A stretch of DNA of 64,000 nucleotides from Acidobacteriota bacterium. Lineage in GTDB: Bacteria; Acidobacteriota; Vicinamibacteria; Vicinamibacterales; UBA8438. Positions 1 through 64,000 of this stretch are shown piece after piece. The notes beneath the pieces are model-generated. The model had not been told where the DNA came from. It made no database searches and saw only the letters and a list, made by a program, of their open reading frames with translations. The stretch's first letter is position 1, and each line of letters opens with the position of its first letter. Location: contig PAUN01000021.1 of the NCBI GenBank assembly GCA_002712885.1, positions 45,804 through 109,803 of the forward strand, in the 5' to 3' direction. The position numbers and the translations under genes are program-made.

Positions 1-322
1 GAGCAACTCGCCGGTCGCGGCGTCGGCCGCAATCACCGCCCGCCTGGAACCGACCGTGGAGTACAACACGCCGCCGACCATCAACGGTGTCGACTGGAGA
101 TTGAACTCCGGCTCTGGGCCAAAGTTGTCTGTCCGCAGACTCCAGGCCAGCTCGAGGTCGCTGAAGTTGTCGGCCGTGATCTGGTCGGCGGGGGAATACC
201 GGGTACTGGCCAGATCGCCACCATAGGTCCGCCACTCGAGGTCACCGCCCGGCTGTGCCTGAGCGGGCGCGACCGCGATGACGACAACGCAGAAAAGCCA
301 ACCGATCCGCTTGCGTAACATA
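1..322 (-). CDS. PQQ-dependent (quinoprotein) dehydrogenase, N-terminal fragment; gene runs off the window start
   Basis: Minus-strand frame is open from the window edge to ATG at 322. It translates to MLRKRIGWLFCVVVIAVAPAQAQPGGDLEWRTYGGDLASTRYSPADQI...STPLMVGGVLYSTVGSRRAVIAADAATGELL. This is a signal peptide plus the W-x-YGGD/TRYSP and tPlvvgGvlY/alDaatG pattern of the first propeller blade of quinoprotein dehydrogenases. It is absent from the ORF track because it has no in-window stop. Confidence 0.6.
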
Positions 323-351
323 GATTCCCCTTTTCGCTGTCCGTGGCCGAG

Positions 352-1362
352 TCACACCGCCCGCGGGCTGCCCTTGATGCGAAGGCCCTCGTCCTGAATC
401 GTCCGGTTCAACAGACTGGCGCACGCATACACCGTACGCAGCGTCGGCACCTCGACCCCGGTAATGTCGGCGAGTTCCACCACCACGCCCAGCATGCCAT
501 CGATCTCGAGCGGCTTCCCAACCTCGACGTCCTGGAGCATCGAGGTCTTGTGCTTCCCGACACTCTCGGCGCCGGCGATTCGCCGCTCCATCGGCACGCG
601 AAAGCTGGCGCCTAGGCGCTCGGCAATCACTTGGGCCTCGGTCATCATCGTCGCCGCCAGCGCCCGTGACAGCGGGAACTGACAGATGTCGACGAGCGTC
701 GCGTGGGTCAACGCGCTGATCGGGTTGAAGGACAGATTGCCCCACAGCTTCAGCCAGATCTCGGACCGGATGTCGTCCAGCACGCGGGCCTTGAACCCAC
801 CGCCCTCGAACAGGGCGGACACCATGGCCACGCGCTTGGACGCGCTGCCGTCGAGCTCACCAACCGGAAACCGGTTACCTTCGATGTGCTTGATCACACC
901 GGGCTCGGCGATGGTCGCGGCCGGATAAGCGATACAGCCGACCACCTGATTCGGGTCGATGGCGTTGAACAGCACGCCACCCGGATCGACGGTCTCCACG
1001 ACACGGTCGGCATACGGACCGCCCAGCTTTTGGAAGTACCACCAGGGAATCCCGTTCTGTAGCGTCACGAGCACCGTCTCGGGCCCCACGATCGACGGCA
1101 GATCCTCGACGACCGCCGCAATCTGGTGCGCCTTGAGTGCCAGCAGGACCACGTCCTGCCGCCCCAGATCGGGAATCCGGTCGGTCGCGGTCAAATTGGT
1201 CGCGACCAGTTCCTGCTCCGCTTCCACCAACGTCAAGCCGTGGGACCGGATGGCGGCCAGATGCGGACCGCGGGCGATCGCCGATACGTCATGCCCGGCG
1301 TGCGCCAGCCGCACTGCCAAATACCCACCGATGGCTCCCGCCCCTACGACACAGACTTTCAT
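352..1362 (-). CDS. panE: 2-dehydropantoate 2-reductase (ketopantoate reductase, ApbA/PanE family)
   Basis: 336-aa ORF with N-terminal Rossmann motif MKVCVVGAGAIGGYLA. Length and C-terminal helical domain are typical of the ApbA/PanE family. Confidence 0.8.
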   Translation of the reverse strand: MKVCVVGAGAIGGYLAVRLAHAGHDVSAIARGPHLAAIRSHGLTLVEAEQELVATNLTATDRIPDLGRQDVVLLALKAHQIAAVVEDLPSIVGPETVLVTLQNGIPWWYFQKLGGPYADRVVETVDPGGVLFNAIDPNQVVGCIAYPAATIAEPGVIKHIEGNRFPVGELDGSASKRVAMVSALFEGGGFKARVLDDIRSEIWLKLWGNLSFNPISALTHATLVDICQFPLSRALAATMMTEAQVIAERLGASFRVPMERRIAGAESVGKHKTSMLQDVEVGKPLEIDGMLGVVVELADITGVEVPTLRTVYACASLLNRTIQDEGLRIKGSPRAV

Positions 1363-1371
1363 GGACCTCCT

Positions 1372-1400
1372 GGGCGGGTCTGAAGACCCGCGACTACGAA
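1372..1400. repeat. C-type hairpin motif GGGCGGGTC-TGAA-GACCCGC-GACTACGAA (copy C1), possible terminator between frc and panE
   Basis: Perfect 7-bp stem GCGGGTC/GACCCGC with a 4-nt loop. A near-identical motif with the same CTACGAA flank occurs at 29113-29141. Confidence 0.55.
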
Positions 1401-1409
1401 ACCGATTGG

Positions 1410-2654
1410 CTACACCGCACCGTCGGCCTTCGCGACGGCAATCGCGGCCGCATCCATCCCCAACACGCCGCCGAGAATTTCATCCGTGTGTTCGCCGAGC
1501 AGGGGCGAGCGCTGGACGTCGGCGGGTGAATCTGACAGTTTGATCGGGTTGCCGACACTCAGGTACGACCCGCGGGTCGGGTGTTCAACCTCGACGATGG
1601 TCCCGGTCTCCCGCAACGACGCTTCCTGCGACAATTCCTTCATCGAGAGCACTGGCCCACAAGGCACGTTGAGTGGATTCAAAATCGCCATGACCTCGAA
1701 TTTCTCCTTCGTCTGGGTCCACTTCTCGATCTCGTCGAACATCACGTCGATCTTCGACAACCGTGCTTTCGGAGTATTCCACTCCGGGTCGTCCAGCCAG
1801 TCCGCGTGTCCGACCGCCTTCGCGAGTCCCGCGAACGCCGCGGCCTGCGCAATGACATAGATGTAGGCGTCGGGATCGTGCTCCCATCCCTTGCACTTGA
1901 CGATCCATCCCGGCTGGCCGCCCCCGGATGCGTTGCCGGCCCGTGGTGTCGCCTCACCGAATGTCCCGTTCGGATACTGGGGATATTCGGTCAGCGGCCC
2001 GTGCGTCAGGCGCTGCTGGTCCCGCAGTTTCACGCGGCACAAATTCAGCACCCCATCCTGCATGGCACACACGACCTTCTGGCCTCGACCGCTCTTCTCG
2101 CGGTGAAACAGCGCCGTCACGATGCCAAGTGCCAGATGCAGGCCGGTCCCGCTGTCGCCGATCTGGGCGCCGGCCACTACCGGCGGTCCGTCAGGAAACC
2201 CGGTGGTGCTGGCGCCGCCACCCGTGCATTGGGCAACGTTCTCGTAGACCTTGCAGTCTTCGTACGGACCAGGTCCGAACCCTTTGATCGAGGCATAGAT
2301 AATCCGCGGATTGATCTCTTGAATTCGCTCCCAGGAAAACCCCATCCGGTCAAGAGCACCGGGAGCGAAGTTCTCCGCCAGCACATCGCACTCTTGTATC
2401 AGTCTGGTGAAGATCGCCTTGCCGCTCTCGTGCTTCGTGTTCAGAGTGATGCTGCGCTTGTTGTGATTCAGCATCGTGAAGTACAGGCTGTCGACGTCCG
2501 GGATATCCCGTAGCTGACTCCGGGTCGCGTCGCCTTTGCCCGGGCGCTCGACCTTGATGACGTCGGCGCCGAACCAGGCGAGTAACTGCGTGCAGGTTGG
2601 ACCCGACTGCACGTGGGTCATGTCGAGTATCCGTACTCCCTCAAGGGCTTTCAT
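1410..2654 (-). CDS. frc: formyl-CoA:oxalate CoA-transferase (CoA-transferase family III)
   Basis: Near-colinear similarity, recalled from memory, to E. coli/Oxalobacter Frc: [86 protein letters not shown]. Start placed at [11 protein letters not shown] (ATG 2654) rather than the track ATG at 2702. Confidence 0.9.
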
Positions 2655-2797
2655 CGCGTTCTCCGTAGAATGGTCGTCGTCATGTGCGCAGGGCAGCCAC
2701 ACATTATCGCACCGGAGCGACGGGATACGACACTCGCCCGGGGCGGTAGAATGGGCGCGATTCGTCAGCCTGGGCTGTATCCAACAATGGAGGCTCT

Positions 2798-3790
2798 ATG
2801 ACATCCATCCGCGCAACGACCACCCTGCTCGCGGCAACGGCGATGGGCACGGCGTCGATGGCGAACGCGGGCCAGACGGGAACAGCCGAGGGCGTGCGGG
2901 TCGAGCGGCTCGTCGAGGCCCCGATCATCCGACCGAACATGGACGCGTCCATGGGCAGCAACATTGCCGGTCCGTCGCTGATCAGGGTGCCGGACTGGGT
3001 CGAGGCGCCACTGGGCCGGTACTACCTGTACTTCGCCGATCACCGCGGCACGTATATCAGATTGGCCTTCGCCGACACGCTGCGTGGGCCCTGGACCATG
3101 CACGAACCCGGAACGCTGCAGCTCGACCAGTCGCACTTTCCCACGACCTGTCCGCCGTGCGCGCCGGCCGGTTCCTACGTACACGTCGCGTCACCCGACG
3201 TGCTGGTCGACGACGCGCGCCGACAGATCGTCATGTATGTCCATGGGCGAGACGCCGGACGTCAGGTCACCCGAGCCGCCGTCTCCGACGATGGGATCCA
3301 GTTCGAGGGCCGGCCCGAGATTCTGGGTCGACCGTATTTTCGGACCTTCCGCTACGACAACTTCGTGTACGCCCTGGCGATGCCGGGTGTGCTGTATCGT
3401 TCGCGCGACGAGCTGACCGGTTTTGAAGCGGGGCCGCAGCTCTTCAACCCGAACATGCGTCATTCCGCGATTCTGCGGCGCGGCACGCGGTTGTATGTCT
3501 TCTGGACAGCACGGGGCGACGCACCGGAACGGGTCTGGGTGTCGACCATCGATATGACTGGCGACTGGATGAACTGGCAAGAATCGGCGCCCGTCGAGGT
3601 ATTGCGACCGGAGCGCCCCTGGGAAGGCGCCGACCTCCCTGTGACACCGTCGCGTGGCGGATCGATCGACGAGCCGGCCAACCAGCTGCGCGACCCGGCC
3701 ATCTTCGAGGAAGACGGTCGCATCTATCTGCTGTACTCCGGCGCCGGAGAGCGCGGCATCGGGCTGGCCGAAGTGCACCTTACCCCCTGA
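2798..3790 (+). CDS. secreted hypothetical protein, possibly a beta-propeller glycoside-hydrolase-like fold
   Basis: 330-aa ORF with signal-like N-terminus (TTTLLAATAMGTASMANA) and coding-like composition. Repeated hydrophobic strand/Asp-Gly patterns are present, but I recognise no catalytic motif. Confidence 0.5.
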   Translation: MTSIRATTTLLAATAMGTASMANAGQTGTAEGVRVERLVEAPIIRPNMDASMGSNIAGPSLIRVPDWVEAPLGRYYLYFADHRGTYIRLAFADTLRGPWTMHEPGTLQLDQSHFPTTCPPCAPAGSYVHVASPDVLVDDARRQIVMYVHGRDAGRQVTRAAVSDDGIQFEGRPEILGRPYFRTFRYDNFVYALAMPGVLYRSRDELTGFEAGPQLFNPNMRHSAILRRGTRLYVFWTARGDAPERVWVSTIDMTGDWMNWQESAPVEVLRPERPWEGADLPVTPSRGGSIDEPANQLRDPAIFEEDGRIYLLYSGAGERGIGLAEVHLTP

Positions 3791-3921
3791 CCGCGGCCCG
3801 AGTCGCCACCCCTCCCATTTACTCACTCGACCGGCAGCCGAATCGACCAGACGGTGCCCCCGTCCGGTGCGGACCCAGCCGACGTCATTGCAGCACCAGT
3901 GCCCCTCGGAACAACTTGACG

Positions 3922-5214
3922 TCAGCCAGAGGAGGCGGCCACACGTTCGACCTCGCGTAGCACCCGAAGAAGATTGCCTCCCCAGATCTTGGCGACCTCC
4001 TCATCGGTGTAGCCGCGACGGAGGAGCTCGACCGTCACGTTGACGGTCTCGCTCGCGTCATTCCACCCGCTAATGCCACCACCGCCATCGAAATCGGAAC
4101 TGATGCCGACGTGGTCGATCCCGATCAACTGCACGACGTAGTCGATGTGATCGACAAACGTCGCGACATCAGCCGGCGGCCACTCCCGATCGATGTTCGC
4201 CATCCGACGGTCGTACTCAGCTCGTCGCGGCGCCGGAAGGTCCGCCTGACCGCTCCCACCTCGTGGCGACAGCCTGACATCGGTCCGGAGACGCCGGACC
4301 GCGTCGGCCCGAGCCGCGGCCGTGCTGCTGATGAAACTGCCGAGCGCCACCGTCTGCATGACCCCGCCGTTGTCGCGCAGCGCGAGGAGTTGCTCGTCGT
4401 CCAGATTCCGCGGATGATCGACCAGCGCGCGAGTGCTGGAATGAGAAGCGATGACGGGCGCCTGGGACAACCGGACCGCATCGAGCATCGCCGCCTTCGA
4501 CACATGCGACACGTCGACCATGATTCCCAGCCGATTCAGTTCGGCGATCACCTCTTCGCCGAACGGGCTGACGCCGTCATGCTCGGTTGGGGCGTCCCCC
4601 AGATCTTCACGCGGCCCCGCCGAGTCGGCGATATCGTTGTGTCCGTTGTGGGCGAGCCCGAGATAGCGCGCGCCCAGTCGAAAGTAGGTCTCGAGCAGCG
4701 ACAGATCGGTGCCGATGACATACCCGTTCTCGATGCCGATGGCCGCCACGAGCTTCCCGTCAGCCGCGATCCGTTCGAAGTCGTCCGCCGTGTAGGCGAT
4801 TTCGATCCGGTCCGGGTACAGCGTGTCGGCCATCTGGTGAATCGCCCGGAACTTGGTCATCGCGTCGGCCTGAGCCCGCGCGTAGTTCTCTGGCGTTCGC
4901 TCGGTCTGCCCCACGTATACGATGAAAAATCCGGCGTCGAGCCCACCCTCCTCCATCTTGGGTAGATCCACCTGGCGGTCACCGCGCACGCCGGGATCGA
5001 CCTCGGACGTGGCGAAATCGAGCGGAATATCGTCGTGCGTATCGATGGTCAACACCCGGGCGTGCAGGTCGCGGGCGCGCTCAAACAGGGCGGCCTCGAC
5101 CGCCGCCTCGGATGCCGGCGCGGGCGTGGGTACCGCCCCGCCACATCCCGCGACCAGAACCCCGATACATCCATAGGCGACCGCGCCCAGCCCCGTCACT
5201 TTCCCGTGTCTCAT
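3922..5214 (-). CDS. membrane dipeptidase, peptidase family M19 (renal-dipeptidase-like), lipoprotein
   Basis: Lipobox LVAGCGG. M19 motifs are present: IDTHDDIP, LGLAHNGHNDIADS, VDVSHVS, IASHSS, IGIDHVGISSDFDGGGG. Confidence 0.85.
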   Translation of the reverse strand: MRHGKVTGLGAVAYGCIGVLVAGCGGAVPTPAPASEAAVEAALFERARDLHARVLTIDTHDDIPLDFATSEVDPGVRGDRQVDLPKMEEGGLDAGFFIVYVGQTERTPENYARAQADAMTKFRAIHQMADTLYPDRIEIAYTADDFERIAADGKLVAAIGIENGYVIGTDLSLLETYFRLGARYLGLAHNGHNDIADSAGPREDLGDAPTEHDGVSPFGEEVIAELNRLGIMVDVSHVSKAAMLDAVRLSQAPVIASHSSTRALVDHPRNLDDEQLLALRDNGGVMQTVALGSFISSTAAARADAVRRLRTDVRLSPRGGSGQADLPAPRRAEYDRRMANIDREWPPADVATFVDHIDYVVQLIGIDHVGISSDFDGGGGISGWNDASETVNVTVELLRRGYTDEEVAKIWGGNLLRVLREVERVAASSG

Positions 5215-5319
5215 CCCCGTCTCCCTTGGCGTCTCTATTCTAGTGGTGTGTCTCCGGAACAGTTAGACCACGGACCGGAACGCCGCGCGGCGTATACTGG
5301 CGCGGCGATTCGCCCGGCC

Positions 5320-6471
5320 ATGCTTGCTTGCCAGAAATTCCATTTCATGTTGCCCGAGGGGTTGCACTATCTGAACTGTGCCTTCATGGCGCCGCTCGCG
5401 CGGGCGGTGCGGGCGGCGGGCGTTGTCGGTATCGACCGCCGTGCAACGCCGCACCTGATCCGCCCCCGCGACTTCTTCGAGAAGAGCGACCTGGTCCGGT
5501 GCCTCTTCTCCCGGATCGTCAACGCCCCGGATCCGAACCGCATCGCGATTCTGCCGTCCGTGTCGTATGGCCTGGCCACGGTCGCGCGAAATGTGCACGC
5601 GACATCGGGCGACAACATCGTGGTGCTTGAGGAGCAGTTTCCCAGCAACGTCTACACGTGGCGGCGACTGTGCGCGGACCGAGGTCTCATCCTGCGAACA
5701 GTCCCGCCGCCGCCTCACCAGGACGGCGATCGGGCGGTGGAGTGGAACGCGCGCGTGCTGACCGCCATCAACCGCAGGACCGCTGTCGTAGCGCTCCCAG
5801 AGCTTCACTGGACCGACGGCACGCGGTTCGACCTGGAACGGATCGGACAGCGGGCGCGTGAGTGTCGCGCGCTCTTCGTGGTCGACGGTACGCAGTCGGT
5901 GGGAGCGTTGCCATTCGACATCCAGCGAATTCGACCGGACGCGCTGGTCTGCGCCGGTTACAAGTGGTTGCTCGGTCCCTACTCTGTCGGCTTGGCGTAC
6001 TACGGGCGGGCGTTCGACGACGGCACCCCGTTGGAGGAGGGCTGGATCACCCGACGCGACAGCGAGGCGTTCGCAGACCTGGTTCGGTACCGAGACGACT
6101 ACCAGGGAGCGGCCGTCCGCTATGACGTCGGTGAGCGCTCAAACTTTACGCTGTTGCCGATGCTGGCGTCGGCGCTCGAGTTGGTACTCAAGTGGACGGT
6201 ACCGGCGATTCAGGAGTATTGCCGCAGTCTGACAAGTGAGGTCACCCAGACCTTGCGGGAACGTGGGTATTGGGTTGAAGACGACAACTGGCGCGGCGCG
6301 CACCTGTTCGGCGTACGCCCGGACCAGGCCGGGAACCCGGCCGTCCTTGCCGAACGGCTGCACGCGCGTCACGTCTCGGTCTCGCTGCGGGGAGACGCGA
6401 TTCGGGTTTCCCCCAATCTCTACAACGACGCCGGGGACGTGGAAGCGTTACTTGACGTCCTGGCGGACTAA
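5320..6471 (+). CDS. class V aminotransferase-fold PLP-dependent enzyme (cysteine desulfurase / isopenicillin-N-epimerase-like)
   Basis: N-terminal YLNCAFMAPL and VDGTQSVGALPFD...CAGYKWLLGPYSVG (PLP-Lys region) are typical of the family. The track ORF start at 5035 overlaps the divergent M19 gene, so start moved to ATG 5320 (GTG 5248 also possible). Confidence 0.75.
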   Translation: MLACQKFHFMLPEGLHYLNCAFMAPLARAVRAAGVVGIDRRATPHLIRPRDFFEKSDLVRCLFSRIVNAPDPNRIAILPSVSYGLATVARNVHATSGDNIVVLEEQFPSNVYTWRRLCADRGLILRTVPPPPHQDGDRAVEWNARVLTAINRRTAVVALPELHWTDGTRFDLERIGQRARECRALFVVDGTQSVGALPFDIQRIRPDALVCAGYKWLLGPYSVGLAYYGRAFDDGTPLEEGWITRRDSEAFADLVRYRDDYQGAAVRYDVGERSNFTLLPMLASALELVLKWTVPAIQEYCRSLTSEVTQTLRERGYWVEDDNWRGAHLFGVRPDQAGNPAVLAERLHARHVSVSLRGDAIRVSPNLYNDAGDVEALLDVLAD

Positions 6472-6486
6472 GGACACTGGCCAGGA

Positions 6487-6577
6487 GGTTTTCGGGCGAA
6501 GCGTTTGTCTGACAAGGCGCGAGGAGATAGCAGCCAGGCGGGCTGTGACCGACAAGCTTCGCCGCCAGACCCACACC
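6487..6577 (-). repeat. A-type palindromic intergenic repeat, degenerate copy A1 (tandem with A2)
   Basis: GGTTTTCGGGCGAAGCGTTTGTCTGACAAGGCGCGAGGAG..CAGCCAGGCGGGCTGTGACCGAC.. aligns to A2/A4, but the distal arm has decayed. Confidence 0.7.
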
Positions 6578-6589
6578 ACTCGCAGAACC

Positions 6590-6694
6590 GGTTTCCTGGC
6601 GAGGCGTTCGTCTGGCAAGGCGCGACGAGGGAGCATGCAGGCGGCATGTGACCGAGGAAGCAACGCCGCCAGACAGACGCCTCACCAGGAAACC
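6590..6694 (-). repeat. A-type ~105-bp palindromic intergenic repeat, full copy A2
   Basis: GGTTTCCTGGCGAGGCGTTCGTCTGGC...GCCAGACAGACGCCTCACCAGGAAACC form terminal inverted arms of about 27 bp, with inner hairpin CATGC-AGGCG-GCATG. The last base is shared with the TAG stop of the 6694-7581 gene. Confidence 0.85.
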
Positions 6695-7581
6695 TAGCGC
6701 CAGGGACGCTCGACGACGCGGTCCAGCGGCCGGCGCTCGAGCCGGAACGCACGACGCTCGCGCAGGTCGAACCGGTCGCCGGCTCCGAGGAAATAGAATC
6801 GTCCGCCGGAATCGAGCTGATGCGCGTGGTCGTAGATCGCCACATAACTGCGTCCGATCACCTCGAATTCATCGCCGCGCACCACGATCGCCGTGTTTTC
6901 GTCGAGGCCGATCCCCAGCAGTTCGGGGTGCGCTTCGATCACACTGAGCAGGTCGAACTGCCGATTCCGCCGAAGCAGATGCTGATCGATGGCTGTGTCT
7001 CGCAGGAACCCAAACCCCACCACGTGGTCGCCCATCATGATGGTGTTGGTGGCCGAGTCGCCGCGCGCGAGATATGAACCCAGAATGGTCGCCCCGGCCG
7101 ATGATCCACCAACCACGCCTCCGCGACGCAGGACATCGCGGAGCGCCTCGTGCACCTCGGTGTCGAGATACGCGTCGGCCAGACGCCACTGCCGCCCGCC
7201 AGGAAACCAGACCCCACGCGCACGACGCAGCGGGGACACGAAGGCTTCGCTGTCGGCCACGTCGCGGTCGGTCGTGTGCAACACGACAAGGTCCGTGGCA
7301 CCCGCGTCGCGAAACGCCTGCAACCCCGGGTACGACTGATCGTAGGTCTCGGCACCGCCCGCGGTCGGTATCACGACAATCGGTGAGTCGGGTCCACCGG
7401 CCAGCCGCACAAACCGTTCGAGAATGGCGGGGTCGCGCATCGCGCCCCCGACGACCACCAGGGCCCCGCGGGGCGGACCGACGACCGGACCGCCAGTCTG
7501 CGTGCTCACGCTGGCGGTCACCGACAGGCACACGCCCAGAACGGCCACCATCCACACACTGCTGTGCGCAATCTTGCTCAC
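6694..7581 (-). CDS. cyanophycinase-like serine peptidase (family S51), secreted
   Basis: VWFPGGRQWRL (GGdQ-like) and GGVVGGSSAGATILG (nucleophile Ser motif) match cyanophycinase/S51. Start placed at GTG 7581, with GGGAG Shine-Dalgarno 7 nt upstream, giving signal peptide VSKIAHSSVWMVAVLGVCLSVTASV. Confidence 0.75.
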   Translation of the reverse strand: MSKIAHSSVWMVAVLGVCLSVTASVSTQTGGPVVGPPRGALVVVGGAMRDPAILERFVRLAGGPDSPIVVIPTAGGAETYDQSYPGLQAFRDAGATDLVVLHTTDRDVADSEAFVSPLRRARGVWFPGGRQWRLADAYLDTEVHEALRDVLRRGGVVGGSSAGATILGSYLARGDSATNTIMMGDHVVGFGFLRDTAIDQHLLRRNRQFDLLSVIEAHPELLGIGLDENTAIVVRGDEFEVIGRSYVAIYDHAHQLDSGGRFYFLGAGDRFDLRERRAFRLERRPLDRVVERPWR

Positions 7582-7697
7582 TTTTCGCTCCCTTTTCGTA
7601 GGACGAATTGTACATCCCACACCCGGACGCGGGCTGGCCATCCAAATCCGCTACAATTGAGCAGCCCCTACCCCAGCGCCAAAACTGGGACTACCTT

Positions 7698-9389
7698 ATG
7701 CACGCGTTGAATCGACCCGTCTTCGGTGCCGTTGCGCTCGCGCTCTTGACCCTCCCAGCGTCGGCGACAGCCCAACTCCAGCCCCCCAATGGGGTGGTCA
7801 CGCTGGCGGTCGGTACCGATGCAACCATCGCCGCGCTGCGTGAGTCTGACACGCTGGTGAATCAGTTGACACGCGATGGGTCGCTTCGGCTCACCGCGCA
7901 GACTGATGACCCGCTGGTACCGGACCGCTCGCACGAGCGGCTGCAGCAGTTTCACGAAGGGGTCCCGGTCTACGGGGCGGAAGTGACGCGCCAAACGGCA
8001 CGTGGGCTGCCCGTTTCCCTGTTCGGCACCGTGCACCTCACGATCATTTTGGAGACCACCCCGGAGCTCTCGGCCGACGACGCCGCCGCGGTGGTTCGAG
8101 AGCTGAGCGGCCGGACGCTGTTCCGTTCCGAGCCTCCACAGTTGGTGGTCCTCCCCGACAGAACCAACACGGACACCTACCGGCTGGTCTACGAGGCGCG
8201 GACGTTCACCGGCTCGCAACTCATGGTCTATTTCATCGACGCGGCGACGGGCGCCCTGGTCTGGTCGTACAACGATCTCAAGACACAGCAGCCGGACCTG
8301 CCGTGCGCGCAGTGCGTCATCGGCGAGGGACTCGGGATCAAGAGCGATCGCAAGAAAATGAGCGTCACGGCCGTGGGCGGAGCGTTCCTCGCGCACGATC
8401 AGCTTCGCCCGGCGGAGGTGTTCACGTTCGACATGGACGGCGATCTGCCCCACACCCAACTGGTGCTCAACGGACTCGAGCAACTGTTCGACGCGGACCT
8501 GTCGACCGATACCGACAACCGATGGCTCGACGGCGCGAGCGTCGACGCGCACGTCGGCATGGGGTGGACATACGACTACCTGTCCATACGGTTCGGCCGT
8601 CAGGGCCTGAACAATCAGAACGTCCGCATGCTCAGCCTGGTCCACCCTGTGAACCGGGAGGATCTCTTCTCGGCGACCGCCGAAGAGATCGGACTGTTCT
8701 ACCTCAACGCGTTCTACTGCGGGCTCTGCGGTCCCGATGGGTTTGGCGTCGCGGTCTTCGGCGAAGGGCTGCCTCCCAACATCCTGCTTGGAGGCCAGCG
8801 ATTCAACTTCTTCTCCGGCGCGCTGGATATCGTGGCCCACGAACTAGGCCACGCGGTCACGGATTTCACCTCCGCGCTGCTCTACATGGACGAGTCGGGC
8901 GCGCTGAACGAAGCGTTCTCAGATGTCATCGGAGTCGGCGTGGAGTTCTACGCGGAGTCGTTGTTCCGTGACGGGGCCGGCGTCGCCGACTATGCGCTTG
9001 GCGAGGACGTCATCGAGCCGGGTGGCATCCGCTCGCTCTCCAACCCCATGCAGTTCGGCGACCCAGACCATTACAGCCTACGGTTCCTCGGCAAGGACGA
9101 CAACGGCGGGGTGCATACGAATTCGCTGATCCCGGGGCACGCCTTCTATCTCGCGATCGAGGGCGGGACGAATAGAGTGTCCGGGCTGAGCGTCGCCGGT
9201 GTTGGCGGCGACAACCGGGAACAGATCGAACAGATCTTCTTTCGCGCGTTCACCGTACTGATGACCCGGAACTCCGACTTTTCGGCCGCCCGTGCCGCCA
9301 CTATCCAGTCAGCGCGCGACCTCTACGGCGTCAATAGCGCGCCGGAGCGCGCCGTCACCGAGGCCTGGACCGCCGTCGGGGTGAACTGA
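7698..9389 (+). CDS. thermolysin-like zinc metalloprotease (family M4) with propeptide
   Basis: VAHELGHAVTD (HExxH), GALNEAFSDV (third Zn ligand Glu) and GGVHTNSLIPGHAFY are present. Signal peptide follows ATG 7698 (MHALNRPVFGAVALALLTLPASATAQ). Confidence 0.85.
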   Translation: MHALNRPVFGAVALALLTLPASATAQLQPPNGVVTLAVGTDATIAALRESDTLVNQLTRDGSLRLTAQTDDPLVPDRSHERLQQFHEGVPVYGAEVTRQTARGLPVSLFGTVHLTIILETTPELSADDAAAVVRELSGRTLFRSEPPQLVVLPDRTNTDTYRLVYEARTFTGSQLMVYFIDAATGALVWSYNDLKTQQPDLPCAQCVIGEGLGIKSDRKKMSVTAVGGAFLAHDQLRPAEVFTFDMDGDLPHTQLVLNGLEQLFDADLSTDTDNRWLDGASVDAHVGMGWTYDYLSIRFGRQGLNNQNVRMLSLVHPVNREDLFSATAEEIGLFYLNAFYCGLCGPDGFGVAVFGEGLPPNILLGGQRFNFFSGALDIVAHELGHAVTDFTSALLYMDESGALNEAFSDVIGVGVEFYAESLFRDGAGVADYALGEDVIEPGGIRSLSNPMQFGDPDHYSLRFLGKDDNGGVHTNSLIPGHAFYLAIEGGTNRVSGLSVAGVGGDNREQIEQIFFRAFTVLMTRNSDFSAARAATIQSARDLYGVNSAPERAVTEAWTAVGVN

Positions 9390-9421
9390 AGAATCGGATC
9401 CCAATCGAAGGAGCAAGACAG

Positions 9422-10237
9422 GTGCGGACTCGGCAAGCTATTTCCTTGTGTCGCGGAGCCTTGGCGCCAGCCCTCTGGCTCATCGCCGGACTGCTGGTCG
9501 CCGCGCCTGAAGCGGCCGCGCAGATCGCCCCGACCCACCGCATCGTCGCGCGATTCGAGTCCGGATGGCGGCCAGCATCACGGACCTTCGCCGGCACGCG
9601 ATTGTTCACGGCCAATGTGGAGCAGGGGCAATTCGAAGCGGACTACGAGCTCAAGGACGGCGGCGTCGTCGATGGGGGCATCTCATTCCTCCTGTGGCGC
9701 AACCTCGGGATCGGGCTCGACGTGTCCCATTTCCGCACCATCCACGAAGCCCGAATCACCTCCGAAGTGCCGCACCCGTTCTTCTACGATCTGCCACGGA
9801 CGACGACGGGCCGCGCCGGTGGTCTCGAGCGCCAGGAACTGGGCATCCACATCCGCGCGCTCTGGGTGTCTCAGTTCGCTGACTGGCTGGTCGTCTCCGT
9901 CTCAGCCGGTCCCAGCATCATCAGTGCAAAGCAGGACCTGGTCACGGCGGTTCAGCACACCGAGGTGGGGTTTCCGTTCAGCGACCTCATCTTCTCCGGC
10001 CAAACGGTGAGCGCGCAGTCGGAAACGACCACGGGCCTCAACGGCGGCGTCGAAATCGACTCGTTCTTCCTCCACCGACTCCCGTTCCTTCGCAGGTTCG
10101 CCGTGATGGAGCATATCGGCGTGGGTCTGCTGGCACGGTACGTTCGCGGCGTGGTCATGCTTCAAGTCGACGGACAACCGATCGAGATAGACCTCGGAGG
10201 AATGCAGATTACCAGCGGCGTGCGCTTCCGGTTCTAA
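9422..10237 (+). CDS. putative outer-membrane beta-barrel protein
   Basis: Signal peptide (LWLIAGLLVAAPEAAAQ), alternating-hydrophobic strand pattern, C-terminal GVRFRF ending in Phe, and AGGAG 8 nt upstream of GTG 9422. Confidence 0.6.
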   Translation: MRTRQAISLCRGALAPALWLIAGLLVAAPEAAAQIAPTHRIVARFESGWRPASRTFAGTRLFTANVEQGQFEADYELKDGGVVDGGISFLLWRNLGIGLDVSHFRTIHEARITSEVPHPFFYDLPRTTTGRAGGLERQELGIHIRALWVSQFADWLVVSVSAGPSIISAKQDLVTAVQHTEVGFPFSDLIFSGQTVSAQSETTTGLNGGVEIDSFFLHRLPFLRRFAVMEHIGVGLLARYVRGVVMLQVDGQPIEIDLGGMQITSGVRFRF

Positions 10238-10342
10238 GGTTTTCTGACGAGGCGTCCGTCTGGCGGCGTTGCTTCGTCGGTCACAGCCCACCTGGCTGCT
10301 CCCTCCTCACGCCTGACCAGACAGACGTCTCGTCAGAAAACC
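10238..10342 (+). repeat. A-type ~105-bp palindromic intergenic repeat, full copy A3 (opposite genomic orientation to A2/A4)
   Basis: GGTTTTCTGACGAGGCGTCCGTCTGGCGGCGTTGCTTCGTCGGTCACAGCCCACCTGGCTG...CCAGACAGACGTCTCGTCAGAAAACC. It starts at the base immediately after the TAA stop at 10235-10237. Confidence 0.85.
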
Positions 10343-10492
10343 CCCGCGGACGTTTTGCGGCATTGCCAGCCCGTGGACGTCCAGCCTCGAGCACCAACTG
10401 GGCGTCGGCAATGTCGTGTCGTCATGCGTGTTCTCGGAAGACGACGCCACGCACCGGCAACCACCGCGCAGCGCCCACCGACACGTGCTTGC

Positions 10493-11404
10493 CTACCTCG
10501 CCAGGAGTTCGATCAGCGACAACGGGTCGACTCGGGCGCCGTTCAGACGCAGGGTCCAATGCAGATGCGGGCCGGTCACGCGACCGGTCGCGCCAGCCTG
10601 ACCGACGGTCTGGCCTGGTTCGACCAGGTCTCCCTTGTCGACCAAGATCTTCGAGAGGTGGGCAAAGTAGGAATACAGCCCCCAACCATGATCGAGGATG
10701 ACCGAACCACCGGAAAAGTAGGTGTCGCCGGTCAGCACCACCCGGCCCACGTTCGGCGCGACAACCGGCGTGCCCTCGGCCGCCCGGAAGTCGGCGCCGC
10801 TGTGGGGACTCCGCGGTTGGCCGTTGAACACGCTGCGGCTGCCGAACGCGCTGGTGGCGCGTCCCGGCACCGGGGTGCCCCAGGGGCCACGCCACAGGCG
10901 TGCGTCCGAGGCATCGGCGAAGATGGCCTGCTGCTCTTGGGACTCGCGCGCGATCCGAGCGCTGACGTCGGGGGGCGGTTCGACATATCGCGGCGCCACG
11001 GTGAGTTGCCGCGTCGGATACGCCTTGTCCTCGACCACGAGCGGGTAGTCGCGCTCGACCGGAGTACCAGCGACCGGCGTGATCTGCAGGGCCAAGTCGT
11101 AGGACCCGGGCTCGACCAGTAGATCGACGCCAACCAGACCCTCCCAGGACGTATCGTCGGCCTGATAGAAACGCACGATCACGCCAAACACGGCGCCCCG
11201 AATATCGGACACCGGCACCGACGGCACGACCCTGACGAGTACCGCTTCGCCCGGGAACACCCCGCGTGCTTGATGGGTAATCTCAGCCCTGAACGACTGG
11301 GCCGCGGCCGGGGTCGGGAGCCAGAGCAACGCGAACGCCACCGTCCTGATCAGGGCACTCCACACCGCAGGGCGGAAGGCCGCATGACTCGGACGGGGTG
11401 GCAT
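10493..11404 (-). CDS. M23 family metallopeptidase (LytM/lysostaphin-like)
   Basis: HSGADFRAAEGTPVVA, GGSVILDHGWGLYSYFAHLS and GATGRVTGPHLHW match the HxxxD...HxH M23 signature. Start moved to MPPRPSH (11404), which precedes a signal-like segment. Confidence 0.85.
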   Translation of the reverse strand: MPPRPSHAAFRPAVWSALIRTVAFALLWLPTPAAAQSFRAEITHQARGVFPGEAVLVRVVPSVPVSDIRGAVFGVIVRFYQADDTSWEGLVGVDLLVEPGSYDLALQITPVAGTPVERDYPLVVEDKAYPTRQLTVAPRYVEPPPDVSARIARESQEQQAIFADASDARLWRGPWGTPVPGRATSAFGSRSVFNGQPRSPHSGADFRAAEGTPVVAPNVGRVVLTGDTYFSGGSVILDHGWGLYSYFAHLSKILVDKGDLVEPGQTVGQAGATGRVTGPHLHWTLRLNGARVDPLSLIELLAR

Positions 11405-11457
11405 CGGATGCGTGAACACGGAACTACTCCAAGCGACGAGTGGTGTATCGCTCCGCG

Positions 11458-12945
11458 TTAGCCGCCGAACAGCGTCAGGTCGAACACGCGGGCCATGATG
11501 AGAATGATCGTCAAGCCGGTAAACACCGCCAGACTCAGCCAACTGAACCAGATGACCGGCTTCGACGGATAGAACGCCGTGTCCGTTTTCGGAATCACGG
11601 TGAGGCAGTAGTACAAGTTGAGAAAAAAAATAATGGGCGCGATAAAGAACGCCAGCGCCGACGATACCAGCACCAGGAACACCGGCCGCGGCACCCCCGC
11701 AATGATCAGCGTGGCGGCGATCAACGAGTAGAACATCGTGATCCGGTAAATGTTGTACTCGGACGACGCCGTTCCCCGGTGCGCCGTGGTCAACTCGTGC
11801 GCCGCGATGCCGGGCAACGCCGCGGTCGTCCGGAAGAGGTTACGACAACAGGCCGCGACCACTCTGGGCCACCCATCGAAGTAGTTGAACGCGGTGGAGA
11901 ACGTGGCCGCGAACGCCCCACCCAGAAACACGAACATCATCCCAGGGCCCACACTGTCGGTGAAGATGCGCGCGATCTCGCCAATGACACCGGTGCCCGA
12001 CACGTCGCTTGGATAGAGCCACACGGCCGCCAACAGCACAAAGATAGTCGCCAACAAGAATGACACGATGTGGCCAAGCGTGAAGTCGAGAATACCGATG
12101 CGGAACCAGCGCCGGCAGTATTCCTGCGCGTGCGCGGGCAGCTTCGACACGTCGACACTCAGATCGGACTTGGTCGAGCTGAACGCATCGAAGGGGCGCG
12201 CCAGACCCTGCTTTTCAAGCTCCTCACGAATCCGCCCCATGCCGACCCGTTTCGCTTTCCCCCACTCAGAAGCCTGGAGCGAAACGTCCATACCAGTCGG
12301 CAGCAGTCCTAGAAAAGCGGCAATGATCAGCCATGACCCGCCCGGGATCTGCACCCTGAAGAATTCTCCCATCGCCGACAGCGGCGCCGGCTCGACGGCG
12401 TAGACCCCGACGGTCGAGACGAACAAGATACCGGCCAGTATCTTGGTAGACAGCTCGACGATGGCGTAGCGACCGTACAGGATGATGGTCACCGCCAGGG
12501 CGCCCAGCCCGAGTCCATACACCCAACTCGACAAACCGAGTCCGAGATACTCGGAAAACACGAAAAACAGGACCGCCGCGGCCGCCGCCAGCCGGCCAGC
12601 CTGACCCAGCGCGCACTGAATCAGCGTCGTGACGAGGACGTACCAGACCGGCCATTTACCGGGCGCGGTGGAGTAGGCGTCGAGCATGCTCCGACCGGTC
12701 GCGTTTGTGAACCGGAACGCCATCTCGAAGCCGTAGTACTTGAAGATATAGGCGACCGGGATACACCAGAGCAACGCGTACCCGAACCGTCCACCCGCCG
12801 CGGGCGCGGTCACCAGGTGGCTCGTGCCGATACCCGTCATCATCAGAATGAGACCCGGACCAAAGTGGCGGAGCATACCGCGAGGACTGGTTTCCGGCAG
12901 CGGAAGCGAGTTGAATCCGTCTGACTTGTCCGACATGCGCGTCAT
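11458..12945 (-). CDS. Nramp-superfamily polytopic membrane transporter (putative divalent-cation transporter)
   Basis: About 11-12 hydrophobic segments. The N-terminal FGPGLILMMTGIGTSHL resembles Nramp TM1, but the canonical DPGN is not present. Start at ATG 12945 or 12936. Confidence 0.6.
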   Translation of the reverse strand: MTRMSDKSDGFNSLPLPETSPRGMLRHFGPGLILMMTGIGTSHLVTAPAAGGRFGYALLWCIPVAYIFKYYGFEMAFRFTNATGRSMLDAYSTAPGKWPVWYVLVTTLIQCALGQAGRLAAAAAVLFFVFSEYLGLGLSSWVYGLGLGALAVTIILYGRYAIVELSTKILAGILFVSTVGVYAVEPAPLSAMGEFFRVQIPGGSWLIIAAFLGLLPTGMDVSLQASEWGKAKRVGMGRIREELEKQGLARPFDAFSSTKSDLSVDVSKLPAHAQEYCRRWFRIGILDFTLGHIVSFLLATIFVLLAAVWLYPSDVSGTGVIGEIARIFTDSVGPGMMFVFLGGAFAATFSTAFNYFDGWPRVVAACCRNLFRTTAALPGIAAHELTTAHRGTASSEYNIYRITMFYSLIAATLIIAGVPRPVFLVLVSSALAFFIAPIIFFLNLYYCLTVIPKTDTAFYPSKPVIWFSWLSLAVFTGLTIILIMARVFDLTLFGG

Positions 12946-13100
12946 CCTACCAGAGTCGGAAGCACGATCCGGAATCGCGAGCGAGATGTCTGAGATTGAG
13001 ATCGAGTGGCGGGGCCGCACGGTCGATCCGGCGGGACGGAGGCGGTAAGATGGCTCCGAAGCTCCGGGGCGCGGACTCGCGTCGGAGCCGGGAGGACGCC

Positions 13101-14798
13101 ATGCGCGAACACCGACATTCCAACCGAACGGGCGGTCGCACCGCGAGCCGCTCGGTGGCCGCGGTGCTGATCATATTCATGATCGGGTGCGCGTCATCGA
13201 TCACCCGAGATACCGAACCGGGGCGCGACGCGGCGGGCAACATGGGAGCAGTCACCGCCGGTCCCCCGCTCGCGGCGGAAGCCGGTCTGGCCGTCTTACA
13301 GTCCGGCGGACTGGCGATGGATGCCGCGATCACCGCCGCCGCCGTGCTCGCGGTCGCCCGCCCGCACATGAACGGGATCGGCGGCGACATGTTCCTGCTC
13401 TATCACGACTCGGCCACAAGGCTCACCTATGCGCTCAACGGCTCGGGCAAGTCGGGTAGCGCGAAAACCCTCGAGGAACTGAAGGCGGACGGCCTGGACC
13501 ACATGCCGAGTTCCGGTCCACTGAGCGTCTCGGTGCCAGGTGCGGTCGGCGCCTGGTCTGAAGCGTTGCGCCGCTTCGGAACCATCTCGTTTGCCGAGGC
13601 CCTGGAACCGGCGGCCAGACTCGCGCAGGCCGGTCTGCCAGTATCTGAACGACTGGCGTCGGACATCGCTGGTGCGGAAGCCAAGCTCCGAGAGGAGCCG
13701 GAGGCGGCGCGGATTTTTCTCCCTGGTGGACGCCCGCCTCAGCCCGGTGATGTCCTGGCTCGACCCGACCTGGCGCAGACCCTGCTGACGCTCCAGGAAA
13801 AAGGCGCCGCGGAACTGTACGACGGGGCGCTGGGTCGCAAGGTCGTCCGTTTCATCCAGGACCGAGGCGGTCTGGTCAGGCCGAACGACATGACCATGTA
13901 CATGCCTGAGTGGACGCAGCCGATCAGCGCCCGTTACCAGGGGTTCGAAGTGCAGGTCGTCCCCCCGAACAGCCAGGGGGTCACGCTCCTCGAAGAACTC
14001 GCGATGTTGCAGCACCACGACCTGGCCGCCCTCGGACATAACAGCCCGGACTATCTACACACCATCTCCGAGGCCATCAGACTGGCGTTCGTCGACCGCG
14101 ACCATGAGGTGGCTGACCCGCGCGCCATGCGTGTGACGACCGACGAACTGCTCGAGCCCGCTCGCATTCGGCAGCTCGCTGGTTCGATCAAACCCGGTGG
14201 CCGCGCGCCGTCGCTCGACGTGGCAACTAGTCCAGATCACCCGAACACCGTATACGTCATTGCCGTCGATCAGTACGGCAACGTGGTGTCGCTGATTCAG
14301 AGCCTGTTCGCCACCTTCGGCTCGGGGTTGGTCGTGCCCGAAACAGGCATCGTGCTCCAAAATCGTGGGTCGCTTTTCCGGTTCGAAGAAGACCACCCGA
14401 ACGTCTTCGCGCCGCGGCGCCGCCCGTTCCACACCCTGTGCCCCGTCATTGTGCTCAGTAACGATCTGCCCTGGCTCGCGGTCGGCACCCCGGGCGGCGA
14501 CGGCCAGACCCACACCCTCACCCAGGTCATCAACAACATCGCCGTGTTCGGCATGACGCCCCAGGAGGCGATTGACGCCCCGCGGCTCCGCCGTCTGAAC
14601 GACGGGTCATTGGCGATCGAGGCAGCCGTGCCCCAGGAGGTCCGCGACGCCCTCGCAGCTCGCGGCTACACGGTGCACGCCCGCAGCGGCCTCACCGCCG
14701 AATTCGGCGGCGCTCAGGCGGTGCTGGTCGACCAGATTTCCGGCCGCCGACGCGCCGGCGCTGACCGCCGACGCGAAGGCTGGGCGGTGGCGTACTAA
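13101..14798 (+). CDS. ggt: gamma-glutamyltransferase family protein (paralogue 1, lipoprotein)
   Basis: AGLAVLQSGGLAMDAAITAAAVLAVARPHMNGIGGDMF, NTVYVIAVDQYGNVVSL (Thr nucleophile region) and GTPGGDGQT are present. GGAGGA Shine-Dalgarno lies 6 nt before ATG 13101, and there is a lipobox FMIGCASS. Confidence 0.85.
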   Translation: MREHRHSNRTGGRTASRSVAAVLIIFMIGCASSITRDTEPGRDAAGNMGAVTAGPPLAAEAGLAVLQSGGLAMDAAITAAAVLAVARPHMNGIGGDMFLLYHDSATRLTYALNGSGKSGSAKTLEELKADGLDHMPSSGPLSVSVPGAVGAWSEALRRFGTISFAEALEPAARLAQAGLPVSERLASDIAGAEAKLREEPEAARIFLPGGRPPQPGDVLARPDLAQTLLTLQEKGAAELYDGALGRKVVRFIQDRGGLVRPNDMTMYMPEWTQPISARYQGFEVQVVPPNSQGVTLLEELAMLQHHDLAALGHNSPDYLHTISEAIRLAFVDRDHEVADPRAMRVTTDELLEPARIRQLAGSIKPGGRAPSLDVATSPDHPNTVYVIAVDQYGNVVSLIQSLFATFGSGLVVPETGIVLQNRGSLFRFEEDHPNVFAPRRRPFHTLCPVIVLSNDLPWLAVGTPGGDGQTHTLTQVINNIAVFGMTPQEAIDAPRLRRLNDGSLAIEAAVPQEVRDALAARGYTVHARSGLTAEFGGAQAVLVDQISGRRRAGADRRREGWAVAY

Positions 14799-15625
14799 TA
14801 CCCGGAGGTCTCGCCCGCTTTGACCGCCTCCTGAACCGGGGCTTGATACAGCACCCGGCCAACGAAAAAAGGCCCCATGTCCTGGATGTACTCGGAGGTC
14901 TGCACGGTGGGGCGCATATCCTTGACGAGCTTGGACAAAGGATAGAGCTCCGGGCCGATCAGGCCGATGACGAACTCGTTGTCGTCGCGGTCGAGGCCGT
15001 GGCACTCGAGTCGGATGTCGACCGCGAGGCCCAAGCTGCCGTAGCCGCGGCCGACCGTCCCGTGCTCCATGAGGATGCGGCCCTGTTCGCCCCGTGGTAG
15101 GCGGTTGAACGCGCCGATCCGACGGAGCGGATACCAGATGCCCCATGGGTAGTCTGGGTTCAGAGCATGCCGCCGCACTTTGCGCAGCAGGAAGTCCGTC
15201 AGGTCGGGCTCACGACCACCGGCATAGGTCCGACCGATCATCGTGAAGTCGGGCAACGGGGTGAGCTCGGCGAAGGCCGGCCCGGTGAGCAACGCCCGAC
15301 CAGCGTCTGCGAACAGGTTCGGATCCTCCGACATCAGCACCACGCCGACGCCGCGTGGATCGTTGAGATTGGCGTAGACCACGGCTTCGAGCTCGCTGTC
15401 TCGTACGGCCGAGACCACCGCACCGGTATCGAGACAGTCGGTAAAGACGTGCAGTTGCACGAACAAACGCGTGTCGAGGGTCTGCGGTTCGCCGCGCACA
15501 GTCGCACCATGTTCGACCAGGTCTGGCACGAACGTCTCCATCGTGGATGGAGGACGACCGCCGTGGGTGGGAGGAGCCGGAGGAGCGTCGATCTTCTCAG
15601 TCATCGTGTCGGTGATGTCCTTCAC
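14795..15625 (-). CDS. chlorite dismutase family protein (HemQ / Cld-like)
   Basis: Ferredoxin-like duplicated fold pattern and GEQGRILMEHGTVGRGY (MxEH region), typical of the Cld/HemQ family. Its TAG overlaps the TAA of the convergent ggt (CTAA at 14795-14798). Confidence 0.7.
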   Translation of the reverse strand: MKDITDTMTEKIDAPPAPPTHGGRPPSTMETFVPDLVEHGATVRGEPQTLDTRLFVQLHVFTDCLDTGAVVSAVRDSELEAVVYANLNDPRGVGVVLMSEDPNLFADAGRALLTGPAFAELTPLPDFTMIGRTYAGGREPDLTDFLLRKVRRHALNPDYPWGIWYPLRRIGAFNRLPRGEQGRILMEHGTVGRGYGSLGLAVDIRLECHGLDRDDNEFVIGLIGPELYPLSKLVKDMRPTVQTSEYIQDMGPFFVGRVLYQAPVQEAVKAGETSGY

Positions 15626-15779
15626 AAACGTGGGGCGACCATTCTACCCGAGTCGGCGTCCTACTCCGTGGCGCCGGAACCTAGCTGGTGTGGGTTCTGC
15701 GCCGGGTCACGCCGCCTGACACCGGCGGGCTCCCCGATTGCCGACGTCGGTTCCCAATGGTAGTGTCGATGTGACGCGC

Positions 15780-16184
15780 ATGCGTATTCACCTGATCACC
15801 TTCGGAACGACCATGCTGCTCGTATCAGCAGTGGGGCTGATTCTGCCGACCGTCAGCGCCGCGCAGGATCTCGCCGTGGCAACGGCGGGGGGCGGGGACT
15901 CCGCCGAACCGGTTGTGTCGCTGAACCTCGCCCGCGTGAAACGCGGGCTGGCACTGTTGCGGGAACGCGAAGGGTCCGGGTCGCTGTTGCGTCTCGAGTA
16001 CCGGCTGTCGGTCTACGGTGTCGCACCGGAGATCGAACTACTGCAAGGATTCGACACCCAGCACGGCGCGGTGCCATTCGGCGGACCGACCCACGCCGAC
16101 TTCATCGACATGTGGGAGCCGAAGGAGTTCAAGGCCCCGACCATTCCACTGATGCCCCTCCTTCGATGGACGTTCGGACGGTAG
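15780..16184 (+). CDS. small secreted hypothetical protein
   Basis: ATG 15780 gives MRIHLITFGTTMLLVSAVGLILPTVSAAQD, a signal peptide. No recognisable domain. Confidence 0.45.
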   Translation: MRIHLITFGTTMLLVSAVGLILPTVSAAQDLAVATAGGGDSAEPVVSLNLARVKRGLALLREREGSGSLLRLEYRLSVYGVAPEIELLQGFDTQHGAVPFGGPTHADFIDMWEPKEFKAPTIPLMPLLRWTFGR

Positions 16185-16417
16185 CGGCCAGAAGACCATC
16201 TTGCGACGCTCTGGTCACGGTAGACTTGTAATTTGGCCCCGGGCGACGGAAAATTGTCGTTCTGTGAAGCGGCAACGCCAGTGTGAGCCCTCCAGAATCT
16301 TCGTAACACCTTGATACACATACATTTCAGCCACGCATCGGGCGTGGCCACGGCAACGCGCCGCGCGCCGGCGAGAGGTTCGTCACGCACCGGCCCTTTC
16401 GGAGCAGAGGTGGCAGA

Positions 16418-17494
16418 ATGTCTACAGGGTTGAGTGTGTCCGGGGTAGATGGAATTATCGGCGTCCTGGGTGACGACGCCGCACTGCTCGCTCATGAGTG
16501 TCACACAATTCCCGCATCGAGCCTGCACCTGCCGGCTCCAGACTTCATCGACCGTTGTGTCGCCCAGTCCGACCGGCCGGCCCGGGTCCTCACGAGCTTG
16601 AGCGCGATGTTCGGATCTGGACGACTCGCGAACACCGGCTATCTGTCCATCCTCCCCGTCGACCAGGGTATCGAACATTCCGCCGGCGCCTCGTTCGCAC
16701 CCAACCCCGCGTACTTTGACCCATCGAACATCGCCAAGCTGGCGCTGGAGGGCGGATGCAACGCCGTAGCGTCCACGCTGGGCGTGCTGGGTGCGGTGTC
16801 GCGGCAGTACGCGCACAAAATTCCGTTCATCATGAAGTTCAATCACAATGAGTTCATCTCGTACCCGAACTCGTTCGACCAGATCCGCTTCGCCAGCGTC
16901 GAGCAGGCGTTCGACATGGGTGCCATGGGTGTCGGGGCCACCGTCTATTTCGGGTCGGAGGAATCGAAACGGCAACTGGTGGAGGTGTCGGAACTGTTCC
17001 AACAGGCGCATGAACTCGGTATGTTCACCGTGCTGTGGTGCTATCTCCGCAACTCGGCCTTCAAGACGTCGGAGACCGACTATCACACCGCGGCCGACAT
17101 GACCGGACAGGCGAACCACCTGGGCGTGACCATCCAGGCCGACATCATCAAGCAGAAGCTGCCGGACACCAACGGGGGCTTCAACGCCCTCACATTCGGC
17201 AAGACTCACAAGGCCGTGTACTCAAACCTGACCACCGACCACCCCATCGATCTCACGCGCTATCAGGTGGCCAACTGCTACATGGGCCGAGCCGGGCTCA
17301 TCAACTCCGGCGGCGCCTCGGGCGGCGAAAGCGACCTAAAGGAAGCGGTGAAGACGGCGGTCATCAACAAGCGCGCCGGGGGCACCGGTCTCATCTCGGG
17401 CCGCAAAGCGTTCCAACGTCCAATGGCCGACGGCATTGCCTTACTGAACTCGATTCAGAACGTCTATCTGGCCGACGGCGTCACGATTGCGTAG
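16418..17494 (+). CDS. fbaB: class I fructose-bisphosphate aldolase (FbaB/DhnA type)
   Basis: [39 protein letters not shown] (Schiff-base Lys region) and [12 protein letters not shown] are present. The 358-aa length matches E. coli FbaB. Confidence 0.85.
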
Positions 17495-17747
17495 CGCTGT
17501 CCGGTTTGGTCCACAGCTCGAGGCGGATCGAGAGTAGAAAGTACTTCTTGCGCAGCGCGACCACGCGGTCGGAATAGCCCGCTTGCGGGATCTCACTCGA
17601 CCTGAGCTGGGCGCGCAAGTTGCGCAGTTCGTGGCGGTAGAGGTCATTTACGAACTCCTTCACCAGGGTTGGTGGTGTCTTGGGAACGGGTCGGAGGCCG
17701 AATCGCCCCAGTTCCTCCAATACCTTCGGATGGTACGTGTAGGCCAC
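17481..17747 (-). CDS. small hypothetical protein (88 aa)
   Basis: Protein-like, non-Arg-rich composition ([41 protein letters not shown]...). Convergent 14-nt overlap with the fbaB 3' end. Confidence 0.4.
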
Positions 17748-17803
17748 AACGGGTGATTGTACCGTTGAGGCATACCTGAGCGGCAGCGTGGTACGCTACC
17801 ACC

Positions 17804-20068
17804 GTGGTCCAGGTCTGCCCTCTTTCGGCGCGTGTGCCGGGGCGACTCCCCGCCCTTCTTGTCGCGTTATGCATGTCGTCCGGCCCGGCGCTGGTCCCAG
17901 CCGCCGAAGCGGGTCAGACGGTTCGAACCGGTAGCGCTGACGCCACCCTCAGACTCCCCGAACCCACGTACCCGAACGTGGTCTCTCTGTTCACCTCTGG
18001 CGACTACTCGGCCGCCCTTGCCGGCCTGGTCCGTGCCATCGGCGACACCACGCCTGAACCCCTGGACGCCCTGGTGCTGCGGGCGACAATTCTGAATTCA
18101 GCCAGGCAGTGGGCGGAGGCGGACGTTGCGTGGCGACAGGTCATCGACCGGGAGGTGTGGATGCGCACCTTCTCACGACGCGCGCTGGTCGCGAGCATGG
18201 CGGCTCGGGGCGAACCGACGCTGGCGACGCCGATCCTGTCAGAACTGCACGGCTCGGACCCAATACGTCATCTGGACCTCACGCTTGACGTCGCCGAGGC
18301 GCATCTCGCGCGAGACGAGTTCGACCGCGCGTCCGTCCTGTTTCGCCAGGCTCTCTCACAGCAGCGGCGCGGCGCGATGGCCGATCGAGCGCGGCTCGGG
18401 CTGGCCCGCGCCCAAGAGCGCGCCGGAGATCTGAGTGGCGCGATCGCCACGCTGCGCGAAACCCAGCTCGAACACCGGACGGGTGCCGGCTATGCCGAGG
18501 CTCGATCGGCCGAGCGCCGTCTGCGCGAGCGGGACGGCGCGCTACCCGCCCCGTTCACCGCCAGCCAGTACCGCACGTTGACGGGGCGCCTCCGCGGGTA
18601 TTCGCGCTACGCCGAAGCGGCCGAGATCATCGACGCCTGGCGGGCCGTGGCACCGGACGCCGAGGCCCGTCTCGACGTCGAGCTGATCGGTGTGCTCTAC
18701 GATAGCCGTGCGAACCACGAGGCGGTCGCACAGTGTGCCGCCTTCGCCTCGCGCCATTCGTCGAGTCCGCTCGTACCGGGCGTCAAGCTGACCGAGTTTC
18801 GGCTGGCAGTCCGGATGGGGAACACCGGCGCGGCCCGGCGCCTCGGGCTCCGCCTGTTCGACGGCGGCGTGCCTGGAGCCACGGCGGAGCAACAGTTCAG
18901 TGCCGGTGAACTGCTCGCGGCGTATCTGGTGGCCGTGGGCGACGTGAAGGACGGCCTCGATCTGTATCGTCAACTGTTTCGGCGGGCTCCGGACGCTGAC
19001 GGCCAGCGGATGATGCTGTGGAAGGCGGGGGTCGCCGCGTTGCGAGCCGGTGAGAACGACCGCGCCCTGGTCAACCTTCGCGCCCTGAACCGACGGGGAC
19101 CGACCGGCGACCTGCAGCCGGCCGGACAGTACTGGCAGTCGATCGCCGAAATGCGGACCGGACAGCCGGAAGCCGCGACCCGTGGCTTCCAGTCGCTGGT
19201 CCAGACCCAGCCGTACAACTATTACGGATTGCAGGCCCGCGCGCGGCTGGCGGCACTCGGCGGGGAAGCGGCGGTCCCGGCGCCACCGACCCGTCAGTTT
19301 CCTGTCCTCGCGGTCGAAGAATCCTCCCAGACCAGAGCCGAGTTCAAGGCCGCGATGATACTGGCGCGAGCGGGTCTGGCCGTGGATGCCGCCTGGTATC
19401 TGCGGCGACTGGTCGAACGGCGGCGCGGCGACCGCGGCCTGGCGCTGCTGGCGGCGCGCGCCTCGGCCGAGGCCGGTGACCACCGCGCCGTCGCGCGTCT
19501 CCTGGCGAACAATTTCGCCGACTTTCTGCAGCGCCCGGCCGACGCCCTGCCGGACGACTTCTATGCCCTGGTGTATCCACGCCCGTTCCTCGACGCCGTC
19601 GAACGAGCGGCCGGCGGGCGCGACCTCGACCCGGCGTTCATGTTCTCGTTGATGCGACAGGAGTCGCGGTTCGACCCCAACGCGCGATCGTTCGTCGGCG
19701 CCCTCGGGCTCTTTCAAATCATGCCGTACACAGCGACGGAACTCGGCCCGCGCGCCGGACTCGACGGGCTGGCAGCGGCCGACTTCGAGGATGAAACGGT
19801 GTTGCTCCAACCTCCGGTGAACGCGGCGATAGCGGCCACGCTGGCCGGTGACCTGTTCGCGATGTTTGGCGGCACCCTGGCACCGGTGATCGCCTCCTAC
19901 AATGCGGGCGAGGAGCGGGTGGCGATTTGGTGGGAATCGGCTCGGGACCTGCCCGAGGATCTCTTCGTCGACACCATCCCGTACAGCGAGACCCGTCGGT
20001 TCGTCCGCGAAGTGCTAGCCAACGTGGCCGGTTATCACCGAGTCTACGACGCGGATTCCGTTCCCTAG
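17804..20068 (+). CDS. slt: soluble lytic murein transglycosylase (Slt70-like: superhelical repeat domain + SLT domain)
   Basis: C-terminal SLMRQESRFDPNARSFVGALGLFQIMPYTA and ASYNAGEERV match the SLT catalytic Glu-Ser motif and AYNAG motif. A long alpha-helical, TPR-like N-terminal region precedes them. Confidence 0.8.
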   Translation: MVQVCPLSARVPGRLPALLVALCMSSGPALVPAAEAGQTVRTGSADATLRLPEPTYPNVVSLFTSGDYSAALAGLVRAIGDTTPEPLDALVLRATILNSARQWAEADVAWRQVIDREVWMRTFSRRALVASMAARGEPTLATPILSELHGSDPIRHLDLTLDVAEAHLARDEFDRASVLFRQALSQQRRGAMADRARLGLARAQERAGDLSGAIATLRETQLEHRTGAGYAEARSAERRLRERDGALPAPFTASQYRTLTGRLRGYSRYAEAAEIIDAWRAVAPDAEARLDVELIGVLYDSRANHEAVAQCAAFASRHSSSPLVPGVKLTEFRLAVRMGNTGAARRLGLRLFDGGVPGATAEQQFSAGELLAAYLVAVGDVKDGLDLYRQLFRRAPDADGQRMMLWKAGVAALRAGENDRALVNLRALNRRGPTGDLQPAGQYWQSIAEMRTGQPEAATRGFQSLVQTQPYNYYGLQARARLAALGGEAAVPAPPTRQFPVLAVEESSQTRAEFKAAMILARAGLAVDAAWYLRRLVERRRGDRGLALLAARASAEAGDHRAVARLLANNFADFLQRPADALPDDFYALVYPRPFLDAVERAAGGRDLDPAFMFSLMRQESRFDPNARSFVGALGLFQIMPYTATELGPRAGLDGLAAADFEDETVLLQPPVNAAIAATLAGDLFAMFGGTLAPVIASYNAGEERVAIWWESARDLPEDLFVDTIPYSETRRFVREVLANVAGYHRVYDADSVP

Positions 20069-20135
20069 GGCAGCCTCTGGTTCCGGCGGAACCCGACCGA
20101 GGAAGGTGCTGAAAACTAGTGGTCTGGTCCACCGT

Positions 20136-20400
20136 CTAAGCGAACGGATCCTCGTCGGCCGACGTCCCGTAAATAGAGGGGACCGGCGCGTCGTTCAAGT
20201 GGAGGTACACGCCAAGCTGGGCCCGGTGGTGGATCAGGTGATTCATCACGAAGCTGCGTATGATTGCGGTCCGCGGCATGCTGAACGTGGTGAGCCCCTT
20301 GTGGAGCAACGTCCATGGTTGCATCTCTCCAAGAAGCCGCCTCGCAGCGGCCACGACCAGTCGACTGAATCGGGAGTCCAGTGTATACAAACGGGAGCGG
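20136..20400 (-). pseudogene. DinB-family (DinB/YfiT-like four-helix bundle) C-terminal remnant
   Basis: Only the C-terminal ~85 aa look genuine (...SMPRTAIIRSFVMNHLIHHRAQLGVYLHLNDAPVPSIYG). The rest of the 180-aa track ORF is read through repeat B1 and the 3' end of ggt2, so roughly 70 N-terminal residues of a normal family member are missing. Confidence 0.5.
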
Positions 20401-20401
20401 A

Positions 20402-20460
20402 GCACTCGGGGTCCCCGCAGAGCGGTCGCGTGGGGTTCGGGGCGCAGCCCCGTCTCAGTG
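20402..20460 (-). repeat. B-type intergenic repeat module, copy B1
   Basis: GCACTCGGGGTCCCCGCAGAGCGGTCGCGTGGGGTTCGGGGCGCAGCCCCG is about 90 percent identical to 43926-43970. It ends at the base before the TGA stop of ggt2 (20461). Confidence 0.75.
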
Positions 20461-22173
20461 TCAGAACCCGATAGCCGAGCTTGTTCGCCGTCGATCTTCA
20501 GCCGCCTCCAGCATGTCGTCTTCCGCGTTGTAGAGGATGGCCGACACCGCACCCTGCACACCGATCTCGGCCATGCGGTGGCCGCGCCGTCCGAGCAGCG
20601 CCAGGGTATCCGGCGAGAGCCCCCACCGCTCATACCGTGTCTCGTCCGGCAGCCACTGGTGATGCAACCGGGGCGCATCCACCGCCTCTTGAATGTTCAT
20701 CCCAAAATCGACCACGTTCAGAATCGTCATCAGCACCGTGTTGATGATGGTCCGACCACCGGGGCTGCCGGTGACCATGACCAATTGACCCTCGCGCGCC
20801 ACGATGGTCGGGGTCATGCTGGATAGCATCCGCTTCCCAGGCTCAGCCAGGTTGGGGCCGGTGCCGATCAGCCCCGTCTGGGTCGTCAGCCCGGGGGCCG
20901 CATTGAAGTCGCCCATCTCATTGTTCAGCAGGAAGCCCGCGCCCGGCACGGTGATCTTCGACCCATACCCCTGCTCCAACGTGTAGGTGAGCGACACTGC
21001 GTTGCGCGCGCCATCGACCACCGACAGATGCGTCGTCTCCTCGCTCTCGACCGGCCAGGAGAAGCTGTCAGGTGACGACACCGAGGCCCGGTCGGAATCG
21101 ATGGTCAGCCGGAGCTCGGCGGCGTAGTCCTTCGATATCAATTGATCGATCGGCATGCTGGTGTTGAAGGCCGGGTCGCCCAGATTCTGAGCCCGGTCGG
21201 CGAAGGCCCGCCGCATCGCCTCGATGATGAGATGGATGGTCGCCGCCGACCCGCTGCCGGACGCAGCCAAGTCATAGCCTTCCAGCACATTGAGCATCTG
21301 GATGAGAGCCAGCCCGCCGGAGCTCACCGGCGGCATGGAGATGATGTCGTAACCGCGGTAGGTGCCTGTCATCGGCGCGCGACGCACCGCCCGGTACCCG
21401 GCCAAGTCGGCCTGGGTCATGATGCCGCCGTTGGCCGCCATCTCGGCGGCAAGGAGTTCGGCCGTCTCACCGGTGTAGACCCCGGCCGGTCCCTGAAGCG
21501 CGACCCGTGAGAGTGTCCGCGCCAGATCCGGCTGGCGAAGCGTCTCGCCGACCCGGTAGGGCTGACCCTGGTTCGAAAACTGCGCCACTGACGCGGGGTA
21601 GTCGACCATCCGCGGCAGGACGGCGGCCAATGAGCGAGCCAAAGAGTCCCTCACCACGAACCCTTCGCGCGCCAACGTCATCGCCGGCTCAACCAGACGC
21701 TCCCACGACAGCGACCCGTGTTCTGACCAGGCCTGATGCAATCCCGCCACGGTCCCCGGCACGCCGACGGCCAGATGGCTGTTGTGGTGCACGCGCCGGT
21801 CGTACTCGCCCCCACGCATGAACATCGTGGACGTAGCCGCGGCCGGTGCGGTTTCTCGAAAGTCATACGCCACCGCGTCGCCCACGGCCGGCCGGTAGAC
21901 CAGAAATCCGCCCCCGCCGATATTGCCGGCCGTGGGATAGGTGACCGCCAACGCAAACGCAGTCGCGACCGCCGCGTCCACGGCGTTGCCCCCGTCCCGC
22001 AACACCTGATCGCCGACGCGCGAGGCCAGTGGGTCCTGCGACACCACCATCGCCTGCCGAGCACGGATCGGGCGCGTGCTCCCCACCAGAGGCGTCGGCG
22101 CGAGCGCCACCCACGCGACCGCAGCGGCTCCGACGATGCCGCAGGTGAACGCTCGTTGCTTCCGGATAGTCAT
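20461..22173 (-). CDS. ggt: gamma-glutamyltransferase (paralogue 2, canonical GGT type, secreted)
   Basis: GDQVLRDGGNAVDAAVATAFALAVTYPTAGNIGGGGF, ETTHLSVVDGARNAVSLTYTLEQGYGS (autoprocessing Thr), LLNNEMGDF and GSPGGRTIINTV are present. Start moved to MTIRKQRAF (ATG 22173). Confidence 0.88.
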   Translation of the reverse strand: MTIRKQRAFTCGIVGAAAVAWVALAPTPLVGSTRPIRARQAMVVSQDPLASRVGDQVLRDGGNAVDAAVATAFALAVTYPTAGNIGGGGFLVYRPAVGDAVAYDFRETAPAAATSTMFMRGGEYDRRVHHNSHLAVGVPGTVAGLHQAWSEHGSLSWERLVEPAMTLAREGFVVRDSLARSLAAVLPRMVDYPASVAQFSNQGQPYRVGETLRQPDLARTLSRVALQGPAGVYTGETAELLAAEMAANGGIMTQADLAGYRAVRRAPMTGTYRGYDIISMPPVSSGGLALIQMLNVLEGYDLAASGSGSAATIHLIIEAMRRAFADRAQNLGDPAFNTSMPIDQLISKDYAAELRLTIDSDRASVSSPDSFSWPVESEETTHLSVVDGARNAVSLTYTLEQGYGSKITVPGAGFLLNNEMGDFNAAPGLTTQTGLIGTGPNLAEPGKRMLSSMTPTIVAREGQLVMVTGSPGGRTIINTVLMTILNVVDFGMNIQEAVDAPRLHHQWLPDETRYERWGLSPDTLALLGRRGHRMAEIGVQGAVSAILYNAEDDMLEAAEDRRRTSSAIGF

Positions 22174-22221
22174 GTCGTCATGATCGCATACACTTTTCCA
22201 ACGAATCGAGGAGTACTCTTC

Positions 22222-24351
22222 ATGCTGAACCGCCACACCTGTACCGCGGTCGCCGCACTGGCCGTCATCGCCGTCGCGCTGTCCCCGTTGTCCGCCGGTG
22301 CCCAGAATCGCGGACTGGTGCCGGACGACTTCTACCGCGAGATCGGTGTCGGCGAAGTGGCCATCTCGCCGGACGGCGCACTGGTCGCCTTCACCGTCAC
22401 CACCATCGATGAAGACGCCAATCGGCGGCACCGGGAGATCTGGATGCAGGAGCTCAGTGGCGGGCAACCGTCCGGTGACCCATTTCGGTTTACCGACCCG
22501 ACACGCGAGGCCAGCGCACCCGTCTGGTCACCCGATAGCCGCCTCCTGAGCTTCCAGTCACCGCGTGGCGAGACAGCCAGCGATGCAACTGCGGACAGCA
22601 ACCCCACCTGGTTCGCCCGCGTCACATTCCCGGGTGGCGAGGCTTTTCAGATAGAGGGCGTCGACCGCGCCCCGGTCTGGTCGCCGGACGACCAGTGGAT
22701 CGCCTTCCTCAAACGACCGCACGACGCCACCGATGGTGTGGCCACAGAACGACAGGGCTGGATCGCGCCGGATGCCATCACCAACACGCTGAGTGCCGAG
22801 CGTTTTGACGGGCGCGTCATCACCACCATGACCTACAAGCGCGACGGCACACTGACGCTGTTGCCGCATCCGTCGACGCCCGCCAAGCGGCAGCTCTTTA
22901 TCGTGCCGGCGGCAGGCGGACCGGCGGTCCAGCGCACAGACCTGGCGTTCGACGTCGGCGAGCTCGTCTGGTCGCCGGACGCCCAGCGACTGTATTTCAC
23001 TGGCGACGCGCTCGAGGATGACGAGTACAGCGACGAGCTCACCACCGACATCTACGTCATCGACCGCGAAACGGGCGACCCATACACTCTGACCTCGAAC
23101 CCAGGCGACGAGTTGTCGCCACACGTCTCCCCGGACGGCACCGCGCTCACGTTCCTGCACACGCGCGCTCGAGGCGAGGAGACCGACGTCCGGGTGGTCG
23201 ACCTGACCGCCGACGGCAGGGTGCGTGGGCTCCCGCGGACCCTGACGTCCGACTGGCCGTTCGTGCCCGGCGCGCCGACCTGGGCACCCACCGGCGATGC
23301 GGTCCGCTTTCTCGCGGGCGTCAGGGGGAACCGGCATCTGTACGAAGTGACCGCCACCGGTGATCTCATTCGCCAGGTCACGAGTGGAGACCGAGACGTG
23401 CAATCGCTCTCGGCCTCGAGCGACGGTCTGGTCATGGCCTACAGTGCGTCTGACGTCGTGACCCCGGCCGAAGTGTTCGTCAACCGACGCGACGGCAGCG
23501 GCCAACGCCCCGTCACCTCGTTCAACGAGGAGTGGCTCGCCGAGGTCAGCCTCCAACCGGCCGAAAAGCTCGCCTGGACGCTCACGGACGGCAGCCAGGT
23601 CGAAGGCTGGCTCATCAAACCTGTCGGGTACGAAGCGGGCCGGCAGTACCCCATGATTCTGAAGATCCACGGCGGCCCGTACGGTGCGTATCGCAACACG
23701 TTCTTCAGGACGTTCCACGTGCTGTCGAACGCCGGCTTCTTCGTGTTGTACACGAACCCGCGGGGGTCGACCGGGTACGGCCACGACTTCATGTACGCCA
23801 CGACGCCCGGCTGGGGTGAGATCGACGCGGAGGACTATCTGGCCGGTGTCGACATCGCACTCGAGGCGTATCCCGACATCGACCCGGATCGAATCGGCGT
23901 CTCGGGCGGCAGCTATGGTGGCTTCATGACCAACTGGCTCACCGCCACGACAAACCGATTCGCCGCCGCCGTCACCAGCCGTTCGATCGCCGACTGGACC
24001 AGCCTGTATGGCTCAACCGACGCCCAGTCGTTGTTGGACTTCGCGTTCGAGGGCCCGCCATGGGAGCAGCCAGAACGATACGACCGGCTGTCGCCGATCA
24101 CGTATGTCGAGAACGTCACCGCCCCGACGCTCGTTATCCACAGCGAGAACGACTACCGCACCCCCATCGGAGACGGCGAGAAGTGGTTCATGGCCCTGAA
24201 GAAGCGACAGATTCCGACCGAACTGGTACGGTATCCCCGGTCGAGTCATGGATTGTCGAGATCAGGTGAGCCCTGGCTATTGGTGGACCGATTGGAGCGG
24301 ATGCGGAGCTGGTTCACGCACTGGCTGATCGAGCCAGCCGAGCCACGGTGA
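22222..24351 (+). CDS. S9 family serine peptidase (prolyl oligopeptidase / acylaminoacyl-peptidase type) with N-terminal beta-propeller
   Basis: Repeated WSPD motifs (propeller), GVSGGSYGGFMTNW (GxSxGG nucleophile), and a C-terminal D...H region (ENDYRTP, SSHGL). Signal peptide follows ATG 22222. Confidence 0.85.
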   Translation: MLNRHTCTAVAALAVIAVALSPLSAGAQNRGLVPDDFYREIGVGEVAISPDGALVAFTVTTIDEDANRRHREIWMQELSGGQPSGDPFRFTDPTREASAPVWSPDSRLLSFQSPRGETASDATADSNPTWFARVTFPGGEAFQIEGVDRAPVWSPDDQWIAFLKRPHDATDGVATERQGWIAPDAITNTLSAERFDGRVITTMTYKRDGTLTLLPHPSTPAKRQLFIVPAAGGPAVQRTDLAFDVGELVWSPDAQRLYFTGDALEDDEYSDELTTDIYVIDRETGDPYTLTSNPGDELSPHVSPDGTALTFLHTRARGEETDVRVVDLTADGRVRGLPRTLTSDWPFVPGAPTWAPTGDAVRFLAGVRGNRHLYEVTATGDLIRQVTSGDRDVQSLSASSDGLVMAYSASDVVTPAEVFVNRRDGSGQRPVTSFNEEWLAEVSLQPAEKLAWTLTDGSQVEGWLIKPVGYEAGRQYPMILKIHGGPYGAYRNTFFRTFHVLSNAGFFVLYTNPRGSTGYGHDFMYATTPGWGEIDAEDYLAGVDIALEAYPDIDPDRIGVSGGSYGGFMTNWLTATTNRFAAAVTSRSIADWTSLYGSTDAQSLLDFAFEGPPWEQPERYDRLSPITYVENVTAPTLVIHSENDYRTPIGDGEKWFMALKKRQIPTELVRYPRSSHGLSRSGEPWLLVDRLERMRSWFTHWLIEPAEPR

Positions 24352-24379
24352 GGCGTGGGGGTTGCGACGGCAACGCGCC

Positions 24380-25939
24380 TCAGCGAGCCATGGCCCGCGC
24401 CATCTCTCGCATCATCTGCGCGGCGGAGATACCGGTCCAGCAGTGGCCCCGGTCCGGCCCATACGCGAACCGCGCGTCGAGTGGTGGCTTGGTCGCGAGA
24501 AACTGGTCGAAGAGATGGACGGCATCGTTGAGAAAGTAGTCGTCCATCTCTCCCACCCAGATGTTGAGTTTCCCGCGTAACTGGGGCGCCAACGCGTCCC
24601 AGTCGCGCTCGAGCCGTAAGCGAAGGTCGTAACGCTCCCAGTGGCGAGCCACGGCCCGGTTGATTCTTCCGGTCTGCGGATCCCAGAGCGGCACCGGCCG
24701 GCCGTCCGCGCCACGCGGTCCATAGGCGGCGTTCCAGGCGCCCCACTGTCGGCCAGAGGCCGTCCAGCTGTCGCCGACGCCGAGCACGTTTTCCATCCGC
24801 AGTTCGTGACGCATCGTGAAGCGGACGCTGCCGTCGAGGTTGCGTGCGCTCGGCAGGTCGACGCCCTGCTCGTCGACATACGCGCTGTCGCCGGCATAGA
24901 CGTCGACACGCTGGAAGGCACGAAAGTCGACGCTATCGGGGCAGGACGCCCAGGCACCGTTAAAAACGTCTGGATAGAACATCTGCAGCGCGAGTGCGAC
25001 CCAGCCGCCAGTCGAAGCCCCGTCGAGGACCCGCGCGTGGGGCGCACCAACCCCACGGAATTCGCGCTCAATGTGCGGGATCAGTTCCTGAGTCACGGCG
25101 TCGCCAAATGGACCATTGTTGGCGGAGTTGACCTGATACGGGTCGCCGAGTGGACCAGCGCCATCGAGATGCAGCAGCAACATGCGCGGAGCGTCGGACG
25201 CGGTCCACGCCGCTCTGAAGGACGACCCGGGCCGCATCATCGATTGGACCTCAGTGTAGCGCTCTCCGTAGCCTCCGATGCGCACGCGAAGCGGGTAGCG
25301 GAGGTCGATCTCCTGGTCGTACCCCTCGGGGAGGATGACGCCCGCGCGCAGATAGATGGGACGGCCGTGGAACGCGGACAGCAGTTCGGACCGGAACTTG
25401 ATGAACCGCAAGAACGGCGTGTCCGGCGGCAAAACCTCGTCGGGGACGCGCCGAGTCAGCGTCAGACGAACGGGAGTGGCACGCGGCGGGCCAAGGGTGA
25501 CACGCACGGAATCGCTGTAGAGGTTGCCGGGTGCATTTGGGGCCCGGAGATCGCGGTTGCTACTGAGAACCGCCTGCACCCGATAGTCGCCGGCTGGCAA
25601 GTCAGTGAAGCGTTCGAGGGGAAAGATCGCAGCGGCGTCCGCATCGACGATGATTAGGGCGCCGGGGCGGAGGGCGGGGGCGTCGGCGCCGAGGGTGGGT
25701 ACGGCGCCGCCGCCCGCGCGTCCGATGAAGCGTCGCGGCTCAACCCGGTCGCTGGAGCCGCCCCCGACACCGACGAGGACGACGAGCAGACGGGCGGCCG
25801 GCTGCGCTGGCAACGATGGATCGAGCGTGACTTCGAAGCGCAGACCGGATGACGGCTGGGCCGGCAGACTGACCGCGCCAAGAGTCGTGAGCGCCAGAGC
25901 CGAAATCGTGCGCCGGAGCATGGCTGTCAGCATCAGCAA
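24380..25939 (-). CDS. secreted esterase-like alpha/beta hydrolase (putative-esterase / enterochelin-esterase-like family) with N-terminal beta-sandwich region
   Basis: Signal peptide is present. LLLHLDGAG...VLDGASTGGWVALALQMFYPDVFNGAWASCPD resembles the PF00756-type esterase core (GxSxGG). Confidence 0.55.
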   Translation of the reverse strand: MLMLTAMLRRTISALALTTLGAVSLPAQPSSGLRFEVTLDPSLPAQPAARLLVVLVGVGGGSSDRVEPRRFIGRAGGGAVPTLGADAPALRPGALIIVDADAAAIFPLERFTDLPAGDYRVQAVLSSNRDLRAPNAPGNLYSDSVRVTLGPPRATPVRLTLTRRVPDEVLPPDTPFLRFIKFRSELLSAFHGRPIYLRAGVILPEGYDQEIDLRYPLRVRIGGYGERYTEVQSMMRPGSSFRAAWTASDAPRMLLLHLDGAGPLGDPYQVNSANNGPFGDAVTQELIPHIEREFRGVGAPHARVLDGASTGGWVALALQMFYPDVFNGAWASCPDSVDFRAFQRVDVYAGDSAYVDEQGVDLPSARNLDGSVRFTMRHELRMENVLGVGDSWTASGRQWGAWNAAYGPRGADGRPVPLWDPQTGRINRAVARHWERYDLRLRLERDWDALAPQLRGKLNIWVGEMDDYFLNDAVHLFDQFLATKPPLDARFAYGPDRGHCWTGISAAQMMREMARAMAR

Positions 25940-26127
25940 GTATCGACGGGCCTTGCGTCCGCGGGAGGCCGTCCGTCCCTCAACCGTGGAGAGGACATCG
26001 CCACATCTCCGACTATCATAGTGCGCGAACTCAGCGGCATGACCTCCACGGGCGGGACCCGCAACCGCGCGGGAGTAGAATAGGGACCCTCAGCACTTGG
26101 TCCGCATTGATCTGGAGCGGCGATTTG

Positions 26128-27114
26128 ATGATGAAGCGTGTTGGTCTTCCTGCGATCCTCACCGTGGCATTGTTCGGCGTGGTCGCGGCCTGCGCCCCGC
26201 CTAGTGGCCGTGGCTTGACCCAGCGCTTGTCTGTCGCCACCGGCGGCACGGGGGGCGTGTACTATCCCTACGGCGGCGGTGTCGCCCAGGTCATCAGCGA
26301 CCACATCGACGGGGTCGAGGCGACGGCAGAAGTGACGGCCGGCACGGTCGACAACCTGAAATTCATCGCCAATCAGGGCGCCGACCTGGCGTTCGCGCTG
26401 GCGGACTCGCTCGATGATGCTGCGGCCGGTCGTGGTGTCTTCGCCGACTTCGGCACGGTGCCCGCGCGAGCCATCGCCGTGCTCTACGACAACCTGAATC
26501 AACTGGTGACGCTGGAACGCAAGGGTATCGAGACCGTCGCCGATCTCCGCGATCGGGTTGTGTCGACGGGCGCCCCCGGCAGCGGCACCGAGATCACGGC
26601 CGTGCGCGTGCTCGAGGCCGCTGGGTTGAGCCCCGGCACCGACATTCGCCAACAGAGCCTCGGCGTCTCCGAGTCGGTCGACGCGCTCAAGGACGACAAG
26701 ATCGACGCGTTCTTCTGGAGCGGCGGCATCCCCACCGGCGCGGTGCTCGATCTGGCGTCGACCCCGGGACGTACGGTCAAGCTCGTGTCGAACGCCGACA
26801 CGCTGCCGTTCCTGCACGAGCACCACGGCGACTCGGTGTATCACGGCGTGACGATTCCGAGAATCACGTACCCTGGCATGGCGGATGACGCCGAGGTGGT
26901 CGGCGTCGCCAACGTGCTGGTGGCCCACGAAGCGATGTCCGAGGACTTGGCATACCGGATTACCCAGGCGCTCTTCGAGCATCACGATCAGCTCGCCGCG
27001 GTGCATGCGGAGGCGGCCAAGCTTTCTCTCGAGAGCGCCGTGCTGGGGTCCACGGTGCCGTTCCACGCAGGCGCCATCCGCTACTACCGCGAACAAAACG
27101 CCTGGCCGGAATAA
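26128..27114 (+). CDS. TAXI-family TRAP transporter solute-binding protein (lipoprotein)
   Basis: TGGTGGVYYPYGGGVAQVI and TAGTVDNLKFI are hallmark TAXI motifs. Lipobox VVAACA. Lies immediately upstream of the fused permease. Confidence 0.85.
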   Translation: MMKRVGLPAILTVALFGVVAACAPPSGRGLTQRLSVATGGTGGVYYPYGGGVAQVISDHIDGVEATAEVTAGTVDNLKFIANQGADLAFALADSLDDAAAGRGVFADFGTVPARAIAVLYDNLNQLVTLERKGIETVADLRDRVVSTGAPGSGTEITAVRVLEAAGLSPGTDIRQQSLGVSESVDALKDDKIDAFFWSGGIPTGAVLDLASTPGRTVKLVSNADTLPFLHEHHGDSVYHGVTIPRITYPGMADDAEVVGVANVLVAHEAMSEDLAYRITQALFEHHDQLAAVHAEAAKLSLESAVLGSTVPFHAGAIRYYREQNAWPE

Positions 27115-27236
27115 GCCGAGACCCCGGAGCCCCTTCCCTGGCGAATCCACCTGTCCCGCAGATCGACCCCCGCGACGATCCAGACGCCGAAGTCCAGACC
27201 AGACGTCTGACCGGTGTCGTCGAGCGGCTGGTCACC

Positions 27237-29078
27237 GTGCTGGCCGCGGGATTGTCGGTGTACGCCCTCTACTGGACGGTGCGCATCGTCCCGGCGCAGA
27301 TCTATCGCGTCAGCTTTCTGCTCATCTCCCTGGTCCTGACGTTCATTCTGTATCCCGCGCGGTCGGTGTCGCGGGGACGGGTGGCAGCACTCGACTGGGC
27401 TCTGGCCGCCGTCACGGTGGCGGTGCTGGCCTTTCCGATCTTCGACTTCCAAGAGTTCGTGCGTCGGGCGGCGACTCCTACCGGACTCGACATCGCCTTC
27501 GGTGCCATCACCACCCTACTCGTGCTCGAAGCCACGCGGCGCACGGTCGGCTGGATTCTCCCCGTCACTGCCGTCACGTTTCTGCTGTATGGCTACTACG
27601 GCCCCTACTTCGAGCTGATCGGCATGGAGCTGTTCGCGCACCGGGGCTATACGCTGGCACGGCTGGTCGGCACCCTGTACATGACCCTGGAGGGCATCTT
27701 CGGCGTCCCCCTGAACGTGGCCGCCACCTATATCGTCCTGTTCACGATATTCGGCGCCATGCTGCAATACTCGGGCGCGGGGCAGTTCTTCATCACCTGG
27801 ACGATGTCCGCCTTCGGCCGCTCCAAGAGTGGCGCCGGACCTGGCCGTACGGTCGCCATGTCGGGCTTCCTGCTCGGCACGGTGTCCGGCAGCGGGGTCG
27901 CCACCACGGTGACCCTCGGGGCCGTGGCCTGGCCGATGCTGCGACGCGCCGGGTTCTCGCCGGAGGTCGGGGGAGGCATCCTCTCGGCCAGCGGCATCGG
28001 TGCCATCATGGCGCCGCCCACCATGGGCGCCGCCGCCTTCCTCATCGCCGAGTTCCTGAAGGTGACCTACCTGCAGGTGATCGTGATGGCCATCGTGCCG
28101 GCCGTGCTCTACTACCTGTCCATTGTGTTGATGATCGAGGCCGACGCCCGGCGACTCGGCACGCAGGCGGTCGACATGGACCTGCCGTCGATCCGAGAAC
28201 TGACCCGACGATCCGGCTATCAATTTCTGCCCCTCATCGCCATGGTCGTCTTTCTGGTGTCAGGCATGACCCCCTTCCGCGCGGTGTTTCTGGCCACGAT
28301 GCTGGCGATCGCGCTCAGCTTCGTCCGGCGCGAAACCGCCCTGAGACCGAAGCGGCTCGTCACGGCCCTTGAAACCGGGGGACGTGCGGTGCTCGGGGTG
28401 GTCGCCACCACCGCCACGGCCGGCGTGATCGTCGGCGTCGTCACGTTGACCGGACTGGGCCTGAAGATTTCGAACATCATCGTGGATCTGGCCGGCGGCA
28501 GCGTCTTCTTCACGGTGTTCTATGCGGCAGTGGCAGTCTGGATGCTGGGCTTGGCCGTGCCGGTCACCGCCTCCTACATCATCGCGGCGGTGATGATCGC
28601 GCCAGCCTTGACCGAGGTCGGGGTACCGGAGGCGGCGGCGCACATGTTCATCTTCTACTACGCGGTGCTGTCCGAGGTCAGTCCACCGACGGCCTTGTCG
28701 CCGTTCGCGGCGGCAGCCATCACCGGCGGCAACCCGTTCAAGACGATGATGCTGACCTGGAAGTACACCTTGCCGGCGTTCCTGGTACCGTTCGCATTCA
28801 CGTTGAGTCCGGAGGGGCTTGGCGTGCTGCTCCAGGCGCCGCTGGTGGACACCATCAAGACCGTGTCGACCGCCGTGGTCGGCATCCTGGCGCTGGCGAT
28901 GGGGTTTGGTGGGTGGCTGCGACAGGCGGCTACGATGGTCGAACGGACGATCGCGGTAGCTGGTGGGTTGTTGCTGTTTTACGCGACGACGACAACCGAC
29001 CTGGTCGGCGCCGTGCTATTCGTCGCTGCTATCGCGTTACACCTGAGTCGAACGAAGGGCCCCGCTGCGATCGCGTAG
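27237..29078 (+). CDS. TRAP transporter fused (DctQ-DctM-like) permease, TAXI-associated
   Basis: 613-aa polytopic membrane protein adjacent to the TAXI SBP, with GSGVATTVTLG and AAFLIAEF regions typical of the 4TM/12TM fusion permease. GTG start. Confidence 0.85.
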   Translation: MLAAGLSVYALYWTVRIVPAQIYRVSFLLISLVLTFILYPARSVSRGRVAALDWALAAVTVAVLAFPIFDFQEFVRRAATPTGLDIAFGAITTLLVLEATRRTVGWILPVTAVTFLLYGYYGPYFELIGMELFAHRGYTLARLVGTLYMTLEGIFGVPLNVAATYIVLFTIFGAMLQYSGAGQFFITWTMSAFGRSKSGAGPGRTVAMSGFLLGTVSGSGVATTVTLGAVAWPMLRRAGFSPEVGGGILSASGIGAIMAPPTMGAAAFLIAEFLKVTYLQVIVMAIVPAVLYYLSIVLMIEADARRLGTQAVDMDLPSIRELTRRSGYQFLPLIAMVVFLVSGMTPFRAVFLATMLAIALSFVRRETALRPKRLVTALETGGRAVLGVVATTATAGVIVGVVTLTGLGLKISNIIVDLAGGSVFFTVFYAAVAVWMLGLAVPVTASYIIAAVMIAPALTEVGVPEAAAHMFIFYYAVLSEVSPPTALSPFAAAAITGGNPFKTMMLTWKYTLPAFLVPFAFTLSPEGLGVLLQAPLVDTIKTVSTAVVGILALAMGFGGWLRQAATMVERTIAVAGGLLLFYATTTTDLVGAVLFVAAIALHLSRTKGPAAIA

Positions 29079-29112
29079 CCGCACGGCGGCCGGTCTTCAG
29101 AGCGCCCCCCCG

Positions 29113-29141
29113 GGGCGGGTCTCGAGACCCGCTGCTACGAA
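29113..29141. repeat. C-type hairpin motif GGGCGGGTC-TCGA-GACCCGC-TGCTACGAA (copy C2), possible terminator after the TRAP permease
   Basis: Perfect 7-bp stem and 4-nt loop, 35 nt after the TAG of the permease. Same motif and flank as 1372-1400. Confidence 0.55.
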
Positions 29142-29206
29142 TGACGACACGACCTCTTCAATGCCCGTTTGATGCCAGAGGCTTCACGTCGACGCGAGAC
29201 GCCCTA

Positions 29207-29223
29207 GCGGGGACCCCGAGTGC
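29207..29223 (+). repeat. B-type module fragment, inverted (B4)
   Basis: GCGGGGACCCCGAGTGC is the exact reverse complement of the first 17 nt of B1 (GCACTCGGGGTCCCCGC). Confidence 0.6.
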
Positions 29224-29290
29224 CCCACACCGCGTCCGCGAGGCTGACGAGGGAAAGCAACGAAGCCAAACGCTCCCCGGACCCACCCCC

Positions 29291-29394
29291 GTTTTCCTGG
29301 CGAGGCGTTCGTCTGGCAAAGCGCGAGGAGGGAGCAGACAGGCGGTCTGTGACCGACGAAGCAACGCCGCCAGACGGACGCCTCGCCAGGAAAA

Positions 29395-29395
<1 letters not shown>
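29291..29395 (-). repeat. A-type ~105-bp palindromic intergenic repeat, full copy A4
   Basis: GTTTTCCTGGCGAGGCGTTCGTCTGGC...GCCAGACGGACGCCTCGCCAGGAAAAC, with inner hairpin CAGAC-AGGCG-GTCTG. The last base is shared with the TAG stop of ettA. Confidence 0.85.
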
Positions 29396-31071
<1,676 letters not shown>

Positions 31072-31276
31072 TCAGATCTTCCAGAAAACAAAAATCAACA
31101 GGACGTCAGAGCCAGGAAAATACGATACAGTCACGGTCGCCCGAGCATGCGCGGTGCGGCACGGCCCAGGGTTGTCCAACCGGGTCCCGCATCGTGTCCG
31201 ACGGCGAACCAGTTTACTGCATGTCAGATTCGCCACCGGTGGCAACCGCGCCGGGGGCCCTCACCCGGGAGTGAGT

Positions 31277-32299
31277 GTGAAGAAGCGTCGCGTGCTCGCC
31301 CTCCTACACGAGTATCTGGTCCCCCCTGACGACGTCCGCGGCGTTGACGTGGTCAATGCCAGTTGGAAGACCGAGTATGACGTCACGAACACGCTGGCCG
31401 CGATGGGACACGACGTCTACATCGTCGGGCTGGACGACACCCTGGAGGTCATCACCGAGGCGATGGCGGAGGTGAGGCCACACCTCGCCTTCAACTTGAT
31501 GGAGGCATTTCACGAAGTCGGCACGTTCGACCAGAACGTGGTGAGTCACCTCGAACTCCTGCGGTTGCGCTATACCGGCTGCAACCCGCGCGGCATGATT
31601 TTGTCGCGCGACAAGGCGCTGGCAAAAAAGGTCCTGACCTACGATGGCATTCCGATTCCGGCGTTCACCATCGTGCCGGTGGGTCGTCCGGCCCGTCGAC
31701 CGAGCCGCCTCACCTACCCACTCATAGTGAAGTCCCTGACCCAGGATGCCTCCTACGGCATCTCACAAGCCTCGGTGGTCACCAACGACGCCAAACTCAC
31801 GGAACGTGTGACGTATGTCCACGACGGCCTCGGCACCGACGCCATCGTCGAGCAGTACATCGAGGGACGCGAGCTATATGTGGGGGTCCTCGGGAATGAC
31901 CGCCTGCGCGCATTCCCGGTCTGGGAGATGAAGTTCACCGACATGCCGCGAGACCTGCACCGCATCGCCACCGAACGGGTCAAGTGGAGTGGGTCCTATC
32001 AGCAGAAACACGGCATCCGCTGTGGCCGGGCTCGCCTGCCGCGTCGCGGCATGGCCGAGTATCTGCAGCATCTCGCCACCCGCACGTTTCACTCGCTGCA
32101 AATGAACGGGTACGGCCGGATCGACATCCGGCTGGACGCCGACGGGCAGCCGTGGGTGCTGGAGGCGAACGCGAATCCTCAGCTCGCCTACGGCGAAGAC
32201 TTCGCCGAGTCGGCCCACCACGACGGTGTGCCGTACGAAGCGTTGCTGCAACAGATTCTGGATGCCGGAATGCAGTGGAAAGCAGACAAAGCCGGATAG
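31277..32299 (+). CDS. D-alanine--D-alanine-ligase-like ATP-grasp enzyme (non-canonical Ddl paralogue)
   Basis: ATP-grasp core (SRDKALAKKVL, PLIVKSLTQDASYGIS, VEQYIEGRELYVGVLGN, GRIDIRLDADGQPWVLEANANP). The N-terminus lacks the canonical Ddl GGxSxEhxVS. GTG start at 31277. Confidence 0.7.
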   Translation: MKKRRVLALLHEYLVPPDDVRGVDVVNASWKTEYDVTNTLAAMGHDVYIVGLDDTLEVITEAMAEVRPHLAFNLMEAFHEVGTFDQNVVSHLELLRLRYTGCNPRGMILSRDKALAKKVLTYDGIPIPAFTIVPVGRPARRPSRLTYPLIVKSLTQDASYGISQASVVTNDAKLTERVTYVHDGLGTDAIVEQYIEGRELYVGVLGNDRLRAFPVWEMKFTDMPRDLHRIATERVKWSGSYQQKHGIRCGRARLPRRGMAEYLQHLATRTFHSLQMNGYGRIDIRLDADGQPWVLEANANPQLAYGEDFAESAHHDGVPYEALLQQILDAGMQWKADKAG

Positions 32300-32324
32300 C
32301 CCACCCCTGAGCGGGGACTGGGTG

Positions 32325-33044
32325 CTACTGGAGCGTGAACTCCACCATCGTCGTCTCGCCGGCGGCGACCGTGACCGATCGCGGCTGAGCGCCCAACGTC
32401 TCGTGCCAGATCGTCACCTCGTGGGTGCCGGCCGGCACGTTCTCAATCGTGAACATGCCGTCTGGCATGCTGACGACGCCCCGGTCGTTGCTGACCACTA
32501 CCCAACCGCGCATCCAGGTGTGGGAGTCGCACTCGATCCGCACCGCGCCGGGCCGGCGCAACGGCCGGGTGACATTCATGCCGGCGAACGGCATCGCGAT
32601 GTTGAAATCCGTACGATTTCGGTCGTCGTAGGCGTGCGTTGAGTGCAGCGTGTCGTCGGCGCTCGTGATTTCGAGCTGGCTCCGGGTTCTCGCGATTTGG
32701 ACATGCGGCACGAACCGGCAGTCGACATTGTTTATCGTCGGTGGAGGCCCGTCATCGGGCCAGGCCAAGCCGGTCACCCTGACCACCGCGTTCGCCACGT
32801 GTCCATCGGAATCCGCGACGATGGTCTCGTTGGGCGCGGTGTCACCGCACACCGTTTGGTCCGCGGTCGCCGCCAGCGTGCTCGGTGGCGGCGGGTCATT
32901 CATGGTCACCACACCGGTGATGGTGCCGGTGCCCTGAGCCCCACCCGCGAGGCCTGTGACCGCCATGAGCGCGCCGGCGGTCGCCAGTGCCGTCATCAAA
33001 ATACCGACGCGGCGGCGCCTGTCCATGGGTCTACTGTACCCCAC
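32325..33044 (-). CDS. secreted (Tat-like signal) cupredoxin-like protein with carboxypeptidase-regulatory-like beta-sandwich segments
   Basis: DRRRRVGILMTALATAGA is a twin-Arg signal. HSTHAY...IECDSHTWMRG is a His...Cys-x2-His-x2-Met pattern. GTITGVVT and FTIENVPAGTHEVTIWHETLG are CarboxypepD_reg-like motifs. Confidence 0.55.
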   Translation of the reverse strand: MGYSRPMDRRRRVGILMTALATAGALMAVTGLAGGAQGTGTITGVVTMNDPPPPSTLAATADQTVCGDTAPNETIVADSDGHVANAVVRVTGLAWPDDGPPPTINNVDCRFVPHVQIARTRSQLEITSADDTLHSTHAYDDRNRTDFNIAMPFAGMNVTRPLRRPGAVRIECDSHTWMRGWVVVSNDRGVVSMPDGMFTIENVPAGTHEVTIWHETLGAQPRSVTVAAGETTMVEFTLQ

Positions 33045-33084
33045 CGCCCGAACGACCGCGGGGGAAGAGACCGGCTGCTAGTGG

Positions 33085-34935
33085 TCAGCTCCGCACCTTT
33101 GGCATCTCCACCGGCTCCGGTTCCGGCGTGAAGTCCTCGCCGGGGTTGATGAAGCGGTCTTCTTCGAACCGGTACTGCGTGTCGTAGAGCTCCCGATATC
33201 TGCCCTCCGCCGCCAGTAGCTCGGCGTGGGTGCCGCGCTCGACAATCTGCCCGTGCTCGAGCACCAGGATCTGGTCCGCGCTCTGAATCGTGGACAGACG
33301 GTGGGCGATGACAAAGGTCGTGCGGCCCCGCCGAAGGGCGCGCAACCCGTCTTGAATCAACGACTCACTCTCGCTGTCGAGACTCGACGTCGCCTCGTCG
33401 AGAATCAGAATGCGGGGATCGGCCAGGATTGCCCGCGCGATGGCGACCCGTTGCCGCTGCCCCCCGGACAGCTTGATGCCGCGCTCCCCGACGATGGTGT
33501 CGTATCCCTCCGGGAACCCCCGAATGAATTCGGCGGCGTGTGCAATGCGACTGACCTCCTCGACCTCAGCCCGGGTCGCGTGGCGTCGCGCAAAGCTGAT
33601 ATTTGAGGCAACGGAGCCGTCGAATAGAAAATTCTCCTGGAGCACGACGCCCAATTGACGCCGAAAATCGGCAAGTTTCAGGGTCGAGAGGTCACGACCG
33701 TCCACCAGTACCCGCCCTTCCTGCGGCCGGTTGAACGCCATGACCAGACTGACCAGTGTGCTCTTGCCGGAGCCGCTTGACCCGACCAACGCAGTCGTCG
33801 TGCCGGCCGGCGCCGACAGCGACACATTCCGCAGCACCGACTCACCCTCGTTGTACGCGAAGGTCACCCCGTCGAGCGCAACGTCCCCGCGTAGTTCCTC
33901 GATCGGCGCTCGTGACGCATCCTCATCGAGTTCGGTCGATGTGCCCAGAATCTCCCGGATCCGATCCAAGCCCGCGAACGCCTCGGTGATCTGGGTCCCG
34001 ATCGAGGCAATAGAGATGACGGGCGCCACGACCACCCCGGTGAACACCATGTACTGCAGCATCGCGCCCACCGTCCAGTCGCCGGCAATGATGGCGCGGC
34101 CGCCCATCAAGATCATCAGCGCGCCGATCATGCCGATAGCGAGCGAGGCCGCCGACGTGCTGGCCGACACCCCGGTCACGGTTTGCGCCACGTTGCGCAA
34201 CAACCGATGCGCGCCCTTAGCGAACACCAGTTGCTCTCGCTTCTCGACGCTGTAGGCCTTGATGATCCGCACGCCGCTCAGGGTCTCGCCCAATCGGCCG
34301 GTCACCTCCGCGTTGATCTTCCCCCGTTCGCGGAACAACGGGCGCAACTTCTTGAACATGATGGTCATGACCAGGCCAAACAGGACCAGGATAATCAGGG
34401 TCACGACGGTCAACCGCCAGTTGAGGTAGAACAACGCGACCAGGCCGACCGTCGCGGTCAAGAAGCCGCCGACGAGTTGGGCGAGCCCAGTTCCCACCAG
34501 GTTGCGGATGCCCTCCGCATCCGTCATCACTCGCGAGATCAGGACACCGGTCTTGGTCGAATCGAAATAGCTGACCGGCAGTCGGGTGACGTGACGTTGC
34601 ACCCGCTTCCGCATCTCGGTAATGGCGCGCTGCGCGGCCACGCCGAGCACCTGCGACAGCGCGAACCCGGTGCTGGCCTGCACCAGGGTGGCGGCTACCG
34701 CCCCCAGCGCGAACCACAGAAGCAGGTCGGACTGTCCATTGCCGATCACATCGTCGATGACGTAACCAGACATGGCGGGCACCACAAATCCGGCCCCGCG
34801 GCTGATCAGCATCAGCACCATGCCAAGGATGAGCCTATCCCGATGCGTCCGTACGAGGGTGCGTGCCTCGGCCCAGGCGCCCGGTGTCGCGAATCCTTTT
34901 TTCTTGATCTGCTGCGGTGTGTCGTCCGCCATCAT
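33085..34935 (-). CDS. ABC exporter, fused permease/ATPase (MsbA/ABCB-like)
   Basis: Six-TM N-terminal domain followed by GSSGSGKSTLV (Walker A), LSGGQRQRVAIARA (signature), ILILDEATSSLD (Walker B) and IAHRLSTI. Confidence 0.88.
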   Translation of the reverse strand: MMADDTPQQIKKKGFATPGAWAEARTLVRTHRDRLILGMVLMLISRGAGFVVPAMSGYVIDDVIGNGQSDLLLWFALGAVAATLVQASTGFALSQVLGVAAQRAITEMRKRVQRHVTRLPVSYFDSTKTGVLISRVMTDAEGIRNLVGTGLAQLVGGFLTATVGLVALFYLNWRLTVVTLIILVLFGLVMTIMFKKLRPLFRERGKINAEVTGRLGETLSGVRIIKAYSVEKREQLVFAKGAHRLLRNVAQTVTGVSASTSAASLAIGMIGALMILMGGRAIIAGDWTVGAMLQYMVFTGVVVAPVISIASIGTQITEAFAGLDRIREILGTSTELDEDASRAPIEELRGDVALDGVTFAYNEGESVLRNVSLSAPAGTTTALVGSSGSGKSTLVSLVMAFNRPQEGRVLVDGRDLSTLKLADFRRQLGVVLQENFLFDGSVASNISFARRHATRAEVEEVSRIAHAAEFIRGFPEGYDTIVGERGIKLSGGQRQRVAIARAILADPRILILDEATSSLDSESESLIQDGLRALRRGRTTFVIAHRLSTIQSADQILVLEHGQIVERGTHAELLAAEGRYRELYDTQYRFEEDRFINPGEDFTPEPEPVEMPKVRS

Positions 34936-35051
34936 TCCCCGAATCTGTCGAGATCGAGCGTACGGTGCCTCGCGCAGCGGCATGCGTGGCCAGGGACCTG
35001 ATCACCGGCGGCGACGTGAGCGCCTCGATTGTACCGTATTAGACTTTCGCC

Positions 35052-36137
35052 ATGGCTACACCTGGCCGGCGTATCTTGCACCTCGATATGGACGCGTTTT
35101 ACACGTCGGTCGAGCAACGGGATAACCCGACCATCCGGGGCAAGCCGGTCGCGGTGGGCGGTCGTCCGGAAGGCCGCGGAGTGGTCGCCGCCGCCAGCTA
35201 TGAAGCACGCACCTTCGGGGTGCGATCCGCCATGTCGATGACCAAGGCGGTTCGCTTGTGTCCGGAGCTGATCATCGTGAAACCTGACTTCGGCCGTTAC
35301 CGCACGGTCTCGTCGCAGATCTTCGAGATGTACCGATCCGTGACGCCTCTAGTCGAGCCGCTGTCGCTTGACGAGGCGTATCTGGATGTCACGGAGAACC
35401 GGTGGGGTGAACCGTTGGCCACGACGGTGGCGAAACGACTCAAGCGCTGGGTCCACGCCGAGACGCATTTGACCGTCTCGGCCGGCGCCGCGCCCAACAA
35501 GTTCCTGGCCAAGATTGCGTCGGACTGGGACAAGCCAGATGGACTAACCGTCATCCCAACGCAACGCGTGGAGGCCTTTCTCCAGCAACTGCCGGTCGAG
35601 GCGCTGTGGGGGGTCGGCCCCGTCACCGCCAGACGGCTCCGCGCCGCCGGCATCACCCAGCTCGTTGACGTGCGCGCCGTCCCGGTTGACGTGTTGCGGA
35701 GCACTGTAGGGAGTCAGGCCGACTGGTTGCATCGGCTCGCCGAGGGGATCGACGACCGGCCGGTCACCCCAAACCGATCAGCCAAGTCATCCGGCTCGGA
35801 GAATACCTACGCCGAAGACCTCACGAACCTCGACACGATTCGGACCGAGGTGGACCGGATGGCGCGACGCGGCGCCGACTGGCTCGGACGCAAGACACTG
35901 TGCGCCCGGACCGTCACCGTCAAGGTCCGATATTCGGACTTCACTACCATCACGCGGAGCCACAGCGAACGACCGGCGACGCGGGACGCCGATCGCCTGG
36001 CCGCCCGCGCGCTGCGACTGGTCGACGGCACCGAGGCAGGCGGCCGCCCGGTCCGCCTGCTCGGAGTCAGCCTGCACAACCTCATGTGCGACGAGGAGGT
36101 CGGCCAAGAGCCGGGGCACCAAACCTTACCGTTATGA
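35052..36137 (+). CDS. dinB: DNA polymerase IV (Y-family)
   Basis: ILHLDMDAFYTSVEQRDNP, VAVGG...GVVAAASYEARTFGVRSAM, SLDEAYLDVT and VSAGAAPNKFLAKIASD are present. Confidence 0.92.
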   Translation: MATPGRRILHLDMDAFYTSVEQRDNPTIRGKPVAVGGRPEGRGVVAAASYEARTFGVRSAMSMTKAVRLCPELIIVKPDFGRYRTVSSQIFEMYRSVTPLVEPLSLDEAYLDVTENRWGEPLATTVAKRLKRWVHAETHLTVSAGAAPNKFLAKIASDWDKPDGLTVIPTQRVEAFLQQLPVEALWGVGPVTARRLRAAGITQLVDVRAVPVDVLRSTVGSQADWLHRLAEGIDDRPVTPNRSAKSSGSENTYAEDLTNLDTIRTEVDRMARRGADWLGRKTLCARTVTVKVRYSDFTTITRSHSERPATRDADRLAARALRLVDGTEAGGRPVRLLGVSLHNLMCDEEVGQEPGHQTLPL

Positions 36138-36165
36138 CCGGGGCGGTTGCGAGTAAGATCCGGGC

Positions 36166-36408
36166 ATGCTCAAAGGCAGCCGGGCCGGCATCCTCAAGAA
36201 AGTGCAGCCCCTCAGCATCCACGGACAGATTTCTTGGGACGTCTTCTTCATCGACGCCGATGAAGAGGATGGGGTGCTCCAGATGGCACGGGTCGGCCCC
36301 GAGGCCGTCGACCAAAACTTGGAGCCGGGCGACCGGATTACGCTGCAATATCTGCTGGGCAGCGTGACCAGCGTGACCCGCGACACGACCGAACGCCAAG
36401 GACACTAA
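36166..36408 (+). CDS. small hypothetical protein (80 aa)
   Basis: Balanced, acidic composition unlike antisense artefacts. Lies directly downstream of dinB on the same strand. Confidence 0.4.
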   Translation: MLKGSRAGILKKVQPLSIHGQISWDVFFIDADEEDGVLQMARVGPEAVDQNLEPGDRITLQYLLGSVTSVTRDTTERQGH

Positions 36409-36479
36409 TCAAGAGAACCTTGCCATCTTCGGGCGGCGCTCGTGGTGGGGAGGACAAGACGCGACGAAGGAGTCTGGGA

Positions 36480-37811
36480 TCACCCGCCCAGATCGAGCGC
36501 CATGATCTGGGCCCGATCACGCACGTACAGCCGGGTGCCCACCAACGTGGGAGCGGTCCACGCTGTCGTCTCCAACAGCTCGGCCGACGCGAGCACGGTC
36601 ATCCCATCCGGCGACAACCGGGCAAGCACCAGCTGCCCGTCCTCCGTAAGCATGATGGCCTTCCCGTCGGCATGCACAAAGCTAGACCGACCGTATCCTC
36701 GGAGGCGCCAGACCTCCTCGCCGGTGGTCACGTTGAGCGCCACCTGGAACGTCGGGCCGAAATCGCCGCTGCTCCCATAGACGTAGTCGCCAAGCCGCAA
36801 CACGTTGCCGAACATCGCTTTCAGCCCGTTGGTGTAGTACAGCTCCTCGACCTGCGTGCCTGCACCATCCCGTGTCAGCCGGATGGCACGGCTGCCGCTG
36901 TTATAGGCGGCAGTCATGAACAGCACGTTGTCATCACCCCAGACCGGCGTGCTGTTGTTCATGTCGCCCTGGGTCTCGTGCCCGTGGGTCCACAACACGT
37001 CGCCCGTGTCCGGGTCGAGGCCATTGATGGTCTGGCCGCCGTAGACAATGAGCTGGGTCTGACCGTCCACATCCACCAGAATTGGAGTGGCGGGTGCGAT
37101 CAGGAACTGGCCGCTCCGCCACACCAATGTCCCATCGTCCTGGCGGAACGCCATGACCGACTGGTCGGACCCACCCGCGGTGACGATGACGAGGTGCTCG
37201 TGGGCGGTCGGGCTCGTCCCGTAGCCCGCCTTCACGGCCGGCCGGACCAGCGTGGGTGGGGCACCGAAATCAGTCACCAGATCGTGCGACCACAACACCT
37301 CGCCGGTACGTTTGTCGAAGGCGTGCAGCTGCTTGTTGGTACCGGTCGTGAAGACCCGCTCCCGGACGACCAACGGGCTGGCGTGCGGACCGGCGCCGAA
37401 GCGAAAATTCAACGGTGCCGAAGGGTACGTATACTCCCACACCGTGACTCCGGTGGCCGCGTCGAGCGCGACCACCGTTTCCTCATTCGCCCACGGCTCC
37501 CCCTCGGCGCCCGGGCGATACATCGTGAACAGGCGTCCGTTGTCGACGATGACCGAGGAATGACCCGGCCCCAGTGGACGGCTCCACACCTGCGTGGGCC
37601 CACTCTCCGGCCAGTTCTCGGCCAGACCGCTCGCCTCGACCTGAAAATCCCGACCCGGCCCTCCAAACTGGCGCCATTCGCCCTGCGCGGCGTAGTCGCT
37701 GTCGCCCTGAGCCTCGGCAGCCCGGGGATGCTGGATCACGAAGAGTCCCAGCATTGTCAATACGGTGATGCACCGCCCCCGACCACGCCTGCGTCTGTAA
37801 TGTGGCAACAT
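36480..37811 (-). CDS. secreted PQQ-like (BamB-like) beta-propeller repeat protein
   Basis: Repeated ...G.VLW/VWR...DG.L...A.D..TG... blades (e.g. LDAATGVTVWEY, FDKRTGEVLWSH, LDPDTGDVLWTH, NVTTGEEVWRL). Arg-rich signal after ATG 37811. Confidence 0.7.
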   Translation of the reverse strand: MLPHYRRRRGRGRCITVLTMLGLFVIQHPRAAEAQGDSDYAAQGEWRQFGGPGRDFQVEASGLAENWPESGPTQVWSRPLGPGHSSVIVDNGRLFTMYRPGAEGEPWANEETVVALDAATGVTVWEYTYPSAPLNFRFGAGPHASPLVVRERVFTTGTNKQLHAFDKRTGEVLWSHDLVTDFGAPPTLVRPAVKAGYGTSPTAHEHLVIVTAGGSDQSVMAFRQDDGTLVWRSGQFLIAPATPILVDVDGQTQLIVYGGQTINGLDPDTGDVLWTHGHETQGDMNNSTPVWGDDNVLFMTAAYNSGSRAIRLTRDGAGTQVEELYYTNGLKAMFGNVLRLGDYVYGSSGDFGPTFQVALNVTTGEEVWRLRGYGRSSFVHADGKAIMLTEDGQLVLARLSPDGMTVLASAELLETTAWTAPTLVGTRLYVRDRAQIMALDLGG

Positions 37812-37895
37812 CTCGCCAGTGTACCTGAATGGCGCGTGACCCACGAGAAGCCCTTGTGGTAAGAAGAGACAACGTGTCCCCTGGTCTTTCTCCCC

Positions 37896-39008
37896 ATGAC
37901 CCGACCTGCTGACGATGGCAACGGCCTCGTCGACCTCGACACCCTCGGCTGGCACGTCGATCTCGCCGGGCCGTTCCAGACCCACGCGGCACAAGGATTA
38001 CACGCGGCCCGGGTGGCCGTGGCGCACAACTACCTCTACCAACTGACCGGCCCAGACGGTGAACTGATGGCGGAAGTGTCCGGCCGACTCCGCCACCAGG
38101 GCGACATCCCGGAGAACAGACCGGTCGTCGGCGACTGGGTGGCCATCAAGCCCAATCAGTCCGAGCAAAAGGCCACCATCGAGGCGGTTCTCCCTCGGCG
38201 GACATCGTTCTCTCGGAAGGCGCCCGGGGAAACCACCCGGCGTCAGCTCGTCGCCGCCAACATCGACACAATCTTCCTTGTCTGCGGCCTCGACAACGAT
38301 TTCAATGTGCGACGGATCGAGCGCTACCTAGTGGCCATTCGGGAAAGCGGCGCCTCGGCCGTCATCATCCTGAACAAGGCGGACACCTGCCCGGACCTCG
38401 AGGCTGCCCGCACGGACACCGCGTCGATTGCGGCCGGCGCCCCCCTCCACGTCATCAGCTGCCTCGAGGACGACGGGATCGACCCATTGAGACATTACCT
38501 GACCCGAGGTCACACCATCGCGTTGATCGGATCGTCCGGAGTCGGGAAGTCGACCATCATCAACCGGCTCCTCGGCGTCGACCGTCAGCGGACCCGCACG
38601 GTCCGGCCGAAGGACGGCCGCGGCCGTCACACCACCACGCAACGAGAACTGATCATGATGCCCGGCGGCGGCCTGTTGATCGACACTCCGGGCATGCGCG
38701 AGCTGCAGCTCTGGGATAGCGCACAGGCGCTCGACGACGCGTTCGACGATATCGACACTCTGGCATCCGATTGCCGCTTTCGCGACTGCGCGCACGGCGA
38801 GGAGCCGGGCTGCGCCGTCCGGTCCGCAGTCGACGCCGGACAACTCAGTCGCCCACGCGTCGAGCACTACAAGGGACTCAAGGAAGAAGGGACCCACCTG
38901 CAGCAGAAACGGGACGAACTGGTCCGAATCGAAGAACAGCACCGGACCAAGACGGTGCACCGTTCCATGCGGTCCATGCGCAACAACCAGCTCACCGACA
39001 AGACGTGA
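37896..39008 (+). CDS. rsgA: ribosome small-subunit-dependent GTPase A
   Basis: Circularly permuted GTPase motifs are present: ILNKADT (G4), GSSGVGKSTIINRL (G1), DTPGMRE (G3). The zinc knuckle is CRFRDCAHGEEPGCAV. Confidence 0.9.
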   Translation: MTRPADDGNGLVDLDTLGWHVDLAGPFQTHAAQGLHAARVAVAHNYLYQLTGPDGELMAEVSGRLRHQGDIPENRPVVGDWVAIKPNQSEQKATIEAVLPRRTSFSRKAPGETTRRQLVAANIDTIFLVCGLDNDFNVRRIERYLVAIRESGASAVIILNKADTCPDLEAARTDTASIAAGAPLHVISCLEDDGIDPLRHYLTRGHTIALIGSSGVGKSTIINRLLGVDRQRTRTVRPKDGRGRHTTTQRELIMMPGGGLLIDTPGMRELQLWDSAQALDDAFDDIDTLASDCRFRDCAHGEEPGCAVRSAVDAGQLSRPRVEHYKGLKEEGTHLQQKRDELVRIEEQHRTKTVHRSMRSMRNNQLTDKT

Positions 39009-39017
39009 GGGGCCGCG

Positions 39018-39359
39018 TCAGAGGAGCGCCTCGGTCAGCATCTCTTCGTTGAAGCCGACCAATACGGTCCTTCCCGCTCGAATCAGTGGCGCCCTGAGAT
39101 TGCCGGTAGGACCAAGCATGGCTCCGACGGCATCGGCCGAGACGCTACCGCTCACCGAAAAGCGGTCGACCTTCTTCCCTTTGGCCACGATGAGGGTCGA
39201 GGCCTCCGCCAACAGCGCCCTGGCATCCATCTCCTGTAACTTTCTGCTCGCCGAAACGGTCTCGGCGATACGAACACGGTTGGCCTCCATGAACCTGGCG
39301 GCTCGCGCGCAACTCGTTCAACCATTCCGGTGGTAGTACCAGTCGACGGTTCGGGTCAT
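39018..39359 (-). CDS. ArsC/Spx/YffB-family thioredoxin-fold protein with in-frame TGA at the first redox Cys (candidate selenoprotein, U-x-x-C)
   Basis: ATG 39359 is preceded by AAGGAG (39367-39372, 7-nt spacer). One frame gives MTRTVDWYYHRNG-TGA(39320-39318)-TSCARAARFMEANRVRIAETV... and continues to the stop at 39018 (113 codons). The C-terminal part (LRAPLIRAGRTVLVGFNEE) is ArsC-family-like. The track reports only the 90-aa piece starting at ATG 39290. Confidence 0.65.
39276..39317 (-). promoter_or_regulatory. SECIS-like stem-loop immediately 3' of the in-frame UGA
   Basis: mRNA sequence is UGA-ACGAGUUGCGCGCGAGCCGCCAGGUUCAUGGAGGCCAACCGU. Lower stems are ACG/CGU and GUUG/CAAC; the upper stem is GCCGCC/GGAGGC with one G.A mismatch. 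The 8-nt apical loop AGGUUCAU has its GGU 23-25 nt after the UGA. Confidence 0.45.
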
Positions 39360-39440
39360 CGAAGGGCTCCTTTCGTCTCGTCCTCGTTCTCGGCGCTCTG
39401 GCCGTTCGCGCACCGATGAGTGCGGTAGAACCTGTCGCGG

Positions 39441-41249
39441 TCAGTCAAGCGCATGGACCTCGAGCGCAGCCCCAAGGATAAGCGCGCCCCCGCGATCGTC
39501 GGCGCCATTGACGGCGGTACGGTCGAGATAGTAGCGACGCGTCGGTCCGGCGCCGGTACTAATGCAGACGTCCACGAGCGTGCCGTCGATCCGGACGTGG
39601 GCCAGGAGCGCCCGCCAAGCGCGCTCGACCACAGGCCGGTACGACGGATCCAGCCACCCGTGTCGGATGCCCCTGGCCATCGCGGTCAACGTGAGCGCCG
39701 TCACACTCGCCTCGCGATAGCTGCCGGGCATATCCACGACCTGCGACCACATCCCGTCCGGCGCCTGGTACCGCCGCATGGCGACCATCTGGCGGCGATA
39801 GATGTCTAGGAGAGCCCGCCGGTCCGGGTGGTCATCAGGTAGACCGGTGAGGACTTCGGCCAGCCCCAGCGCGGCAAAGCCGTTGCCCCGGCCCCACGCC
39901 ACCGGGGCATCGGGGGCGTGGTGGAACACGCCGCCCGGCTGCTGCAGGCGACGGGCGTAGTTGGTAATCAGACGGGTCGCCGCGGCAAGACCCGCGGCGT
40001 CGAGCGCACGGGCGGCGACAACCGTCCCGAGGAACATGTCGTCGGTCCACCCAGAGCCGTGCTCCGGCACCCCTGGAGACGTCTCAGCCGCGCCAAGGGC
40101 AACCGCCGCGTCCGCCAGACGGGACGCCGCCTCGCCGTCATCGCCCGCCAGTTTGGCGATCTCGGCGAAGACCATCGCGCCGGCGAGGGACGCGAAACGG
40201 ACCGTCTCGCCGACCAATGGTTGCTCGCCCCGCAGCCAGGGACGAACCTGACCGAGCACCTTGTCCCGCCAGGACGCATCCCCAGTCACGTCAGCCAGCT
40301 TCAGCGTGTGTACCCAGGCCACGGCCGGGATGTAGCTCATGCCAACACTCCCGGGATAGCGTTGGGCGAACAGACGCGCGATCGGAAGCGGGTCACGCGT
40401 CACCCGTTCGGTGATGGCCTCATGCAGCGGCGACTGACGGGCAACCTGCGCGAGCCGGTCGCGCAACAGACCTATCACGGCCGCGCCGTCGGACTCGCTC
40501 GCCGTCACGTGGATCGTCTCGACCGGACCGAGACCAGACTCGGTGCCGCGTACAGCCAGAGCCCGCGCCAGCGCGCCGCCCGGCCGCGCCTCGTCGGCCT
40601 CCGCTCCCGGACGCGCGCGAAAGCCGTTGCCGGCGCTGACCACAACGACAAGGTCGGGCGCCTGATAAGTCACCCAGCGCCACGTGTAGTGAATCTCCGG
40701 CCTGTCAGGTGCGTCGAAGAAGCCCTCGACCGGTGGAAAGCGATGCGGAGGTTGCGGACCGGTCCTCCCCGGATGCGCCAAAGGCAGTGCGCTGAGGGTC
40801 CAGCTGGCCCGAGCGTTGTCTGGCGCCGACGTCTTGAACCACCGTACCGCGTCAAGCACAATCCGTGTGCTGCGAGTGTCTCCGTCAAGGCCCCCGACAA
40901 GGACCAGCCGGCGATGTGTATCCTCGGGGTCAAACGACGCACCGTTCTCGAGCGTGAGCAGCGGCGTCTCATCACGGGTCACCCCGCCCGCGCTGACGAA
41001 TCGCGGTTCTCCGGCCAGCGCTGCGAGGGCGGACAGCTCCGTGCGCAGTGCGTCGTCGCCAGGCTGCGCGATCGCCACGGACCCGGTCCAGGCGCCAGAC
41101 AGCACGGTGCACCCAGCGGTCAGCGTTGCCACCTTGGCGACCGTGGCCAGCGTAGCCCGCCCGGCCACCGCGGCCCGGGTAGACGGCGACCATCTCGCCG
41201 GTCCGTCGTTCCCGCACGCCGCCGCATTCCCGTCGCTCGCGCGCATCAT
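39441..41249 (-). CDS. glycoside hydrolase family 88/105-like protein (unsaturated glucuronyl/rhamnogalacturonyl hydrolase fold) with ~300-aa N-terminal extension
   Basis: C-terminal half (GWTDDMFLG, WGRGNGFAALGLAEVL, APDGMWSQVVD, SVTALTLTAMARG, DDRGGALILGA) resembles the (alpha/alpha)6 YteR/UGL family. The N-terminal domain is unassigned and the start is uncertain (ATG 41249/41246). Confidence 0.6.
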   Translation of the reverse strand: MMRASDGNAAACGNDGPARWSPSTRAAVAGRATLATVAKVATLTAGCTVLSGAWTGSVAIAQPGDDALRTELSALAALAGEPRFVSAGGVTRDETPLLTLENGASFDPEDTHRRLVLVGGLDGDTRSTRIVLDAVRWFKTSAPDNARASWTLSALPLAHPGRTGPQPPHRFPPVEGFFDAPDRPEIHYTWRWVTYQAPDLVVVVSAGNGFRARPGAEADEARPGGALARALAVRGTESGLGPVETIHVTASESDGAAVIGLLRDRLAQVARQSPLHEAITERVTRDPLPIARLFAQRYPGSVGMSYIPAVAWVHTLKLADVTGDASWRDKVLGQVRPWLRGEQPLVGETVRFASLAGAMVFAEIAKLAGDDGEAASRLADAAVALGAAETSPGVPEHGSGWTDDMFLGTVVAARALDAAGLAAATRLITNYARRLQQPGGVFHHAPDAPVAWGRGNGFAALGLAEVLTGLPDDHPDRRALLDIYRRQMVAMRRYQAPDGMWSQVVDMPGSYREASVTALTLTAMARGIRHGWLDPSYRPVVERAWRALLAHVRIDGTLVDVCISTGAGPTRRYYLDRTAVNGADDRGGALILGAALEVHALD

Positions 41250-41485
41250 CTCGGCCGAACGATACCCGATCCGCGCCCTGAACGCTCGGCGCACGTGTCC
41301 CGTGTCAGAGCTACGATGACCCTTTCGAGGGGAGCCGCTCGGGCGGCGAACCGGCAAGAAGTCTCTCTTGTGAAACAGGCTCACTGGTCCGGATTAAATT
41401 GACGACGCACAGTCAAGGAACAACAGTCGAGGACACACTCCCAAGTTTGTCTCTCCGCGGCGGTTTCCCCTTGGAGTGAACGGTT

Positions 41486-42136
41486 TTGAGTCGAGTACGA
41501 AGGACGATTGCGGCGGTCGCTCTCGGCGGCTGGGTCTTGGCCGGCCCGGGGCGGCCGTCGTACGCGCAGCCGGACCCGCGCGTCGCCCACACGGTCGCGG
41601 TCGAGACATTCCGCAACGTGTCCGGCGGCGCCGATGACGCATGGATCGGTGACGGCCTCGCGGAGGCGGTGGCGGCGGACTTGAGCGGCCAGGTGAGCCG
41701 ATTTCGCGACGCACGCTGGGTCGTGCGGGGCGCCTACCAGCGATTGGGCAACCGTGTCCGGGTGACCGCCGAGCTCGTCGACGCCGTCTCCGGGAATCGG
41801 ATCGATTCGGTGAAAGTCGACGGCAGCTTCGCCGATCTGTTCGGGCTCCAGGATGCGCTAGCCACGGCGATCGCCACCCGGTTGTCGGCGCAGACCGAGG
41901 GTGCCAATATCCTCTGCGTGGACCGTGTCGAGGAGAGCGCGCACGAGACGGTGCGCATCATCGAGGACGAGGACGGCGTAGCAACGCCGCCAGACGGACG
42001 CCTCGCCAAGGAACCTAGTGGACGCCGCGGCCCATTTGGAGCATGGAGGGTTCAGCGCCGAGGCGCCGGATGGCGGTTTCCCACATTTCGGTCGACTGGG
42101 TGTCGAAGATCAGGTCGAGTTCCACATCGGCAATAA
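41486..42136 (+). CDS. secreted protein with TolB-N-terminal-like / FlgO-like domain; 3' end aberrant
   Basis: Signal peptide followed by VAVETFRNVSGGADDAWIGDGLAEAVAADLS...VVRGAYQRLGNRVRVTAELVDAVSGN, the IAVLPF-N-S...GSV...RV-a-L-d pattern of this domain. The last ~70 codons read through repeat A5 and antisense to yqgE. Confidence 0.55.
   Translation: MSRVRRTIAAVALGGWVLAGPGRPSYAQPDPRVAHTVAVETFRNVSGGADDAWIGDGLAEAVAADLSGQVSRFRDARWVVRGAYQRLGNRVRVTAELVDAVSGNRIDSVKVDGSFADLFGLQDALATAIATRLSAQTEGANILCVDRVEESAHETVRIIEDEDGVATPPDGRLAKEPSGRRGPFGAWRVQRRGAGWRFPTFRSTGCRRSGRVPHRQ
41981..42015 (-). repeat. A-type repeat, stop-proximal half only (A5)
   Basis: GCAACGCCGCCAGACGGACGCCTCGCCAAGGAACC matches the stop-proximal arm of A4 at about 90 percent identity. 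The last base is shared with the TAG of yqgE. Confidence 0.75.
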
Positions 42137-42578
42137 GCCACGACGAGGACGACAGCTCTTCATCGAGCTGGCCGGCACCCCAGCCGGCATAGCCCGTCAA
42201 CAGCCGCGTACGGTTCGGTGGCTGGTCGCTCAGCAACCGCCGAAGAAGCTCTGGCGACGTCGACAGATAGAGCCCGTCGCACACCTCAACCGATTCCGCC
42301 GCGTCCGGCTCCCGTCCCATCAGTATCCAACCGCGCTCCGGCTCGACCGGGCCGCCGATCCAGAGCTGTAGTCCGTTGTCGCTGTCGACCGGAGGGGTGA
42401 GCCGCACCACCGACGAGGCTGGCGTATCGGTCTGACGATTCAGAACCAGCCCAAACGCTCCGTCAGCGCCGTGTTCGCACAACAGCACCACGGTCTGTTT
42501 GAAATTAGGGTCGCAGAGCTGCGGCATCGAGAGCAGCAGCGTCGGCGCCAACGAAGTCCCGTTTCCAACCTTGGTCAT
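42015..42578 (-). CDS. yqgE: YqgE/AlgH family protein (UPF0301)
   Basis: LLLSMPQLCDPNFKQTVVLLCEHGADGAFGLVLNR, LWIGGPVEPERGWIL and GYAGWGAGQLDEEL are family hallmarks. Start at MTKVGNG (42578). Confidence 0.85.
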   Translation of the reverse strand: MTKVGNGTSLAPTLLLSMPQLCDPNFKQTVVLLCEHGADGAFGLVLNRQTDTPASSVVRLTPPVDSDNGLQLWIGGPVEPERGWILMGREPDAAESVEVCDGLYLSTSPELLRRLLSDQPPNRTRLLTGYAGWGAGQLDEELSSSSWLIADVELDLIFDTQSTEMWETAIRRLGAEPSMLQMGRGVH

Positions 42579-42709
42579 GGTCGTGTCGTGGGCTGACCAG
42601 GTCGCTCCCGAGGGCCGCCGTCGCCGCACGGTCCCATCTTAACAGATCGCGCTGGCCAGTGTAGAAGAGCGCGCGAGAGGGACGAGCTCAGGGCCCTGGC
42701 CCCGGGGCC

Positions 42710-43765
42710 TCAGCGTGCACCCAACCGCGCACGAGCCCAGGCGACGTGCTCGGCGACCAGCGGCTCATCGACCGACTCGGTGCCGACCGTCTCGGCGAGC
42801 GCCGGTTTCAGCGCGGCCGCCGCCTCGGCTGTGCCCCTATTGCCCAGCGCCACCGCCATGTTTCGCCGCAGCCGCTTCACCCGCACCCGCGTCATCGCGC
42901 CACGACGGATGGCGTTGCGCAATTGACCGTCTGACCGTGTCCACAGCTCGGCCAGACGCGGACGGTCGAGCGCTACGCGCGGTTGCCAAACCGGATCGTC
43001 GGTCACCGGCGCCCCGTGGTTGTACGGGCAGACATCCTGGCAGACGTCACACCCGTAGATGTGGTTGCTCAACCCGGGACGTTCGACCACGGGAATGGCC
43101 GCTTTGGTTTCGATGGTGAGATAGGACAAGCACCGGGTCGCGTCGAGCACTCCCGGCTCCGGAAACGCCTCAGTCGGGCAGGCGTCTAAGCACAACGTGC
43201 ACGTGCCACACTGATCGAACCCGGGCTCGTCGGTCGCGAGTCCGGCGCTGCAGAGGATCTCGGAAAGAAAGACCCACGACCCAAGCTCTGGACTGATGAG
43301 GCAGGTGTTCTTCCCGACCCACCCCAGCCCCGCCTGCTCGGCGTAGAGCTTTTCCTGTACCGGACCGGTGTCCACGTACACCCTGGTCTCCAACGGCGCG
43401 CCATGGACTTGTACCATCCACTGACTGAGTGCATCGGTGCGCGCCCCCAGCACATCGTGATAGTCGTCGCCCCACGCGTACCGCGAAATCAGCGCTTCGC
43501 CGGGGTCACGGACCTCGGTCGAGTACGGACGGTCGGTGTTGTACAGCGTCCCAAGTACCACGACCGAACGGACCGACGGCATGAGGACCCGCACGTCGGC
43601 CCGGCGCTCAGCCGTGCGAGCCAGATAGCCCATCTCTCCGGCATAGCCCCGGTCGATCCAATCCCGAAAGAACGGCAGCCGTGGATGGTCCTCGACCGAC
43701 GCGACACCACACAGGTCGAAGCCGAGCTCCCGCGCACGCGTCTTAACCGATTCAGCGGTCACCAT
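42710..43765 (-). CDS. queG: tRNA epoxyqueuosine(34) reductase
   Basis: Two 4Fe-4S motifs (CGTCTLCLDACPT, YGCDVCQDVCPYN), a cobalamin-binding region, and a C-terminal HEAT-like tail. The N-terminus begins ...LGFDLCGVAS. Confidence 0.9.
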   Translation of the reverse strand: MVTAESVKTRARELGFDLCGVASVEDHPRLPFFRDWIDRGYAGEMGYLARTAERRADVRVLMPSVRSVVVLGTLYNTDRPYSTEVRDPGEALISRYAWGDDYHDVLGARTDALSQWMVQVHGAPLETRVYVDTGPVQEKLYAEQAGLGWVGKNTCLISPELGSWVFLSEILCSAGLATDEPGFDQCGTCTLCLDACPTEAFPEPGVLDATRCLSYLTIETKAAIPVVERPGLSNHIYGCDVCQDVCPYNHGAPVTDDPVWQPRVALDRPRLAELWTRSDGQLRNAIRRGAMTRVRVKRLRRNMAVALGNRGTAEAAAALKPALAETVGTESVDEPLVAEHVAWARARLGAR

Positions 43766-43925
43766 GGTAAGACCCGAACTCTAGTGCCCTACAACCGTGG
43801 AAGCAACGCCAGGCGCCGGCAAGGTCAACGAGCACTCGGCGTCCGAGGCGGGTGTCTCCTGAGAAAATGCATGATGGGAAGGCGAAGGCTGCGCGACAAT
43901 GCGCGCCCTGTGGCCGCGGAGTGAG

Positions 43926-43986
43926 GCACTTGGGGTCCCTGCGGAGCGGTCGCGTGGGGTTCGGGGCGCAACACCGCCAGGCGACC
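43926..43986 (-). repeat. B-type intergenic repeat module, copy B2, fused to a shortened A-like terminus
   Basis: GCACTTGGGGTCCCTGCGGAGCGGTCGCGTGGGGTTCGGGGCGCA is followed by ACACCGCCAGGCGACC. The last base is shared with the TAG stop of the TonB-dependent receptor. Confidence 0.75.
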
Positions 43987-46900
43987 TAAAAGGAGTAGCG
44001 GAGGCCGAATTGCATTTCTCTGGCATTCTGGGCGCTAAAGATGCGACCGAAGTTCGGGGTCCCGAAGATCCGATTCGGCACATCGAAGTTCGCCCGATTT
44101 AAGAGGTTGAAGATCTCCCAGCGCACCTCAAAGCGATCATCGTCGCCGATCGGCCAGTCCTTCTGGATCGACAGATCGACCACGGCCAGGCCTGGCGCGA
44201 ACACGCTGTTGCGCAGCGCAGACCCGAACATGAATAGGTCCGGCTGCGTGAAGACAGCGGTGTTGAACCACTGCTCTGCCGAGCGCTGGCTTGCCGGCAG
44301 GGTCGGATCGCCGATCTGGTTTGGACGCTGGGCCGGACCAGAACCGATGTTTGCGACATCCTGGCCGAGATTGACGGTAAACGGCGCTCCCGACTGCAAC
44401 GTGGCGATGACATTGACCCGCCACCCGGCCCCCAGGGCTTGGGCCGCCCCGCCAGCGCCTTCGAAGAACGGCAAGTGGTAGCTTCCGCTGGCCACGAATT
44501 GGTGTCGGTGATGGAAGCTCGAGAGCGCCTCCTCCCCAGGAAAGATGTTGCGAACGTCCTGCGGCACATTCGCTTCGAATGCCGTGGCCCCCGGACTCGA
44601 CGCGTCGTCGCGAGACTGCGACAACGTATAGGCGGTGTTGAACGAGAAGCGCCCGTTGAACCGCCGCTCGGCCTTGAGCGTCACAGCGTGGTAGATCGAT
44701 GTGCCATCGAATCGGATCGCACGAACCGCGCTCAGCTGCGGAATCGGTCGCCGCTCGTTTATCGGACCGGGCCCCGGCACCGGCACGTTGCGAATCGTCG
44801 AATTGTCGGCCCCAATGGTGTACGACCCCATATAGGCGACTTCAAACATCGTCTGCGGCAATGCCTCGATCTGGAGTCCGCCGCTCCAGGTCTGGGTGTA
44901 TTCGACCTGGTAGTTGTTGTCCATGATCGTCCCGCCAAGGTTGCCAGCGGCATCGCCGGCGAGGATGTCATTGGTCCGCAAGGTGGGCACCAACTGGTCC
45001 GACGGGGCATCGACCTGTTTCAATGAAAAAAACGGCAAGTTCCGCGTGAACGCCGTCTGCACGCTGTAGGCCCATTGGTTGAGGAATACGCCGTAGCCGC
45101 CGCGAATGACGGTTGGCCGCTCGCGGTCAAGGGACAGAGCGAAACCAAGTCGTGGCGCCAGCCGCAGCTTGCTTGGTCGCAGCAGACTCCGGTCCCAGCC
45201 GGCTTCGGCGGACGTCACCCAGGGAATCGGGATCAACGGCAGCATCGCCTCCGCCTCCGGCGAGATGTTGCCCGCGTCGTCGCTGGCGATGACGTACCGC
45301 CCGCCCGGCACCGAAAAATCGATCGTCGACAACCGGTTGTCGACATCCTTCATGTGTGAGTTGTACTCGTAGCGCACACCATAATTGATGGACAGGTTGT
45401 CTCTCGCGCGCCAGTCGTCCTGTGCATACAGGTGCAGCCACGTCGTGCGCGCATTCTCGTCACCACCCCCAACCCCGGACCGGGCCGACGTCGGGAAACC
45501 GAGTAGAAAGTCGCCCAGCGCGTTGCCGGTCCATTGGCCGGTGTAGCTGAACGCGCCACGTGCGGTGTCGGCGTTGACAGGACGGAAACGCAGGTGAAAC
45601 AGATAGCCGCCGAACTTCAGCCGATGAGCACCACGGTCGATCAGAAAGTTGTCATAGAGCTCAAAGTGTTCGTTGTCTCGCGACACGAAGGTGGTGGGGT
45701 CTCCCATCGTGCTGAACAGCCCGGCAGTTGAAATCTGCGGAAACCCGGTGTCGCGCGGATTAGTGCTCACCCCCAGCAGGCCGACCTGAGTAGCGAAGTC
45801 AGAGCCGACATTGACGCTCCTTTGCCCTCCATTCACCCTCATGAAACCGAACCGAAGCTCGTTGAGCATGTTGACGCCGATCGTGCGCGTATGACTGATC
45901 CCCAGGTTGCGAGCCGTGGTGTCGAGCGTGCGCCCGAAGCCGGGCACCAGCGTTTCTTGCAACACGCTGGTGCCGAACGGCTGCACCTCGTCGGCATCGA
46001 AGCTGCTAAACCGGACAAACAGTTGATCCCGCTCAGTCAGCCGATGGTCGACGCGCAGACTGAACTGGTGAACGTCCTTGTCTTGCGACTCGGCCGACGT
46101 CAAGTTCTGGAACTGTCCCTCGCCGTTGGGCAACGGCACGTTCCCCAGAAACGTCAGGGCGAGCGGGTCGAGCCGGTCGGCGGGAATCTGGTTTCCGGCA
46201 AACGGCGTGCACGCTCCGGTCGCGCGGTTGATGGTGCTGGGATCACAAATCGGATCCCAGCCTGAGAAGTCACCGCCGCGCGTGGCCGCGTCAGGCACCG
46301 AGAACGTACTGGTCAGCGAGCGCCGCGTATCCTGGCGCTCGTAGCTCAGAAAGAAGAACGTCCGATCCGTGACGATCGGTCCGCCCAGTGACCCGCCGTA
46401 TTGCTGCTGGTCGAGGGGGGGCACCGGCTGGCTCCGGTCGTCGAAGAAATTGTACGCATCGAATCGGTCGTCGCGGATGAATTCGAAGACGCTGCCGTGG
46501 AATCGATTCGCCCCCGCCTTTGTCGCGACGTTGATGAGTGCCGACGCCTTCCCACCAAATTCCGCTGGGTACTGCGACTTCTGAATCTTGAACTCCTGGA
46601 TGGAATCGATCGAGGGATTGATGACCAGGTTGTTGAACAACTCGTCGGTCACTTTGAAGCCGTCGAGCAGATAGATGTTGTGGCCGGCTCGCTGCCCGCC
46701 GACATTGGGCAGCGGTCCCGCTTGCTGCAACGCCCCGCCCCTCGTCCCGCCGGGCGGGATGACCACTGCGTCACTGAGCTGAGCCAACTGGAGAAACTGA
46801 CGGCCGTTCAACGGGATCTGCTCGACCTCCCGCGTCTCAATGACATCGCTGACCTCCGCGGTGGTCGTCTGCAACAAGGGCGTGGACACCCTGACGGTCA

Positions 46901-47255
46901 CTTCCTCGCTCATGGCCCCGAGCGAGAGAGTAAATTCCAACTGAATGGTGCGGCCGAGTTCGAGCACGACGCCGGTTTGTGTCGCACGCCGGAAACCGGG
47001 CAACTCGGCGGTCACGTCCCAGTTGCCGGTCTGGAGGGCTGGTAGAAAGAAGCGTCCCTCGGCGTCGGTCACCCGCTCAATCGCGAAGCCGCTAGTCGGA
47101 TGACTCGCGCGCACCGTCGCACCCGGAAGGACGCCGCCGCTGGTGTCGACGACCAGACCGCTGATCTCGCCGGTGTTCGTCTGCGCGAAGACTCCGGCCA
47201 TCGCGGTCGCCAGCCAGATCAGACAGACAACTCCCGTTACTCGTTCCGTCCGCAT
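43986..47255 (-). CDS. TonB-dependent outer-membrane receptor with N-terminal carboxypeptidase-regulatory-like domain
   Basis: GEISGLVVDTSGGVLPGATVR (CarboxypepD_reg), a plug region (IPLNGRQFLQLAQL), a long beta-barrel, and C-terminal ...QFGLRYSF. Start at MRTERVTG (47255), followed by a signal peptide. Confidence 0.85.
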   Translation of the reverse strand: MRTERVTGVVCLIWLATAMAGVFAQTNTGEISGLVVDTSGGVLPGATVRASHPTSGFAIERVTDAEGRFFLPALQTGNWDVTAELPGFRRATQTGVVLELGRTIQLEFTLSLGAMSEEVTVRVSTPLLQTTTAEVSDVIETREVEQIPLNGRQFLQLAQLSDAVVIPPGGTRGGALQQAGPLPNVGGQRAGHNIYLLDGFKVTDELFNNLVINPSIDSIQEFKIQKSQYPAEFGGKASALINVATKAGANRFHGSVFEFIRDDRFDAYNFFDDRSQPVPPLDQQQYGGSLGGPIVTDRTFFFLSYERQDTRRSLTSTFSVPDAATRGGDFSGWDPICDPSTINRATGACTPFAGNQIPADRLDPLALTFLGNVPLPNGEGQFQNLTSAESQDKDVHQFSLRVDHRLTERDQLFVRFSSFDADEVQPFGTSVLQETLVPGFGRTLDTTARNLGISHTRTIGVNMLNELRFGFMRVNGGQRSVNVGSDFATQVGLLGVSTNPRDTGFPQISTAGLFSTMGDPTTFVSRDNEHFELYDNFLIDRGAHRLKFGGYLFHLRFRPVNADTARGAFSYTGQWTGNALGDFLLGFPTSARSGVGGGDENARTTWLHLYAQDDWRARDNLSINYGVRYEYNSHMKDVDNRLSTIDFSVPGGRYVIASDDAGNISPEAEAMLPLIPIPWVTSAEAGWDRSLLRPSKLRLAPRLGFALSLDRERPTVIRGGYGVFLNQWAYSVQTAFTRNLPFFSLKQVDAPSDQLVPTLRTNDILAGDAAGNLGGTIMDNNYQVEYTQTWSGGLQIEALPQTMFEVAYMGSYTIGADNSTIRNVPVPGPGPINERRPIPQLSAVRAIRFDGTSIYHAVTLKAERRFNGRFSFNTAYTLSQSRDDASSPGATAFEANVPQDVRNIFPGEEALSSFHHRHQFVASGSYHLPFFEGAGGAAQALGAGWRVNVIATLQSGAPFTVNLGQDVANIGSGPAQRPNQIGDPTLPASQRSAEQWFNTAVFTQPDLFMFGSALRNSVFAPGLAVVDLSIQKDWPIGDDDRFEVRWEIFNLLNRANFDVPNRIFGTPNFGRIFSAQNAREMQFGLRYSF

Positions 47256-47367
47256 TCCGACCCCTAAACAACTTCCATAACCAACAAACCCGACCGTGAC
47301 GAACGGGAAGCAATCGCCCCAGGTCGTCAACTCCCCATTGTATTGCGGCAGTGACCCACGCCGCGGC

Positions 47368-47640
47368 TCAACCGTCGGACACTGAACGGCGCCACCACGA
47401 TTGCATGCGCCTGGCTGCCTCCGGCCCCGCGATGACCGCGCCGCCCCAGAACGCGACCTCGGCGACGATGACGACACTGGTGGCCACGACGCCGCGTGCG
47501 GCGACGCTCAAGGGCAGAAACGGCACCCCCAGCAGCACGAGCCACAGAGGCAGCGACCCTGCCATGAGCACCACCCCGACCCGGGTCCATCGGCGGCGCG
47601 TGCTGGCAGCGGCGTCACTACATGATCCGTTCTGGGTCAT
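47368..47640 (-). CDS. small two-TM membrane protein
   Basis: MTQNGSC...WTRVGVVLMAGSLPLWLVLLGVPFLPL...VVATSVVIVAEVAFWGGAVIAG has two hydrophobic helices. It lies upstream of, and co-directional with, the TonB receptor. Confidence 0.45.
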   Translation of the reverse strand: MTQNGSCSDAAASTRRRWTRVGVVLMAGSLPLWLVLLGVPFLPLSVAARGVVATSVVIVAEVAFWGGAVIAGPEAARRMQSWWRRSVSDG

Positions 47641-47908
47641 GGCGGAACCATAGTTGAGCAACCGGTATCTAATCGGATCTAGAGCTTCCGCGAGTCAATC
47701 CAGTCGGCCTCGTCAAACACCCTGACGACTACGCCGTTACCGCGCGGGTCTAATCTCGCGGATTGCACGTCGGCGCCGCCATCTTATTTAGCACATTCGT
47801 GACCGTCAGCCTCGCGACAACCGTCATCAGCCTGGGTGCCTACTCCCTGACCTCGGGGACCAGCCCCATCGGCCGCCTGTTCTAGGATTTCCTGGCGAGC
47901 CGTCATCA

Positions 47909-49063
47909 TTACCCGCAACCTCGACCCTCGGCGGCCACCGCCAACACTTGTTCAGCGGCGCGACGGCTGGCGCCTGGCCCGCCGAGCTTCTCACGAACCT
48001 CCCGTAGATCGGCCCGCGTTCGTGCGGCATGCGCCTCATCGGTGAGAAACCGCACCGCCTCGGCCGCCACCACTTCCGGCGTGAAGTCCTCCTGCAGAAA
48101 CTCGGGGACGATCTTCCGCTCGGCCACCAGGTTCACCATCCCGAACGCATCCACGCGCACGAAACGCCGACCCAACAGATAGGTCAACGGCGATAGGCGG
48201 TAAACCACAACCATCGGCCGGCCGTGGATGGCGGTTTGCACAGTCGCGGTGCCGGACGCCGTCAGCACGACGTCGGCGGCGGCCAGCACGTCGTTCGTCC
48301 GTCCTTCGACGACACACGCCGGTCGCGAGGTGACCGCTTCCAGCGCGCGAAGTGGCTCAAGCAGGGCGTCCGTCACGTGCGGCGCGCGAGCCACGACGAA
48401 CTGCACCGTCGGCACCGCGTGCGCGATACGCTCCGCCGCGCACACCAGGTCGGGCAGAATGAGGCGCACCTCGTTCGACCGGCTGCCCGGAAGCACCGCG
48501 ACCGTCGGGGCCTGGGGGTCGAGCCCGTGTTCTTGTCGAAATGGGCCCCGAAGGACGGTGGGTGCCGCCAGATCGAACAGCGGGTGTCCCACAAACGTGA
48601 CCGGAATCGCGTGGTCGCGATAGAGTCGCTCCTCGAACGGAAAAATCACCAGCGCACGGGTCACAAACCGCTGCATCGCCCGGAGCCGGCCCCGGCGCCA
48701 GGCCCACACTTGAGGGCTCACGTAGTACACCACCGGGATGCCGAGCGCCGCGACCGCGCGACAGAGCCGAAAGTTGAACCCCGAATAGTCAATCGCCACG
48801 AGAACGTCCGGACGTTCCTCACCAGCGATCCGCACCAGACGGCGATACGTCGTCCACAGCCGCGGAAGCGCCGGCAGCACCTCCGTCAGGCCGGTGACGG
48901 CCAGCCCCCGGTAGTCGGCCACCAACCGCCCGCCGGCCGACGCAAGACACGCGCCTCCCAGGCCGAATACCTCGGCGTTCGGCTCGAGCCGTCGAATCTC
49001 GGAGGTCAGCGCGCCGGCATACAGGTCGCCCGACGGTTCCCCGCACGACAGCATCACCTTCAT
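47909..49063 (-). CDS. lpxB: lipid-A-disaccharide synthase
   Basis: MKVMLSCGEPSGDLYAGALTSEIRR (GExSGD motif), GT-B fold length, and VLPGSRSNEV are present. Confidence 0.88.
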   Translation of the reverse strand: MKVMLSCGEPSGDLYAGALTSEIRRLEPNAEVFGLGGACLASAGGRLVADYRGLAVTGLTEVLPALPRLWTTYRRLVRIAGEERPDVLVAIDYSGFNFRLCRAVAALGIPVVYYVSPQVWAWRRGRLRAMQRFVTRALVIFPFEERLYRDHAIPVTFVGHPLFDLAAPTVLRGPFRQEHGLDPQAPTVAVLPGSRSNEVRLILPDLVCAAERIAHAVPTVQFVVARAPHVTDALLEPLRALEAVTSRPACVVEGRTNDVLAAADVVLTASGTATVQTAIHGRPMVVVYRLSPLTYLLGRRFVRVDAFGMVNLVAERKIVPEFLQEDFTPEVVAAEAVRFLTDEAHAARTRADLREVREKLGGPGASRRAAEQVLAVAAEGRGCG

Positions 49064-49179
49064 GCCAGGTGTCATAGAAAGGCCGTCTGCATGACCTGGC
49101 CCCATGGGGTGGCAGCCATGCGACGTCTGGTTGCTAAAGAAGCCCTTGCGCGCCGCATGTCGACGGCGGTGCGCGAGTG

Positions 49180-50673
49180 TCAGGGAGCCAACAGGGGAGA
49201 GTCGAAGACGGCTTGGGCCGTGCCTGATCCGAGAAACCGCTCAAGGTCGGCAACTGACAGCACCTCCACATCTCCGAACCCGACCCCGGCCAGATCACCC
49301 ATGAACGTTGCCGCCTCGCCGACCAGCACGACCGACAACCGTTGCGGCTGGAGATACTCGCGCGACACGCGCTGGATGTCGTCGACCGTCACCGCGTTGA
49401 TCCGCTGCGGATACCTCGGCAAATCGTCGAGGTCGAGACCATATAGGAGCGACTCGAGCACCTGCGCGGCGATCGCGTTCGGCGCCTCGATCGTCAACGG
49501 GAACGTGCCCGACAGATACGCCTGCGCATTTTCTAGTTCACGGCGCGAGACCCGCTCGCGCCGCAGACGCGAGACCTCTTCGACCATGAGTCGTAGCGCT
49601 TCGGCGGTGGCATCGGATCGGGTGTCGGTCTTCGCCATGAAGTCGCCACCAAACCGACGGCTTGCCACATCGGCCGAGGCGGCATAGGTCAGCGACCGTT
49701 CGGTGCGAAGCACGCTGCCGAGCCGGTTCCCCCCTTCGCCACCCAGAATCTTCAGCGCGACGTCGAACGTCAGGTGATCCGGGCTGTCGCGGGGCAACGC
49801 CACGTGTCCGACCCGAATCGCCGTCTGCACTGAGCCGGGTTTGTCGACAACGACGACACGACGGATGGGCTCGGGCAGTTCCGTGCTGGGCGACGGTGGC
49901 AGCGGTCGACGCTCCCAGTCGCTGAACACCCGCTCCACCGACGCAAACGCCTCTTCCGCCGCGACGTCACCCACAATCGCCACCAGAGCGTTGTTGGGCG
50001 CATAGTGAGCCATGTGGAAGTCCTGAAGATCCTCCTGCGAGATACTCAGGACGGACTGCCGCGTACCGTTGTGCGGCATGCCGTACGGATGCTCCCCATA
50101 GACCAACCGACTAAACACCACGCCGGCCAGATAGGCCGGATCATCGAGGCTGACCTGGATGCCCGACAGCACCTGCTGGCGCTGGCGCTCGATTTCAGCC
50201 AGTTCGAATGATGGCGTCCTGGTGATCTCGGCCAACAGATCGACCGCGAAGTCGAAGCTGTCGCGCATGACGAGCACGTTGACGAAACTCAGATCCGTCC
50301 CGGCTCCCACGCTGAGCACCCCGCCGACATAGTCGATGGCTTCGGCGATCTCGGTTGCCGTCCGTGTCGCGGTGCCCTGGTCGAGCAACTGGCCCACGAG
50401 CGCGGCCACGCCTTTCTTGCCAATGGGATCGGACGCGGCGCCGGCCCCGACCATCAGCCGCAAATTGACAGCCGGCTGCTCGTGGTGCATCACCACCACG
50501 ACCTGCAAGCCATTAGACAGCGTCCGGATCTCATACGGCGGGAAGTGCACCTGCCGGGCCGGCAGCGGCGGCGGCGGACTTTCACGCGGCCAATCGAGCG
50601 GTTGTTGGGCGGACGCAGTCGCGCACCCCAGCGCCAGCACCACCACGGCCCAACCGCCCCATCCGCGTGTCAT
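49180..50673 (-). CDS. M16 (pitrilysin) family peptidase subunit lacking the HxxEH zinc motif (probable non-catalytic partner)
   Basis: M16 fold pattern, but the zinc-motif position reads GVAALVGQLLDQG. ATGA start/stop overlap with the upstream M16 gene at 50670-50673. Confidence 0.8.
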   Translation of the reverse strand: MTRGWGGWAVVVLALGCATASAQQPLDWPRESPPPPLPARQVHFPPYEIRTLSNGLQVVVVMHHEQPAVNLRLMVGAGAASDPIGKKGVAALVGQLLDQGTATRTATEIAEAIDYVGGVLSVGAGTDLSFVNVLVMRDSFDFAVDLLAEITRTPSFELAEIERQRQQVLSGIQVSLDDPAYLAGVVFSRLVYGEHPYGMPHNGTRQSVLSISQEDLQDFHMAHYAPNNALVAIVGDVAAEEAFASVERVFSDWERRPLPPSPSTELPEPIRRVVVVDKPGSVQTAIRVGHVALPRDSPDHLTFDVALKILGGEGGNRLGSVLRTERSLTYAASADVASRRFGGDFMAKTDTRSDATAEALRLMVEEVSRLRRERVSRRELENAQAYLSGTFPLTIEAPNAIAAQVLESLLYGLDLDDLPRYPQRINAVTVDDIQRVSREYLQPQRLSVVLVGEAATFMGDLAGVGFGDVEVLSVADLERFLGSGTAQAVFDSPLLAP

Positions 50674-52082
50674 TCCTCGTCTCCCGGTCTCAGGAACGAC
50701 CGACCAGCTGGTGCCGGCGGCTGGATCGTCAACACGAGCCGGTTCTCCTTGGTGAAATAGGTCCGCGCAACCCGTTGCACGTCCTCCTTCGTAATGTTCA
50801 TGAAGATGTCGAACTCGGCGTCCGCGGTCGTGATGTCGTCATGGATGACGGCCGCATGGGACAGATGGCTGGCCTTCTGCTCGACCGTAGCTCGGGTAAA
50901 GACATAGTCGCGCGCGAACTGATTCTTGGCCTGCTGCAGTTCCCGGTCGGTGATGAATTCATTCTTCAACCGGTCGAGCTGGTCAATCAGCGCCTGCTCG
51001 GACTCGACCGGCGTACGACCCGGCTGCACCAGGGATACGGCGTAGAACAGGTTCGGGTCGTCGATGATGGTGCCCTGCCCGAACGCCGAGACCGCGAGCT
51101 GATCGTCATACACGAGCCGCTGGAAGATCCGCGAGCTCTGTCCGTCAGACAGCACCTTCACAGCGATGTGCAGCGGATAGGCATCAGGGTGCCCATCGTA
51201 GGTGATATGGTGCGCCACAATCACGGCCGGGAGCGGCCAGTTTTCGGTCTGAGTCAGCGTGATGCGTCGTTCACCGGTCTGTGGCGGCTCGCGCGGAATG
51301 TCGCGTGGCACCGGATGGGCGGCTTTCGGCACCCGATCGAAGTACTGCTTCACTAAGGCCAGCGCTTCGCTCGACTCGAAGTCGCCCACCAGCACCAGCG
51401 TGGCATTCTCCGGCACGTAGTAGGTGTCGAAGAACTCCTGGACGTCGTCCACCGACGCCGCCTCAAGGTCAGCCATGCTCCCAATCGGCGTGTGCTTGTA
51501 GGGATGAACCGAATACGCCTGGTCGTACATGATCTCGGAGAGGAGTCCGAACGGCGTATCCTCGTACCGCCAGCGACGCTCCTCCTTGACCACCTGACGT
51601 TCCGACTCGAACGTCTCCTTGTCGATGCGCAGCGTGGCCATCCGATCCGCCTCGAGCCAGAGAATCAGTGGGAGATACTGTGACGGCACCGTCTCGACGT
51701 AGGTCGTCGCGTCCTCCGTCGTATAGGCGTTGCCGTCTCCCCCGACCCGCGAGATCAGCGTCAAGTGCGAGTCTGACAACACATTGTGGGACCCCTTGAA
51801 CATCAGATGCTCGAACAGATGCGCAAACCCGGTGCGCCCCGGCCGCTCGTTCTTGGACCCGACGTGATACACCAGCTCCGAACGCACAATCGGAGTCGAG
51901 TGGTCCTCGGACAAGACCACCGTCAATCCATTGTCGAGCTTGTGAATTTCGTAGTCGAATTTCGGCGGCCTGACCGCCGTCTCCACCGTGGCCGAGAAGA
52001 CGACCATCCCGGCCACAGCTGAGACCGCGCAGACCCACGGAAGCCGACCCGACGCGAGACGCATGATGGGACGCATGATCAA
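50670..52082 (-). CDS. M16 (pitrilysin) family zinc peptidase, catalytic subunit
   Basis: GFAHLFEHLMFKG is the inverted zinc motif HxxEH, and a downstream Glu region (EERRWRYED) is present. Signal/anchor at the N-terminus. Confidence 0.85.
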   Translation of the reverse strand: MIMRPIMRLASGRLPWVCAVSAVAGMVVFSATVETAVRPPKFDYEIHKLDNGLTVVLSEDHSTPIVRSELVYHVGSKNERPGRTGFAHLFEHLMFKGSHNVLSDSHLTLISRVGGDGNAYTTEDATTYVETVPSQYLPLILWLEADRMATLRIDKETFESERQVVKEERRWRYEDTPFGLLSEIMYDQAYSVHPYKHTPIGSMADLEAASVDDVQEFFDTYYVPENATLVLVGDFESSEALALVKQYFDRVPKAAHPVPRDIPREPPQTGERRITLTQTENWPLPAVIVAHHITYDGHPDAYPLHIAVKVLSDGQSSRIFQRLVYDDQLAVSAFGQGTIIDDPNLFYAVSLVQPGRTPVESEQALIDQLDRLKNEFITDRELQQAKNQFARDYVFTRATVEQKASHLSHAAVIHDDITTADAEFDIFMNITKEDVQRVARTYFTKENRLVLTIQPPAPAGRSFLRPGDEE

Positions 52083-52203
52083 ATTATCGCATAGCTACGA
52101 GTGGAGCCGCCGGGCGGGCGCCTGGGCTAGCGAAGTGCCTGAACCCAGCACCCAGGGAAAAGCGGGCGCGTGGCTGATCCCGGACCCGGCGGTAAAACTC
52201 CGC

Positions 52204-52234
52204 GGCCGCGTGGGATTCGGGGCGCAGCCCCGTC
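52204..52234 (-). repeat. B-type module, partial copy B3
   Basis: GGCCGCGTGGGATTCGGGGCGCAGCCCCGTC matches the core of B1. Confidence 0.65.
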
Positions 52235-52240
52235 AAAGGA

Positions 52241-52302
52241 ATACCCAGGCGGGATATGACCGACGCAGCAACGCCGCCACATGGACGCCCCGCCTGGAGA
52301 CC
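52241..52302 (-). repeat. A-type repeat, stop-proximal half (A6, diverged)
   Basis: ATACCCAGGCGGGATATGACCGACGCAGCAACGCCGCCACATGGACGCCCCGCCTGGAGACC aligns with the inner hairpin plus stop-proximal arm of A4. It ends in the TAG of the 52302-53117 gene. Confidence 0.7.
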
Positions 52303-53117
52303 TACTTGCTCAGGAACCTGAACCCGACCATGGTGAACGAGGTGGGTTCCAGATCAAAAAGGTCGGCGTCGATGCGTCGTTCCCGCGAGAGAAACACCTC
52401 GCCGGCACCAGCGCGCCCGGGGAATCGTGCGCCAATCTCGATCCGGCCGCCGAACTGGTCCCTACGGTCACGCTCGGTGCCGTCCACGGACACCAACGTC
52501 ACCTCCCCCCCGGCGATAAGCGATACGCGACGATTCAAGGTTCGGTCGGCCCGAATGCTCCCACCCATTTCCCCGGTGTAGTCCACGAACGAGCGTCGGA
52601 CCGTCTTGAGCAGACGATACCCGATGTCGAAGTCCCATCCAGCCACGACCAGCGGAGTGGTGAACTGGAACCCCAGCATGTTCCATGCGATCGCAAAGTC
52701 CTTGTCGCGGTCGCTCAGATGGCGTGACACGTGGTGAAAAGTCAAGCCCAGTTCAGCATCGGGGATGACAGTGCGCCACCACGCGGACAAGTCCACCGTG
52801 TAGTTACCCTGATTGGGGTCGATGGCCCGAATCTGGCGACCAAAAATGGTCTCGACGTTGACCAGTAGGTTCCCCCGAAAGTACCGGAGGTCGAACACAT
52901 CCAGGTCTCCGCCAAAGTCTGTATCCCAGACGAAATTGTCGTTGTCTGAATTGAGGCGCAGGGCGTTCAGGTGGAATCGGTAATTGGTCAGGAACCCTGG
53001 GCTCGGCGGTGTCTGAGCCGCGGTGGAGGCGGCGCTACTGGTCTGGGCGACCACCCCCGAAGAGTTCACGACCAGTGCGCCGAGGCAGAGGGCGACGACA
53101 GCGACAGCGCGAGACAT
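52302..53117 (-). CDS. putative outer-membrane beta-barrel protein
   Basis: Signal peptide MSRAVAVVALCLGALVVNSSGVVAQ, alternating strand pattern, and an aromatic-rich C-terminus (...MVGFRFLSK). Confidence 0.55.
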   Translation of the reverse strand: MSRAVAVVALCLGALVVNSSGVVAQTSSAASTAAQTPPSPGFLTNYRFHLNALRLNSDNDNFVWDTDFGGDLDVFDLRYFRGNLLVNVETIFGRQIRAIDPNQGNYTVDLSAWWRTVIPDAELGLTFHHVSRHLSDRDKDFAIAWNMLGFQFTTPLVVAGWDFDIGYRLLKTVRRSFVDYTGEMGGSIRADRTLNRRVSLIAGGEVTLVSVDGTERDRRDQFGGRIEIGARFPGRAGAGEVFLSRERRIDADLFDLEPTSFTMVGFRFLSK

Positions 53118-53151
53118 GGGCGTAGTGTGCCGATGTGATGAGCGGTCGCGG

Positions 53152-54204
53152 TTATTCAGTGGATGATCGATGGGTCTCGAGCTCGGCCAGGCGGCGTTCC
53201 AGCGCGGCCACCTTCTTTCGCAATGCCGGCAGCATCTGGAAGGACGCCGCCGCCTTTCGCCACGCTCGATTGTCGATGGCGGGCAAGCCCGAAATGAAGG
53301 AGCCTGACGGGACCGAGTTGGTAATCCCTGTCTGCCCCGTGGCACGGGTCCCTTCGCCGATGGTCACGTGTGAGTTGACCCCAACCTGCCCAGCCAGCAC
53401 GACTGAGTCTTCGACGGTGGTGCTGCCCGCAATGCCCACCTGCGCCGCCAGCAACGTGTTACGCCCGACCCGAACGCCGTGCCCAATCTGAACGAGATTA
53501 TCAATCTTGGCACCCGCGCGGATCCGAGTTTCACCGATCGCGGGACGATCGATGGCCACGTGGGCGCCAATCTCCACATCCGCCTCGAGCACGACATCGC
53601 CGAGCTGCGGGATTTTCTCGTGGGTGCCGTCGGGCCGCTGGGCGAACCCGTACCCGTCGCTCCCTATCACCGCCGCGTTTTGCACGATGACCCGATCCCC
53701 GATAACCACCCGCTCCCGCACGGCCACATGCGAATGGATGACACAGTCGGCGCCGATGGCGGCGCCCGGGCCGATGTGCACGCCGGGGTGCACGATCGTC
53801 CGTGAGCCCACCGACGCGCCGGACCCGATCGACACGAACGGGCCGATCGACACACCCTCCCCGAGGCTCACGTCCGGGGCGATGCTCGTCGCCGGGTCCA
53901 CACCGGGAGCGGGTCTGATCTCGTTGCCAAACAATCCGACCGCACGCGCCACCGCGAGAGATGGCGTCGCGGTGCGCAACATCGGACACGGTGCGGCCTC
54001 GGCGTCCTCACCCAGGATCACCGCCGTCGCACGGGTCGAACGCAGCGCGCTCACATAGCGGGAACTGGTAAGAAAGGTGAGGTCCCCGGGTTGCGCAACA
54101 TCGATCCCGGTCAGCCGATGGACATCGACCTCACCATCGCCGTCGAGCCTGCACGCTAGGCGCTCGGCCACTTCGCTGAGCTTCAAATCGGCGCAGTATA
54201 GCAT
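53152..54204 (-). CDS. lpxD: UDP-3-O-acylglucosamine N-acyltransferase
   Basis: The N-terminal uridine-binding domain (LSEVAERLACRLDGDGEV...PGDLTFL) is followed by a long left-handed beta-helix of hexapeptide repeats and a C-terminal helix. Confidence 0.88.
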   Translation of the reverse strand: MLYCADLKLSEVAERLACRLDGDGEVDVHRLTGIDVAQPGDLTFLTSSRYVSALRSTRATAVILGEDAEAAPCPMLRTATPSLAVARAVGLFGNEIRPAPGVDPATSIAPDVSLGEGVSIGPFVSIGSGASVGSRTIVHPGVHIGPGAAIGADCVIHSHVAVRERVVIGDRVIVQNAAVIGSDGYGFAQRPDGTHEKIPQLGDVVLEADVEIGAHVAIDRPAIGETRIRAGAKIDNLVQIGHGVRVGRNTLLAAQVGIAGSTTVEDSVVLAGQVGVNSHVTIGEGTRATGQTGITNSVPSGSFISGLPAIDNRAWRKAAASFQMLPALRKKVAALERRLAELETHRSSTE

Positions 54205-54277
54205 GCGCTCCGGCGGCCCCGAACAAGCCACCGAAGGTCGACACCCGTGGTGTGTCTCACGAATAGCAGCCCGTTCG

Positions 54278-54985
54278 CTAGATCAAGGTGGCCAGATGGA
54301 CGAGTTGCAGTTCGGCGGCGAGTTCACCGAGTCGGCGATGCCGCTCAGTCGCGGGCAGTCTCAGGGCTGCGCGCACCGCGGTGAGCGGCTCGCTTGGACG
54401 CTCAGACCAGCTCACAAGATCGACCCCACGCCGGGCACCCTGAAACGCGAACCAGTGCCCGGTCGTCTTGGCGGCGAAATACCAGGAAATGAGATTGGGC
54501 CCGGGCACGAAGAAAAACAAGGGGCCGAAGACCGCGGTCACCAGCCCATCCACCACCATCCAGAAGCGATGGTGATCGCGATCGCGACGGAGGGTGGTGT
54601 GGACAATCGACCGCGCGCGGCCAGCATCAATATCGTCCGGAAACACGAGGGTCGCCGTATCCTGATGCCGTAGGTGCCAGAGGAGACGCTGCTCGGCCAC
54701 CCACTCTGCCATGCCGCGCACGACGCTCGCGCGCAAGCGGGCGACCCAGCTCTCGGATCGTGGCGCGTCGGTGAGTTCCGAACGCCGCTTCTGGGGGGCG
54801 TCCGTGTCAGGCGCCAGCGACTCGCGAACGCGGCGAAACAGGCGGCCGGTCACGCCTGCGTGGTCCATGTCGGGTGGTTCGCAGTAGAGCTCGTAGCTCG
54901 TCTCGCCCGCCGGGACAAGAAACACTTCCATGGGATCGAATGTGCCACGCTCGCGTTGGGCGTCTGGTGTATCTGGCTCTGTCAC
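54278..54985 (-). CDS. hypothetical membrane-associated protein
   Basis: 235-aa ORF with one or two hydrophobic helices (FWMVVDGLVTAVFGPLFFFVPGPNLISWYFAA). No domain recognised. Confidence 0.5.
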   Translation of the reverse strand: MTEPDTPDAQRERGTFDPMEVFLVPAGETSYELYCEPPDMDHAGVTGRLFRRVRESLAPDTDAPQKRRSELTDAPRSESWVARLRASVVRGMAEWVAEQRLLWHLRHQDTATLVFPDDIDAGRARSIVHTTLRRDRDHHRFWMVVDGLVTAVFGPLFFFVPGPNLISWYFAAKTTGHWFAFQGARRGVDLVSWSERPSEPLTAVRAALRLPATERHRRLGELAAELQLVHLATLI

Positions 54986-55066
54986 ACGGTCGTCTTCCGG
55001 ACCCTGAAGGACACACCGGTCTCCCTGGTCAGATTGAGCAGGTCTCTTGTACTATGACGCATTCTC

Positions 55067-55699
55067 ATGACCACGCGTTCAGCTCGCAGCTCGCTCGGCG
55101 TGTGTCTGTGCCTCTTGGCACTGTCCCCTGGTTGGGCCTCCGGCCAGGAGCCTGGCACCGTCGAGCTACTCGTCAGAGTCTTCGACGGACTCCAGGACGT
55201 GACCGCTGACTGTCGGATTTCGGTCTATGCAGCCACGTCGCGCGAGACGGCCGTGACGGCCGAACCGGACACCGACGGCTGGTCCCACGCCGAGGTCCCG
55301 GCCGGCTTCTACGATCTGCAGGTCGCCAGCCGAGACGCGAACGGTGTCATTGCGATCACCTGGGCGGAACAGCGGTCGGTGCTCCAATATTCCGACGAGG
55401 CGGGACAGCACCGAGAGATCATCAACGTGCAGCCGGGCTTCGGGGCCCTCTTGGTGCAACCTCCAGCAGCGTGGATCGGCCCTGACCGGACCTGGCGGGT
55501 CGGCGCCTTCCTGCACGGCGGTATAGGACGCGCAGAATTCGCTCCGACCAACGACGGCGACGCGACGCCTCGGGTGTTCATTCTCCCGGGCGGTCGCTAC
55601 GACCTCACCGCACAACGGGGTGCCGTTGAGGTGTCTGCCACCGATATCGAAGTCCCGGCCGGACACACCCGCCTGACGTGGCTTCCCGCCGTGCCCTGA
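55067..55699 (+). CDS. secreted hypothetical protein with two beta-sandwich-like repeats
   Basis: Signal peptide LGVCLCLLALSPGWASGQE. Internal repeat EVPAGFYDLQV / ILPGGRYDLTA / EVPAGHTRLTW is reminiscent of CarboxypepD_reg-like domains. Confidence 0.5.
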   Translation: MTTRSARSSLGVCLCLLALSPGWASGQEPGTVELLVRVFDGLQDVTADCRISVYAATSRETAVTAEPDTDGWSHAEVPAGFYDLQVASRDANGVIAITWAEQRSVLQYSDEAGQHREIINVQPGFGALLVQPPAAWIGPDRTWRVGAFLHGGIGRAEFAPTNDGDATPRVFILPGGRYDLTAQRGAVEVSATDIEVPAGHTRLTWLPAVP

Positions 55700-55857
55700 T
55701 GTCGTGGCGCAAACGCCGCTGCCTGTCGACCGGCGCGATGAGCGTGACGAGCGACGGAGAGGGCAGAAGCAAATTGGGCGCCGGGAGCGTACGGTCCCCG
55801 GCGCCCAAGCAATGGTGCAGCAGGCTGACGTCAGCCTGCTGCTGAACTACCTCCGCC

Positions 55858-58056
55858 CTACCGCGCGAGCGGATCAGGCCGCAGCTGGAAGTGGACGATC
55901 TTGCTCTTCGTGCCCTTCCCGCCTTCAGTGTGCCAAATGTAGTTGGAGCCGTAGTTGGCCCACAGCCCGCGTCCTTTCCAACCGGTGGACGCATCATCGA
56001 TCCGACCGTCGAGACCGCGCGAATAGAACGCCTGCGGATACGGCACCCGCAGCACGACCCATTCACCACTCTCCGGGTCCAGCGCGAGTAGCGAGTCAGA
56101 CGTCGACCCGTTGGCGACGGGGATGTTCTCGCCCATCCCGAGGGTGTTGTACTGATCGACCCAGCTGTAATAGTGAAAGTCGGCGCCGACGTCGCCCTCT
56201 ACCCCGGCCATCTTCGGCCCCGGCATCGGATACAGCGTCCACCCTTCGGCGCAGTGCTGTCCGGTAGCCGTGGGGCCATTGGTCACGGCGCACTTACTGC
56301 GATCGAAGCTGGCCATGTGACTGCTACCGGAGAGCGCGGCCCAAATAACGCCGTTGCGGTCCACATCGATGCCACGCGGCGAGAAGCCGGTTGTGGCCGG
56401 GTCGACACTCGAGTTTTCGATCGACGGTGGCTGGTACATCTCCGCGATACACGTCTCGGGCGGGTTGTCTCCACGATCGAGCCGCACGATCGCCCCCGGG
56501 AATGGCCTGGTCCGGCTGATCCACGCGGAGCCGTCAGTCGGATGCGCGATGATGCCATACCCGAATCCGGACACGCGCGTGTCCAGCGACGCGTCCGATT
56601 CCTCGGCCCTTGGCTCGTTCCACGGTTTCGTGATCTTCCCATCGCCGTTGGTATCGAGCACGGTGGGACACCATCCCTGAGCGAACTGCTCGTCACCGGT
56701 GCTGTCGTAGACGGCCGTATTCAGCCAGCCGACGACGTTCCCGTCACCGCTAAACCAGAGGGTGTCGTCCTCGTCCTCGCCGAACTGGAGGTGGTGCGTG
56801 CCGTAGCAAGTGTCCACGAGCACGAACTTTTCGCCGTCCGGGTCATAGTACGAAGCGTGCCGGCCCGTGCGCCCCACGGAATAATACTGAGCGTAGGGAT
56901 TGTCCGACCCCTCTCTGCACCAGTCGGGGTTCTGGAACTGACGCACCGTCGATGTCATCCAGACCCGGCCCTCGTGATCCATCATCGGGTTGTGCGGATC
57001 GGACCGCTCGTTGGCCCCGACGCCCCACAGTTCCTGGTCTCCCCAGTAGTAGGAGGCCGTTTGCACGTCCGGGAACCGAGTCGGCATCGTCTCGGGATCC
57101 GGTCGTACCGGAATGGTCAGCTCGACGGCCGAGTTCGCCACCGGGTCCACCATCGTGATGGTGCCATGCCCGGCCGACACCCCGTAGACCGGCCCGTAGC
57201 CGTTCATCTCCGGATTCCGCTTGTCGGTCACAATCTCGTCATGGATGAAGGACGTGTCCTGCCCCCAGTCCCACAATGTGACGACGACGTTCTGCTCGAG
57301 ACCATCGGGACGCGGTGGTGCCTCGGGGATGGCGCCGGAGGCAATGCGGTCGGTCCAGTCGGCGAACATCTCAAGCGCCGGCTCGCGACCGAACCGGTTC
57401 ATCGCGCCGCTCATCTGGTTGCCGCGCTGCCCGGTCTGCACCCGGTGATCCCAGGCAGCCACGGTTGAGTCGAACTCGTCCCGGTGCTGCACGACCCGCG
57501 TGGCGGTGTTACCAAGCTGATGACACAGCTGGCAGCCCTGCTTCATATTGTCGACCCACTGCGACTGGCTGCGCATGGCCGGATTGATACCGTTGCCGTC
57601 GTTCCCAGTGCCCGGGAATTCACTCGAGGCCGGGGGTTCAATCAGTGAATACCAATAGTTGCCGGGGTAGTACTGCGCGGCGTCACGCGGCGTCGGTGCA
57701 ATCGCGGCGGTCAAGGCCACGTCCTCCTGCCCTGTCGACAGCGTGACCTTCTCGGAATCGACGAGGCCGTAGCCTCGTACCCAGACGTCGTAGGACGCCT
57801 CGGGCATCTGCGGCAACACGAAACGGCCACTGTCATCGGTGACGACGATCTTGGCGAACTTCGTCTCGAGCTCTTCGGTCTCGGCGATGACCCAAACCCC
57901 GGCCTCGGGACCATTGTCACCGCTCACGGTGCCGGCAATGACGCCGTCGGGCATACCGCTCTGACGGGCGGTCGCGCCAACGCTCCAGATGGCCAATCCA
58001 GCCACCAGCAGTGCCACGAGCGTGAGTGAAAAACGTGGGCGGAATGCGTTACGCAT
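55858..58056 (-). CDS. secreted CarboxypepD_reg domain + single CxxCH haem-c motif + beta-propeller-like protein
   Basis: Signal/anchor, GVIAGTVSGDNGPEAGVWV...DDSGRFVLPQMPEASYDVWV (CarboxypepD_reg), then NMKQGCQLCHQLGN (CxxCH), then about 500 aa rich in W/G/D repeats. Start at ATG 58056 or 58095. Confidence 0.65.
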   Translation of the reverse strand: MRNAFRPRFSLTLVALLVAGLAIWSVGATARQSGMPDGVIAGTVSGDNGPEAGVWVIAETEELETKFAKIVVTDDSGRFVLPQMPEASYDVWVRGYGLVDSEKVTLSTGQEDVALTAAIAPTPRDAAQYYPGNYWYSLIEPPASSEFPGTGNDGNGINPAMRSQSQWVDNMKQGCQLCHQLGNTATRVVQHRDEFDSTVAAWDHRVQTGQRGNQMSGAMNRFGREPALEMFADWTDRIASGAIPEAPPRPDGLEQNVVVTLWDWGQDTSFIHDEIVTDKRNPEMNGYGPVYGVSAGHGTITMVDPVANSAVELTIPVRPDPETMPTRFPDVQTASYYWGDQELWGVGANERSDPHNPMMDHEGRVWMTSTVRQFQNPDWCREGSDNPYAQYYSVGRTGRHASYYDPDGEKFVLVDTCYGTHHLQFGEDEDDTLWFSGDGNVVGWLNTAVYDSTGDEQFAQGWCPTVLDTNGDGKITKPWNEPRAEESDASLDTRVSGFGYGIIAHPTDGSAWISRTRPFPGAIVRLDRGDNPPETCIAEMYQPPSIENSSVDPATTGFSPRGIDVDRNGVIWAALSGSSHMASFDRSKCAVTNGPTATGQHCAEGWTLYPMPGPKMAGVEGDVGADFHYYSWVDQYNTLGMGENIPVANGSTSDSLLALDPESGEWVVLRVPYPQAFYSRGLDGRIDDASTGWKGRGLWANYGSNYIWHTEGGKGTKSKIVHFQLRPDPLAR

Positions 58057-58200
58057 CTCTTCTGTGTCCTCCCCCGCACCCAGACTAATGCGCACCTATC
58101 CAAGACTTCGACGCGCTACGGATGCAGCTTGAGCGCTCACTTTACCCGAGGGGTCGCGGAGTGGTCAACGCCCGATCGTCCGATCCGCAAGAAAGTGGAC

Positions 58201-58229
58201 TTGGCGAGACCGTCGCGGTTCGGTATGAT
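58201..58229 (+). promoter_or_regulatory. candidate sigma70-type promoter for the act operon
   Basis: TTGGCG (58201-58206), 17-nt spacer, TATGAT (58224-58229), about 130 nt upstream of the actA start. Identified by motif inspection only. Confidence 0.3.
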
Positions 58230-58360
58230 CGCGTCCTTGTCCGCACAGGGGTACCCGCCCAACTTACCGTGTCCTGACTCGGCCTACGGATACGGCCCCG
58301 TGGGCCCAGACCGCTAGATACGACGCCGCCGCACGCAGACCACCCTTTCTCGCGAAGCGA

Positions 58361-58939
58361 ATGACTGTGCGCCCGAAGAACGCCCGGCCGGCCACGCTCA
58401 CGCTGACGTGTGCGTTGGCCCTGTTTCTCGGCACCGGGGCATACACGCTGTTCGGTGCGCAGCCGGTGGCGCCGGACGCACCGGGAGCCAGCGCCGAGAT
58501 CGAGACGGATCCAGGGCCGGTCGACCCGATGGCGCAGCCTATCGACTTCAGTCACGCGCACCACGTGACCGAAGTCGGGATCGACTGTCAGTTCTGCCAC
58601 GCGTACGCGCGCCGCGGACCAGTCGCCGGCATTCCGTCGGTACAACGGTGTGCCGGATGCCACCAAACGGTGCTCAGCGAACAGCCAGAAATCGTCAAAG
58701 TGCTGGAGTACTGGGACAACAAGGAACCGATCCCCTGGCTCAGGGTCCATGACTTGCCGGACCACGTGCGGTTCTCGCACAAACCGCACATCCGAGCCGG
58801 CGTCAGCTGCGCCGACTGCCACGGGAACGTGGCCGCTATGGAAGCGGCCGTGCAGGTCGAGTCGCTCAGTATGGGTTGGTGTCTCGATTGCCACAAGGAA
58901 CGCGAGGCCAGCCGCGATTGTCTCGCATGCCACTATTAA
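58361..58939 (+). CDS. actA: alternative complex III subunit ActA (pentahaem cytochrome c)
   Basis: Five CxxCH motifs are present (CQFCH, CAGCH, CADCH, CLDCH, CLACH) with an N-terminal anchor. It is the first gene of the actABCDE order. Confidence 0.85.
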   Translation: MTVRPKNARPATLTLTCALALFLGTGAYTLFGAQPVAPDAPGASAEIETDPGPVDPMAQPIDFSHAHHVTEVGIDCQFCHAYARRGPVAGIPSVQRCAGCHQTVLSEQPEIVKVLEYWDNKEPIPWLRVHDLPDHVRFSHKPHIRAGVSCADCHGNVAAMEAAVQVESLSMGWCLDCHKEREASRDCLACHY

Positions 58940-59024
58940 GTCGCCGCGCCGGCCACAAGCCATCTGCCGGGTCCACGGACCCGTGGCACCAGCGTCGGGC
59001 GCAACTGTTCGGGGGAAGGGTCGC

Positions 59025-62000
59025 GTGAAGCAGGACAACTCATCGCTTGTCGAGGTCGTCGAACGGCGAACGTTCCTGAAGGTCCTAGGCAGCGCCGGAC
59101 CCGCCATGGCGATCTCCGCCTGTTCGCCGGTACCGCCGGAAAAGATCATCCCGTTCGTCACCCCCCCTGAGGACGTCATTCCGGGTGTCGCCACCTGGTA
59201 TGCCAGTGTGTGCGGCGAATGCCCGGCCGGATGCGGCACGCTGGTACGAACCCGTGAAGGTCGCGCAGTGAAGGTGGAGGGCAACCCGGAGCACCCTGTC
59301 AACCGGGGTGGGCTGTGCGTCCGCGGACAGTCATCGCTGCAGGGCCTGTACAACCCGGACCGGATTCCCGGACCGCAACGCCGACGGGTCACCAACGCGG
59401 CCGCGGGCCAGAGCGTGTTGGAGACGTTGCCCTGGGACGATGCCCAGCAGGAATTGATTGACCGGGTACAGACGCTTCGAGACGCGGGCCGCGGGGACCG
59501 GATCGTGGTCATCACGCCCCCACTGACCGGCACGATGGCCGCACTGACGTCGGCCTGGGTGGAGGCCCTCGGCGGGGCCCGCTGGATCCGCTACGAGCCG
59601 TTCGCCTACGAGGCGATCCGTGAGTCCAATCAGCAACTCTTCGGACGTGCGGAGGTGCCGCGTTACGACTTCGCGAACGCCGACTGTCTCATCTCGTTCG
59701 GCGCGGACTTCCTCGAAACGTTCAGTTCTCCCGTCGGTTACGCACGTGATCACGCCGGACAACGCCGTGTCCGCAACGGCGAGAAGGCGCGGTTCGTGCA
59801 GATCGAACCACGTCTCTCCATGACCGGGGCCAGCGCCGACGAGTGGCACGCGGTGTCTCCAGAGACCGAGGGTCTAGTGGCCGCGGCCATGGTCCAGACC
59901 ATCATCGGCGAACAACGCGCGCAAGGGGTGCCCCTGGAGACACAGGCACAGATCGCCGCCCTGGTCGCGTCCACCTCACCTGAGCGTGTTGCGGCCACGT
60001 CCGGGCTGTCAGCCGACACCATTCGCACACTGGCCCGAGAGTTCTCGGACCCGGCACGCGGTCCGGGACGCAGTCTCGCGGTGGGCGGAGGCGTCGGTGT
60101 GTCCGGAACCAATGCGACGGCGGCACAGTCGGCGGTCACACTGCTCAACTATGTCGCAGGCAACATTGGTTCCACCGTCGACTTCGGCGCGGCCTCGACC
60201 CTCGATGCGTCCACTTACGCCGACATGCGGGCACTCGGAGAGTCGATGCGCAGCGGTGCGGTCGAGCTCGCGGTCATCTACAACGTGAATCCGGTTTTCT
60301 CGATGCCGGGCGAGGCCGACTTCGCGGGGGCGCTAGCCGACGTGCCGTTCGTCATCAGCCTGTCGAGCCTGCCGGACGAGACGACCAGGCACTCCGATCT
60401 CCTGCTTCCCACGCACACGCCTCTCGAATCGTGGGGCGACAGCAATCCACAGCGTGGGGTCTACGGACTCCTGCAGCCAACCATGCAGCCGGTCTTCGAC
60501 ACCCGCCATGCCGGCGACCTGATGATCGCGGTGGGGCGAGCGCTGGGGGGCAATACCGCGGCCAATTTTCCGAGGCGGGGCGGGTTCTACCGGTATCTCC
60601 GTGACACATGGGAGGCCATGCAGCCGGTGCCGGAACCGGTGACGGACGCGACCGACGTCGAAGCCGAGACCGCGGCCGAGGAACCCGATTTCGAGTCCTA
60701 CTGGGCCGACGCATTACGTCGAGGCGGCACGACCGTCGCAGTCGCGCCGGTCGCGGTGGAGCTCCGGCCTGGGGTCTTCGAGACCGATCTGGCTGGGGCA
60801 CTGTCGCCGCCAAGCCCGTCATCACGGTCACACGTCTTGGTCGCCTACCCATCGCTGCACTTCTTCGACGGTCGAGGGGCGAATCGTCCCTGGCTCCAGG
60901 AAATTCCGGAACCGTTACTCAAGACCACCTGGGGCACCGGGATCGAAATGACGGCCGAGACGGCGAACGCCATCGGCGCCGAAGAAGGGCAGCTCGTCGC
61001 GGTCGAGTCAGACCATGGGCAGGTGGACGCGAGCGTCCTCATCAACCCTCATCTGGCCAACGGAGTAGTGGCGATGGCGATCGGACAGGGCCACACCCAC
61101 TTCGGACGCTACGCGGATGGTCGAGGGGTGAACCCGATTGCGCTGCTCTCAGCCGAGCCGGAGACCGGTTCGGGTGGGGTGCAATGGACCGGCACCGGCG
61201 TCGACCTGACCGCCCGCGATCTCGCCCGGCCAATTCCACGGCTGCAGCGCGCCTTCGACCAGGAGGGTCGCGAGATGGCCCAATCGGTGTCTCTCGCGGC
61301 CCTGGTGGCCGGCGACGTCCATCCGGAAGAGGCGCACTTCAGCCTGCACGAAGACCACGAGCACCCGGTGCATCGCTGGGGCATGTCCATCGACCTCGAC
61401 GCGTGCAATGGATGCAACGCCTGCGTGGCCGCGTGTTATGCCGAGAACAACGTCCCGGTGATGGGCGCCGACCGTATGCGGCGCGGCCGCACCATGTCGT
61501 GGCTGCGTATCGAGCGCTTCGAGGAGTCGGGCGCCGGCGGCGACGGACCGGACAACCGATTCCTCCCGATGCTGTGCCAGCACTGCGACCACGCGCCCTG
61601 CGAGACGGTCTGTCCTGTCTTCGCCACCTACCACACGGACGAAGGCCTGAACGCGCAGGTCTACAACCGCTGCGTCGGCACCCGTTATTGTGCGAACAAC
61701 TGTCCGTACAAGGTGCGCCGCTTCAACTGGTCCCTTCCGGAATTCGAGGCGCCGCTCAATTTGCAGCTCAACCCGGACGTCACCGGTCGCAGCGACGGCG
61801 TCATGGAGAAATGCACCTTCTGTGTGCAACGCATCCAAGCCGGAAAAGAGACCGCGCGGGACGAAAACCGGTCCGTGCAGGACGGCGACGTGACCACAGC
61901 GTGCGAGCAGAGCTGCCCGGCCCAGGCCATCGTGTTCGGGGACTTGAATGACCCGGGGAGCCGGGTGTCACAGCTGAGTAACGACGCCCGCGGCTACCAC

Positions 62001-62066
62001 GCACTCGCCGAGGTCAACACGCGGTCGGCGGTGACCTATCTGAAGAAAGTCACGCCCGACGCCTGA
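59025..62066 (+). CDS. actB: alternative complex III subunit ActB (fused molybdopterin-oxidoreductase-like B1 + 4Fe-4S ferredoxin B2)
   Basis: Tat motif ERRTFLK follows GTG 59025. CGECPAGCG...GGLCVRGQ is the N-terminal FeS site, and the C-terminal clusters are CNGCNACVAACYAENN, CQHCDHAPCETVCP, CVGTRYCANNCPYKVRRFN and CTFCVQRI. The track ORF start at 58650 overlaps actA and was rejected. Confidence 0.88.
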   Translation: MKQDNSSLVEVVERRTFLKVLGSAGPAMAISACSPVPPEKIIPFVTPPEDVIPGVATWYASVCGECPAGCGTLVRTREGRAVKVEGNPEHPVNRGGLCVRGQSSLQGLYNPDRIPGPQRRRVTNAAAGQSVLETLPWDDAQQELIDRVQTLRDAGRGDRIVVITPPLTGTMAALTSAWVEALGGARWIRYEPFAYEAIRESNQQLFGRAEVPRYDFANADCLISFGADFLETFSSPVGYARDHAGQRRVRNGEKARFVQIEPRLSMTGASADEWHAVSPETEGLVAAAMVQTIIGEQRAQGVPLETQAQIAALVASTSPERVAATSGLSADTIRTLAREFSDPARGPGRSLAVGGGVGVSGTNATAAQSAVTLLNYVAGNIGSTVDFGAASTLDASTYADMRALGESMRSGAVELAVIYNVNPVFSMPGEADFAGALADVPFVISLSSLPDETTRHSDLLLPTHTPLESWGDSNPQRGVYGLLQPTMQPVFDTRHAGDLMIAVGRALGGNTAANFPRRGGFYRYLRDTWEAMQPVPEPVTDATDVEAETAAEEPDFESYWADALRRGGTTVAVAPVAVELRPGVFETDLAGALSPPSPSSRSHVLVAYPSLHFFDGRGANRPWLQEIPEPLLKTTWGTGIEMTAETANAIGAEEGQLVAVESDHGQVDASVLINPHLANGVVAMAIGQGHTHFGRYADGRGVNPIALLSAEPETGSGGVQWTGTGVDLTARDLARPIPRLQRAFDQEGREMAQSVSLAALVAGDVHPEEAHFSLHEDHEHPVHRWGMSIDLDACNGCNACVAACYAENNVPVMGADRMRRGRTMSWLRIERFEESGAGGDGPDNRFLPMLCQHCDHAPCETVCPVFATYHTDEGLNAQVYNRCVGTRYCANNCPYKVRRFNWSLPEFEAPLNLQLNPDVTGRSDGVMEKCTFCVQRIQAGKETARDENRSVQDGDVTTACEQSCPAQAIVFGDLNDPGSRVSQLSNDARGYHALAEVNTRSAVTYLKKVTPDA

Positions 62067-62092
62067 CCGGGCCCCGATCGATACACCGTGTC

Positions 62093-63427
62093 ATGAGTTT
62101 CGCGAAAATCAACGACGACATCCTGCGCACGCTCCGCGCCCCCGGCCCCATGTGGTACGGGGGTGTGCTGCTCGCGCTATTGGCGGCGCTGGTCGGACTC
62201 TTCGCCTTTCTCTACCAAGCCAGGACCGGCCTCGGGGTCGCGGGCTACGAGCACCCGATTCTGTGGGGCATCTACATCACCGACTTCGTGTTCTGGGTCG
62301 GGATCGCCCATTCAGGCACCCTGATCTCGGCTGTCCTCTTCCTGTTCCGCGCTCGCTGGCGGACGGCCGTGGCCCGTGCCGCCGAGGCGATGACCGTGTT
62401 CGCGGTCATGACCGCCGGAGTGTTTCCGATCATCCACATCGGACGTCCGTGGTTCTTCTACTGGCTCATCCCGTATCCCAACGAGCGACAGCTCTGGGTC
62501 AACTTCCGGTCTCCGCTCGTCTGGGACCTGTTTGCGATTTCGACCTACCTGACGGTGAGCGTGATGTTCCTGTATTTGGGCCTGATGCCGGATATCGCCG
62601 CCGCGCGGGACCGGGTCAAAGACTGGCGCCAGCCCATCTACAAAGTGCTCGCGCTCGGGTGGCGCGGCACCAGCCGACAATGGCAGCACCATACGGCGCT
62701 CTACGCGTTCTTCGCCGCTCTGGCGACGCCGCTGGTGGTCTCCGTGCACAGTGTCGTGTCCTGGGACTTCGCCATGGCGATTCTCCCGGGGTGGCACAGC
62801 ACTATTTTCGCGCCCTATTTCGTCGCCGGCGCCATCTTCTCCGGCATCGCGATGGTGATCACGTTGCTCCTGCCGCTTCGGCGCATCTTCAAGTTCGAGC
62901 GCTACATCACCGTCCACCACTTCGAGAACCTCGCGAAGCTAATGCTGACCACGTCGCTGATCGTCGGCTACGCGTATCTCACCGAATTCTTCGTCGCCTG
63001 GTACAGCGGCAACCCGTTCGAGCAGGGCACCTTCTACGACCGCATGTTCGGCCAGTATTGGGGCTATAGCTGGATGATGTTCACCTGCAATGTGATCCTG
63101 CCGTTGCTACTGTTCATCAAGTCATTCCGGACGAATCTGAAGGCACTGTTCGTACTGTCGATTTTCGTCAATATCGGGATGTGGCTGGAACGCTACGTCA
63201 TCATCGTGACGTCGCTGTCACATGACTTCGACCCAGCCAACTGGGCCGGCGTCTATCAACCGACCTGGGTCGAGGCGGCAATCACGATCGGCTCGTTCGG
63301 TTTGTTCTTCACCCTGTTCCTCCTATTCATTAAGAACTTCCCGGCGCTGTCCATTACCGAAATGAAGGAAACGATGGATCGGAAGGCCGAGGCGAAACCG
63401 GCCGCGTCCTGGCCAGAACCGGTCTAG
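62093..63427 (+). CDS. actC: alternative complex III subunit ActC (NrfD/PsrC-like quinol-interacting membrane subunit)
   Basis: 444-aa, roughly 10-TM protein with NrfD-like WGIYITDFVFWVGIAHSGTLISA. Positioned after actB. Confidence 0.85.
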   Translation: MSFAKINDDILRTLRAPGPMWYGGVLLALLAALVGLFAFLYQARTGLGVAGYEHPILWGIYITDFVFWVGIAHSGTLISAVLFLFRARWRTAVARAAEAMTVFAVMTAGVFPIIHIGRPWFFYWLIPYPNERQLWVNFRSPLVWDLFAISTYLTVSVMFLYLGLMPDIAAARDRVKDWRQPIYKVLALGWRGTSRQWQHHTALYAFFAALATPLVVSVHSVVSWDFAMAILPGWHSTIFAPYFVAGAIFSGIAMVITLLLPLRRIFKFERYITVHHFENLAKLMLTTSLIVGYAYLTEFFVAWYSGNPFEQGTFYDRMFGQYWGYSWMMFTCNVILPLLLFIKSFRTNLKALFVLSIFVNIGMWLERYVIIVTSLSHDFDPANWAGVYQPTWVEAAITIGSFGLFFTLFLLFIKNFPALSITEMKETMDRKAEAKPAASWPEPV

Positions 63428-63431
63428 CGCC

Positions 63432-63935
63432 ATGGCAGACACGAAGCAGATTCTCGGCATCTTCGACCACGGCACCCAGGCCGCCGACGGGGCGCGCGCC
63501 ATTCTCGATGGTGGTCTGGGCGACGTGGTCGCCTATTCACCGGTGCCCGACCACGCCATCGACCAGGTCCTCCACGTCCGGGTAAGCCCAGTCCGGCTGT
63601 TTGTGCTCATGGGCGGATTGCTGGGATGTGCCACGGGGTTCCTGTTTCCGATCTATACAGTCCTCGACTGGCCCCTGATCACCGGCGGGAAGCCGCTGAT
63701 CTCCATTCCGCCGTTTGTGGTGATCGCATTCGAGCTGACCATCCTGTTTGGCGCGCTCGGCGGGATGGCCTCGTTTCTGTGGTTGTCTGGGCTTCCTCGC
63801 GTGACCGGAGAGCCGGCGCCGGACGATCGCTTCACAAACGATATGAACGGCATCAGTGTCACCTGTCTCCCGGAAGACACCGACGCCGTGCGCGCCACTC
63901 TCGAGCGGCACGGCGCCAATGAGGTCAAGGGATGA
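63432..63935 (+). CDS. actD: alternative complex III subunit ActD (DUF3341-type membrane protein)
   Basis: 167 aa with two central TM helices. Position and size fit ActD. ATGA overlap with the next ORF. Confidence 0.75.
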   Translation: MADTKQILGIFDHGTQAADGARAILDGGLGDVVAYSPVPDHAIDQVLHVRVSPVRLFVLMGGLLGCATGFLFPIYTVLDWPLITGGKPLISIPPFVVIAFELTILFGALGGMASFLWLSGLPRVTGEPAPDDRFTNDMNGISVTCLPEDTDAVRATLERHGANEVKG

Positions 63936-64000
63936 CGAGACCGACGCATCGGGCCTGGCTGCTCGCCCTCATGCTGACGATGGGCAGCACCGTCGCGCTC
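63932..64000 (+). CDS. actE: probable ActE (monohaem cytochrome c subunit), 5' fragment running off the window
   Basis: ATG 63932 overlaps the actD stop. It translates to MTRPTHRAWLLALMLTMGSTVAL, a signal/anchor. Identity is inferred from operon position only. Confidence 0.45.
   Translation, partial: MTRPTHRAWLLALMLTMGSTVAL

Follow-up and report, generated by a model that had tools for sequence, protein, structure and literature searches.

Why do the copies of a short non-coding repeat differ from one another in matched pairs of nucleotides? The question is raised by positions 6590 to 6694 of a 64,000-nt stretch of DNA (referred to here as the window) from a marine MAG of the Vicinamibacterales (G000; 3.83 Mb, 64.8% G+C, 82 contigs). 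The initial annotation of this locus had noticed that the inner hairpin of an 'A-type' repeat keeps the loop AGGYG while its stem changes on both sides at once, and had attributed this to selection or a mode of copying that works on the secondary structure and not on the primary sequence.

The copy at 6590-6694 (plus strand), called A2, is a full A-type repeat of 105 nt. Its purine-rich plus strand is predicted to fold into a rod-like hairpin, with a score of 118.7 bits against the covariance model and, as RNA, an energy of -68.1 kcal/mol (z = -8.2 compared with shuffles). The outer stem consists of an inverted repeat (I1; 27 nt, 89% complementary) whose 5' arm (element positions 1-27) lies at 6590-6616 and pairs with the 3' arm (positions 79-105) at 6668-6694. 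The inner hairpin, GCATGC-AGGCG-GCATGT (positions 44-60; 6633-6649), includes the covarying pairs 47:57 and 48:56 and a conserved G44.U60 wobble. It is framed by purine-rich internal loops, GA-C-GA-GG-GA in the 5' half (positions 35-43; 6624-6632) and GA-CC-GA-G-GAA-GC in the 3' half (positions 61-72; 6650-6661), which contribute C37 and G67, respectively, to an isolated covarying pair. Directly upstream is A1 (6487-6589, plus strand; 82% identity, D1; 59.5 bits), a degenerate tandem copy that retains the core and the inner hairpin (CAGCC-AGGCG-GGCTG) and in which CCCACACCACTCGCAGAACC stands in place of the 3' outer arm. The window also contains two other full copies, A3 (10238-10342, minus strand; CAGCC-AGGTG-GGCTG; 118.8 bits), which belongs to the CTGACGAG/CTCGTCAG subfamily, and A4 (29291-29395, plus strand; CAGAC-AGGCG-GTCTG; 123.5 bits), together with a weak partial relic (52204-52302, plus strand; 20.2 bits, E = 0.005). 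All four hairpins quoted in the initial annotation are thus present, and they do differ in paired fashion around a constant loop. Its description of the outer stem needs correction: the contrast between CTGACGAG/CTCGTCAG in A3 and CTGGCGAG/CTCGCCAG in A4 is real, but the 3' arm of A2 is CTCACCAG, with one C.A mismatch at 11:96, and A1 is without a 3' outer arm.

A1 and A2 occupy the 222-nt gap between two convergent ORFs. One of these, a peptidase-S51-like ORF (6694-7641), ends in a TAG stop codon (6694-6696, minus strand) that shares one base with the end of A2, and the final C of A2 together with this TAG gives CTAG. The junction CCCACACC.CTCGCAGAACC between the truncated and the full copy occurs at four separate loci, in the window at 6570-6589 and in the 5' flanks of three further copies of the same genome (C43:31745-31849, C39:1627-1732 and C36:46903-47007), so that the tandem dimer seems to have spread as a unit.

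The family is large. An iterated nhmmer search of the MAG returned 197 hits, 98 of full length and about 100 partial. A DNA search found the A-type family in 29 of 41 relatives, and the covariance model gave at least 75 to 115 matches in each of five complete relatives (150 candidates scored per genome). With the same model the core was found in 17 of 151 genomes sampled across the Acidobacteriota, 10 of them outside the Vicinamibacterales, and the sequences fetched from these phylum-wide matches carry the same core. No Rfam family reaches its gathering score in the window; at E <= 10 only generic microRNA-precursor hairpins appear, far below threshold. Some near-identical stretches, including the flanks, occur on two contigs each (C25:~56750-57220 and C50:~82040-82510; C7:7250-7355 and C60:18839-18944; C40:8167-8283 and C14:960-1076), which points to redundant contigs or to a mixture of strains in the MAG (reported contamination, 5.6%).

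A consensus fold was derived on an alignment of 70 copies. The outer stem (27 bp; alignment columns 1-27 with 79-106) is followed by a short GGC/GCC helix (30-34 with 71-78) with an AAC bulge, by three tandem G.A/A.G internal loops (35-36/68-70, 38-39/65-66 and 42-43/61-62) separated from each other by the pairs 37:67, 40:64 and 41:63, and by a terminal hairpin of 6 bp (44-49 with 55-60) carrying the loop AGGYG. RNAalifold independently gives the outer stem, 37:67, 40:64 and the inner hairpin. In the mid-region, where the columns are invariant, it pairs 31-32 with 71-72 whereas the minimum-free-energy fold pairs 30-34 with 71-78. One copy from a relative in another family (L113) has Watson-Crick or wobble pairs in place of all three G.A loops and so forms a continuous 20-bp helix, and in a sister copy only the first loop has been turned into pairs. 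This replacement of loop by helix shows that nucleotides of the two loop halves lie opposite one another, which the rod model demands. A hammerhead ribozyme was considered because CUGACGAG in the arm recalls the hammerhead core; it was rejected since this segment pairs with CUCGUCAG and Rfam gives no hit.

Across 50 copies from the host genome, 93.2% of the stem cells of the alignment are paired, so that mismatched stems are far rarer than matched ones. Two-sided changes are found in 24 of the 41 pairs, compared with 10.8 +/- 1.9 in shuffles (none of 500 reaches 24), and there are 130 doubly changed cells where shuffles give 39; if the partner is slid by one to three columns, no more than 13 pairs and 29 cells are doubly changed. 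When all 5565 column pairs are ranked by APC-corrected mutual information, the top four are all structural (37:67, 47:57, 48:56 and 10:97).

Such matched changes could in principle arise with no base pairing at all. The arms would then be terminal inverted repeats recognised by the same transposase, and their changes would match through co-evolution with a protein at the ends or through subfamily linkage. Columns 6, 10, 19, 20, 97 and 101 do co-vary and define two large subfamilies, and the outer positions quoted in the initial annotation (CTGACGAG versus CTGGCGAG) fall in the terminal 14 nt, which are the element ends in the host genome. Because subfamily linkage had to be accounted for, we built an R-scape-like null of our own, in which ancestral states are assigned by the Fitch procedure on a FastTree tree and the substitutions of each branch are re-dealt to random columns (200 replicates). 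Tested on the given structure, 37:67, 47:57, 48:56 and 10:97 remain significant in the host genome at E < 0.05 (6:101 reaches 0.08), and no non-structural pair is significant. In a wider set, enlarged by 30 copies drawn from five complete genomes that represent four other genera, eight pairs are significant among all 5460 column pairs (2:104, 5:101, 6:100, 23:83, 37:67, 47:57, 48:56 and 49:55); on the given structure there are ten, with none outside it, and the summed covariation score is 1001 compared with 6 +/- 45 in the null. Covariation therefore exceeds phylogenetic expectation in both sets, and together with the pairing rate this bears out the original proposal that selection or copying acts on the secondary structure.

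The same results leave little room for a reading without pairing. The tree-aware null absorbs subfamily linkage and yet flags no non-structural pair, the strongest covariation is internal (37:67, 47:57, 48:56 and 49:55) and far from the ends, and in relatives the 'outer stem' lies internal to extra arms and still covaries. In addition, all seven subfamily-defining differences retain Watson-Crick or wobble pairing. We consider this explanation highly improbable overall and, for the inner hairpin, largely refuted. The relatives taken alone have 92.8% of cells paired and double changes in 29 of the 41 pairs, figures obtained with an alignment by the covariance model, which biases the gapped outer stem towards pairing; for the inner hairpin and 37:67 the alignment is unambiguous. 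Across genomes the inner stem exists in at least 14 fully complementary versions, including CAGCC/GGCTG, CATGC/GCATG, CAGAC/GTCTG, CAGGC/GCCTG, CAACC/GGTTG, CATAT/ATATG, CACAT/ATGTG, CATAC/GTATG, CAGAT/ATCTG, CAAAT/ATTTG and TTTGG/CCAAA (one hairpin-segment extraction was poorly anchored and serves only as a qualitative list of stems).

Primary sequence is nevertheless not free throughout. While the stems vary and keep their pairing, the internal loops are conserved in sequence too, a nuance that the initial annotation missed. The major-allele frequency is 0.94 in internal-loop columns compared with 0.75-0.77 in the stems, and no part of the element is more conserved than the purine-rich loops with their three tandem G.A motifs. 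The G44.U60 wobble is retained beside every variant stem; neither it, nor the consensus G.U wobbles, nor the three G.A loops have ever been 'corrected' across the 14 or more compensated stem versions.

These conserved irregularities bear on a second explanation, in which the matched changes are produced by copying and structure is not selected: template switching between the arms, or mismatch correction in a hairpin or cruciform, would give a matched double change in a single step. Arm-to-arm copying by template switching is documented elsewhere (PMC8794818). Parsimony on the tree of host-genome copies assigns to terminal branches 173 pair breaks, 83 single pair-preserving changes, 26 double compensated changes and 13 restorations, and to internal branches 33, 26, 12 and 14, respectively. 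The 26 double changes on terminal branches are what copying would predict, as is the number of double hits to the same pair (42, of which 38 are canonical, compared with about 12 expected of any kind). Some single copies (C11:50172-50276 and C23:72630-72734) even carry private compensated pairs, three of them within 6-7 nt, as template switching would produce. Stepwise selection explains such copies awkwardly, although 'private' changes may only reflect old lineages that were not sampled; no close kin of the copy at C11:50172-50276 was found in five same-genus genomes. On the other hand, copying from arm to arm would erase G44.U60, the consensus G.U pairs (17:89, 18:89, 19:88 and 20:87) and the tandem G.A loops, whereas these non-Watson-Crick features persist in nearly all copies, phylum-wide, beside stems that are much altered. 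The pair 37:67 flips from G:C to C:G between conserved non-complementary purines, and it covaries alone between mismatched neighbours. Copying alone therefore cannot account for the pattern, because wobbles and loops that it would remove are kept everywhere. It may supply mutations; as an explanation in its own right we regard it as quite unlikely.

Nor does copying predict the asymmetry between the two strands. The purine-rich strand folds more stably than its complement in 92 of 98 copies, with mean energies of -63.4 and -54.5 kcal/mol using RNA parameters and -32.2 and -28.5 using DNA parameters, and the common mismatches on this strand are all G.U. In the wide alignment, 12 pairs have four or more G.T cells and two have four or more A.C cells (p = 0.013); the totals are 179 and 56 cells. 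This excess of wobbles over A.C mismatches indicates that one of the two strands folds. A cruciform on double-stranded DNA would favour neither strand, which argues that it is a single strand that is under selection.

If the folded strand were an RNA, it might have a host or cis-regulatory role at each locus, for example by stabilising a 3' UTR, providing a processing site or acting as an sRNA that binds a protein, and be kept by selection on the host. The loop sequences, conserved across the phylum while the stems around them covary, and the G.U type of the asymmetry, better tolerated in RNA, are both in line with this, and the related repeats bcr1, ERIC and Correia are transcribed (PMC3184786). 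The positions of the copies also fit. Genes were called with a home-made caller (3266 genes, 88% coding), and about 90% of copies follow the end of at least one gene. A convergent gene is present on the 3' side of the element in 71 of the 98 copies, and in most of these its stop codon overlaps (by 1 nt) or abuts the last base of the element. The element therefore marks many gene ends. CTAG, which occurs genome-wide at 0.18 of its expected frequency, is nevertheless found at the 3' junction in 47 of the 98 copies; 36 copies have a 5' extension of about 29 nt, which in 17 begins with CTAG. According to the same crude gene calls, the whole genome has 1397 TAG, 1436 TGA and 387 TAA stop codons, and TAG being about as common as TGA is unusual at 65% G+C. 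This may be due in part to the repeat, whose insertions regenerate TAG.

Orientation tells a different story with regard to such a role. In the host genome, transcription of the gene whose TAG adjoins the element yields the complement of the strand that folds well. Between co-directional gene pairs the purine-rich strand is sense in 19 cases and antisense in 27 (p = 0.30), and in relatives it is sense in nine and antisense in eight with respect to the neighbouring genes; in neither is there a bias. The same is true of replication: with the origin assumed at dnaA, 60 of 133 copies from four complete genomes are co-oriented with the fork and 73 are anti-oriented (p = 0.30). Orientation thus looks random relative to both transcription and replication, the processes that expose single strands. 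This is hard to reconcile with a strand-specific fold and is the main unexplained mismatch in our results. A role at each locus is also at odds with the differences between species, since at the stop codon orthologous to that of the window locus (6472-6694) the closest relative has half an A-type element accompanied by further repeat modules, another relative has the copy as part of a 770-nt mosaic, and a more distant one lacks it and has about 80 nt without repeats. On terminal branches the majority of stem changes disrupt pairs, at a roughly neutral rate, and no Rfam family matches. The central core does show fewer private substitutions than expected (51 compared with 69.8, P = 0.012), a deficit that could be an artefact of ascertainment because the copies were found by similarity. 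On balance a host function maintained locus by locus appears rather doubtful.

The repeat itself resembles a MITE. It is non-coding and dispersed; it is 105 nt long in the MAG and about 170 nt in relatives, where the hairpin is extended by a further complementary arm of about 30 nt on each side. These longer elements are bounded by CTAG...CTAG and, with the same arms in another lineage, by TTAA...TTAA. The outer arm CAGCCCGTGGTG…, for example, has TTAA flanks in one lineage (L106, L107 and L113, in G183 and G125) and CTAG flanks in another (L048-L071, in G008 and G024), which implies that the preferred 4-bp context around a TA target has shifted. Transposases of the IS630/Tc1-mariner group insert at TA, which is duplicated on insertion. 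The flanks in relatives fit such a duplication. In the host genome, one side of the copies has nothing beyond the core, and in the one filled/empty pair examined (flanks about 80% identical between species) no clean TA duplication is visible. At this site, directly after a TAG stop codon, G001 and G004, both of the same genus, carry the repeat, whereas contig 25 of the host MAG is without it. Insertion polymorphism is also seen at the window locus, which was scored as occupied in three relatives and empty in a fourth.

Several observations connect the repeat to DDE_3 (IS630-family) transposases. Copies of these ISs in relatives start at CTAG, and an arm of the MITE in one genome (G038) shares 26 of 30 nucleotides, the first 13 among them, with the end of an IS630-family IS in another (G021). 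DDE_3 genes are present in 18 of 28 relatives that bear the repeat and in 2 of 12 that lack it (Fisher p = 0.014; being related, these genomes are not independent samples). No DDE_3/IS630-type transposase gene was found in the MAG itself or in three complete carriers of the repeat, the IS630 type defined in a same-genus genome has ends unrelated to the repeat, and no IS was found to match the arms of the G008 and G024 repeats. A search for an IS with ends like those of the host-genome repeat, among the IS types defined in G001, G008, G021 and G024, gave none. The core is also not an internal piece of a full-length IS630: the model has no hit inside 20 IS loci, and its single hit there is an adjacent MITE. 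Other mechanisms were discarded. The REP/RAYT route can be set aside because Y1 (PF01797) is absent from the MAG and from two of the five complete repeat-rich carriers; the form is also not that of a REP or REPIN (palindromes of 20-40 bp headed by GTAG or CGTC), the element being 105-170 nt long with CTAG or TTAA as its tetranucleotide. Single-strand elements of the IS200/IS605 type (PATEs) are not supported, given the lack of a replication-strand bias described above. We conclude that the A-type repeat is a MITE and that the transposases which move it are most likely of the IS630/Tc1-mariner type, inserting at TA in CTAG or TTAA; the transposase family is inferred from the flanks and ends.

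The repeat is also seen in composite and variant forms. A second repeat module (…CCCCACTCCGCGTCCGCGGGGCGCGCA..TGCGCGCCTAGGC…) often adjoins A-type copies (5' flanks of C73:16467-16571, C37:11954-12059, C61:16756-16861 and C75:27405-27512 in the host genome; also L033 and L041), which suggests composite arrays resembling BIMEs. In a subset of copies the 3' half of the inner hairpin is replaced by an extra G+C-rich hairpin (GCCCCGCCCGG..GGGCGGGG), and another subset has an alternative 3' module (ACCCCGCTGAGTCAATGCCGCGACGTCCGCCC). These variants (C63:23105-23230, C11:67857-67982, C12:44957-45084, C21:14276-14401, C5:5937-6063 and others in the host genome) indicate that the family is modular. The window locus (6472-6694) and the orthologous gaps (L033:1755-2045 and L041:1235-2110) form a hotspot of repeat turnover, in which the only shared part is the 3' arm at the stop codon.

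The two kinds of branch in the tree suggest when selection would act. Pair-preserving or pair-restoring changes make up 60% of those on internal branches and 41% of those on terminal branches (p = 0.002), and single substitutions on terminal branches preserve pairing in 33% of cases, roughly the neutral expectation. It would follow that copies decay after insertion while the lineages that spread keep the fold. Pairing that is kept through matched double mutations points to selection on the folded shape, and the explanation that we favour, to which we assign a probability of about 0.6, is selection on the single-strand fold of the purine-rich strand of a non-autonomous mobile repeat. The fold itself, its covariation, the strand asymmetry, the conservation of the core across the phylum and the differences in presence and absence between genomes are what the data show; selection at the stage of propagation is what we infer from them. 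According to this explanation, the central 105 nt or so of a non-coding MITE would fold as a single strand, either RNA or ssDNA, into a rod. Its stems would be free to change provided that both sides change together or by way of G.U, and its internal loops would be held in sequence by selection. Such selection would bear mainly on the lineages that go on to spread, with inserted copies decaying almost neutrally.

It is possible, and we put this forward tentatively, that the core (about 75 nt) is an ancient phylum-wide RNA or ssDNA module, either catalytic or binding a conserved acidobacterial protein, that has repeatedly been picked up as cargo by different IS630-type terminal repeats. Such a module would comprise the conserved purine-rich loops, with their three tandem G.A pairs, between helices that covary freely. 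If so, the mobile element would be carrying a functional nucleic-acid motif for which the databases have no entry. If the core binds a protein or acts as an RNA, hundreds of sites per genome would share this function; if it serves transposition, short MITEs of the DDE type would depend on a folded single strand. Whichever applies, the family provides a clean and statistically supported case of structure-preserving evolution in a bacterial interspersed repeat from a poorly studied phylum. Its conservation is unusual for a MITE, with an interior conserved phylum-wide and ends that are swapped between lineages. In practical terms, it repeatedly gives rise to broken contigs and to intergenic mosaics in acidobacterial MAGs.

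Comparable repeats are known from other bacteria. ERIC (or IRU) of enterobacteria is an imperfect palindrome of about 100-130 bp that forms a long hairpin and occurs in intergenic, often transcribed 3' regions, in both orientations and at a TA target; its sequence is conserved across a wide taxon while its locations differ between species. The A-type repeat resembles ERIC in being an imperfect palindrome with a long hairpin, intergenic, in both orientations and conserved across a wide taxon at differing locations, a resemblance in kind only. It differs in its host phylum, in its three tandem G.A loops, in the lineage-specific outer arms (with CTAG or TTAA) placed around the same core and in reaching up to several hundred copies per genome. 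ERIC is named MITEEc1_IS630 and catalogued as an IS630-type MITE (PMC11602168). In ISfinder, MITEEc1 is entered as related to IS630. In the Bacillus cereus group, bcr1 (about 155 bp, at non-conserved locations) shows compensatory base-pair changes that keep a double-stranded structure (Delihas 2011, PMC3184786), and compensatory changes also preserve the hairpin of IS-derived stem-loops in Borrelia (PMC3184786). The A-type repeat shares with bcr1 the nature of an interspersed repeat with structure-keeping changes; bcr1, however, has 5-bp direct repeats, a cruciform with two independent stem-loops and known transcription, whereas the A-type repeat forms a single rod with TA-type flanks.

Correia elements are MITEs that target TA. 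Those of Neisseria (NEMIS) have long inverted repeats, which form RNA hairpins when co-transcribed (PMC3184786). Here the likeness lies in a MITE with TA-type flanks and long inverted repeats, and the difference in the part that matters: Correia elements function through their paired terminal repeats (RNase III cleavage) and an IHF site, whereas the A-type repeat is most conserved in its internal loops and not at its ends. The GTAG-tagged REPs and REPINs associated with RAYT are high-copy extragenic palindromes found by gene ends (Di Nocera et al. 2013, PMC3733652). Like them, the A-type repeat has a tetranucleotide tag at one end (C/T-TAG) and stems that vary with compensation; unlike the A-type repeat, REPs are 20-40 bp long and depend on Y1 (RAYT), the Y1_Tnp domain being missing from the carriers mentioned above. 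Because compensation in bcr1 and Borrelia and the status of ERIC as an IS630-type MITE are already documented, the A-type family joins a known kind of repeat. The family itself is new, and what distinguishes it is its phylum-wide core, its internal loops, which are more conserved than its ends, and the differing terminal arms around that core.

Follow-up and report, generated by a model that had tools for sequence, protein, structure and literature searches.

A CTAG-flanked hairpin repeat at stop codons of a marine acidobacterial lineage is probably a non-autonomous mobile element

Palindromes that bear a TAG at one end and supply stop codons have been in the literature since 2013, and are represented by the GTAG-tagged REP and REPIN elements, including SMAG of Stenotrophomonas (Di Nocera, De Gregorio & Rocco 2013; PMC3733652). 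MITEPsy1 (IS5-family ISPsy2) inserts at CTAG or YTAA with a 4-nt duplication (PMC3189936), and RUP is mobilised at TA by an IS630 element, IS630-Spn1, with Correia/NEMIS being comparable (PMC2229807). For E. coli REPs located no more than 15 nt from a stop codon, a function has been shown, according to the summary of Liang, Rudd & Deutscher (2015) given in PMC12306157. Here, we describe a repeat that lies against stop codons in an uncultured marine acidobacterial lineage. It is a new family of the kind described by Di Nocera et al (PMC3733652), TAG-tagged palindromes that supply stops, and it is probably a non-autonomous mobile element of the MITE or tagged-REP kind that inserts at CTAG.

The repeat is a small non-coding unit composed of a 105-bp hairpin core, bounded by inverted arms of 26–27 nt that are 89–96% complementary, and a tail of ~25 nt, giving an inserted unit of ~130 bp; the arms, the small size and the lack of coding capacity are those of a MITE. 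The element ends read GGTTTYC...GRAAACC, and its terminal sequences, GGTTTYCYGRCGAGG...CAGCAACCTG, are the bounds that any autonomous partner would share. The family consensus of the 3' tail is CCCTCGGACSTTTTTCAGCAACCTG, followed by CTAG. The whole unit has CTA(G) at both ends; in the hairpin core, only one of the two ends bears an unpaired xTAG, and this one-sided tag is CTAG, where the GTAG REPs have GTAG. The long form has cTA to its left (~65%) and CTAG to its right (70–85% per base), and c-T-A precedes the first G in ~60% of copies. In copies without a recognisable tail, the right arm is not followed by TA (T occupies +1 in 6 of 96), and a simple model of terminal inverted repeats plus TA duplication thus holds for the long form alone. 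In this assembly (3.83 Mb, designated G000; the labels G001–G014 denote the related MAGs and genomes compared) we identified 96 full and ~130 partial copies of this extragenic palindrome, and marine Vicinamibacterales MAGs carry ~100 full copies per genome. The copies are dispersed over most contigs and adjoin housekeeping genes. Nearest-neighbour identity among them reaches at most 97% (median, 91%), which gives no sign of current activity; the copies look old.

Within the window, i.e., the whole 64-kb stretch of DNA analysed, the arm motif occurs 10 times where 0.24 occurrences would be expected. The features identified are the following.

10235–10237, plus strand: TAA stop codon of a conserved OMP-like ORF (9461–10237); the element begins at the next base.
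10238–10342, plus strand: hairpin core in the canonical orientation, 105 bp, with 26-nt inverted arms GGTTTTCTGACGAGGCGTCCGTCTGG / CCAGACAGACGTCTCGTCAGAAAACC; nhmmer score 102.6.
10343–10369, plus strand: degenerate 3' tail of the unit, CCCGCGGACGTTTTGCGGCATTGCCAG.
10370–10453, plus strand: further repeat debris, in which the start of a tail-like sequence recurs (CCCGTGGACGT) alongside a small hairpin module, GTCGTC/GACGAC.
6590–6694, minus strand: full hairpin copy, beginning with the G of the TAG stop codon (6694–6696, minus strand) of the S51 peptidase gene 6694–7581.
6472–6580, minus strand: older degenerate tandem copy (6488–6580) and a 15-nt short tail, which abuts the TAA (6469–6471) of the convergent aminotransferase gene 5347–6471.
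29291–29395, minus strand: full hairpin copy; its first G is also that of the TAG which ends the ABC-F (EttA-type) gene 29395–31071.
41974–42015, minus strand: left-arm half copy, kept against the TAG stop of the AlgH/YqgE gene 42015–42629.
43971–43986, minus strand: left-arm relic of reduced length, GGTCGCCTGGCGGTGTTGC, next to the TAG stop of gene 43986–47477, which encodes a 1163-aa OMP beta-barrel receptor.
52231–52302, minus strand: partial copy (model positions 1–72), against the TAG stop of ORF 52302–53345.

The initial annotation had listed six contacts between this repeat, its type A, and upstream stop codons; all six were confirmed at the correct coordinates with the same arm toward the gene. 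The further instance claimed for module B1 at ggt2 had to be set aside, as B1 belongs to a different repeat family. A B-type repeat also follows the relic at 43971–43986. The interior of the core at 10238–10342 is asymmetric and contains a small apical hairpin, and its RNA folds at −70 kcal/mol on the sense strand and −84 kcal/mol on the antisense strand. The debris at 10370–10453 is missing in G005 along with the element. For annotation purposes, ORFs called across the repeats are spurious and the adjoining gene ends are real.

The association with upstream stops was borne out genome-wide. In G000, 54 of the 96 full copies have, at −2 to +3 nt of their left end, the stop codon of a co-oriented gene, compared with a mean of 1.4 and a maximum of 5 contacts per 96 copies under random intergenic placement; a stop is found at the right end of the hairpin in 4 copies and at the end of the 25-nt tail in 13. 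This pattern was replicated in 78 copies from other MAGs, with stop contacts at the left end in 50, at the right end in 1 and at the tail in 4. Across 137 non-redundant loci, contact was restricted to the left end at 69 and to the right end or tail at 11, involved both sides at 11, and at 46 the unit stood away from any stop with the same CTA/CTAG flanks. The polarity is therefore strong (69:11 loci) yet not absolute: the claim of an invariable orientation is correct for the window but cannot be generalised, since tandem gene pairs split 25:19 and the copy at the ettA stop of G005 is inverted. Based on 3226 approximate gene calls from a home-made hexamer model, the spacers holding the 96 copies were convergent in 43 cases, tandem in 44 and divergent in 5, and those of the genome numbered 513, 2144 and 487, respectively; convergent spacers thus make up 16% of the total, yet hold 43 of 96 copies. 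The repeat is preferentially located at 3' ends, in convergent and unidirectional spacers, as are the GTAG REPs.

The stop codon at the 80 contact loci was TAG in 74, TGA in 4 and TAA in 2 (TAG excess, p = 4e-20). The initial annotation was right that most contacts use TAG and wrong in expecting TAG to be the minority stop, as the genome uses TAG 1411, TGA 1421 and TAA 394 times (44, 44 and 12%). Separately, the TAG share of stops is 44% in the genus and 29–39% in sister genera, and a link between the element and this unusually high TAG usage is possible. The base before TAG, scored at 69 contacts, was C in 52 (75%, against a C baseline of 36%), G in 9, T in 5 and A in 3. CTAG is found at 0.18 of its expected frequency, with 2218 sites distributed over stops (501), intergenic DNA (750) and CDS (967). 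The element is near only 7 of the 967 CDS-internal sites. Stop codons represent ~40% of non-coding CTAGs, whereas ~68% of copies touch a stop, which indicates that some extra retention or preference is at work.

We compared ~20 candidate empty sites at 78–92% identity, of which 2 were clean; many sister-genome comparisons in this range proved to involve copies reduced by deletion or spacers that had been remodelled, and were rejected. At site 44, G005 reads ...GCACG-CTAG-AACATCG, where G000 reads ...CACGG-TA-[GG..hairpin+tail..CCTG]-CTAG-AACATCG. At site 74, G002 reads GGTGCC-TAG-ATTTTTC, where G000 reads GGTGCC-TAG-[TTTTCC..hairpin+tail..CACATG]-CTAT-ATTTTTC. In both empty alleles the CTAG is single and already serves as the stop codon of the gene. 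The long form is accordingly flanked by a duplication of TA or CTAG that is single in the empty allele, as seen in these two sites and in the flank profiles; this duplication is absent at the right arm of tail-less copies, and the junctions fit insertion 3' of CTAG by an element ending in CTAG equally well. The ettA stop was hit independently in G005, where a copy of another subfamily lies in the opposite orientation. Partly eroded copies form a decay series of collapsed hairpins, tail-only remnants and 7–8-nt left stubs, one of which arose via CGGCG direct repeats.

Orthologues of the OMP-like ORF in six relatives end at the same final residue (...RF), with five TAG stops and one TGA, and the unit is missing at the orthologous site in G005, G001, G006, G004, G010 and G014. 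In G008, the S51 orthologue lacks the element, and its stop is a TGA at the unchanged position. Comparison of C-termini with element-lacking orthologues, as the initial annotation had suggested, thus found the stop position unchanged at six loci: OMP (in the six genomes), S51 and sites 9-left, 18, 21 and 24. The evidence at site 13 is less clear, with a 2-nt indel upstream in the alignment. Three comparisons revealed a TGA where G000 has TAG, in relatives without a full copy: G008 (S51), G005 (site 21) and G002 (site 9-left, with a right-arm remnant still present). Replacement of a native codon plus TGA was observed in only one case, site 71, where the G002 orthologue has one extra codon and TGA, and G000 has TAG and the element. 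A target consisting of TA only would require additional changes at these three comparisons and at site 71.

Of the explanations offered by the initial annotation, a mobile element that targets TA-containing stop codons fits best, given the empty sites 44 and 74, the independent hit at ettA, and the presence of TGA at 4 of 80 contacts against 44% of stops in the genome. From these patterns we infer a role for selection, as well as the transposition chemistry and the enzyme considered below. The element would integrate at the palindrome CTAG, or minimally TA, after which (C)TA(G) would stand at both of its ends. With G as the first base of the unit, an element entering at the TA of either a TAA stop or a "...C TAG" stop would restore TAG and leave the protein unaltered. 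The strong avoidance of CTAG, together with the stop-codon share of non-coding sites, would make stops a supply of targets, and the element would sit on TAG stops because it inserts at the rare CTAG. Selection would remove insertions within genes or promoter regions, so that survivors would accumulate on stop codons, most of all where two genes converge. The hairpin may subsequently be eroded by slippage deletions that tend to spare the stop-codon junction, which would result in half copies and stubs at gene ends. Preference for an avoided CTAG combined with purifying selection would in this way place more than half of the copies exactly on stop codons. This explanation accounts for a striking regularity in the lineage and provides a quantified case of target preference yielding a functional-looking pattern.

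The same positions might instead reflect a primarily selected 3'-UTR module whose function holds it at the stop in one orientation; it could stabilise the 3' end of the mRNA, provide a processing site, or tune termination as a roadblock close to the stop, as has been suggested for E. coli REPs. Enrichment at gene 3' ends, depletion in divergent spacers, the very stable hairpin (−70 to −84 kcal/mol, z −5.6 to −8.7) and the covariation of paired positions among copies would all suit such a module, and so would two features of the statistics: stop contacts exceed the prediction from CTAG supply, and the 69:11 bias of the hairpin end over the tail end is unpredicted by random-orientation insertion into a palindromic target. 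There is also precedent, in that ribosomes stall at REPs lying no more than 15 nt from a stop, and mRNA upstream of REPs is stabilised by them, as summarised in PMC12306157. Nevertheless, we regard this reading as rather unlikely. A selected 3'-UTR structure should follow TGA as often as TAG, since each represents 44% of stops, but TGA stands at 4 of 80 contact loci; the preference is for CTAG, beyond a mere stop; at 46 of 137 loci, identically flanked units occur away from stops; both clean empty sites are plain insertions at CTAG; orthologues do well without the element; and arm covariation is equally expected from the subfamily descent of a mobile element. The hairpin is, moreover, weaker on the strand of the upstream gene, where C.A mismatches outnumber G.T mismatches 370 to 151. 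Mismatches compatible with G.U pairing therefore favour the antisense strand, the opposite of what selection on sense RNA predicts, and the ratio is the same in copies at and away from stops. A scan for intrinsic (Rho-independent) terminators flagged no element: the stem ends in GAAAACC with no run of U, and the T5 of the tail lies 10–15 nt downstream. A search of the 64-kb window against Rfam returned no match at the gathering score. A selected 3'-UTR structure, also raised by the initial annotation, is thus neither needed nor sufficient, and leaves the TAG/CTAG specificity unaccounted for. The third proposal of that annotation, that the element carries its own TAG or CTAG and routinely overwrites native gene ends so that contact stops are element-derived, is in our judgement improbable, although part of it stands, in that the unit carries or recreates CTAG at both ends. 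REP termini have been described as "providing" TAG stops (Di Nocera et al, PMC3733652), and both site 71 and the three comparisons with TGA in a relative point the same way. However, TAG was already present in the empty alleles of sites 44, 74, 18 and 24 and of the OMP-like ORF in five relatives, with site 13 a weaker case; and the stop stands at one and the same position in almost every orthologue comparison, which random insertion within genes would not produce, since it would bring TAG into frame only one time in three. It is similarly a long shot that the element, through insertion at gene ends or their overwriting, converts stops to TAG genome-wide and is retained in one orientation, tuning termination or mRNA decay at UAG. 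The confinement of C.A mismatches to the sense RNA, the higher TAG share of the genus compared with its sister genera, and the 3–4 orthologue comparisons in which TGA in a relative corresponds to TAG plus element here, are the observations from which this idea stems; if true, stop-codon usage would have been remodelled by a mobile repeat that had itself turned into a regulatory module tied to stops.

A different variant of the mobile-element explanation, in which only the chemistry changes, has the unit moved by a single-strand HUH/Y1 transposase (RAYT- or IS200/IS605-like) that inserts it 3' of the CTAG tag, making it a giant REP/REPIN instead of a DDE-type MITE with target duplication. We consider this possible but doubtful. 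An xTAG left unpaired at one end of a hairpin core is the defining anatomy of GTAG REPs, whose genomic distribution is likewise matched (PMC3733652), and the strand-asymmetric mismatches are suggestive of a single-strand intermediate. Strong Y1 matches (E < 1e-30) were identified in five element-bearing relatives (G001, G002, G004, G010 and G012). On the other hand, G003 is without a Y1 gene, and G005 has only a weak Y1-like gene, the product of which gave no tblastn match or orthologue in G000. In G000, neither PF01797 (Y1/IS200-RAYT) nor PF13358 (IS630 DDE) had a match, absence from a MAG being no proof. A cognate Y1 (RAYT) gene flanked by the repeats was found neither in G000 nor in the relatives, and the Y1 and IS630-type loci of the relatives showed no element-like ends in their 1.5-kb flanks (nhmmer; motif with no more than 4 mismatches). 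The PF13358/IS630-type search likewise returned no full-length IS in G000 or the relatives with ends in common with the element; the transposase search as a whole covered the Y1 and IS630 DDE families. The tag is also CTAG rather than GTAG (G in 9 of 69 contacts), the core measures 105 nt against 20–40 nt for REPs, and the junction sequences are indistinguishable from a TA or CTAG duplication. A replication-strand bias of the IS608 type was rejected: orientation showed no link to local GC skew in copies away from stops (17:16), unlike IS608-type elements, and at stops the ratio of 31:15 is near the 57% of genes co-oriented with the skew.

Integron attC sites resemble the repeat in being imperfect palindromes of 60–140 bp placed directly after the stop of a cassette ORF, with fixed polarity and strand-specific folding. 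This candidate was rejected, as GGTTTYC/GRAAACC ends do not fit RYYYAAC...GTTRRRY and the copies lie dispersed beside housekeeping genes instead of forming an array. With the E. coli REPs of shown function, as these are summarised in PMC12306157, the repeat has in common a stable hairpin that starts inside the footprint of the terminating ribosome, making an effect on termination or mRNA decay plausible here; unlike in those REPs, the TAG/CTAG specificity points to an insertion preference.

Among the CTAG/TA MITEs, MITEPsy1, RUP and Correia/NEMIS are similar in size (~100–155 bp), in their terminal inverted repeats of 18–27 nt and in being non-coding. As in these elements, a hairpin is formed by the entire unit, both ends carry CTAG or TA, and the target is single in empty alleles. 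In contrast, the inverted arms here bound the core alone, with an unpaired tail beyond the right arm; TA is missing on the right of most copies that have no tail, and the Y1 and IS630 searches revealed no IS with matching ends. More than half of the copies lie exactly on a stop, a property that we did not find reported for these MITEs (PMC3189936, PMC2229807).

The repeat differs from the GTAG REPs, with their 20–40 nt and GTAG tag, in its 105-nt hairpin with 26–27-bp arms, its CTAG tag and its 25-nt tail ending in a second CTAG, as well as in its host, an uncultured marine Vicinamibacterales lineage (Acidobacteriota); no RAYT gene, repeat-flanked or otherwise, was found in this assembly. Nevertheless, both are extragenic palindromes of high copy number in which one end carries an unpaired xTAG tetranucleotide, both lie mostly between convergent and unidirectional genes, adjoining the 3' end, and in both the TAG of the tag is often the stop codon of the flanking ORF, with copies occurring as singles, dimers and clusters.

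The A-type repeat is a hairpin unit whose focal copy (positions 10238–10342, 105 bp) is bounded by outer inverted repeats of 26 nt, GGTTTTCTGACGAGGCGTCCGTCTGG ... CCAGACAGACGTCTCGTCAGAAAACC. The interior of this unit is asymmetric, giving it a definable orientation, and its first base lies directly 3' of the TAA (10235–10237) of ORF 9461–10237. Many copies are long forms that continue on the right side for ~25 nt (consensus CCCTCGGACSTTTTTCAGCAACCTG) and then CTAG; tails of 9–15 nt are also present. The window contains 10 occurrences of the arm motif compared with 0.24 expected, and an Rfam search of the window gave no match. The initial annotation had placed further copies against the stop codons of upstream genes, and these contacts were borne out at every position:

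6590–6694, copy against the stop of the S51 peptidase gene
29291–29395, copy against the stop of the ABC-F/EttA gene
41974–42015, half copy against the AlgH/YqgE stop
43971–43986, shortened arm against the stop of the gene for an 1163-aa OMP beta-barrel receptor
52231–52302, partial copy against the stop of ORF 52302–53345

The contact at ggt2 (TGA at 20461), which had been listed with them, involves a repeat of the other family (B type). Pfam supports the relevant window genes; the OMP-like ORFs 9461–10237 and 52302–53345 are without a family match. In the tandem array at 6487–6694 the stop-proximal copy is better preserved than the distal one (100.5 bits vs 67.3 bits), as repeated insertion at one stop-codon CTAG, with older copies pushed outward, would produce.

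A profile search with nhmmer of G000, the assembly that holds the window (3.83 Mb, 82 contigs, 64.8% G+C), identified 226 matches, 96 of them full length. Gene calls came from an in-house hexamer model, which predicted 3226 genes at 86% coverage. Since these calls contain errors, such as the choice of plus-strand ORF 21736–24351 over the GGT gene at 20461–22467 on the minus strand (Pfam 7.6e-171), all contact counts are approximate.

Stop-codon contacts of full-length copies (left end, the arm towards the upstream stop; approximate gene calls)
G000, 96 full copies: left-end stop (−2 to +3 nt), 54; hairpin right-end stop, 4; tail-end stop (21–32 nt out), 13
Other MAGs (99 loci), 78 full copies: left-end stop, 50; hairpin right-end stop, 1; tail-end stop, 4

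Random placement in non-coding DNA yielded 1.4 contacts per 96 copies and at most 5 in 200 trials; given the 54 observed in G000, the contact pattern is real and far beyond chance. Once orthologous and duplicated loci were merged, 137 loci comprised 69 with a left contact only, 11 with a right or tail contact only, 11 with both and 46 with neither. Neither distance nor orientation relative to stops is random, but the fixed polarity initially proposed holds as a strong bias (69:11) with exceptions. Among tandem gene pairs, 25 units are canonical and 19 reversed, and in the reversed ones the upstream gene's stop often adjoins the opposite end; the ettA orthologue in G005, a related MAG, has at the same stop a copy that belongs to another subfamily and is oriented the opposite way. 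Orientation by replication strand was considered and rejected, as orientation is not linked to local GC skew. Convergent spacers make up 16% of spacers but contain 45% of copies, and the distal CTAG of the tail coincides with stops of convergent genes, 22–28 nt from the hairpin; divergent spacers hold 5% of copies. This distribution is consistent with insertions in promoters and 5' regions being selected against. Two contig pairs of G000 (contamination 5.58% in the genome table) share identical copies with identical flanks (C7:7250-7355 and C60:18839-18944; C14:960-1076 and C40:8167-8283); they probably arose by duplication during assembly or binning and were merged for the locus statistics.

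TAG does prevail at the contacts (74 TAG, 4 TGA and 2 TAA loci, p = 4e-20), but it is not the minority stop that had been expected: G000 uses TAG 1411, TGA 1421 and TAA 394 times, with the same picture in the best-scoring genes. These shares (44%, 44% and 12%) are unusual at 65% G+C; in sister genera TAG makes up 29–39% of stops (80–120 kb sampled in each, regions L162–L181 of G008, G011, G013 and G028). The tetranucleotide CTAG is strongly avoided in G000 (2218 sites, observed/expected 0.18; 0.06–0.11 in sister genera). Its sites fall in coding sequence (967), between genes (750) and over stop codons (501), so that ~40% of non-coding CTAGs are stop codons. At 52 of 69 contacts a C precedes TAG, vs a 36% baseline, which points to CTAG, not merely TA, as the preferred site. 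At ~68%, the share of copies at stops is above this 40% supply, indicating some additional preference or retention.

The flanks of 53 full long forms carry the same motif, with C-T-A on the left in 33, 34 and 36 copies, followed by the element's GG, and C-T-A-G on the right in 45, 40, 37 and 37. When the joined flanks of 76 numbered G000 sites were searched against the two closest genomes and junction-spanning matches aligned, clean empty alleles were found at two sites:

Site 44 (C65:69357), empty in G005: ...GCACG-CTAG-AACATCG
Site 44, filled in G000: ...CACGG-TA-[GGTTTTCC...hairpin...tail...GACCTG]-CTAG-AACATCG
Site 74 (C18:655), empty in G002: GGTGCC-TAG-ATTTTTC
Site 74, filled in G000: GGTGCC-TAG-[TTTTCC...hairpin...tail...CACATG]-CTAT-ATTTTTC

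At both, hairpin and tail were inserted as one unit, the empty allele has a single CTAG already serving as a gene's stop codon, and the filled allele has (C)TA(G/T) at both ends. Most remaining comparisons represent decay: collapsed or internally deleted hairpins (sites 5, 53 and 66), tails without hairpin (sites 12 and 22), and 7–8-nt left stubs straight after TAG (sites 6 and 37), one of which is accounted for by CGGCG direct repeats.

Other repeats share these positions. Palindromic repeats such as CCTAGGCGCGCACNTGCGCGCCTAG sit inserted at the terminal TA/CTAG of the tail; the same palindrome, itself flanked by CTAG, precedes the B-type module (...GGGGCGCAGCCCCGAACCCCACGCGACCGC...), which is often joined to A-type ends (window 29150–29290, 43900–43970, 52100–52230 and 20400–20452; many contigs). 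This suggests that several repeat families have CTAG as a common target and become nested in one another. Further families likewise begin directly behind stop codons: genome-wide there are 22 cases of TAG+TGTCC, 19 of TAG+CAGCC and 8 of TAA+GGACA, and a ~45-nt hairpin with ends AGTGTCC...GGACACT occupies in G005 (L036) the site of an A-type copy in G000 (C35:61457). Within the A-type family, several G000 copies contain an apical insertion of a G+C-rich mini-hairpin (CCCCGCCCGNCCGGGCGGGG, ~20 nt), and another subfamily has part of the left interior replaced by CGTAAAGGGCGGACGTCGCGGCATTGACTCAGCGGGGTCAC (variation listed for C63:23105, C11:67857, C12:44957, C21:14276, C5:5937, C4:38048 and C75:22944).

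Three explanations had been put forward: a structure selected in the 3' UTR, a mobile element that targets TA-containing stops, and an element whose own CTAG replaces gene ends. A selected structure could draw on the hairpin being very stable on both strands, but of the two it is the sense hairpin, which the upstream gene's transcript would include, that is less stable (−70 vs −84 kcal/mol at the focal copy). The outer stems of 174 copies contain 370 C.A mismatches, G.U on the antisense strand, vs 151 G.T, concentrated at positions 8, 18–20 and 22. The weaker sense hairpin and this bias argue against selection in the sense 3' UTR; the ratio is alike for copies touching and not touching a stop, and the element has no U-tract terminator. 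A 3'-UTR role is possible only as a secondary effect. At stem pairs 8/98, 18/88, 19/87, 20/86 and 22/84 a left C faces a right A in 49–69 copies each and the reverse almost never; at position 18, C.A occurs in 69 copies vs 8 with Watson-Crick C-G. The one-sided mismatch may be a favoured state rather than decay. The strand asymmetry is suggestive of single-strand biology or of a trait passed down from master copies. More speculatively, the 69:11 bias might reflect selection against reversed copies as better nuclease substrates, since only that orientation puts a near-perfect hairpin into mRNA.

Replacement of gene ends gains from CTAG at both ends of the element and from site 71, the only replaced end, where G002 has one extra codon and TGA vs TAG plus element in G000. 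It is opposed by element-free orthologues with unchanged stop positions: S51 peptidase (G008, TGA), sites 18 (G005, TAG), 21 (G005, TGA) and 24 (G002, TAG), and site 9-left (G002, TGA), where only a right-arm remnant is present. G002 also ends in TAG at site 13, a weaker case with a 2-nt indel just upstream in the alignment. The focal OMP gene of G000 has TAA, the element and 111 nt of further repeat debris; six relatives without the element end at the same last residue, five with ...TTC TAG and one with TGA. Insertion of a mobile element at TA-containing stops is the best supported of the three and probably correct, with elements of the replacement model included. A unit that starts with G and enters ...C-TA-G (or TA-A) would leave the protein untouched, because that G would restore TAG. 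Together, the CTAG target, stop supply, TAG restoration and spacer selection account for most of the pattern.

Every one of the six sister genomes in the genus has copies, as do some of the family's other genera. An exact core-motif search found carriers among MAGs labelled Vicinamibacterales, Vicinamibacteria or Acidobacteria, with one labelled Chloroflexi as the sole exception; isolate names of several point to marine samples. In G000 the family appears to be old or dormant, with copies ~9% diverged from their nearest neighbour and at most 97% identical. We identified no Y1 (PF01797) or IS630-type (PF13358) transposases in G000, and such loci in relatives have flanks without element ends.

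Comparable elements have been described. REP super-families carry an unpaired GTAG as a tag at one end, and tyrosine-transposase genes lying between long inverted repeats occur in bacteria including the acidobacterium Koribacter (Di Nocera et al, PMC3733652). MITEPsy1 targets CTAG or YTAA and generates a 4-nt duplication (PMC3189936), RUP is linked with IS630 and with TA as target, and hairpins of Correia/NEMIS serve as substrates of RNase III (PMC2229807). REPs ≤15 nt from a stop have been reported to stall ribosomes (PMC12306157). In the MAG assemblies at hand, the A-type repeat was found paired with the defining enzyme of neither class; its 26-nt arms and the CTAG at either end are MITE-like, its one-sided tag and genomic distribution REP-like, and it thus combines features of both. 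We class it as a new family within an already known kind of element, and its contact with stop codons is what a target or tag containing TAG is known to bring about.

What the first reader, a model, noticed from the sequence alone, without database searches (positions are those of the whole stretch)
39018..39359. In-frame TGA at the first Cys of the CxxC motif of an ArsC/Spx/YffB-family gene: candidate U-x-x-C selenoprotein
On the minus strand, ATG 39359 has an AAGGAG Shine-Dalgarno 7 nt upstream. It opens a frame reading MTRTVDWYYHRNG-TGA-TSCARAARFMEANRVRIAETV... The same frame continues without further stops to 39018, giving 113 codons, the normal size for this family.

The TGA (39320-39318) falls on the column where E. 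coli YffB, as I recall it, has its first redox Cys. Compare YffB [22 protein letters not shown] with WYYHRNG-U-TSC-ARAARFMEANRV here.

The ORF track reports only the 90-aa piece from ATG 39290. That piece has a weak ribosome-binding site and would lack strand beta1 and the whole active site. Directly 3' of the TGA the mRNA can form a SECIS-like hairpin (39276-39317). ArsC-like selenoproteins are an established but rare class, and automated callers would truncate this gene.
Basis: partly seen in the sequence, partly recalled or inferred. Interest (0 to 1): 0.8.

Follow-up and report, generated by a model that had tools for sequence, protein, structure and literature searches.

The report
Selenocysteine-coding ArsC/Spx-like redox gene, mis-called truncated

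Summary
On the minus strand an AAGGAG ribosome-binding site, ATG 39359, TGA 39320-39318 and an open frame to the stop at 39020-39018 give a 113-codon gene. With U read as C, the protein passes NCBI's curated model NF041106, "ArsC family (seleno)protein" (108.5 bits, cutoff 85). A 2026 review lists this UxxC family as a selenoprotein family first reported from ocean metagenomes in 2008.

Comparative evidence is decisive. All 91 related loci examined, from Acidobacteriota, Gammaproteobacteria, Myxococcota, Spirochaetales, Gemmatimonadota and Binatia, have TGA in exactly this column, while their true terminators vary (TGA 53, TAG 29, TAA 9). The 13 codons before the TGA are conserved. The internal Met used by ORF callers exists in only 19 of 91. 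Cys-type homologues carry TGT or TGC there.

A 7-bp hairpin 15 nt downstream (39302-39283, loop GGUUCA) meets the published bacterial SECIS criteria. Across the family it shows covariation and strong synonymous-codon constraint, which is relaxed in Cys forms.

U-T-S-C aligns on the C-T-S-C redox switch of Spx. The substrate is unknown. The Sec machinery genes (selA, selB, selC, selD) are not in the window and could not be checked. Verdict: a well-supported, ordinary member of a known family.

The parts
39367..39372 (-). Shine-Dalgarno AAGGAG, 7 nt upstream of the start codon
   Evidence: Read directly. AAAGGAG is conserved in the 10 close relatives, while the sequence further upstream diverges.
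39018..39359 (-). Full selenoprotein gene: 113 codons (ATG 39359, Sec-TGA at codon 14) plus terminator TGA 39020-39018
   Evidence: Translation. NF041106 scores 108.5 bits against a cutoff of 85, covering residues 5-107 and profile positions 1-106 of 107.
39318..39320 (-). In-frame TGA read as selenocysteine (U14), first residue of the U-T-S-C motif
   Evidence: TGA sits in this column in 91 of 91 loci, while terminators are TGA 53, TAG 29, TAA 9. Cys homologues have TGT or TGC here. The column aligns on Spx Cys10.
39309..39311 (-). TGC codon for Cys17, the presumed resolving Cys of UxxC
   Evidence: T16 and G17 of alignment A3 are invariant. The C is present in every homologue.
39321..39359 (-). 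13 N-terminal codons (MTRTVDWYYHRNG) encoding strand beta1, missed by ORF callers
   Evidence: The DWYYHRxG motif is conserved upstream of the TGA in all loci, with a start codon 12-15 codons upstream in nearly all. Only synonymous changes separate the window from close relatives here. It forms beta1 in the model.
39283..39302 (-). SECIS mini-hairpin: 5' arm 39302-39296 (GCCGCCA), loop 39295-39290 (GGUUCA), 3' arm 39289-39283 (UGGAGGC). There is one G.A mismatch, and the element starts 15 nt after the UGA.
   Evidence: In the family, 91.8% of cells are paired against 26-40% when partners are slid, and no shuffle of 500 reaches the observed covariation. Loop G is present in 78 of 81 and UU in 81 of 81. 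Codon use is Ser UCC 70/70, Lys AAG 63/63, Arg AGG 13/13, Leu YUG 71/71. The window hairpin folds at -8.0 kcal/mol. It meets the bSECIS criteria quoted.
39288..39290 (-). Internal ATG (Met24) that ORF callers take as the start; it lies in the SECIS loop/stem junction
   Evidence: A Met at this position occurs in only 19 of 91 loci. In 41 loci the first Met after U is 67 codons downstream.

Best explanation
Window 39359-39018 (minus strand) encodes a 113-residue thioredoxin-fold protein of the ArsC/Spx/YffB superfamily, subfamily NCBIfam NF041106 'ArsC family (seleno)protein'. Its codon 14, UGA, is recoded to selenocysteine.

Mechanism of recoding (inferred from the standard bacterial pathway): translation starts at ATG 39359. 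When the ribosome reaches UGA 39320-39318, the hairpin 39302-39283, with a G-G-U-U apical loop 22 nt downstream, binds SelB-GTP-Sec-tRNASec. Sec is inserted in place of termination, and translation continues to the true UGA stop at 39020-39018.

Mechanism of the protein (inferred): Sec14 sits at the N-cap of helix alpha1, next to Cys17 and the invariant LGPTGNLRAP loop. This is the position of the nucleophilic Cys of CxxC oxidoreductases and of the Spx redox switch. The protein most likely cycles between selenol/thiol and selenenylsulfide while reducing a disulfide or another oxidised substrate. The substrate is unknown.

Shown here: the gene structure, family membership, TGA conservation, SECIS conservation and the fold. 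Inferred: actual Sec insertion, SelB dependence and the redox chemistry.
For: - Curated family model NF041106 is passed at 108.5 bits against a cutoff of 85.
- A 2026 review lists NF041106 as a UxxC selenoprotein family, citing the 2008 GOS study.
- TGA is in the same column in 91 of 91 loci from at least 6 phylum-level groups, with varied terminators and no extra stops.
- Database entries with 'W' in that column are TGA at the DNA level.
- Cys-form homologues have TGT or TGC there.
- Ten syntenic close relatives show only synonymous changes between the ATG and the TGA.
- The SECIS is a 7-bp helix, 91.8% paired against 26-40% when slid, with covariation exceeding 500 of 500 shuffles. The wobble pair 27:42 switches between GC, CG, GU, UG, AU and UA.
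- Synonymous constraint is extreme: UCC 70/70, AAG 63/63, AGG 13/13, YUG 71/71. It is relaxed in 5 Cys forms.
- The published bSECIS criteria are met: 6-nt loop, G in loop positions 1-2, 22-nt spacing, -8.0 kcal/mol.
- TGA is a normal terminator in this genome, ending 16 of 41 predicted genes including this one.
- The family profile matches Spx structures at E about 1e-9, with U-T-S-C on C10-T-S-C13.
- The AF2 model of a 58%-identical Cys form has pLDDT 91.8 and places the column at the alpha1 N-cap. The best PDB fold matches are Spx, ArsC-family proteins and YffB.
Against: - No selA, selB, selD or tRNA-Sec is in the 64-kb window or in about 1 Mb of held family loci, so Sec-decoding capacity of this organism is not shown.
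- The window's own hairpin has a G.A mismatch (3+3 bp), and its single-sequence fold is not better than shuffles (z = -0.49).
- No Rfam family matches the region.
- Nucleotide conservation in the SECIS overlaps a conserved peptide (A-S-K-F-L-E-A), so part of it is protein-driven.
- The Cys-form control has only 5 sequences.
- Pfam ArsC falls just below its gathering score (23.2 against 24).
- Structural similarity to Spx and ArsC is only TM about 0.55.
- There is no experimental evidence for any member, and no conserved neighbour points to a substrate.
Confidence: 0.92

Rival explanations
1. The UGA is decoded by something other than Sec-tRNASec. One candidate is a SelC*-type tRNA-Cys, which uses SelB and a SECIS but inserts Cys. 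Another is an opal-suppressor 'allo-tRNA'. Either would give a full-length protein without selenium.
For: Such tRNAs are described. Allo-tRNAs occur in Acidobacteria, and selC* tRNA-Cys occurs in some anaerobic Firmicutes, Thermodesulfobacteria, Nitrospirae and Proteobacteria (PMC5389517). Sequence data alone cannot distinguish Sec from Cys insertion at a SECIS-dependent UGA.
Against: - selC* was reported in anaerobes of other phyla, not in marine Acidobacteriota or the aerobic Gammaproteobacteria that carry this family.
- A Cys codon would achieve the same result without any machinery, and Cys forms do exist. Retention of TGA in 91 of 91 loci therefore argues for a Sec-specific benefit.
- General suppression is unlikely, because TGA ends 16 of 41 genes in the window.
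Confidence: 0.04
2. There is no recoding. The real product is the 90-aa protein from ATG 39290, as gene callers report, and the upstream ATG...TGA is a chance 13-codon mini-ORF.
For: This is the only ORF listed mechanically. The same 90-aa call appears in many public data sets.
Against: - The Met is present in only 19 of 91 loci, and in 41 loci the next Met is 67 codons downstream.
- The upstream 13 codons are conserved at the protein level across phyla and change only synonymously among close relatives.
- The 90-aa piece lacks beta1 and the whole U/CxxC site. It also scores lower on Pfam ArsC, 17.6 against 23.2 bits.
- The ATG lies inside the SECIS hairpin.
Confidence: 0.02
3. The gene is a decaying pseudogene. 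A TGC/TGT (Cys) to TGA nonsense mutation, or an assembly error, inactivated an ordinary ArsC-like gene.
For: TGA is one mutation away from TGC or TGT, and Cys forms of the family exist.
Against: - The same TGA is found in more than 20 independent assemblies of the same lineage and in 80 species-level genomes.
- The internal stop is never TAG or TAA, there are no frameshifts or second stops, and full-length conservation extends downstream, with LGPTGNLRAP invariant.
Confidence: 0.01

Closest known systems
NCBIfam NF041106 'ArsC_rel_Se_1, ArsC family (seleno)protein', equivalent to 'Arsenate reductase-like protein, UxxC' in the 2026 selenoproteome review and to 'Arsenate reductase 2 (cd03032), UxxC' of Zhang & Gladyshev 2008
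   Same: - Full-length match above the curated cutoff.
- UxxC motif near the N-terminus.
- Marine metagenome origin.
- Sec and Cys forms coexist.
   Different: Nothing of substance; this is a plain member. Equating NF041106 with 'Arsenate reductase 2' of the 2008 table rests on the review citing that paper for NF041106, not on a sequence comparison with the GOS reads.
Spx / MgsR redox-switch regulators of Firmicutes (PDB 1z3e, 3gfk, 6gho; TIGR01617)
   Same: - Best solved relatives by profile (E about 1e-9) and by fold.
- The C10-T-S-C13 switch of Spx aligns residue for residue with U14-T-S-C17.
- A shared G-x-L-R-x-P loop.
   Different: - TIGR01617 scores 28.5 bits against a cutoff of 75, so it is not a member.
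- TM is only about 0.55.
- The central subdomain, helical in Spx, contains a beta-hairpin at residues 55-68 in the model.
- It uses Sec in place of Cys and occurs in Gram-negative marine lineages.
- There is no evidence of RNA polymerase binding.
   Same: Same superfamily. The profile hit has E = 6e-4 and the fold match has TM 0.55. The active-site Cys is in the same register relative to the LEAN motif.
   Different: YffB has a single Cys (C-D-T-I), not CxxC. Pairwise similarity is not significant (E = 4.7).
Glutaredoxin-coupled arsenate reductase ArsC (R773 type; TIGR00014; the 'ArsC 1, UxxS' selenoprotein family)
   Same: Same Pfam family neighbourhood (PF03960, 23.2 bits) and same fold class. 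A Sec form of true ArsC is also known from marine metagenomes.
   Different: True ArsC has a C/U-x-x-S motif and this protein has U-x-x-C. TIGR00014 is not among the NCBIfam hits. Arsenate reductase activity is therefore not implied.
Bacterial SECIS consensus (bSECISearch model; E. coli fdhF-type hairpin)
   Same: - Stem-loop immediately 3' of the UGA within the coding region.
- Small apical loop with G followed by G/U in the first positions.
- 16-37 nt spacing.
- MFE of -7.5 kcal/mol or lower.
   Different: There is no sequence similarity to the E. coli elements and no Rfam model. The window's copy has an internal G.A mismatch where most relatives have U-A.

Membership tests
NCBIfam NF041106 ArsC family (seleno)protein | Whole-protein score at or above the curated cutoff (85 bits) | tested here: met
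   108.5 bits, E = 2.5e-31, covering residues 5-107 and profile positions 1-106 of 107, with U read as C.
NCBIfam NF041106 ArsC family (seleno)protein | U/C-x-x-C motif at the N-terminal active site | tested here: met
   U14-T-S-C17 in the window. G-[U/C]-T-x-C in the homologues.
Bacterial selenoprotein (Sec-recoded gene) | In-frame UGA conserved among orthologues and aligned with Cys in other homologues | tested here: met
   TGA in 91 of 91 loci, and TGT or TGC in 5 of 5 Cys forms.
Bacterial selenoprotein (Sec-recoded gene) | Coding conservation on both sides of the UGA | tested here: met
   DWYYHRxG upstream and TxCxxAxxFLEA...LGPTGNLRAP downstream. Changes upstream are synonymous only.
Bacterial selenoprotein (Sec-recoded gene) | bSECIS hairpin 3' of the UGA: loop 3-9 nt, stem 4-16 bp, G in the first two loop positions, 16-37 nt spacing, MFE of -7.5 kcal/mol or lower | tested here: met
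   Criteria are quoted. The window has a 6-nt loop (GGUUCA), 22-nt spacing, -8.0 kcal/mol and a 3+3 bp stem around a G.A mismatch. The family consensus is 7 bp with covariation.
Bacterial selenoprotein (Sec-recoded gene) | selA, selB, selC (tRNA-Sec) and selD present in the same genome | not testable with these tools
   None is in the window or in the held loci. Acidobacteria as a phylum do have selenoproteins.
Bacterial selenoprotein (Sec-recoded gene) | Selenium physically present in the protein (75Se labelling or mass spectrometry) | not testable with these tools
   This requires an experiment.
Pfam PF03960 ArsC family | Score at or above the gathering threshold (24 bits) | tested here: not met
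   23.2 bits, E = 8.9e-5, just under the threshold. Superfamily-level homology is still supported by profile hits to Spx, ArsC-related proteins and YffB in the PDB and by the fold search.
Spx/MgsR regulators (TIGR01617) | Score at or above the cutoff (75 bits) | tested here: not met
   28.5 bits.
Spx/MgsR regulators (TIGR01617) | N-terminal CxxC redox switch | tested here: met
   U-T-S-C aligns on Spx C10-T-S-C13.
Spx/MgsR regulators (TIGR01617) | Helical central domain that contacts the RNA polymerase alpha C-terminal domain | tested here: inconclusive
   The model shows a beta-hairpin at residues 55-68 in this region and TM of only about 0.55 to the Spx complexes. Interface residues were not examined.
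Arsenate reductase ArsC (R773 type, TIGR00014) | Match to the equivalog model and a C-x-x-S active site | tested here: not met
   TIGR00014 is absent from the NCBIfam hits at E up to 1. The motif here is UxxC, whereas the Sec form of true ArsC is UxxS.
YffB | Significant sequence similarity to E. coli YffB | tested here: not met
   BLASTP E = 4.7. Only a profile-level hit to P. aeruginosa YffB, E = 6e-4.

The most novel reading that the evidence does not exclude
The NF041106 family may not be a generic disulfide reductase. It could be a selenium-dependent counterpart of the Spx redox switch, meaning a Sec-based redox sensor or regulator. Alternatively it could be an enzyme with a new small-molecule substrate bound by the invariant LGPTGNLRAP loop and the family-specific beta-hairpin. 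At least 595 species-level genomes carry a relative of the family, mostly marine bacterial MAGs. The evidence does not exclude this reading: the U-T-S-C motif matches Spx C-T-S-C exactly, the insert subdomain differs from all solved relatives, and no member has been characterised.
Probability: 0.08. Interest if true: 0.6.

Novelty: new member of a known kind. Interest (0 to 1): 0.25.

Why it matters
The practical value is annotation. This gene and hundreds of orthologues sit in public databases in three wrong forms: as 90-aa N-terminally truncated proteins, as proteins with a spurious Trp at the active site, or under the correct family name but on a truncated sequence. All three lack the catalytic selenocysteine.

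The result also marks this marine Vicinamibacteria lineage as a likely Sec user. It provides a cleanly conserved, covarying bacterial SECIS with strong synonymous-codon constraint that could seed a covariance model, since Rfam has none for it.

It does not change what is known about selenoproteins, because the family has been catalogued since 2008 and has a curated NCBI model.

Tried and rejected
- **RNAalifold on the 81-sequence alignment.** It kept only 3 inner pairs and a spurious 2-bp helix. I replaced it with an explicit 7-bp structure tested by pair counts.
- **Single-sequence folding of the window.** It gave no significance (z = -0.49).
- **Rfam.** Nothing at gathering or at permissive thresholds.
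- **Search for Sec machinery.** No tRNA at all in the window. Pfam scans of 30 window proteins found no SelA, SelB or SelD. Because the SelD query was recalled, that negative is weak.
- **Crude scan for other TGA-interrupted genes in the window.** No convincing candidate. Its GC3 filter also missed the target gene, so it is insensitive.
- **Gene-neighbourhood clustering over 80 loci.** The large clusters were antisense or alternative-frame ORFs overlapping the gene itself. No real neighbour is shared by more than 5 loci, so no substrate can be inferred by association.
- **Structure prediction with my U-to-C edited sequence.** I used the 58%-identical natural Cys form P0002 as a proxy.
- **Arsenate reductase function.** Rejected as the default reading because the motif is UxxC and not UxxS, and there is no TIGR00014 hit.
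- **Spx-type regulator membership.** Rejected because it scores far below the cutoff.
- **Global TGA reassignment.** Rejected because TGA terminates 16 of 41 window genes.

Full report
**1. The observation**

On the minus strand the sequence reads AAGGAG (39372-39367), a 7-nt spacer, then ATG (39359-39357). Twelve further sense codons follow, then TGA (39320-39318), then ACG AGT TGC and an uninterrupted frame to TGA at 39020-39018. The conceptual product is MTRTVDWYYHRNG-U-TSCARAARFMEAN..., 113 residues. The mechanical ORF list contains only the 90-aa piece from ATG 39290, plus a 95-aa antisense ORF.

**2. What family it is**

With U replaced by C, Pfam ArsC (PF03960) scores 23.2 bits, just under its 24-bit threshold. 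NCBIfam has a dedicated model, NF041106 "ArsC_rel_Se_1, ArsC family (seleno)protein". The protein passes it clearly: 108.5 bits against a cutoff of 85, covering residues 5-107 and profile positions 1-106 of 107. The Spx/MgsR model TIGR01617 scores only 28.5 against 75, and the arsenate reductase equivalog TIGR00014 does not appear.

[quoted passage not shown] That paper's table of ocean-metagenome selenoproteins has "Arsenate reductase 2, cd03032, UxxC", with 42 Sec sequences and 238 Cys homologues. It is listed separately from the true-ArsC "UxxS" family. ArsC-like selenoproteins were already counted in genomes in 2006. The kind is therefore known.

**3. Is the TGA really a sense codon?**

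A protein search found 2039 relatives.
- Most are called at exactly 90 aa.
- The full-length ones carry either Cys or "Trp" in the TGA column, and share the N-terminal DWYYHRxG motif.
- The "Trp" is an artefact. The DNA of P0003 has TGA there, so some gene callers read it under genetic code 4.

Ten syntenic close relatives from independent marine assemblies keep the ATG, the TGA and the frame. They share the same GH88 / gene / RsgA / PQQ-propeller / DinB neighbourhood. The only differences from the window between the ATG and the TGA are synonymous, CGG to CGC and AAT to AAC.

A scan of one genome per species found at least 595 genomes with a relative. The best 80 come from Vicinamibacteria and other Acidobacteriota, Pseudomonadales and other Gammaproteobacteria, Myxococcota, Spirochaetales, Gemmatimonadota and Binatia. 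Across the 91 loci examined:
- The column holds TGA in 91 of 91.
- The real terminators are TGA 53, TAG 29 and TAA 9.
- A start codon lies 12-15 codons upstream in nearly all.
- There are no second stops or frameshifts.
- The Met that ORF callers use in the window exists in only 19 of 91. In 41 loci the next Met is 67 codons downstream.

Five Cys-type homologues have TGT or TGC in the column. TGA is an ordinary terminator in this genome, ending 16 of 41 predicted genes including this one. They also dispose of the pseudogene, sequencing-error, internal-start and reassigned-code rivals.

**4. The SECIS element**

I aligned positions -6 to +68 around the TGA from 81 loci without gaps. This shows a conserved core, GCn UCC AAG UUY nUG GAn GC. 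It forms a 7-bp helix (columns 25-31 pairing with 38-44) closed by a 6-nt loop, R-G-U-U-Y-N.

Explicit pair counts:
- 91.8% of cells are paired, against 26-40% when the 3' partners are slid by 1-3 columns.
- Five of the 7 pairs show double changes.
- None of 500 shuffles reaches the observed covariation.
- The pair formed by two codon third positions (27:42) is G-C in 24 sequences, C-G in 15, G-U or U-G in 10, and A-U or U-A in 3.

The region also encodes a conserved peptide, so I looked at synonymous choices:

| Residue | Codons used |
|---|---|
| Ser | UCC in 70 of 70 |
| Lys | AAG in 63 of 63 |
| Arg | the rare AGG in 13 of 13 |
| Leu | CUG or UUG in 71 of 71 |
| Loop G | present in 78 of 81 |
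| Loop UU | present in 81 of 81 |

In the five Cys forms these constraints relax. UCG, CGA, AGA, CUC and CUU appear, the loop G is lost in 4 of 5, and 4-7 of 7 pairs remain. Two of them look like remnant SECIS hairpins.

The review states the bacterial SECIS criteria: a loop of 3-9 nt, a stem of 4-16 bp, G in the first two loop positions, 16-37 nt between the UGA and the loop, and MFE of -7.5 kcal/mol or lower. The window's element is 39302-39283, with arms GCCGCCA and UGGAGGC and loop GGUUCA. It has a 6-nt loop starting GG, 22-nt spacing and -8.0 kcal/mol. Its stem is 3+3 bp around a G.A mismatch, where most relatives have U-A.

Caveats:
- The single-sequence fold is not better than shuffles.
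- RNAalifold alone recovers only the inner 3 pairs.
- Rfam has no matching model.
- The sequences are related, and the Cys control is small.

**5. Fold and active site**

A profile of the family hits solved Spx structures over its full length (E about 1e-9). U-T-S-C aligns on Spx C10-T-S-C13, and the LGPTGNLRAP loop aligns on the Spx G-LLRRP loop. ArsC-related proteins and P. aeruginosa YffB follow (E = 6e-4).

An AlphaFold2 model of the closest natural full-length Cys form (P0002, 58% identical) is confident, with pLDDT 91.8 and pTM 0.85. It shows beta1 at residues 5-10 and alpha1 at 15-26, so the Sec/Cys column sits at the helix N-cap. Fold search puts Spx, ArsC-family proteins and YffB on top, but at TM about 0.5-0.57. 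A beta-hairpin at residues 55-68 occupies part of the region that is helical in Spx.

The column assignment is right but the CxxC analogy belongs to Spx.

**6. Context and limits**

The window is 65% GC. Its closest named genome is a marine Vicinamibacteria MAG, and its exact 90-aa ORF occurs in MAG GCA_003517065.1 and many ocean assemblies.

The window has no tRNA and no SelA, SelB or SelD among 30 scanned proteins. There is no tRNA-Sec or SelD next to the gene in any held locus. No neighbour is conserved across lineages. The organism's Sec machinery therefore remains unverified, and that is the main gap. Acidobacteria as a phylum are known to have selenoproteins. A SECIS-dependent Cys-inserting tRNA, or a suppressor allo-tRNA, is a formal alternative that sequence cannot exclude.

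**7. Verdict**

This is a Sec-recoded U-x-x-C member of the ArsC/Spx superfamily that gene callers truncate. It is a straightforward member of a family catalogued in 2008 and covered by a curated NCBI model, so the novelty is low. The value lies in correcting the annotation and in a well-resolved SECIS for this family. The biochemical function is uncharacterised. The most likely mechanism is a selenol/thiol to selenenylsulfide redox cycle on a disulfide-type substrate, and this is inferred, not shown.

Noticed in passing
window 58650-63935 (+): A molybdopterin/4Fe-4S protein (1138 aa, ActB-like), an NrfD-family membrane protein (444 aa) and an ActD protein (167 aa) lie in a row. This looks like an Alternative Complex III gene cluster running off the window end.
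   Followed up: no
window 39049-39336 (+): A 95-aa ORF antisense to the selenoprotein gene is a high-GC artefact. Equivalent antisense or alternative-frame ORFs over the gene recur in 25 and 18 of the 80 family loci, and they mimic 'conserved neighbours' in clustering.
   Followed up: yes
window 5035-6468 (+): A class-V aminotransferase (Aminotran_5, the cysteine desulfurase / selenocysteine lyase fold) lies 33 kb from the selenoprotein gene. A role in sulfur or selenium mobilisation is possible but untested.
   Followed up: no
L093 701-942, L095 690-942, and the P0009 contig (no DNA held): Three of the five Cys-form homologues whose gene neighbourhood was listed are followed directly by a VTT/DedA-domain membrane protein gene. 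No comparable conserved neighbour exists for the Sec forms.
   Followed up: partly
L001 1501-1848; proteins P0003, P0004, P0006-P0008 and others: About half of the 'full-length' database entries of this family carry Trp at the active site. The codon is TGA (checked for P0003), so gene callers translated these contigs under genetic code 4. This is a systematic artefact that hides selenoproteins.
   Followed up: partly
L092 and L093 (Cys-form genes): Two Cys-form homologues keep 7 of 7 and 6 of 7 pairs of the SECIS helix although the codon is TGT or TGC. These look like remnant SECIS elements after a Sec-to-Cys conversion, as described for other families in the 2006 study.
   Followed up: partly
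   Followed up: yes
window 39441-41384 (-): The GH88-family gene upstream is 647 aa by the first-start rule, but 599-602 aa in most relatives' gene calls. Only its C-terminal third matches the GH88 profile.
   Followed up: no
window 3790-5035, 10237-11458, 20068-21736, 52082-53152: My GC3-filtered gene map left these stretches of 1.1-1.7 kb without a confident ORF. They were not examined further.
   Followed up: no
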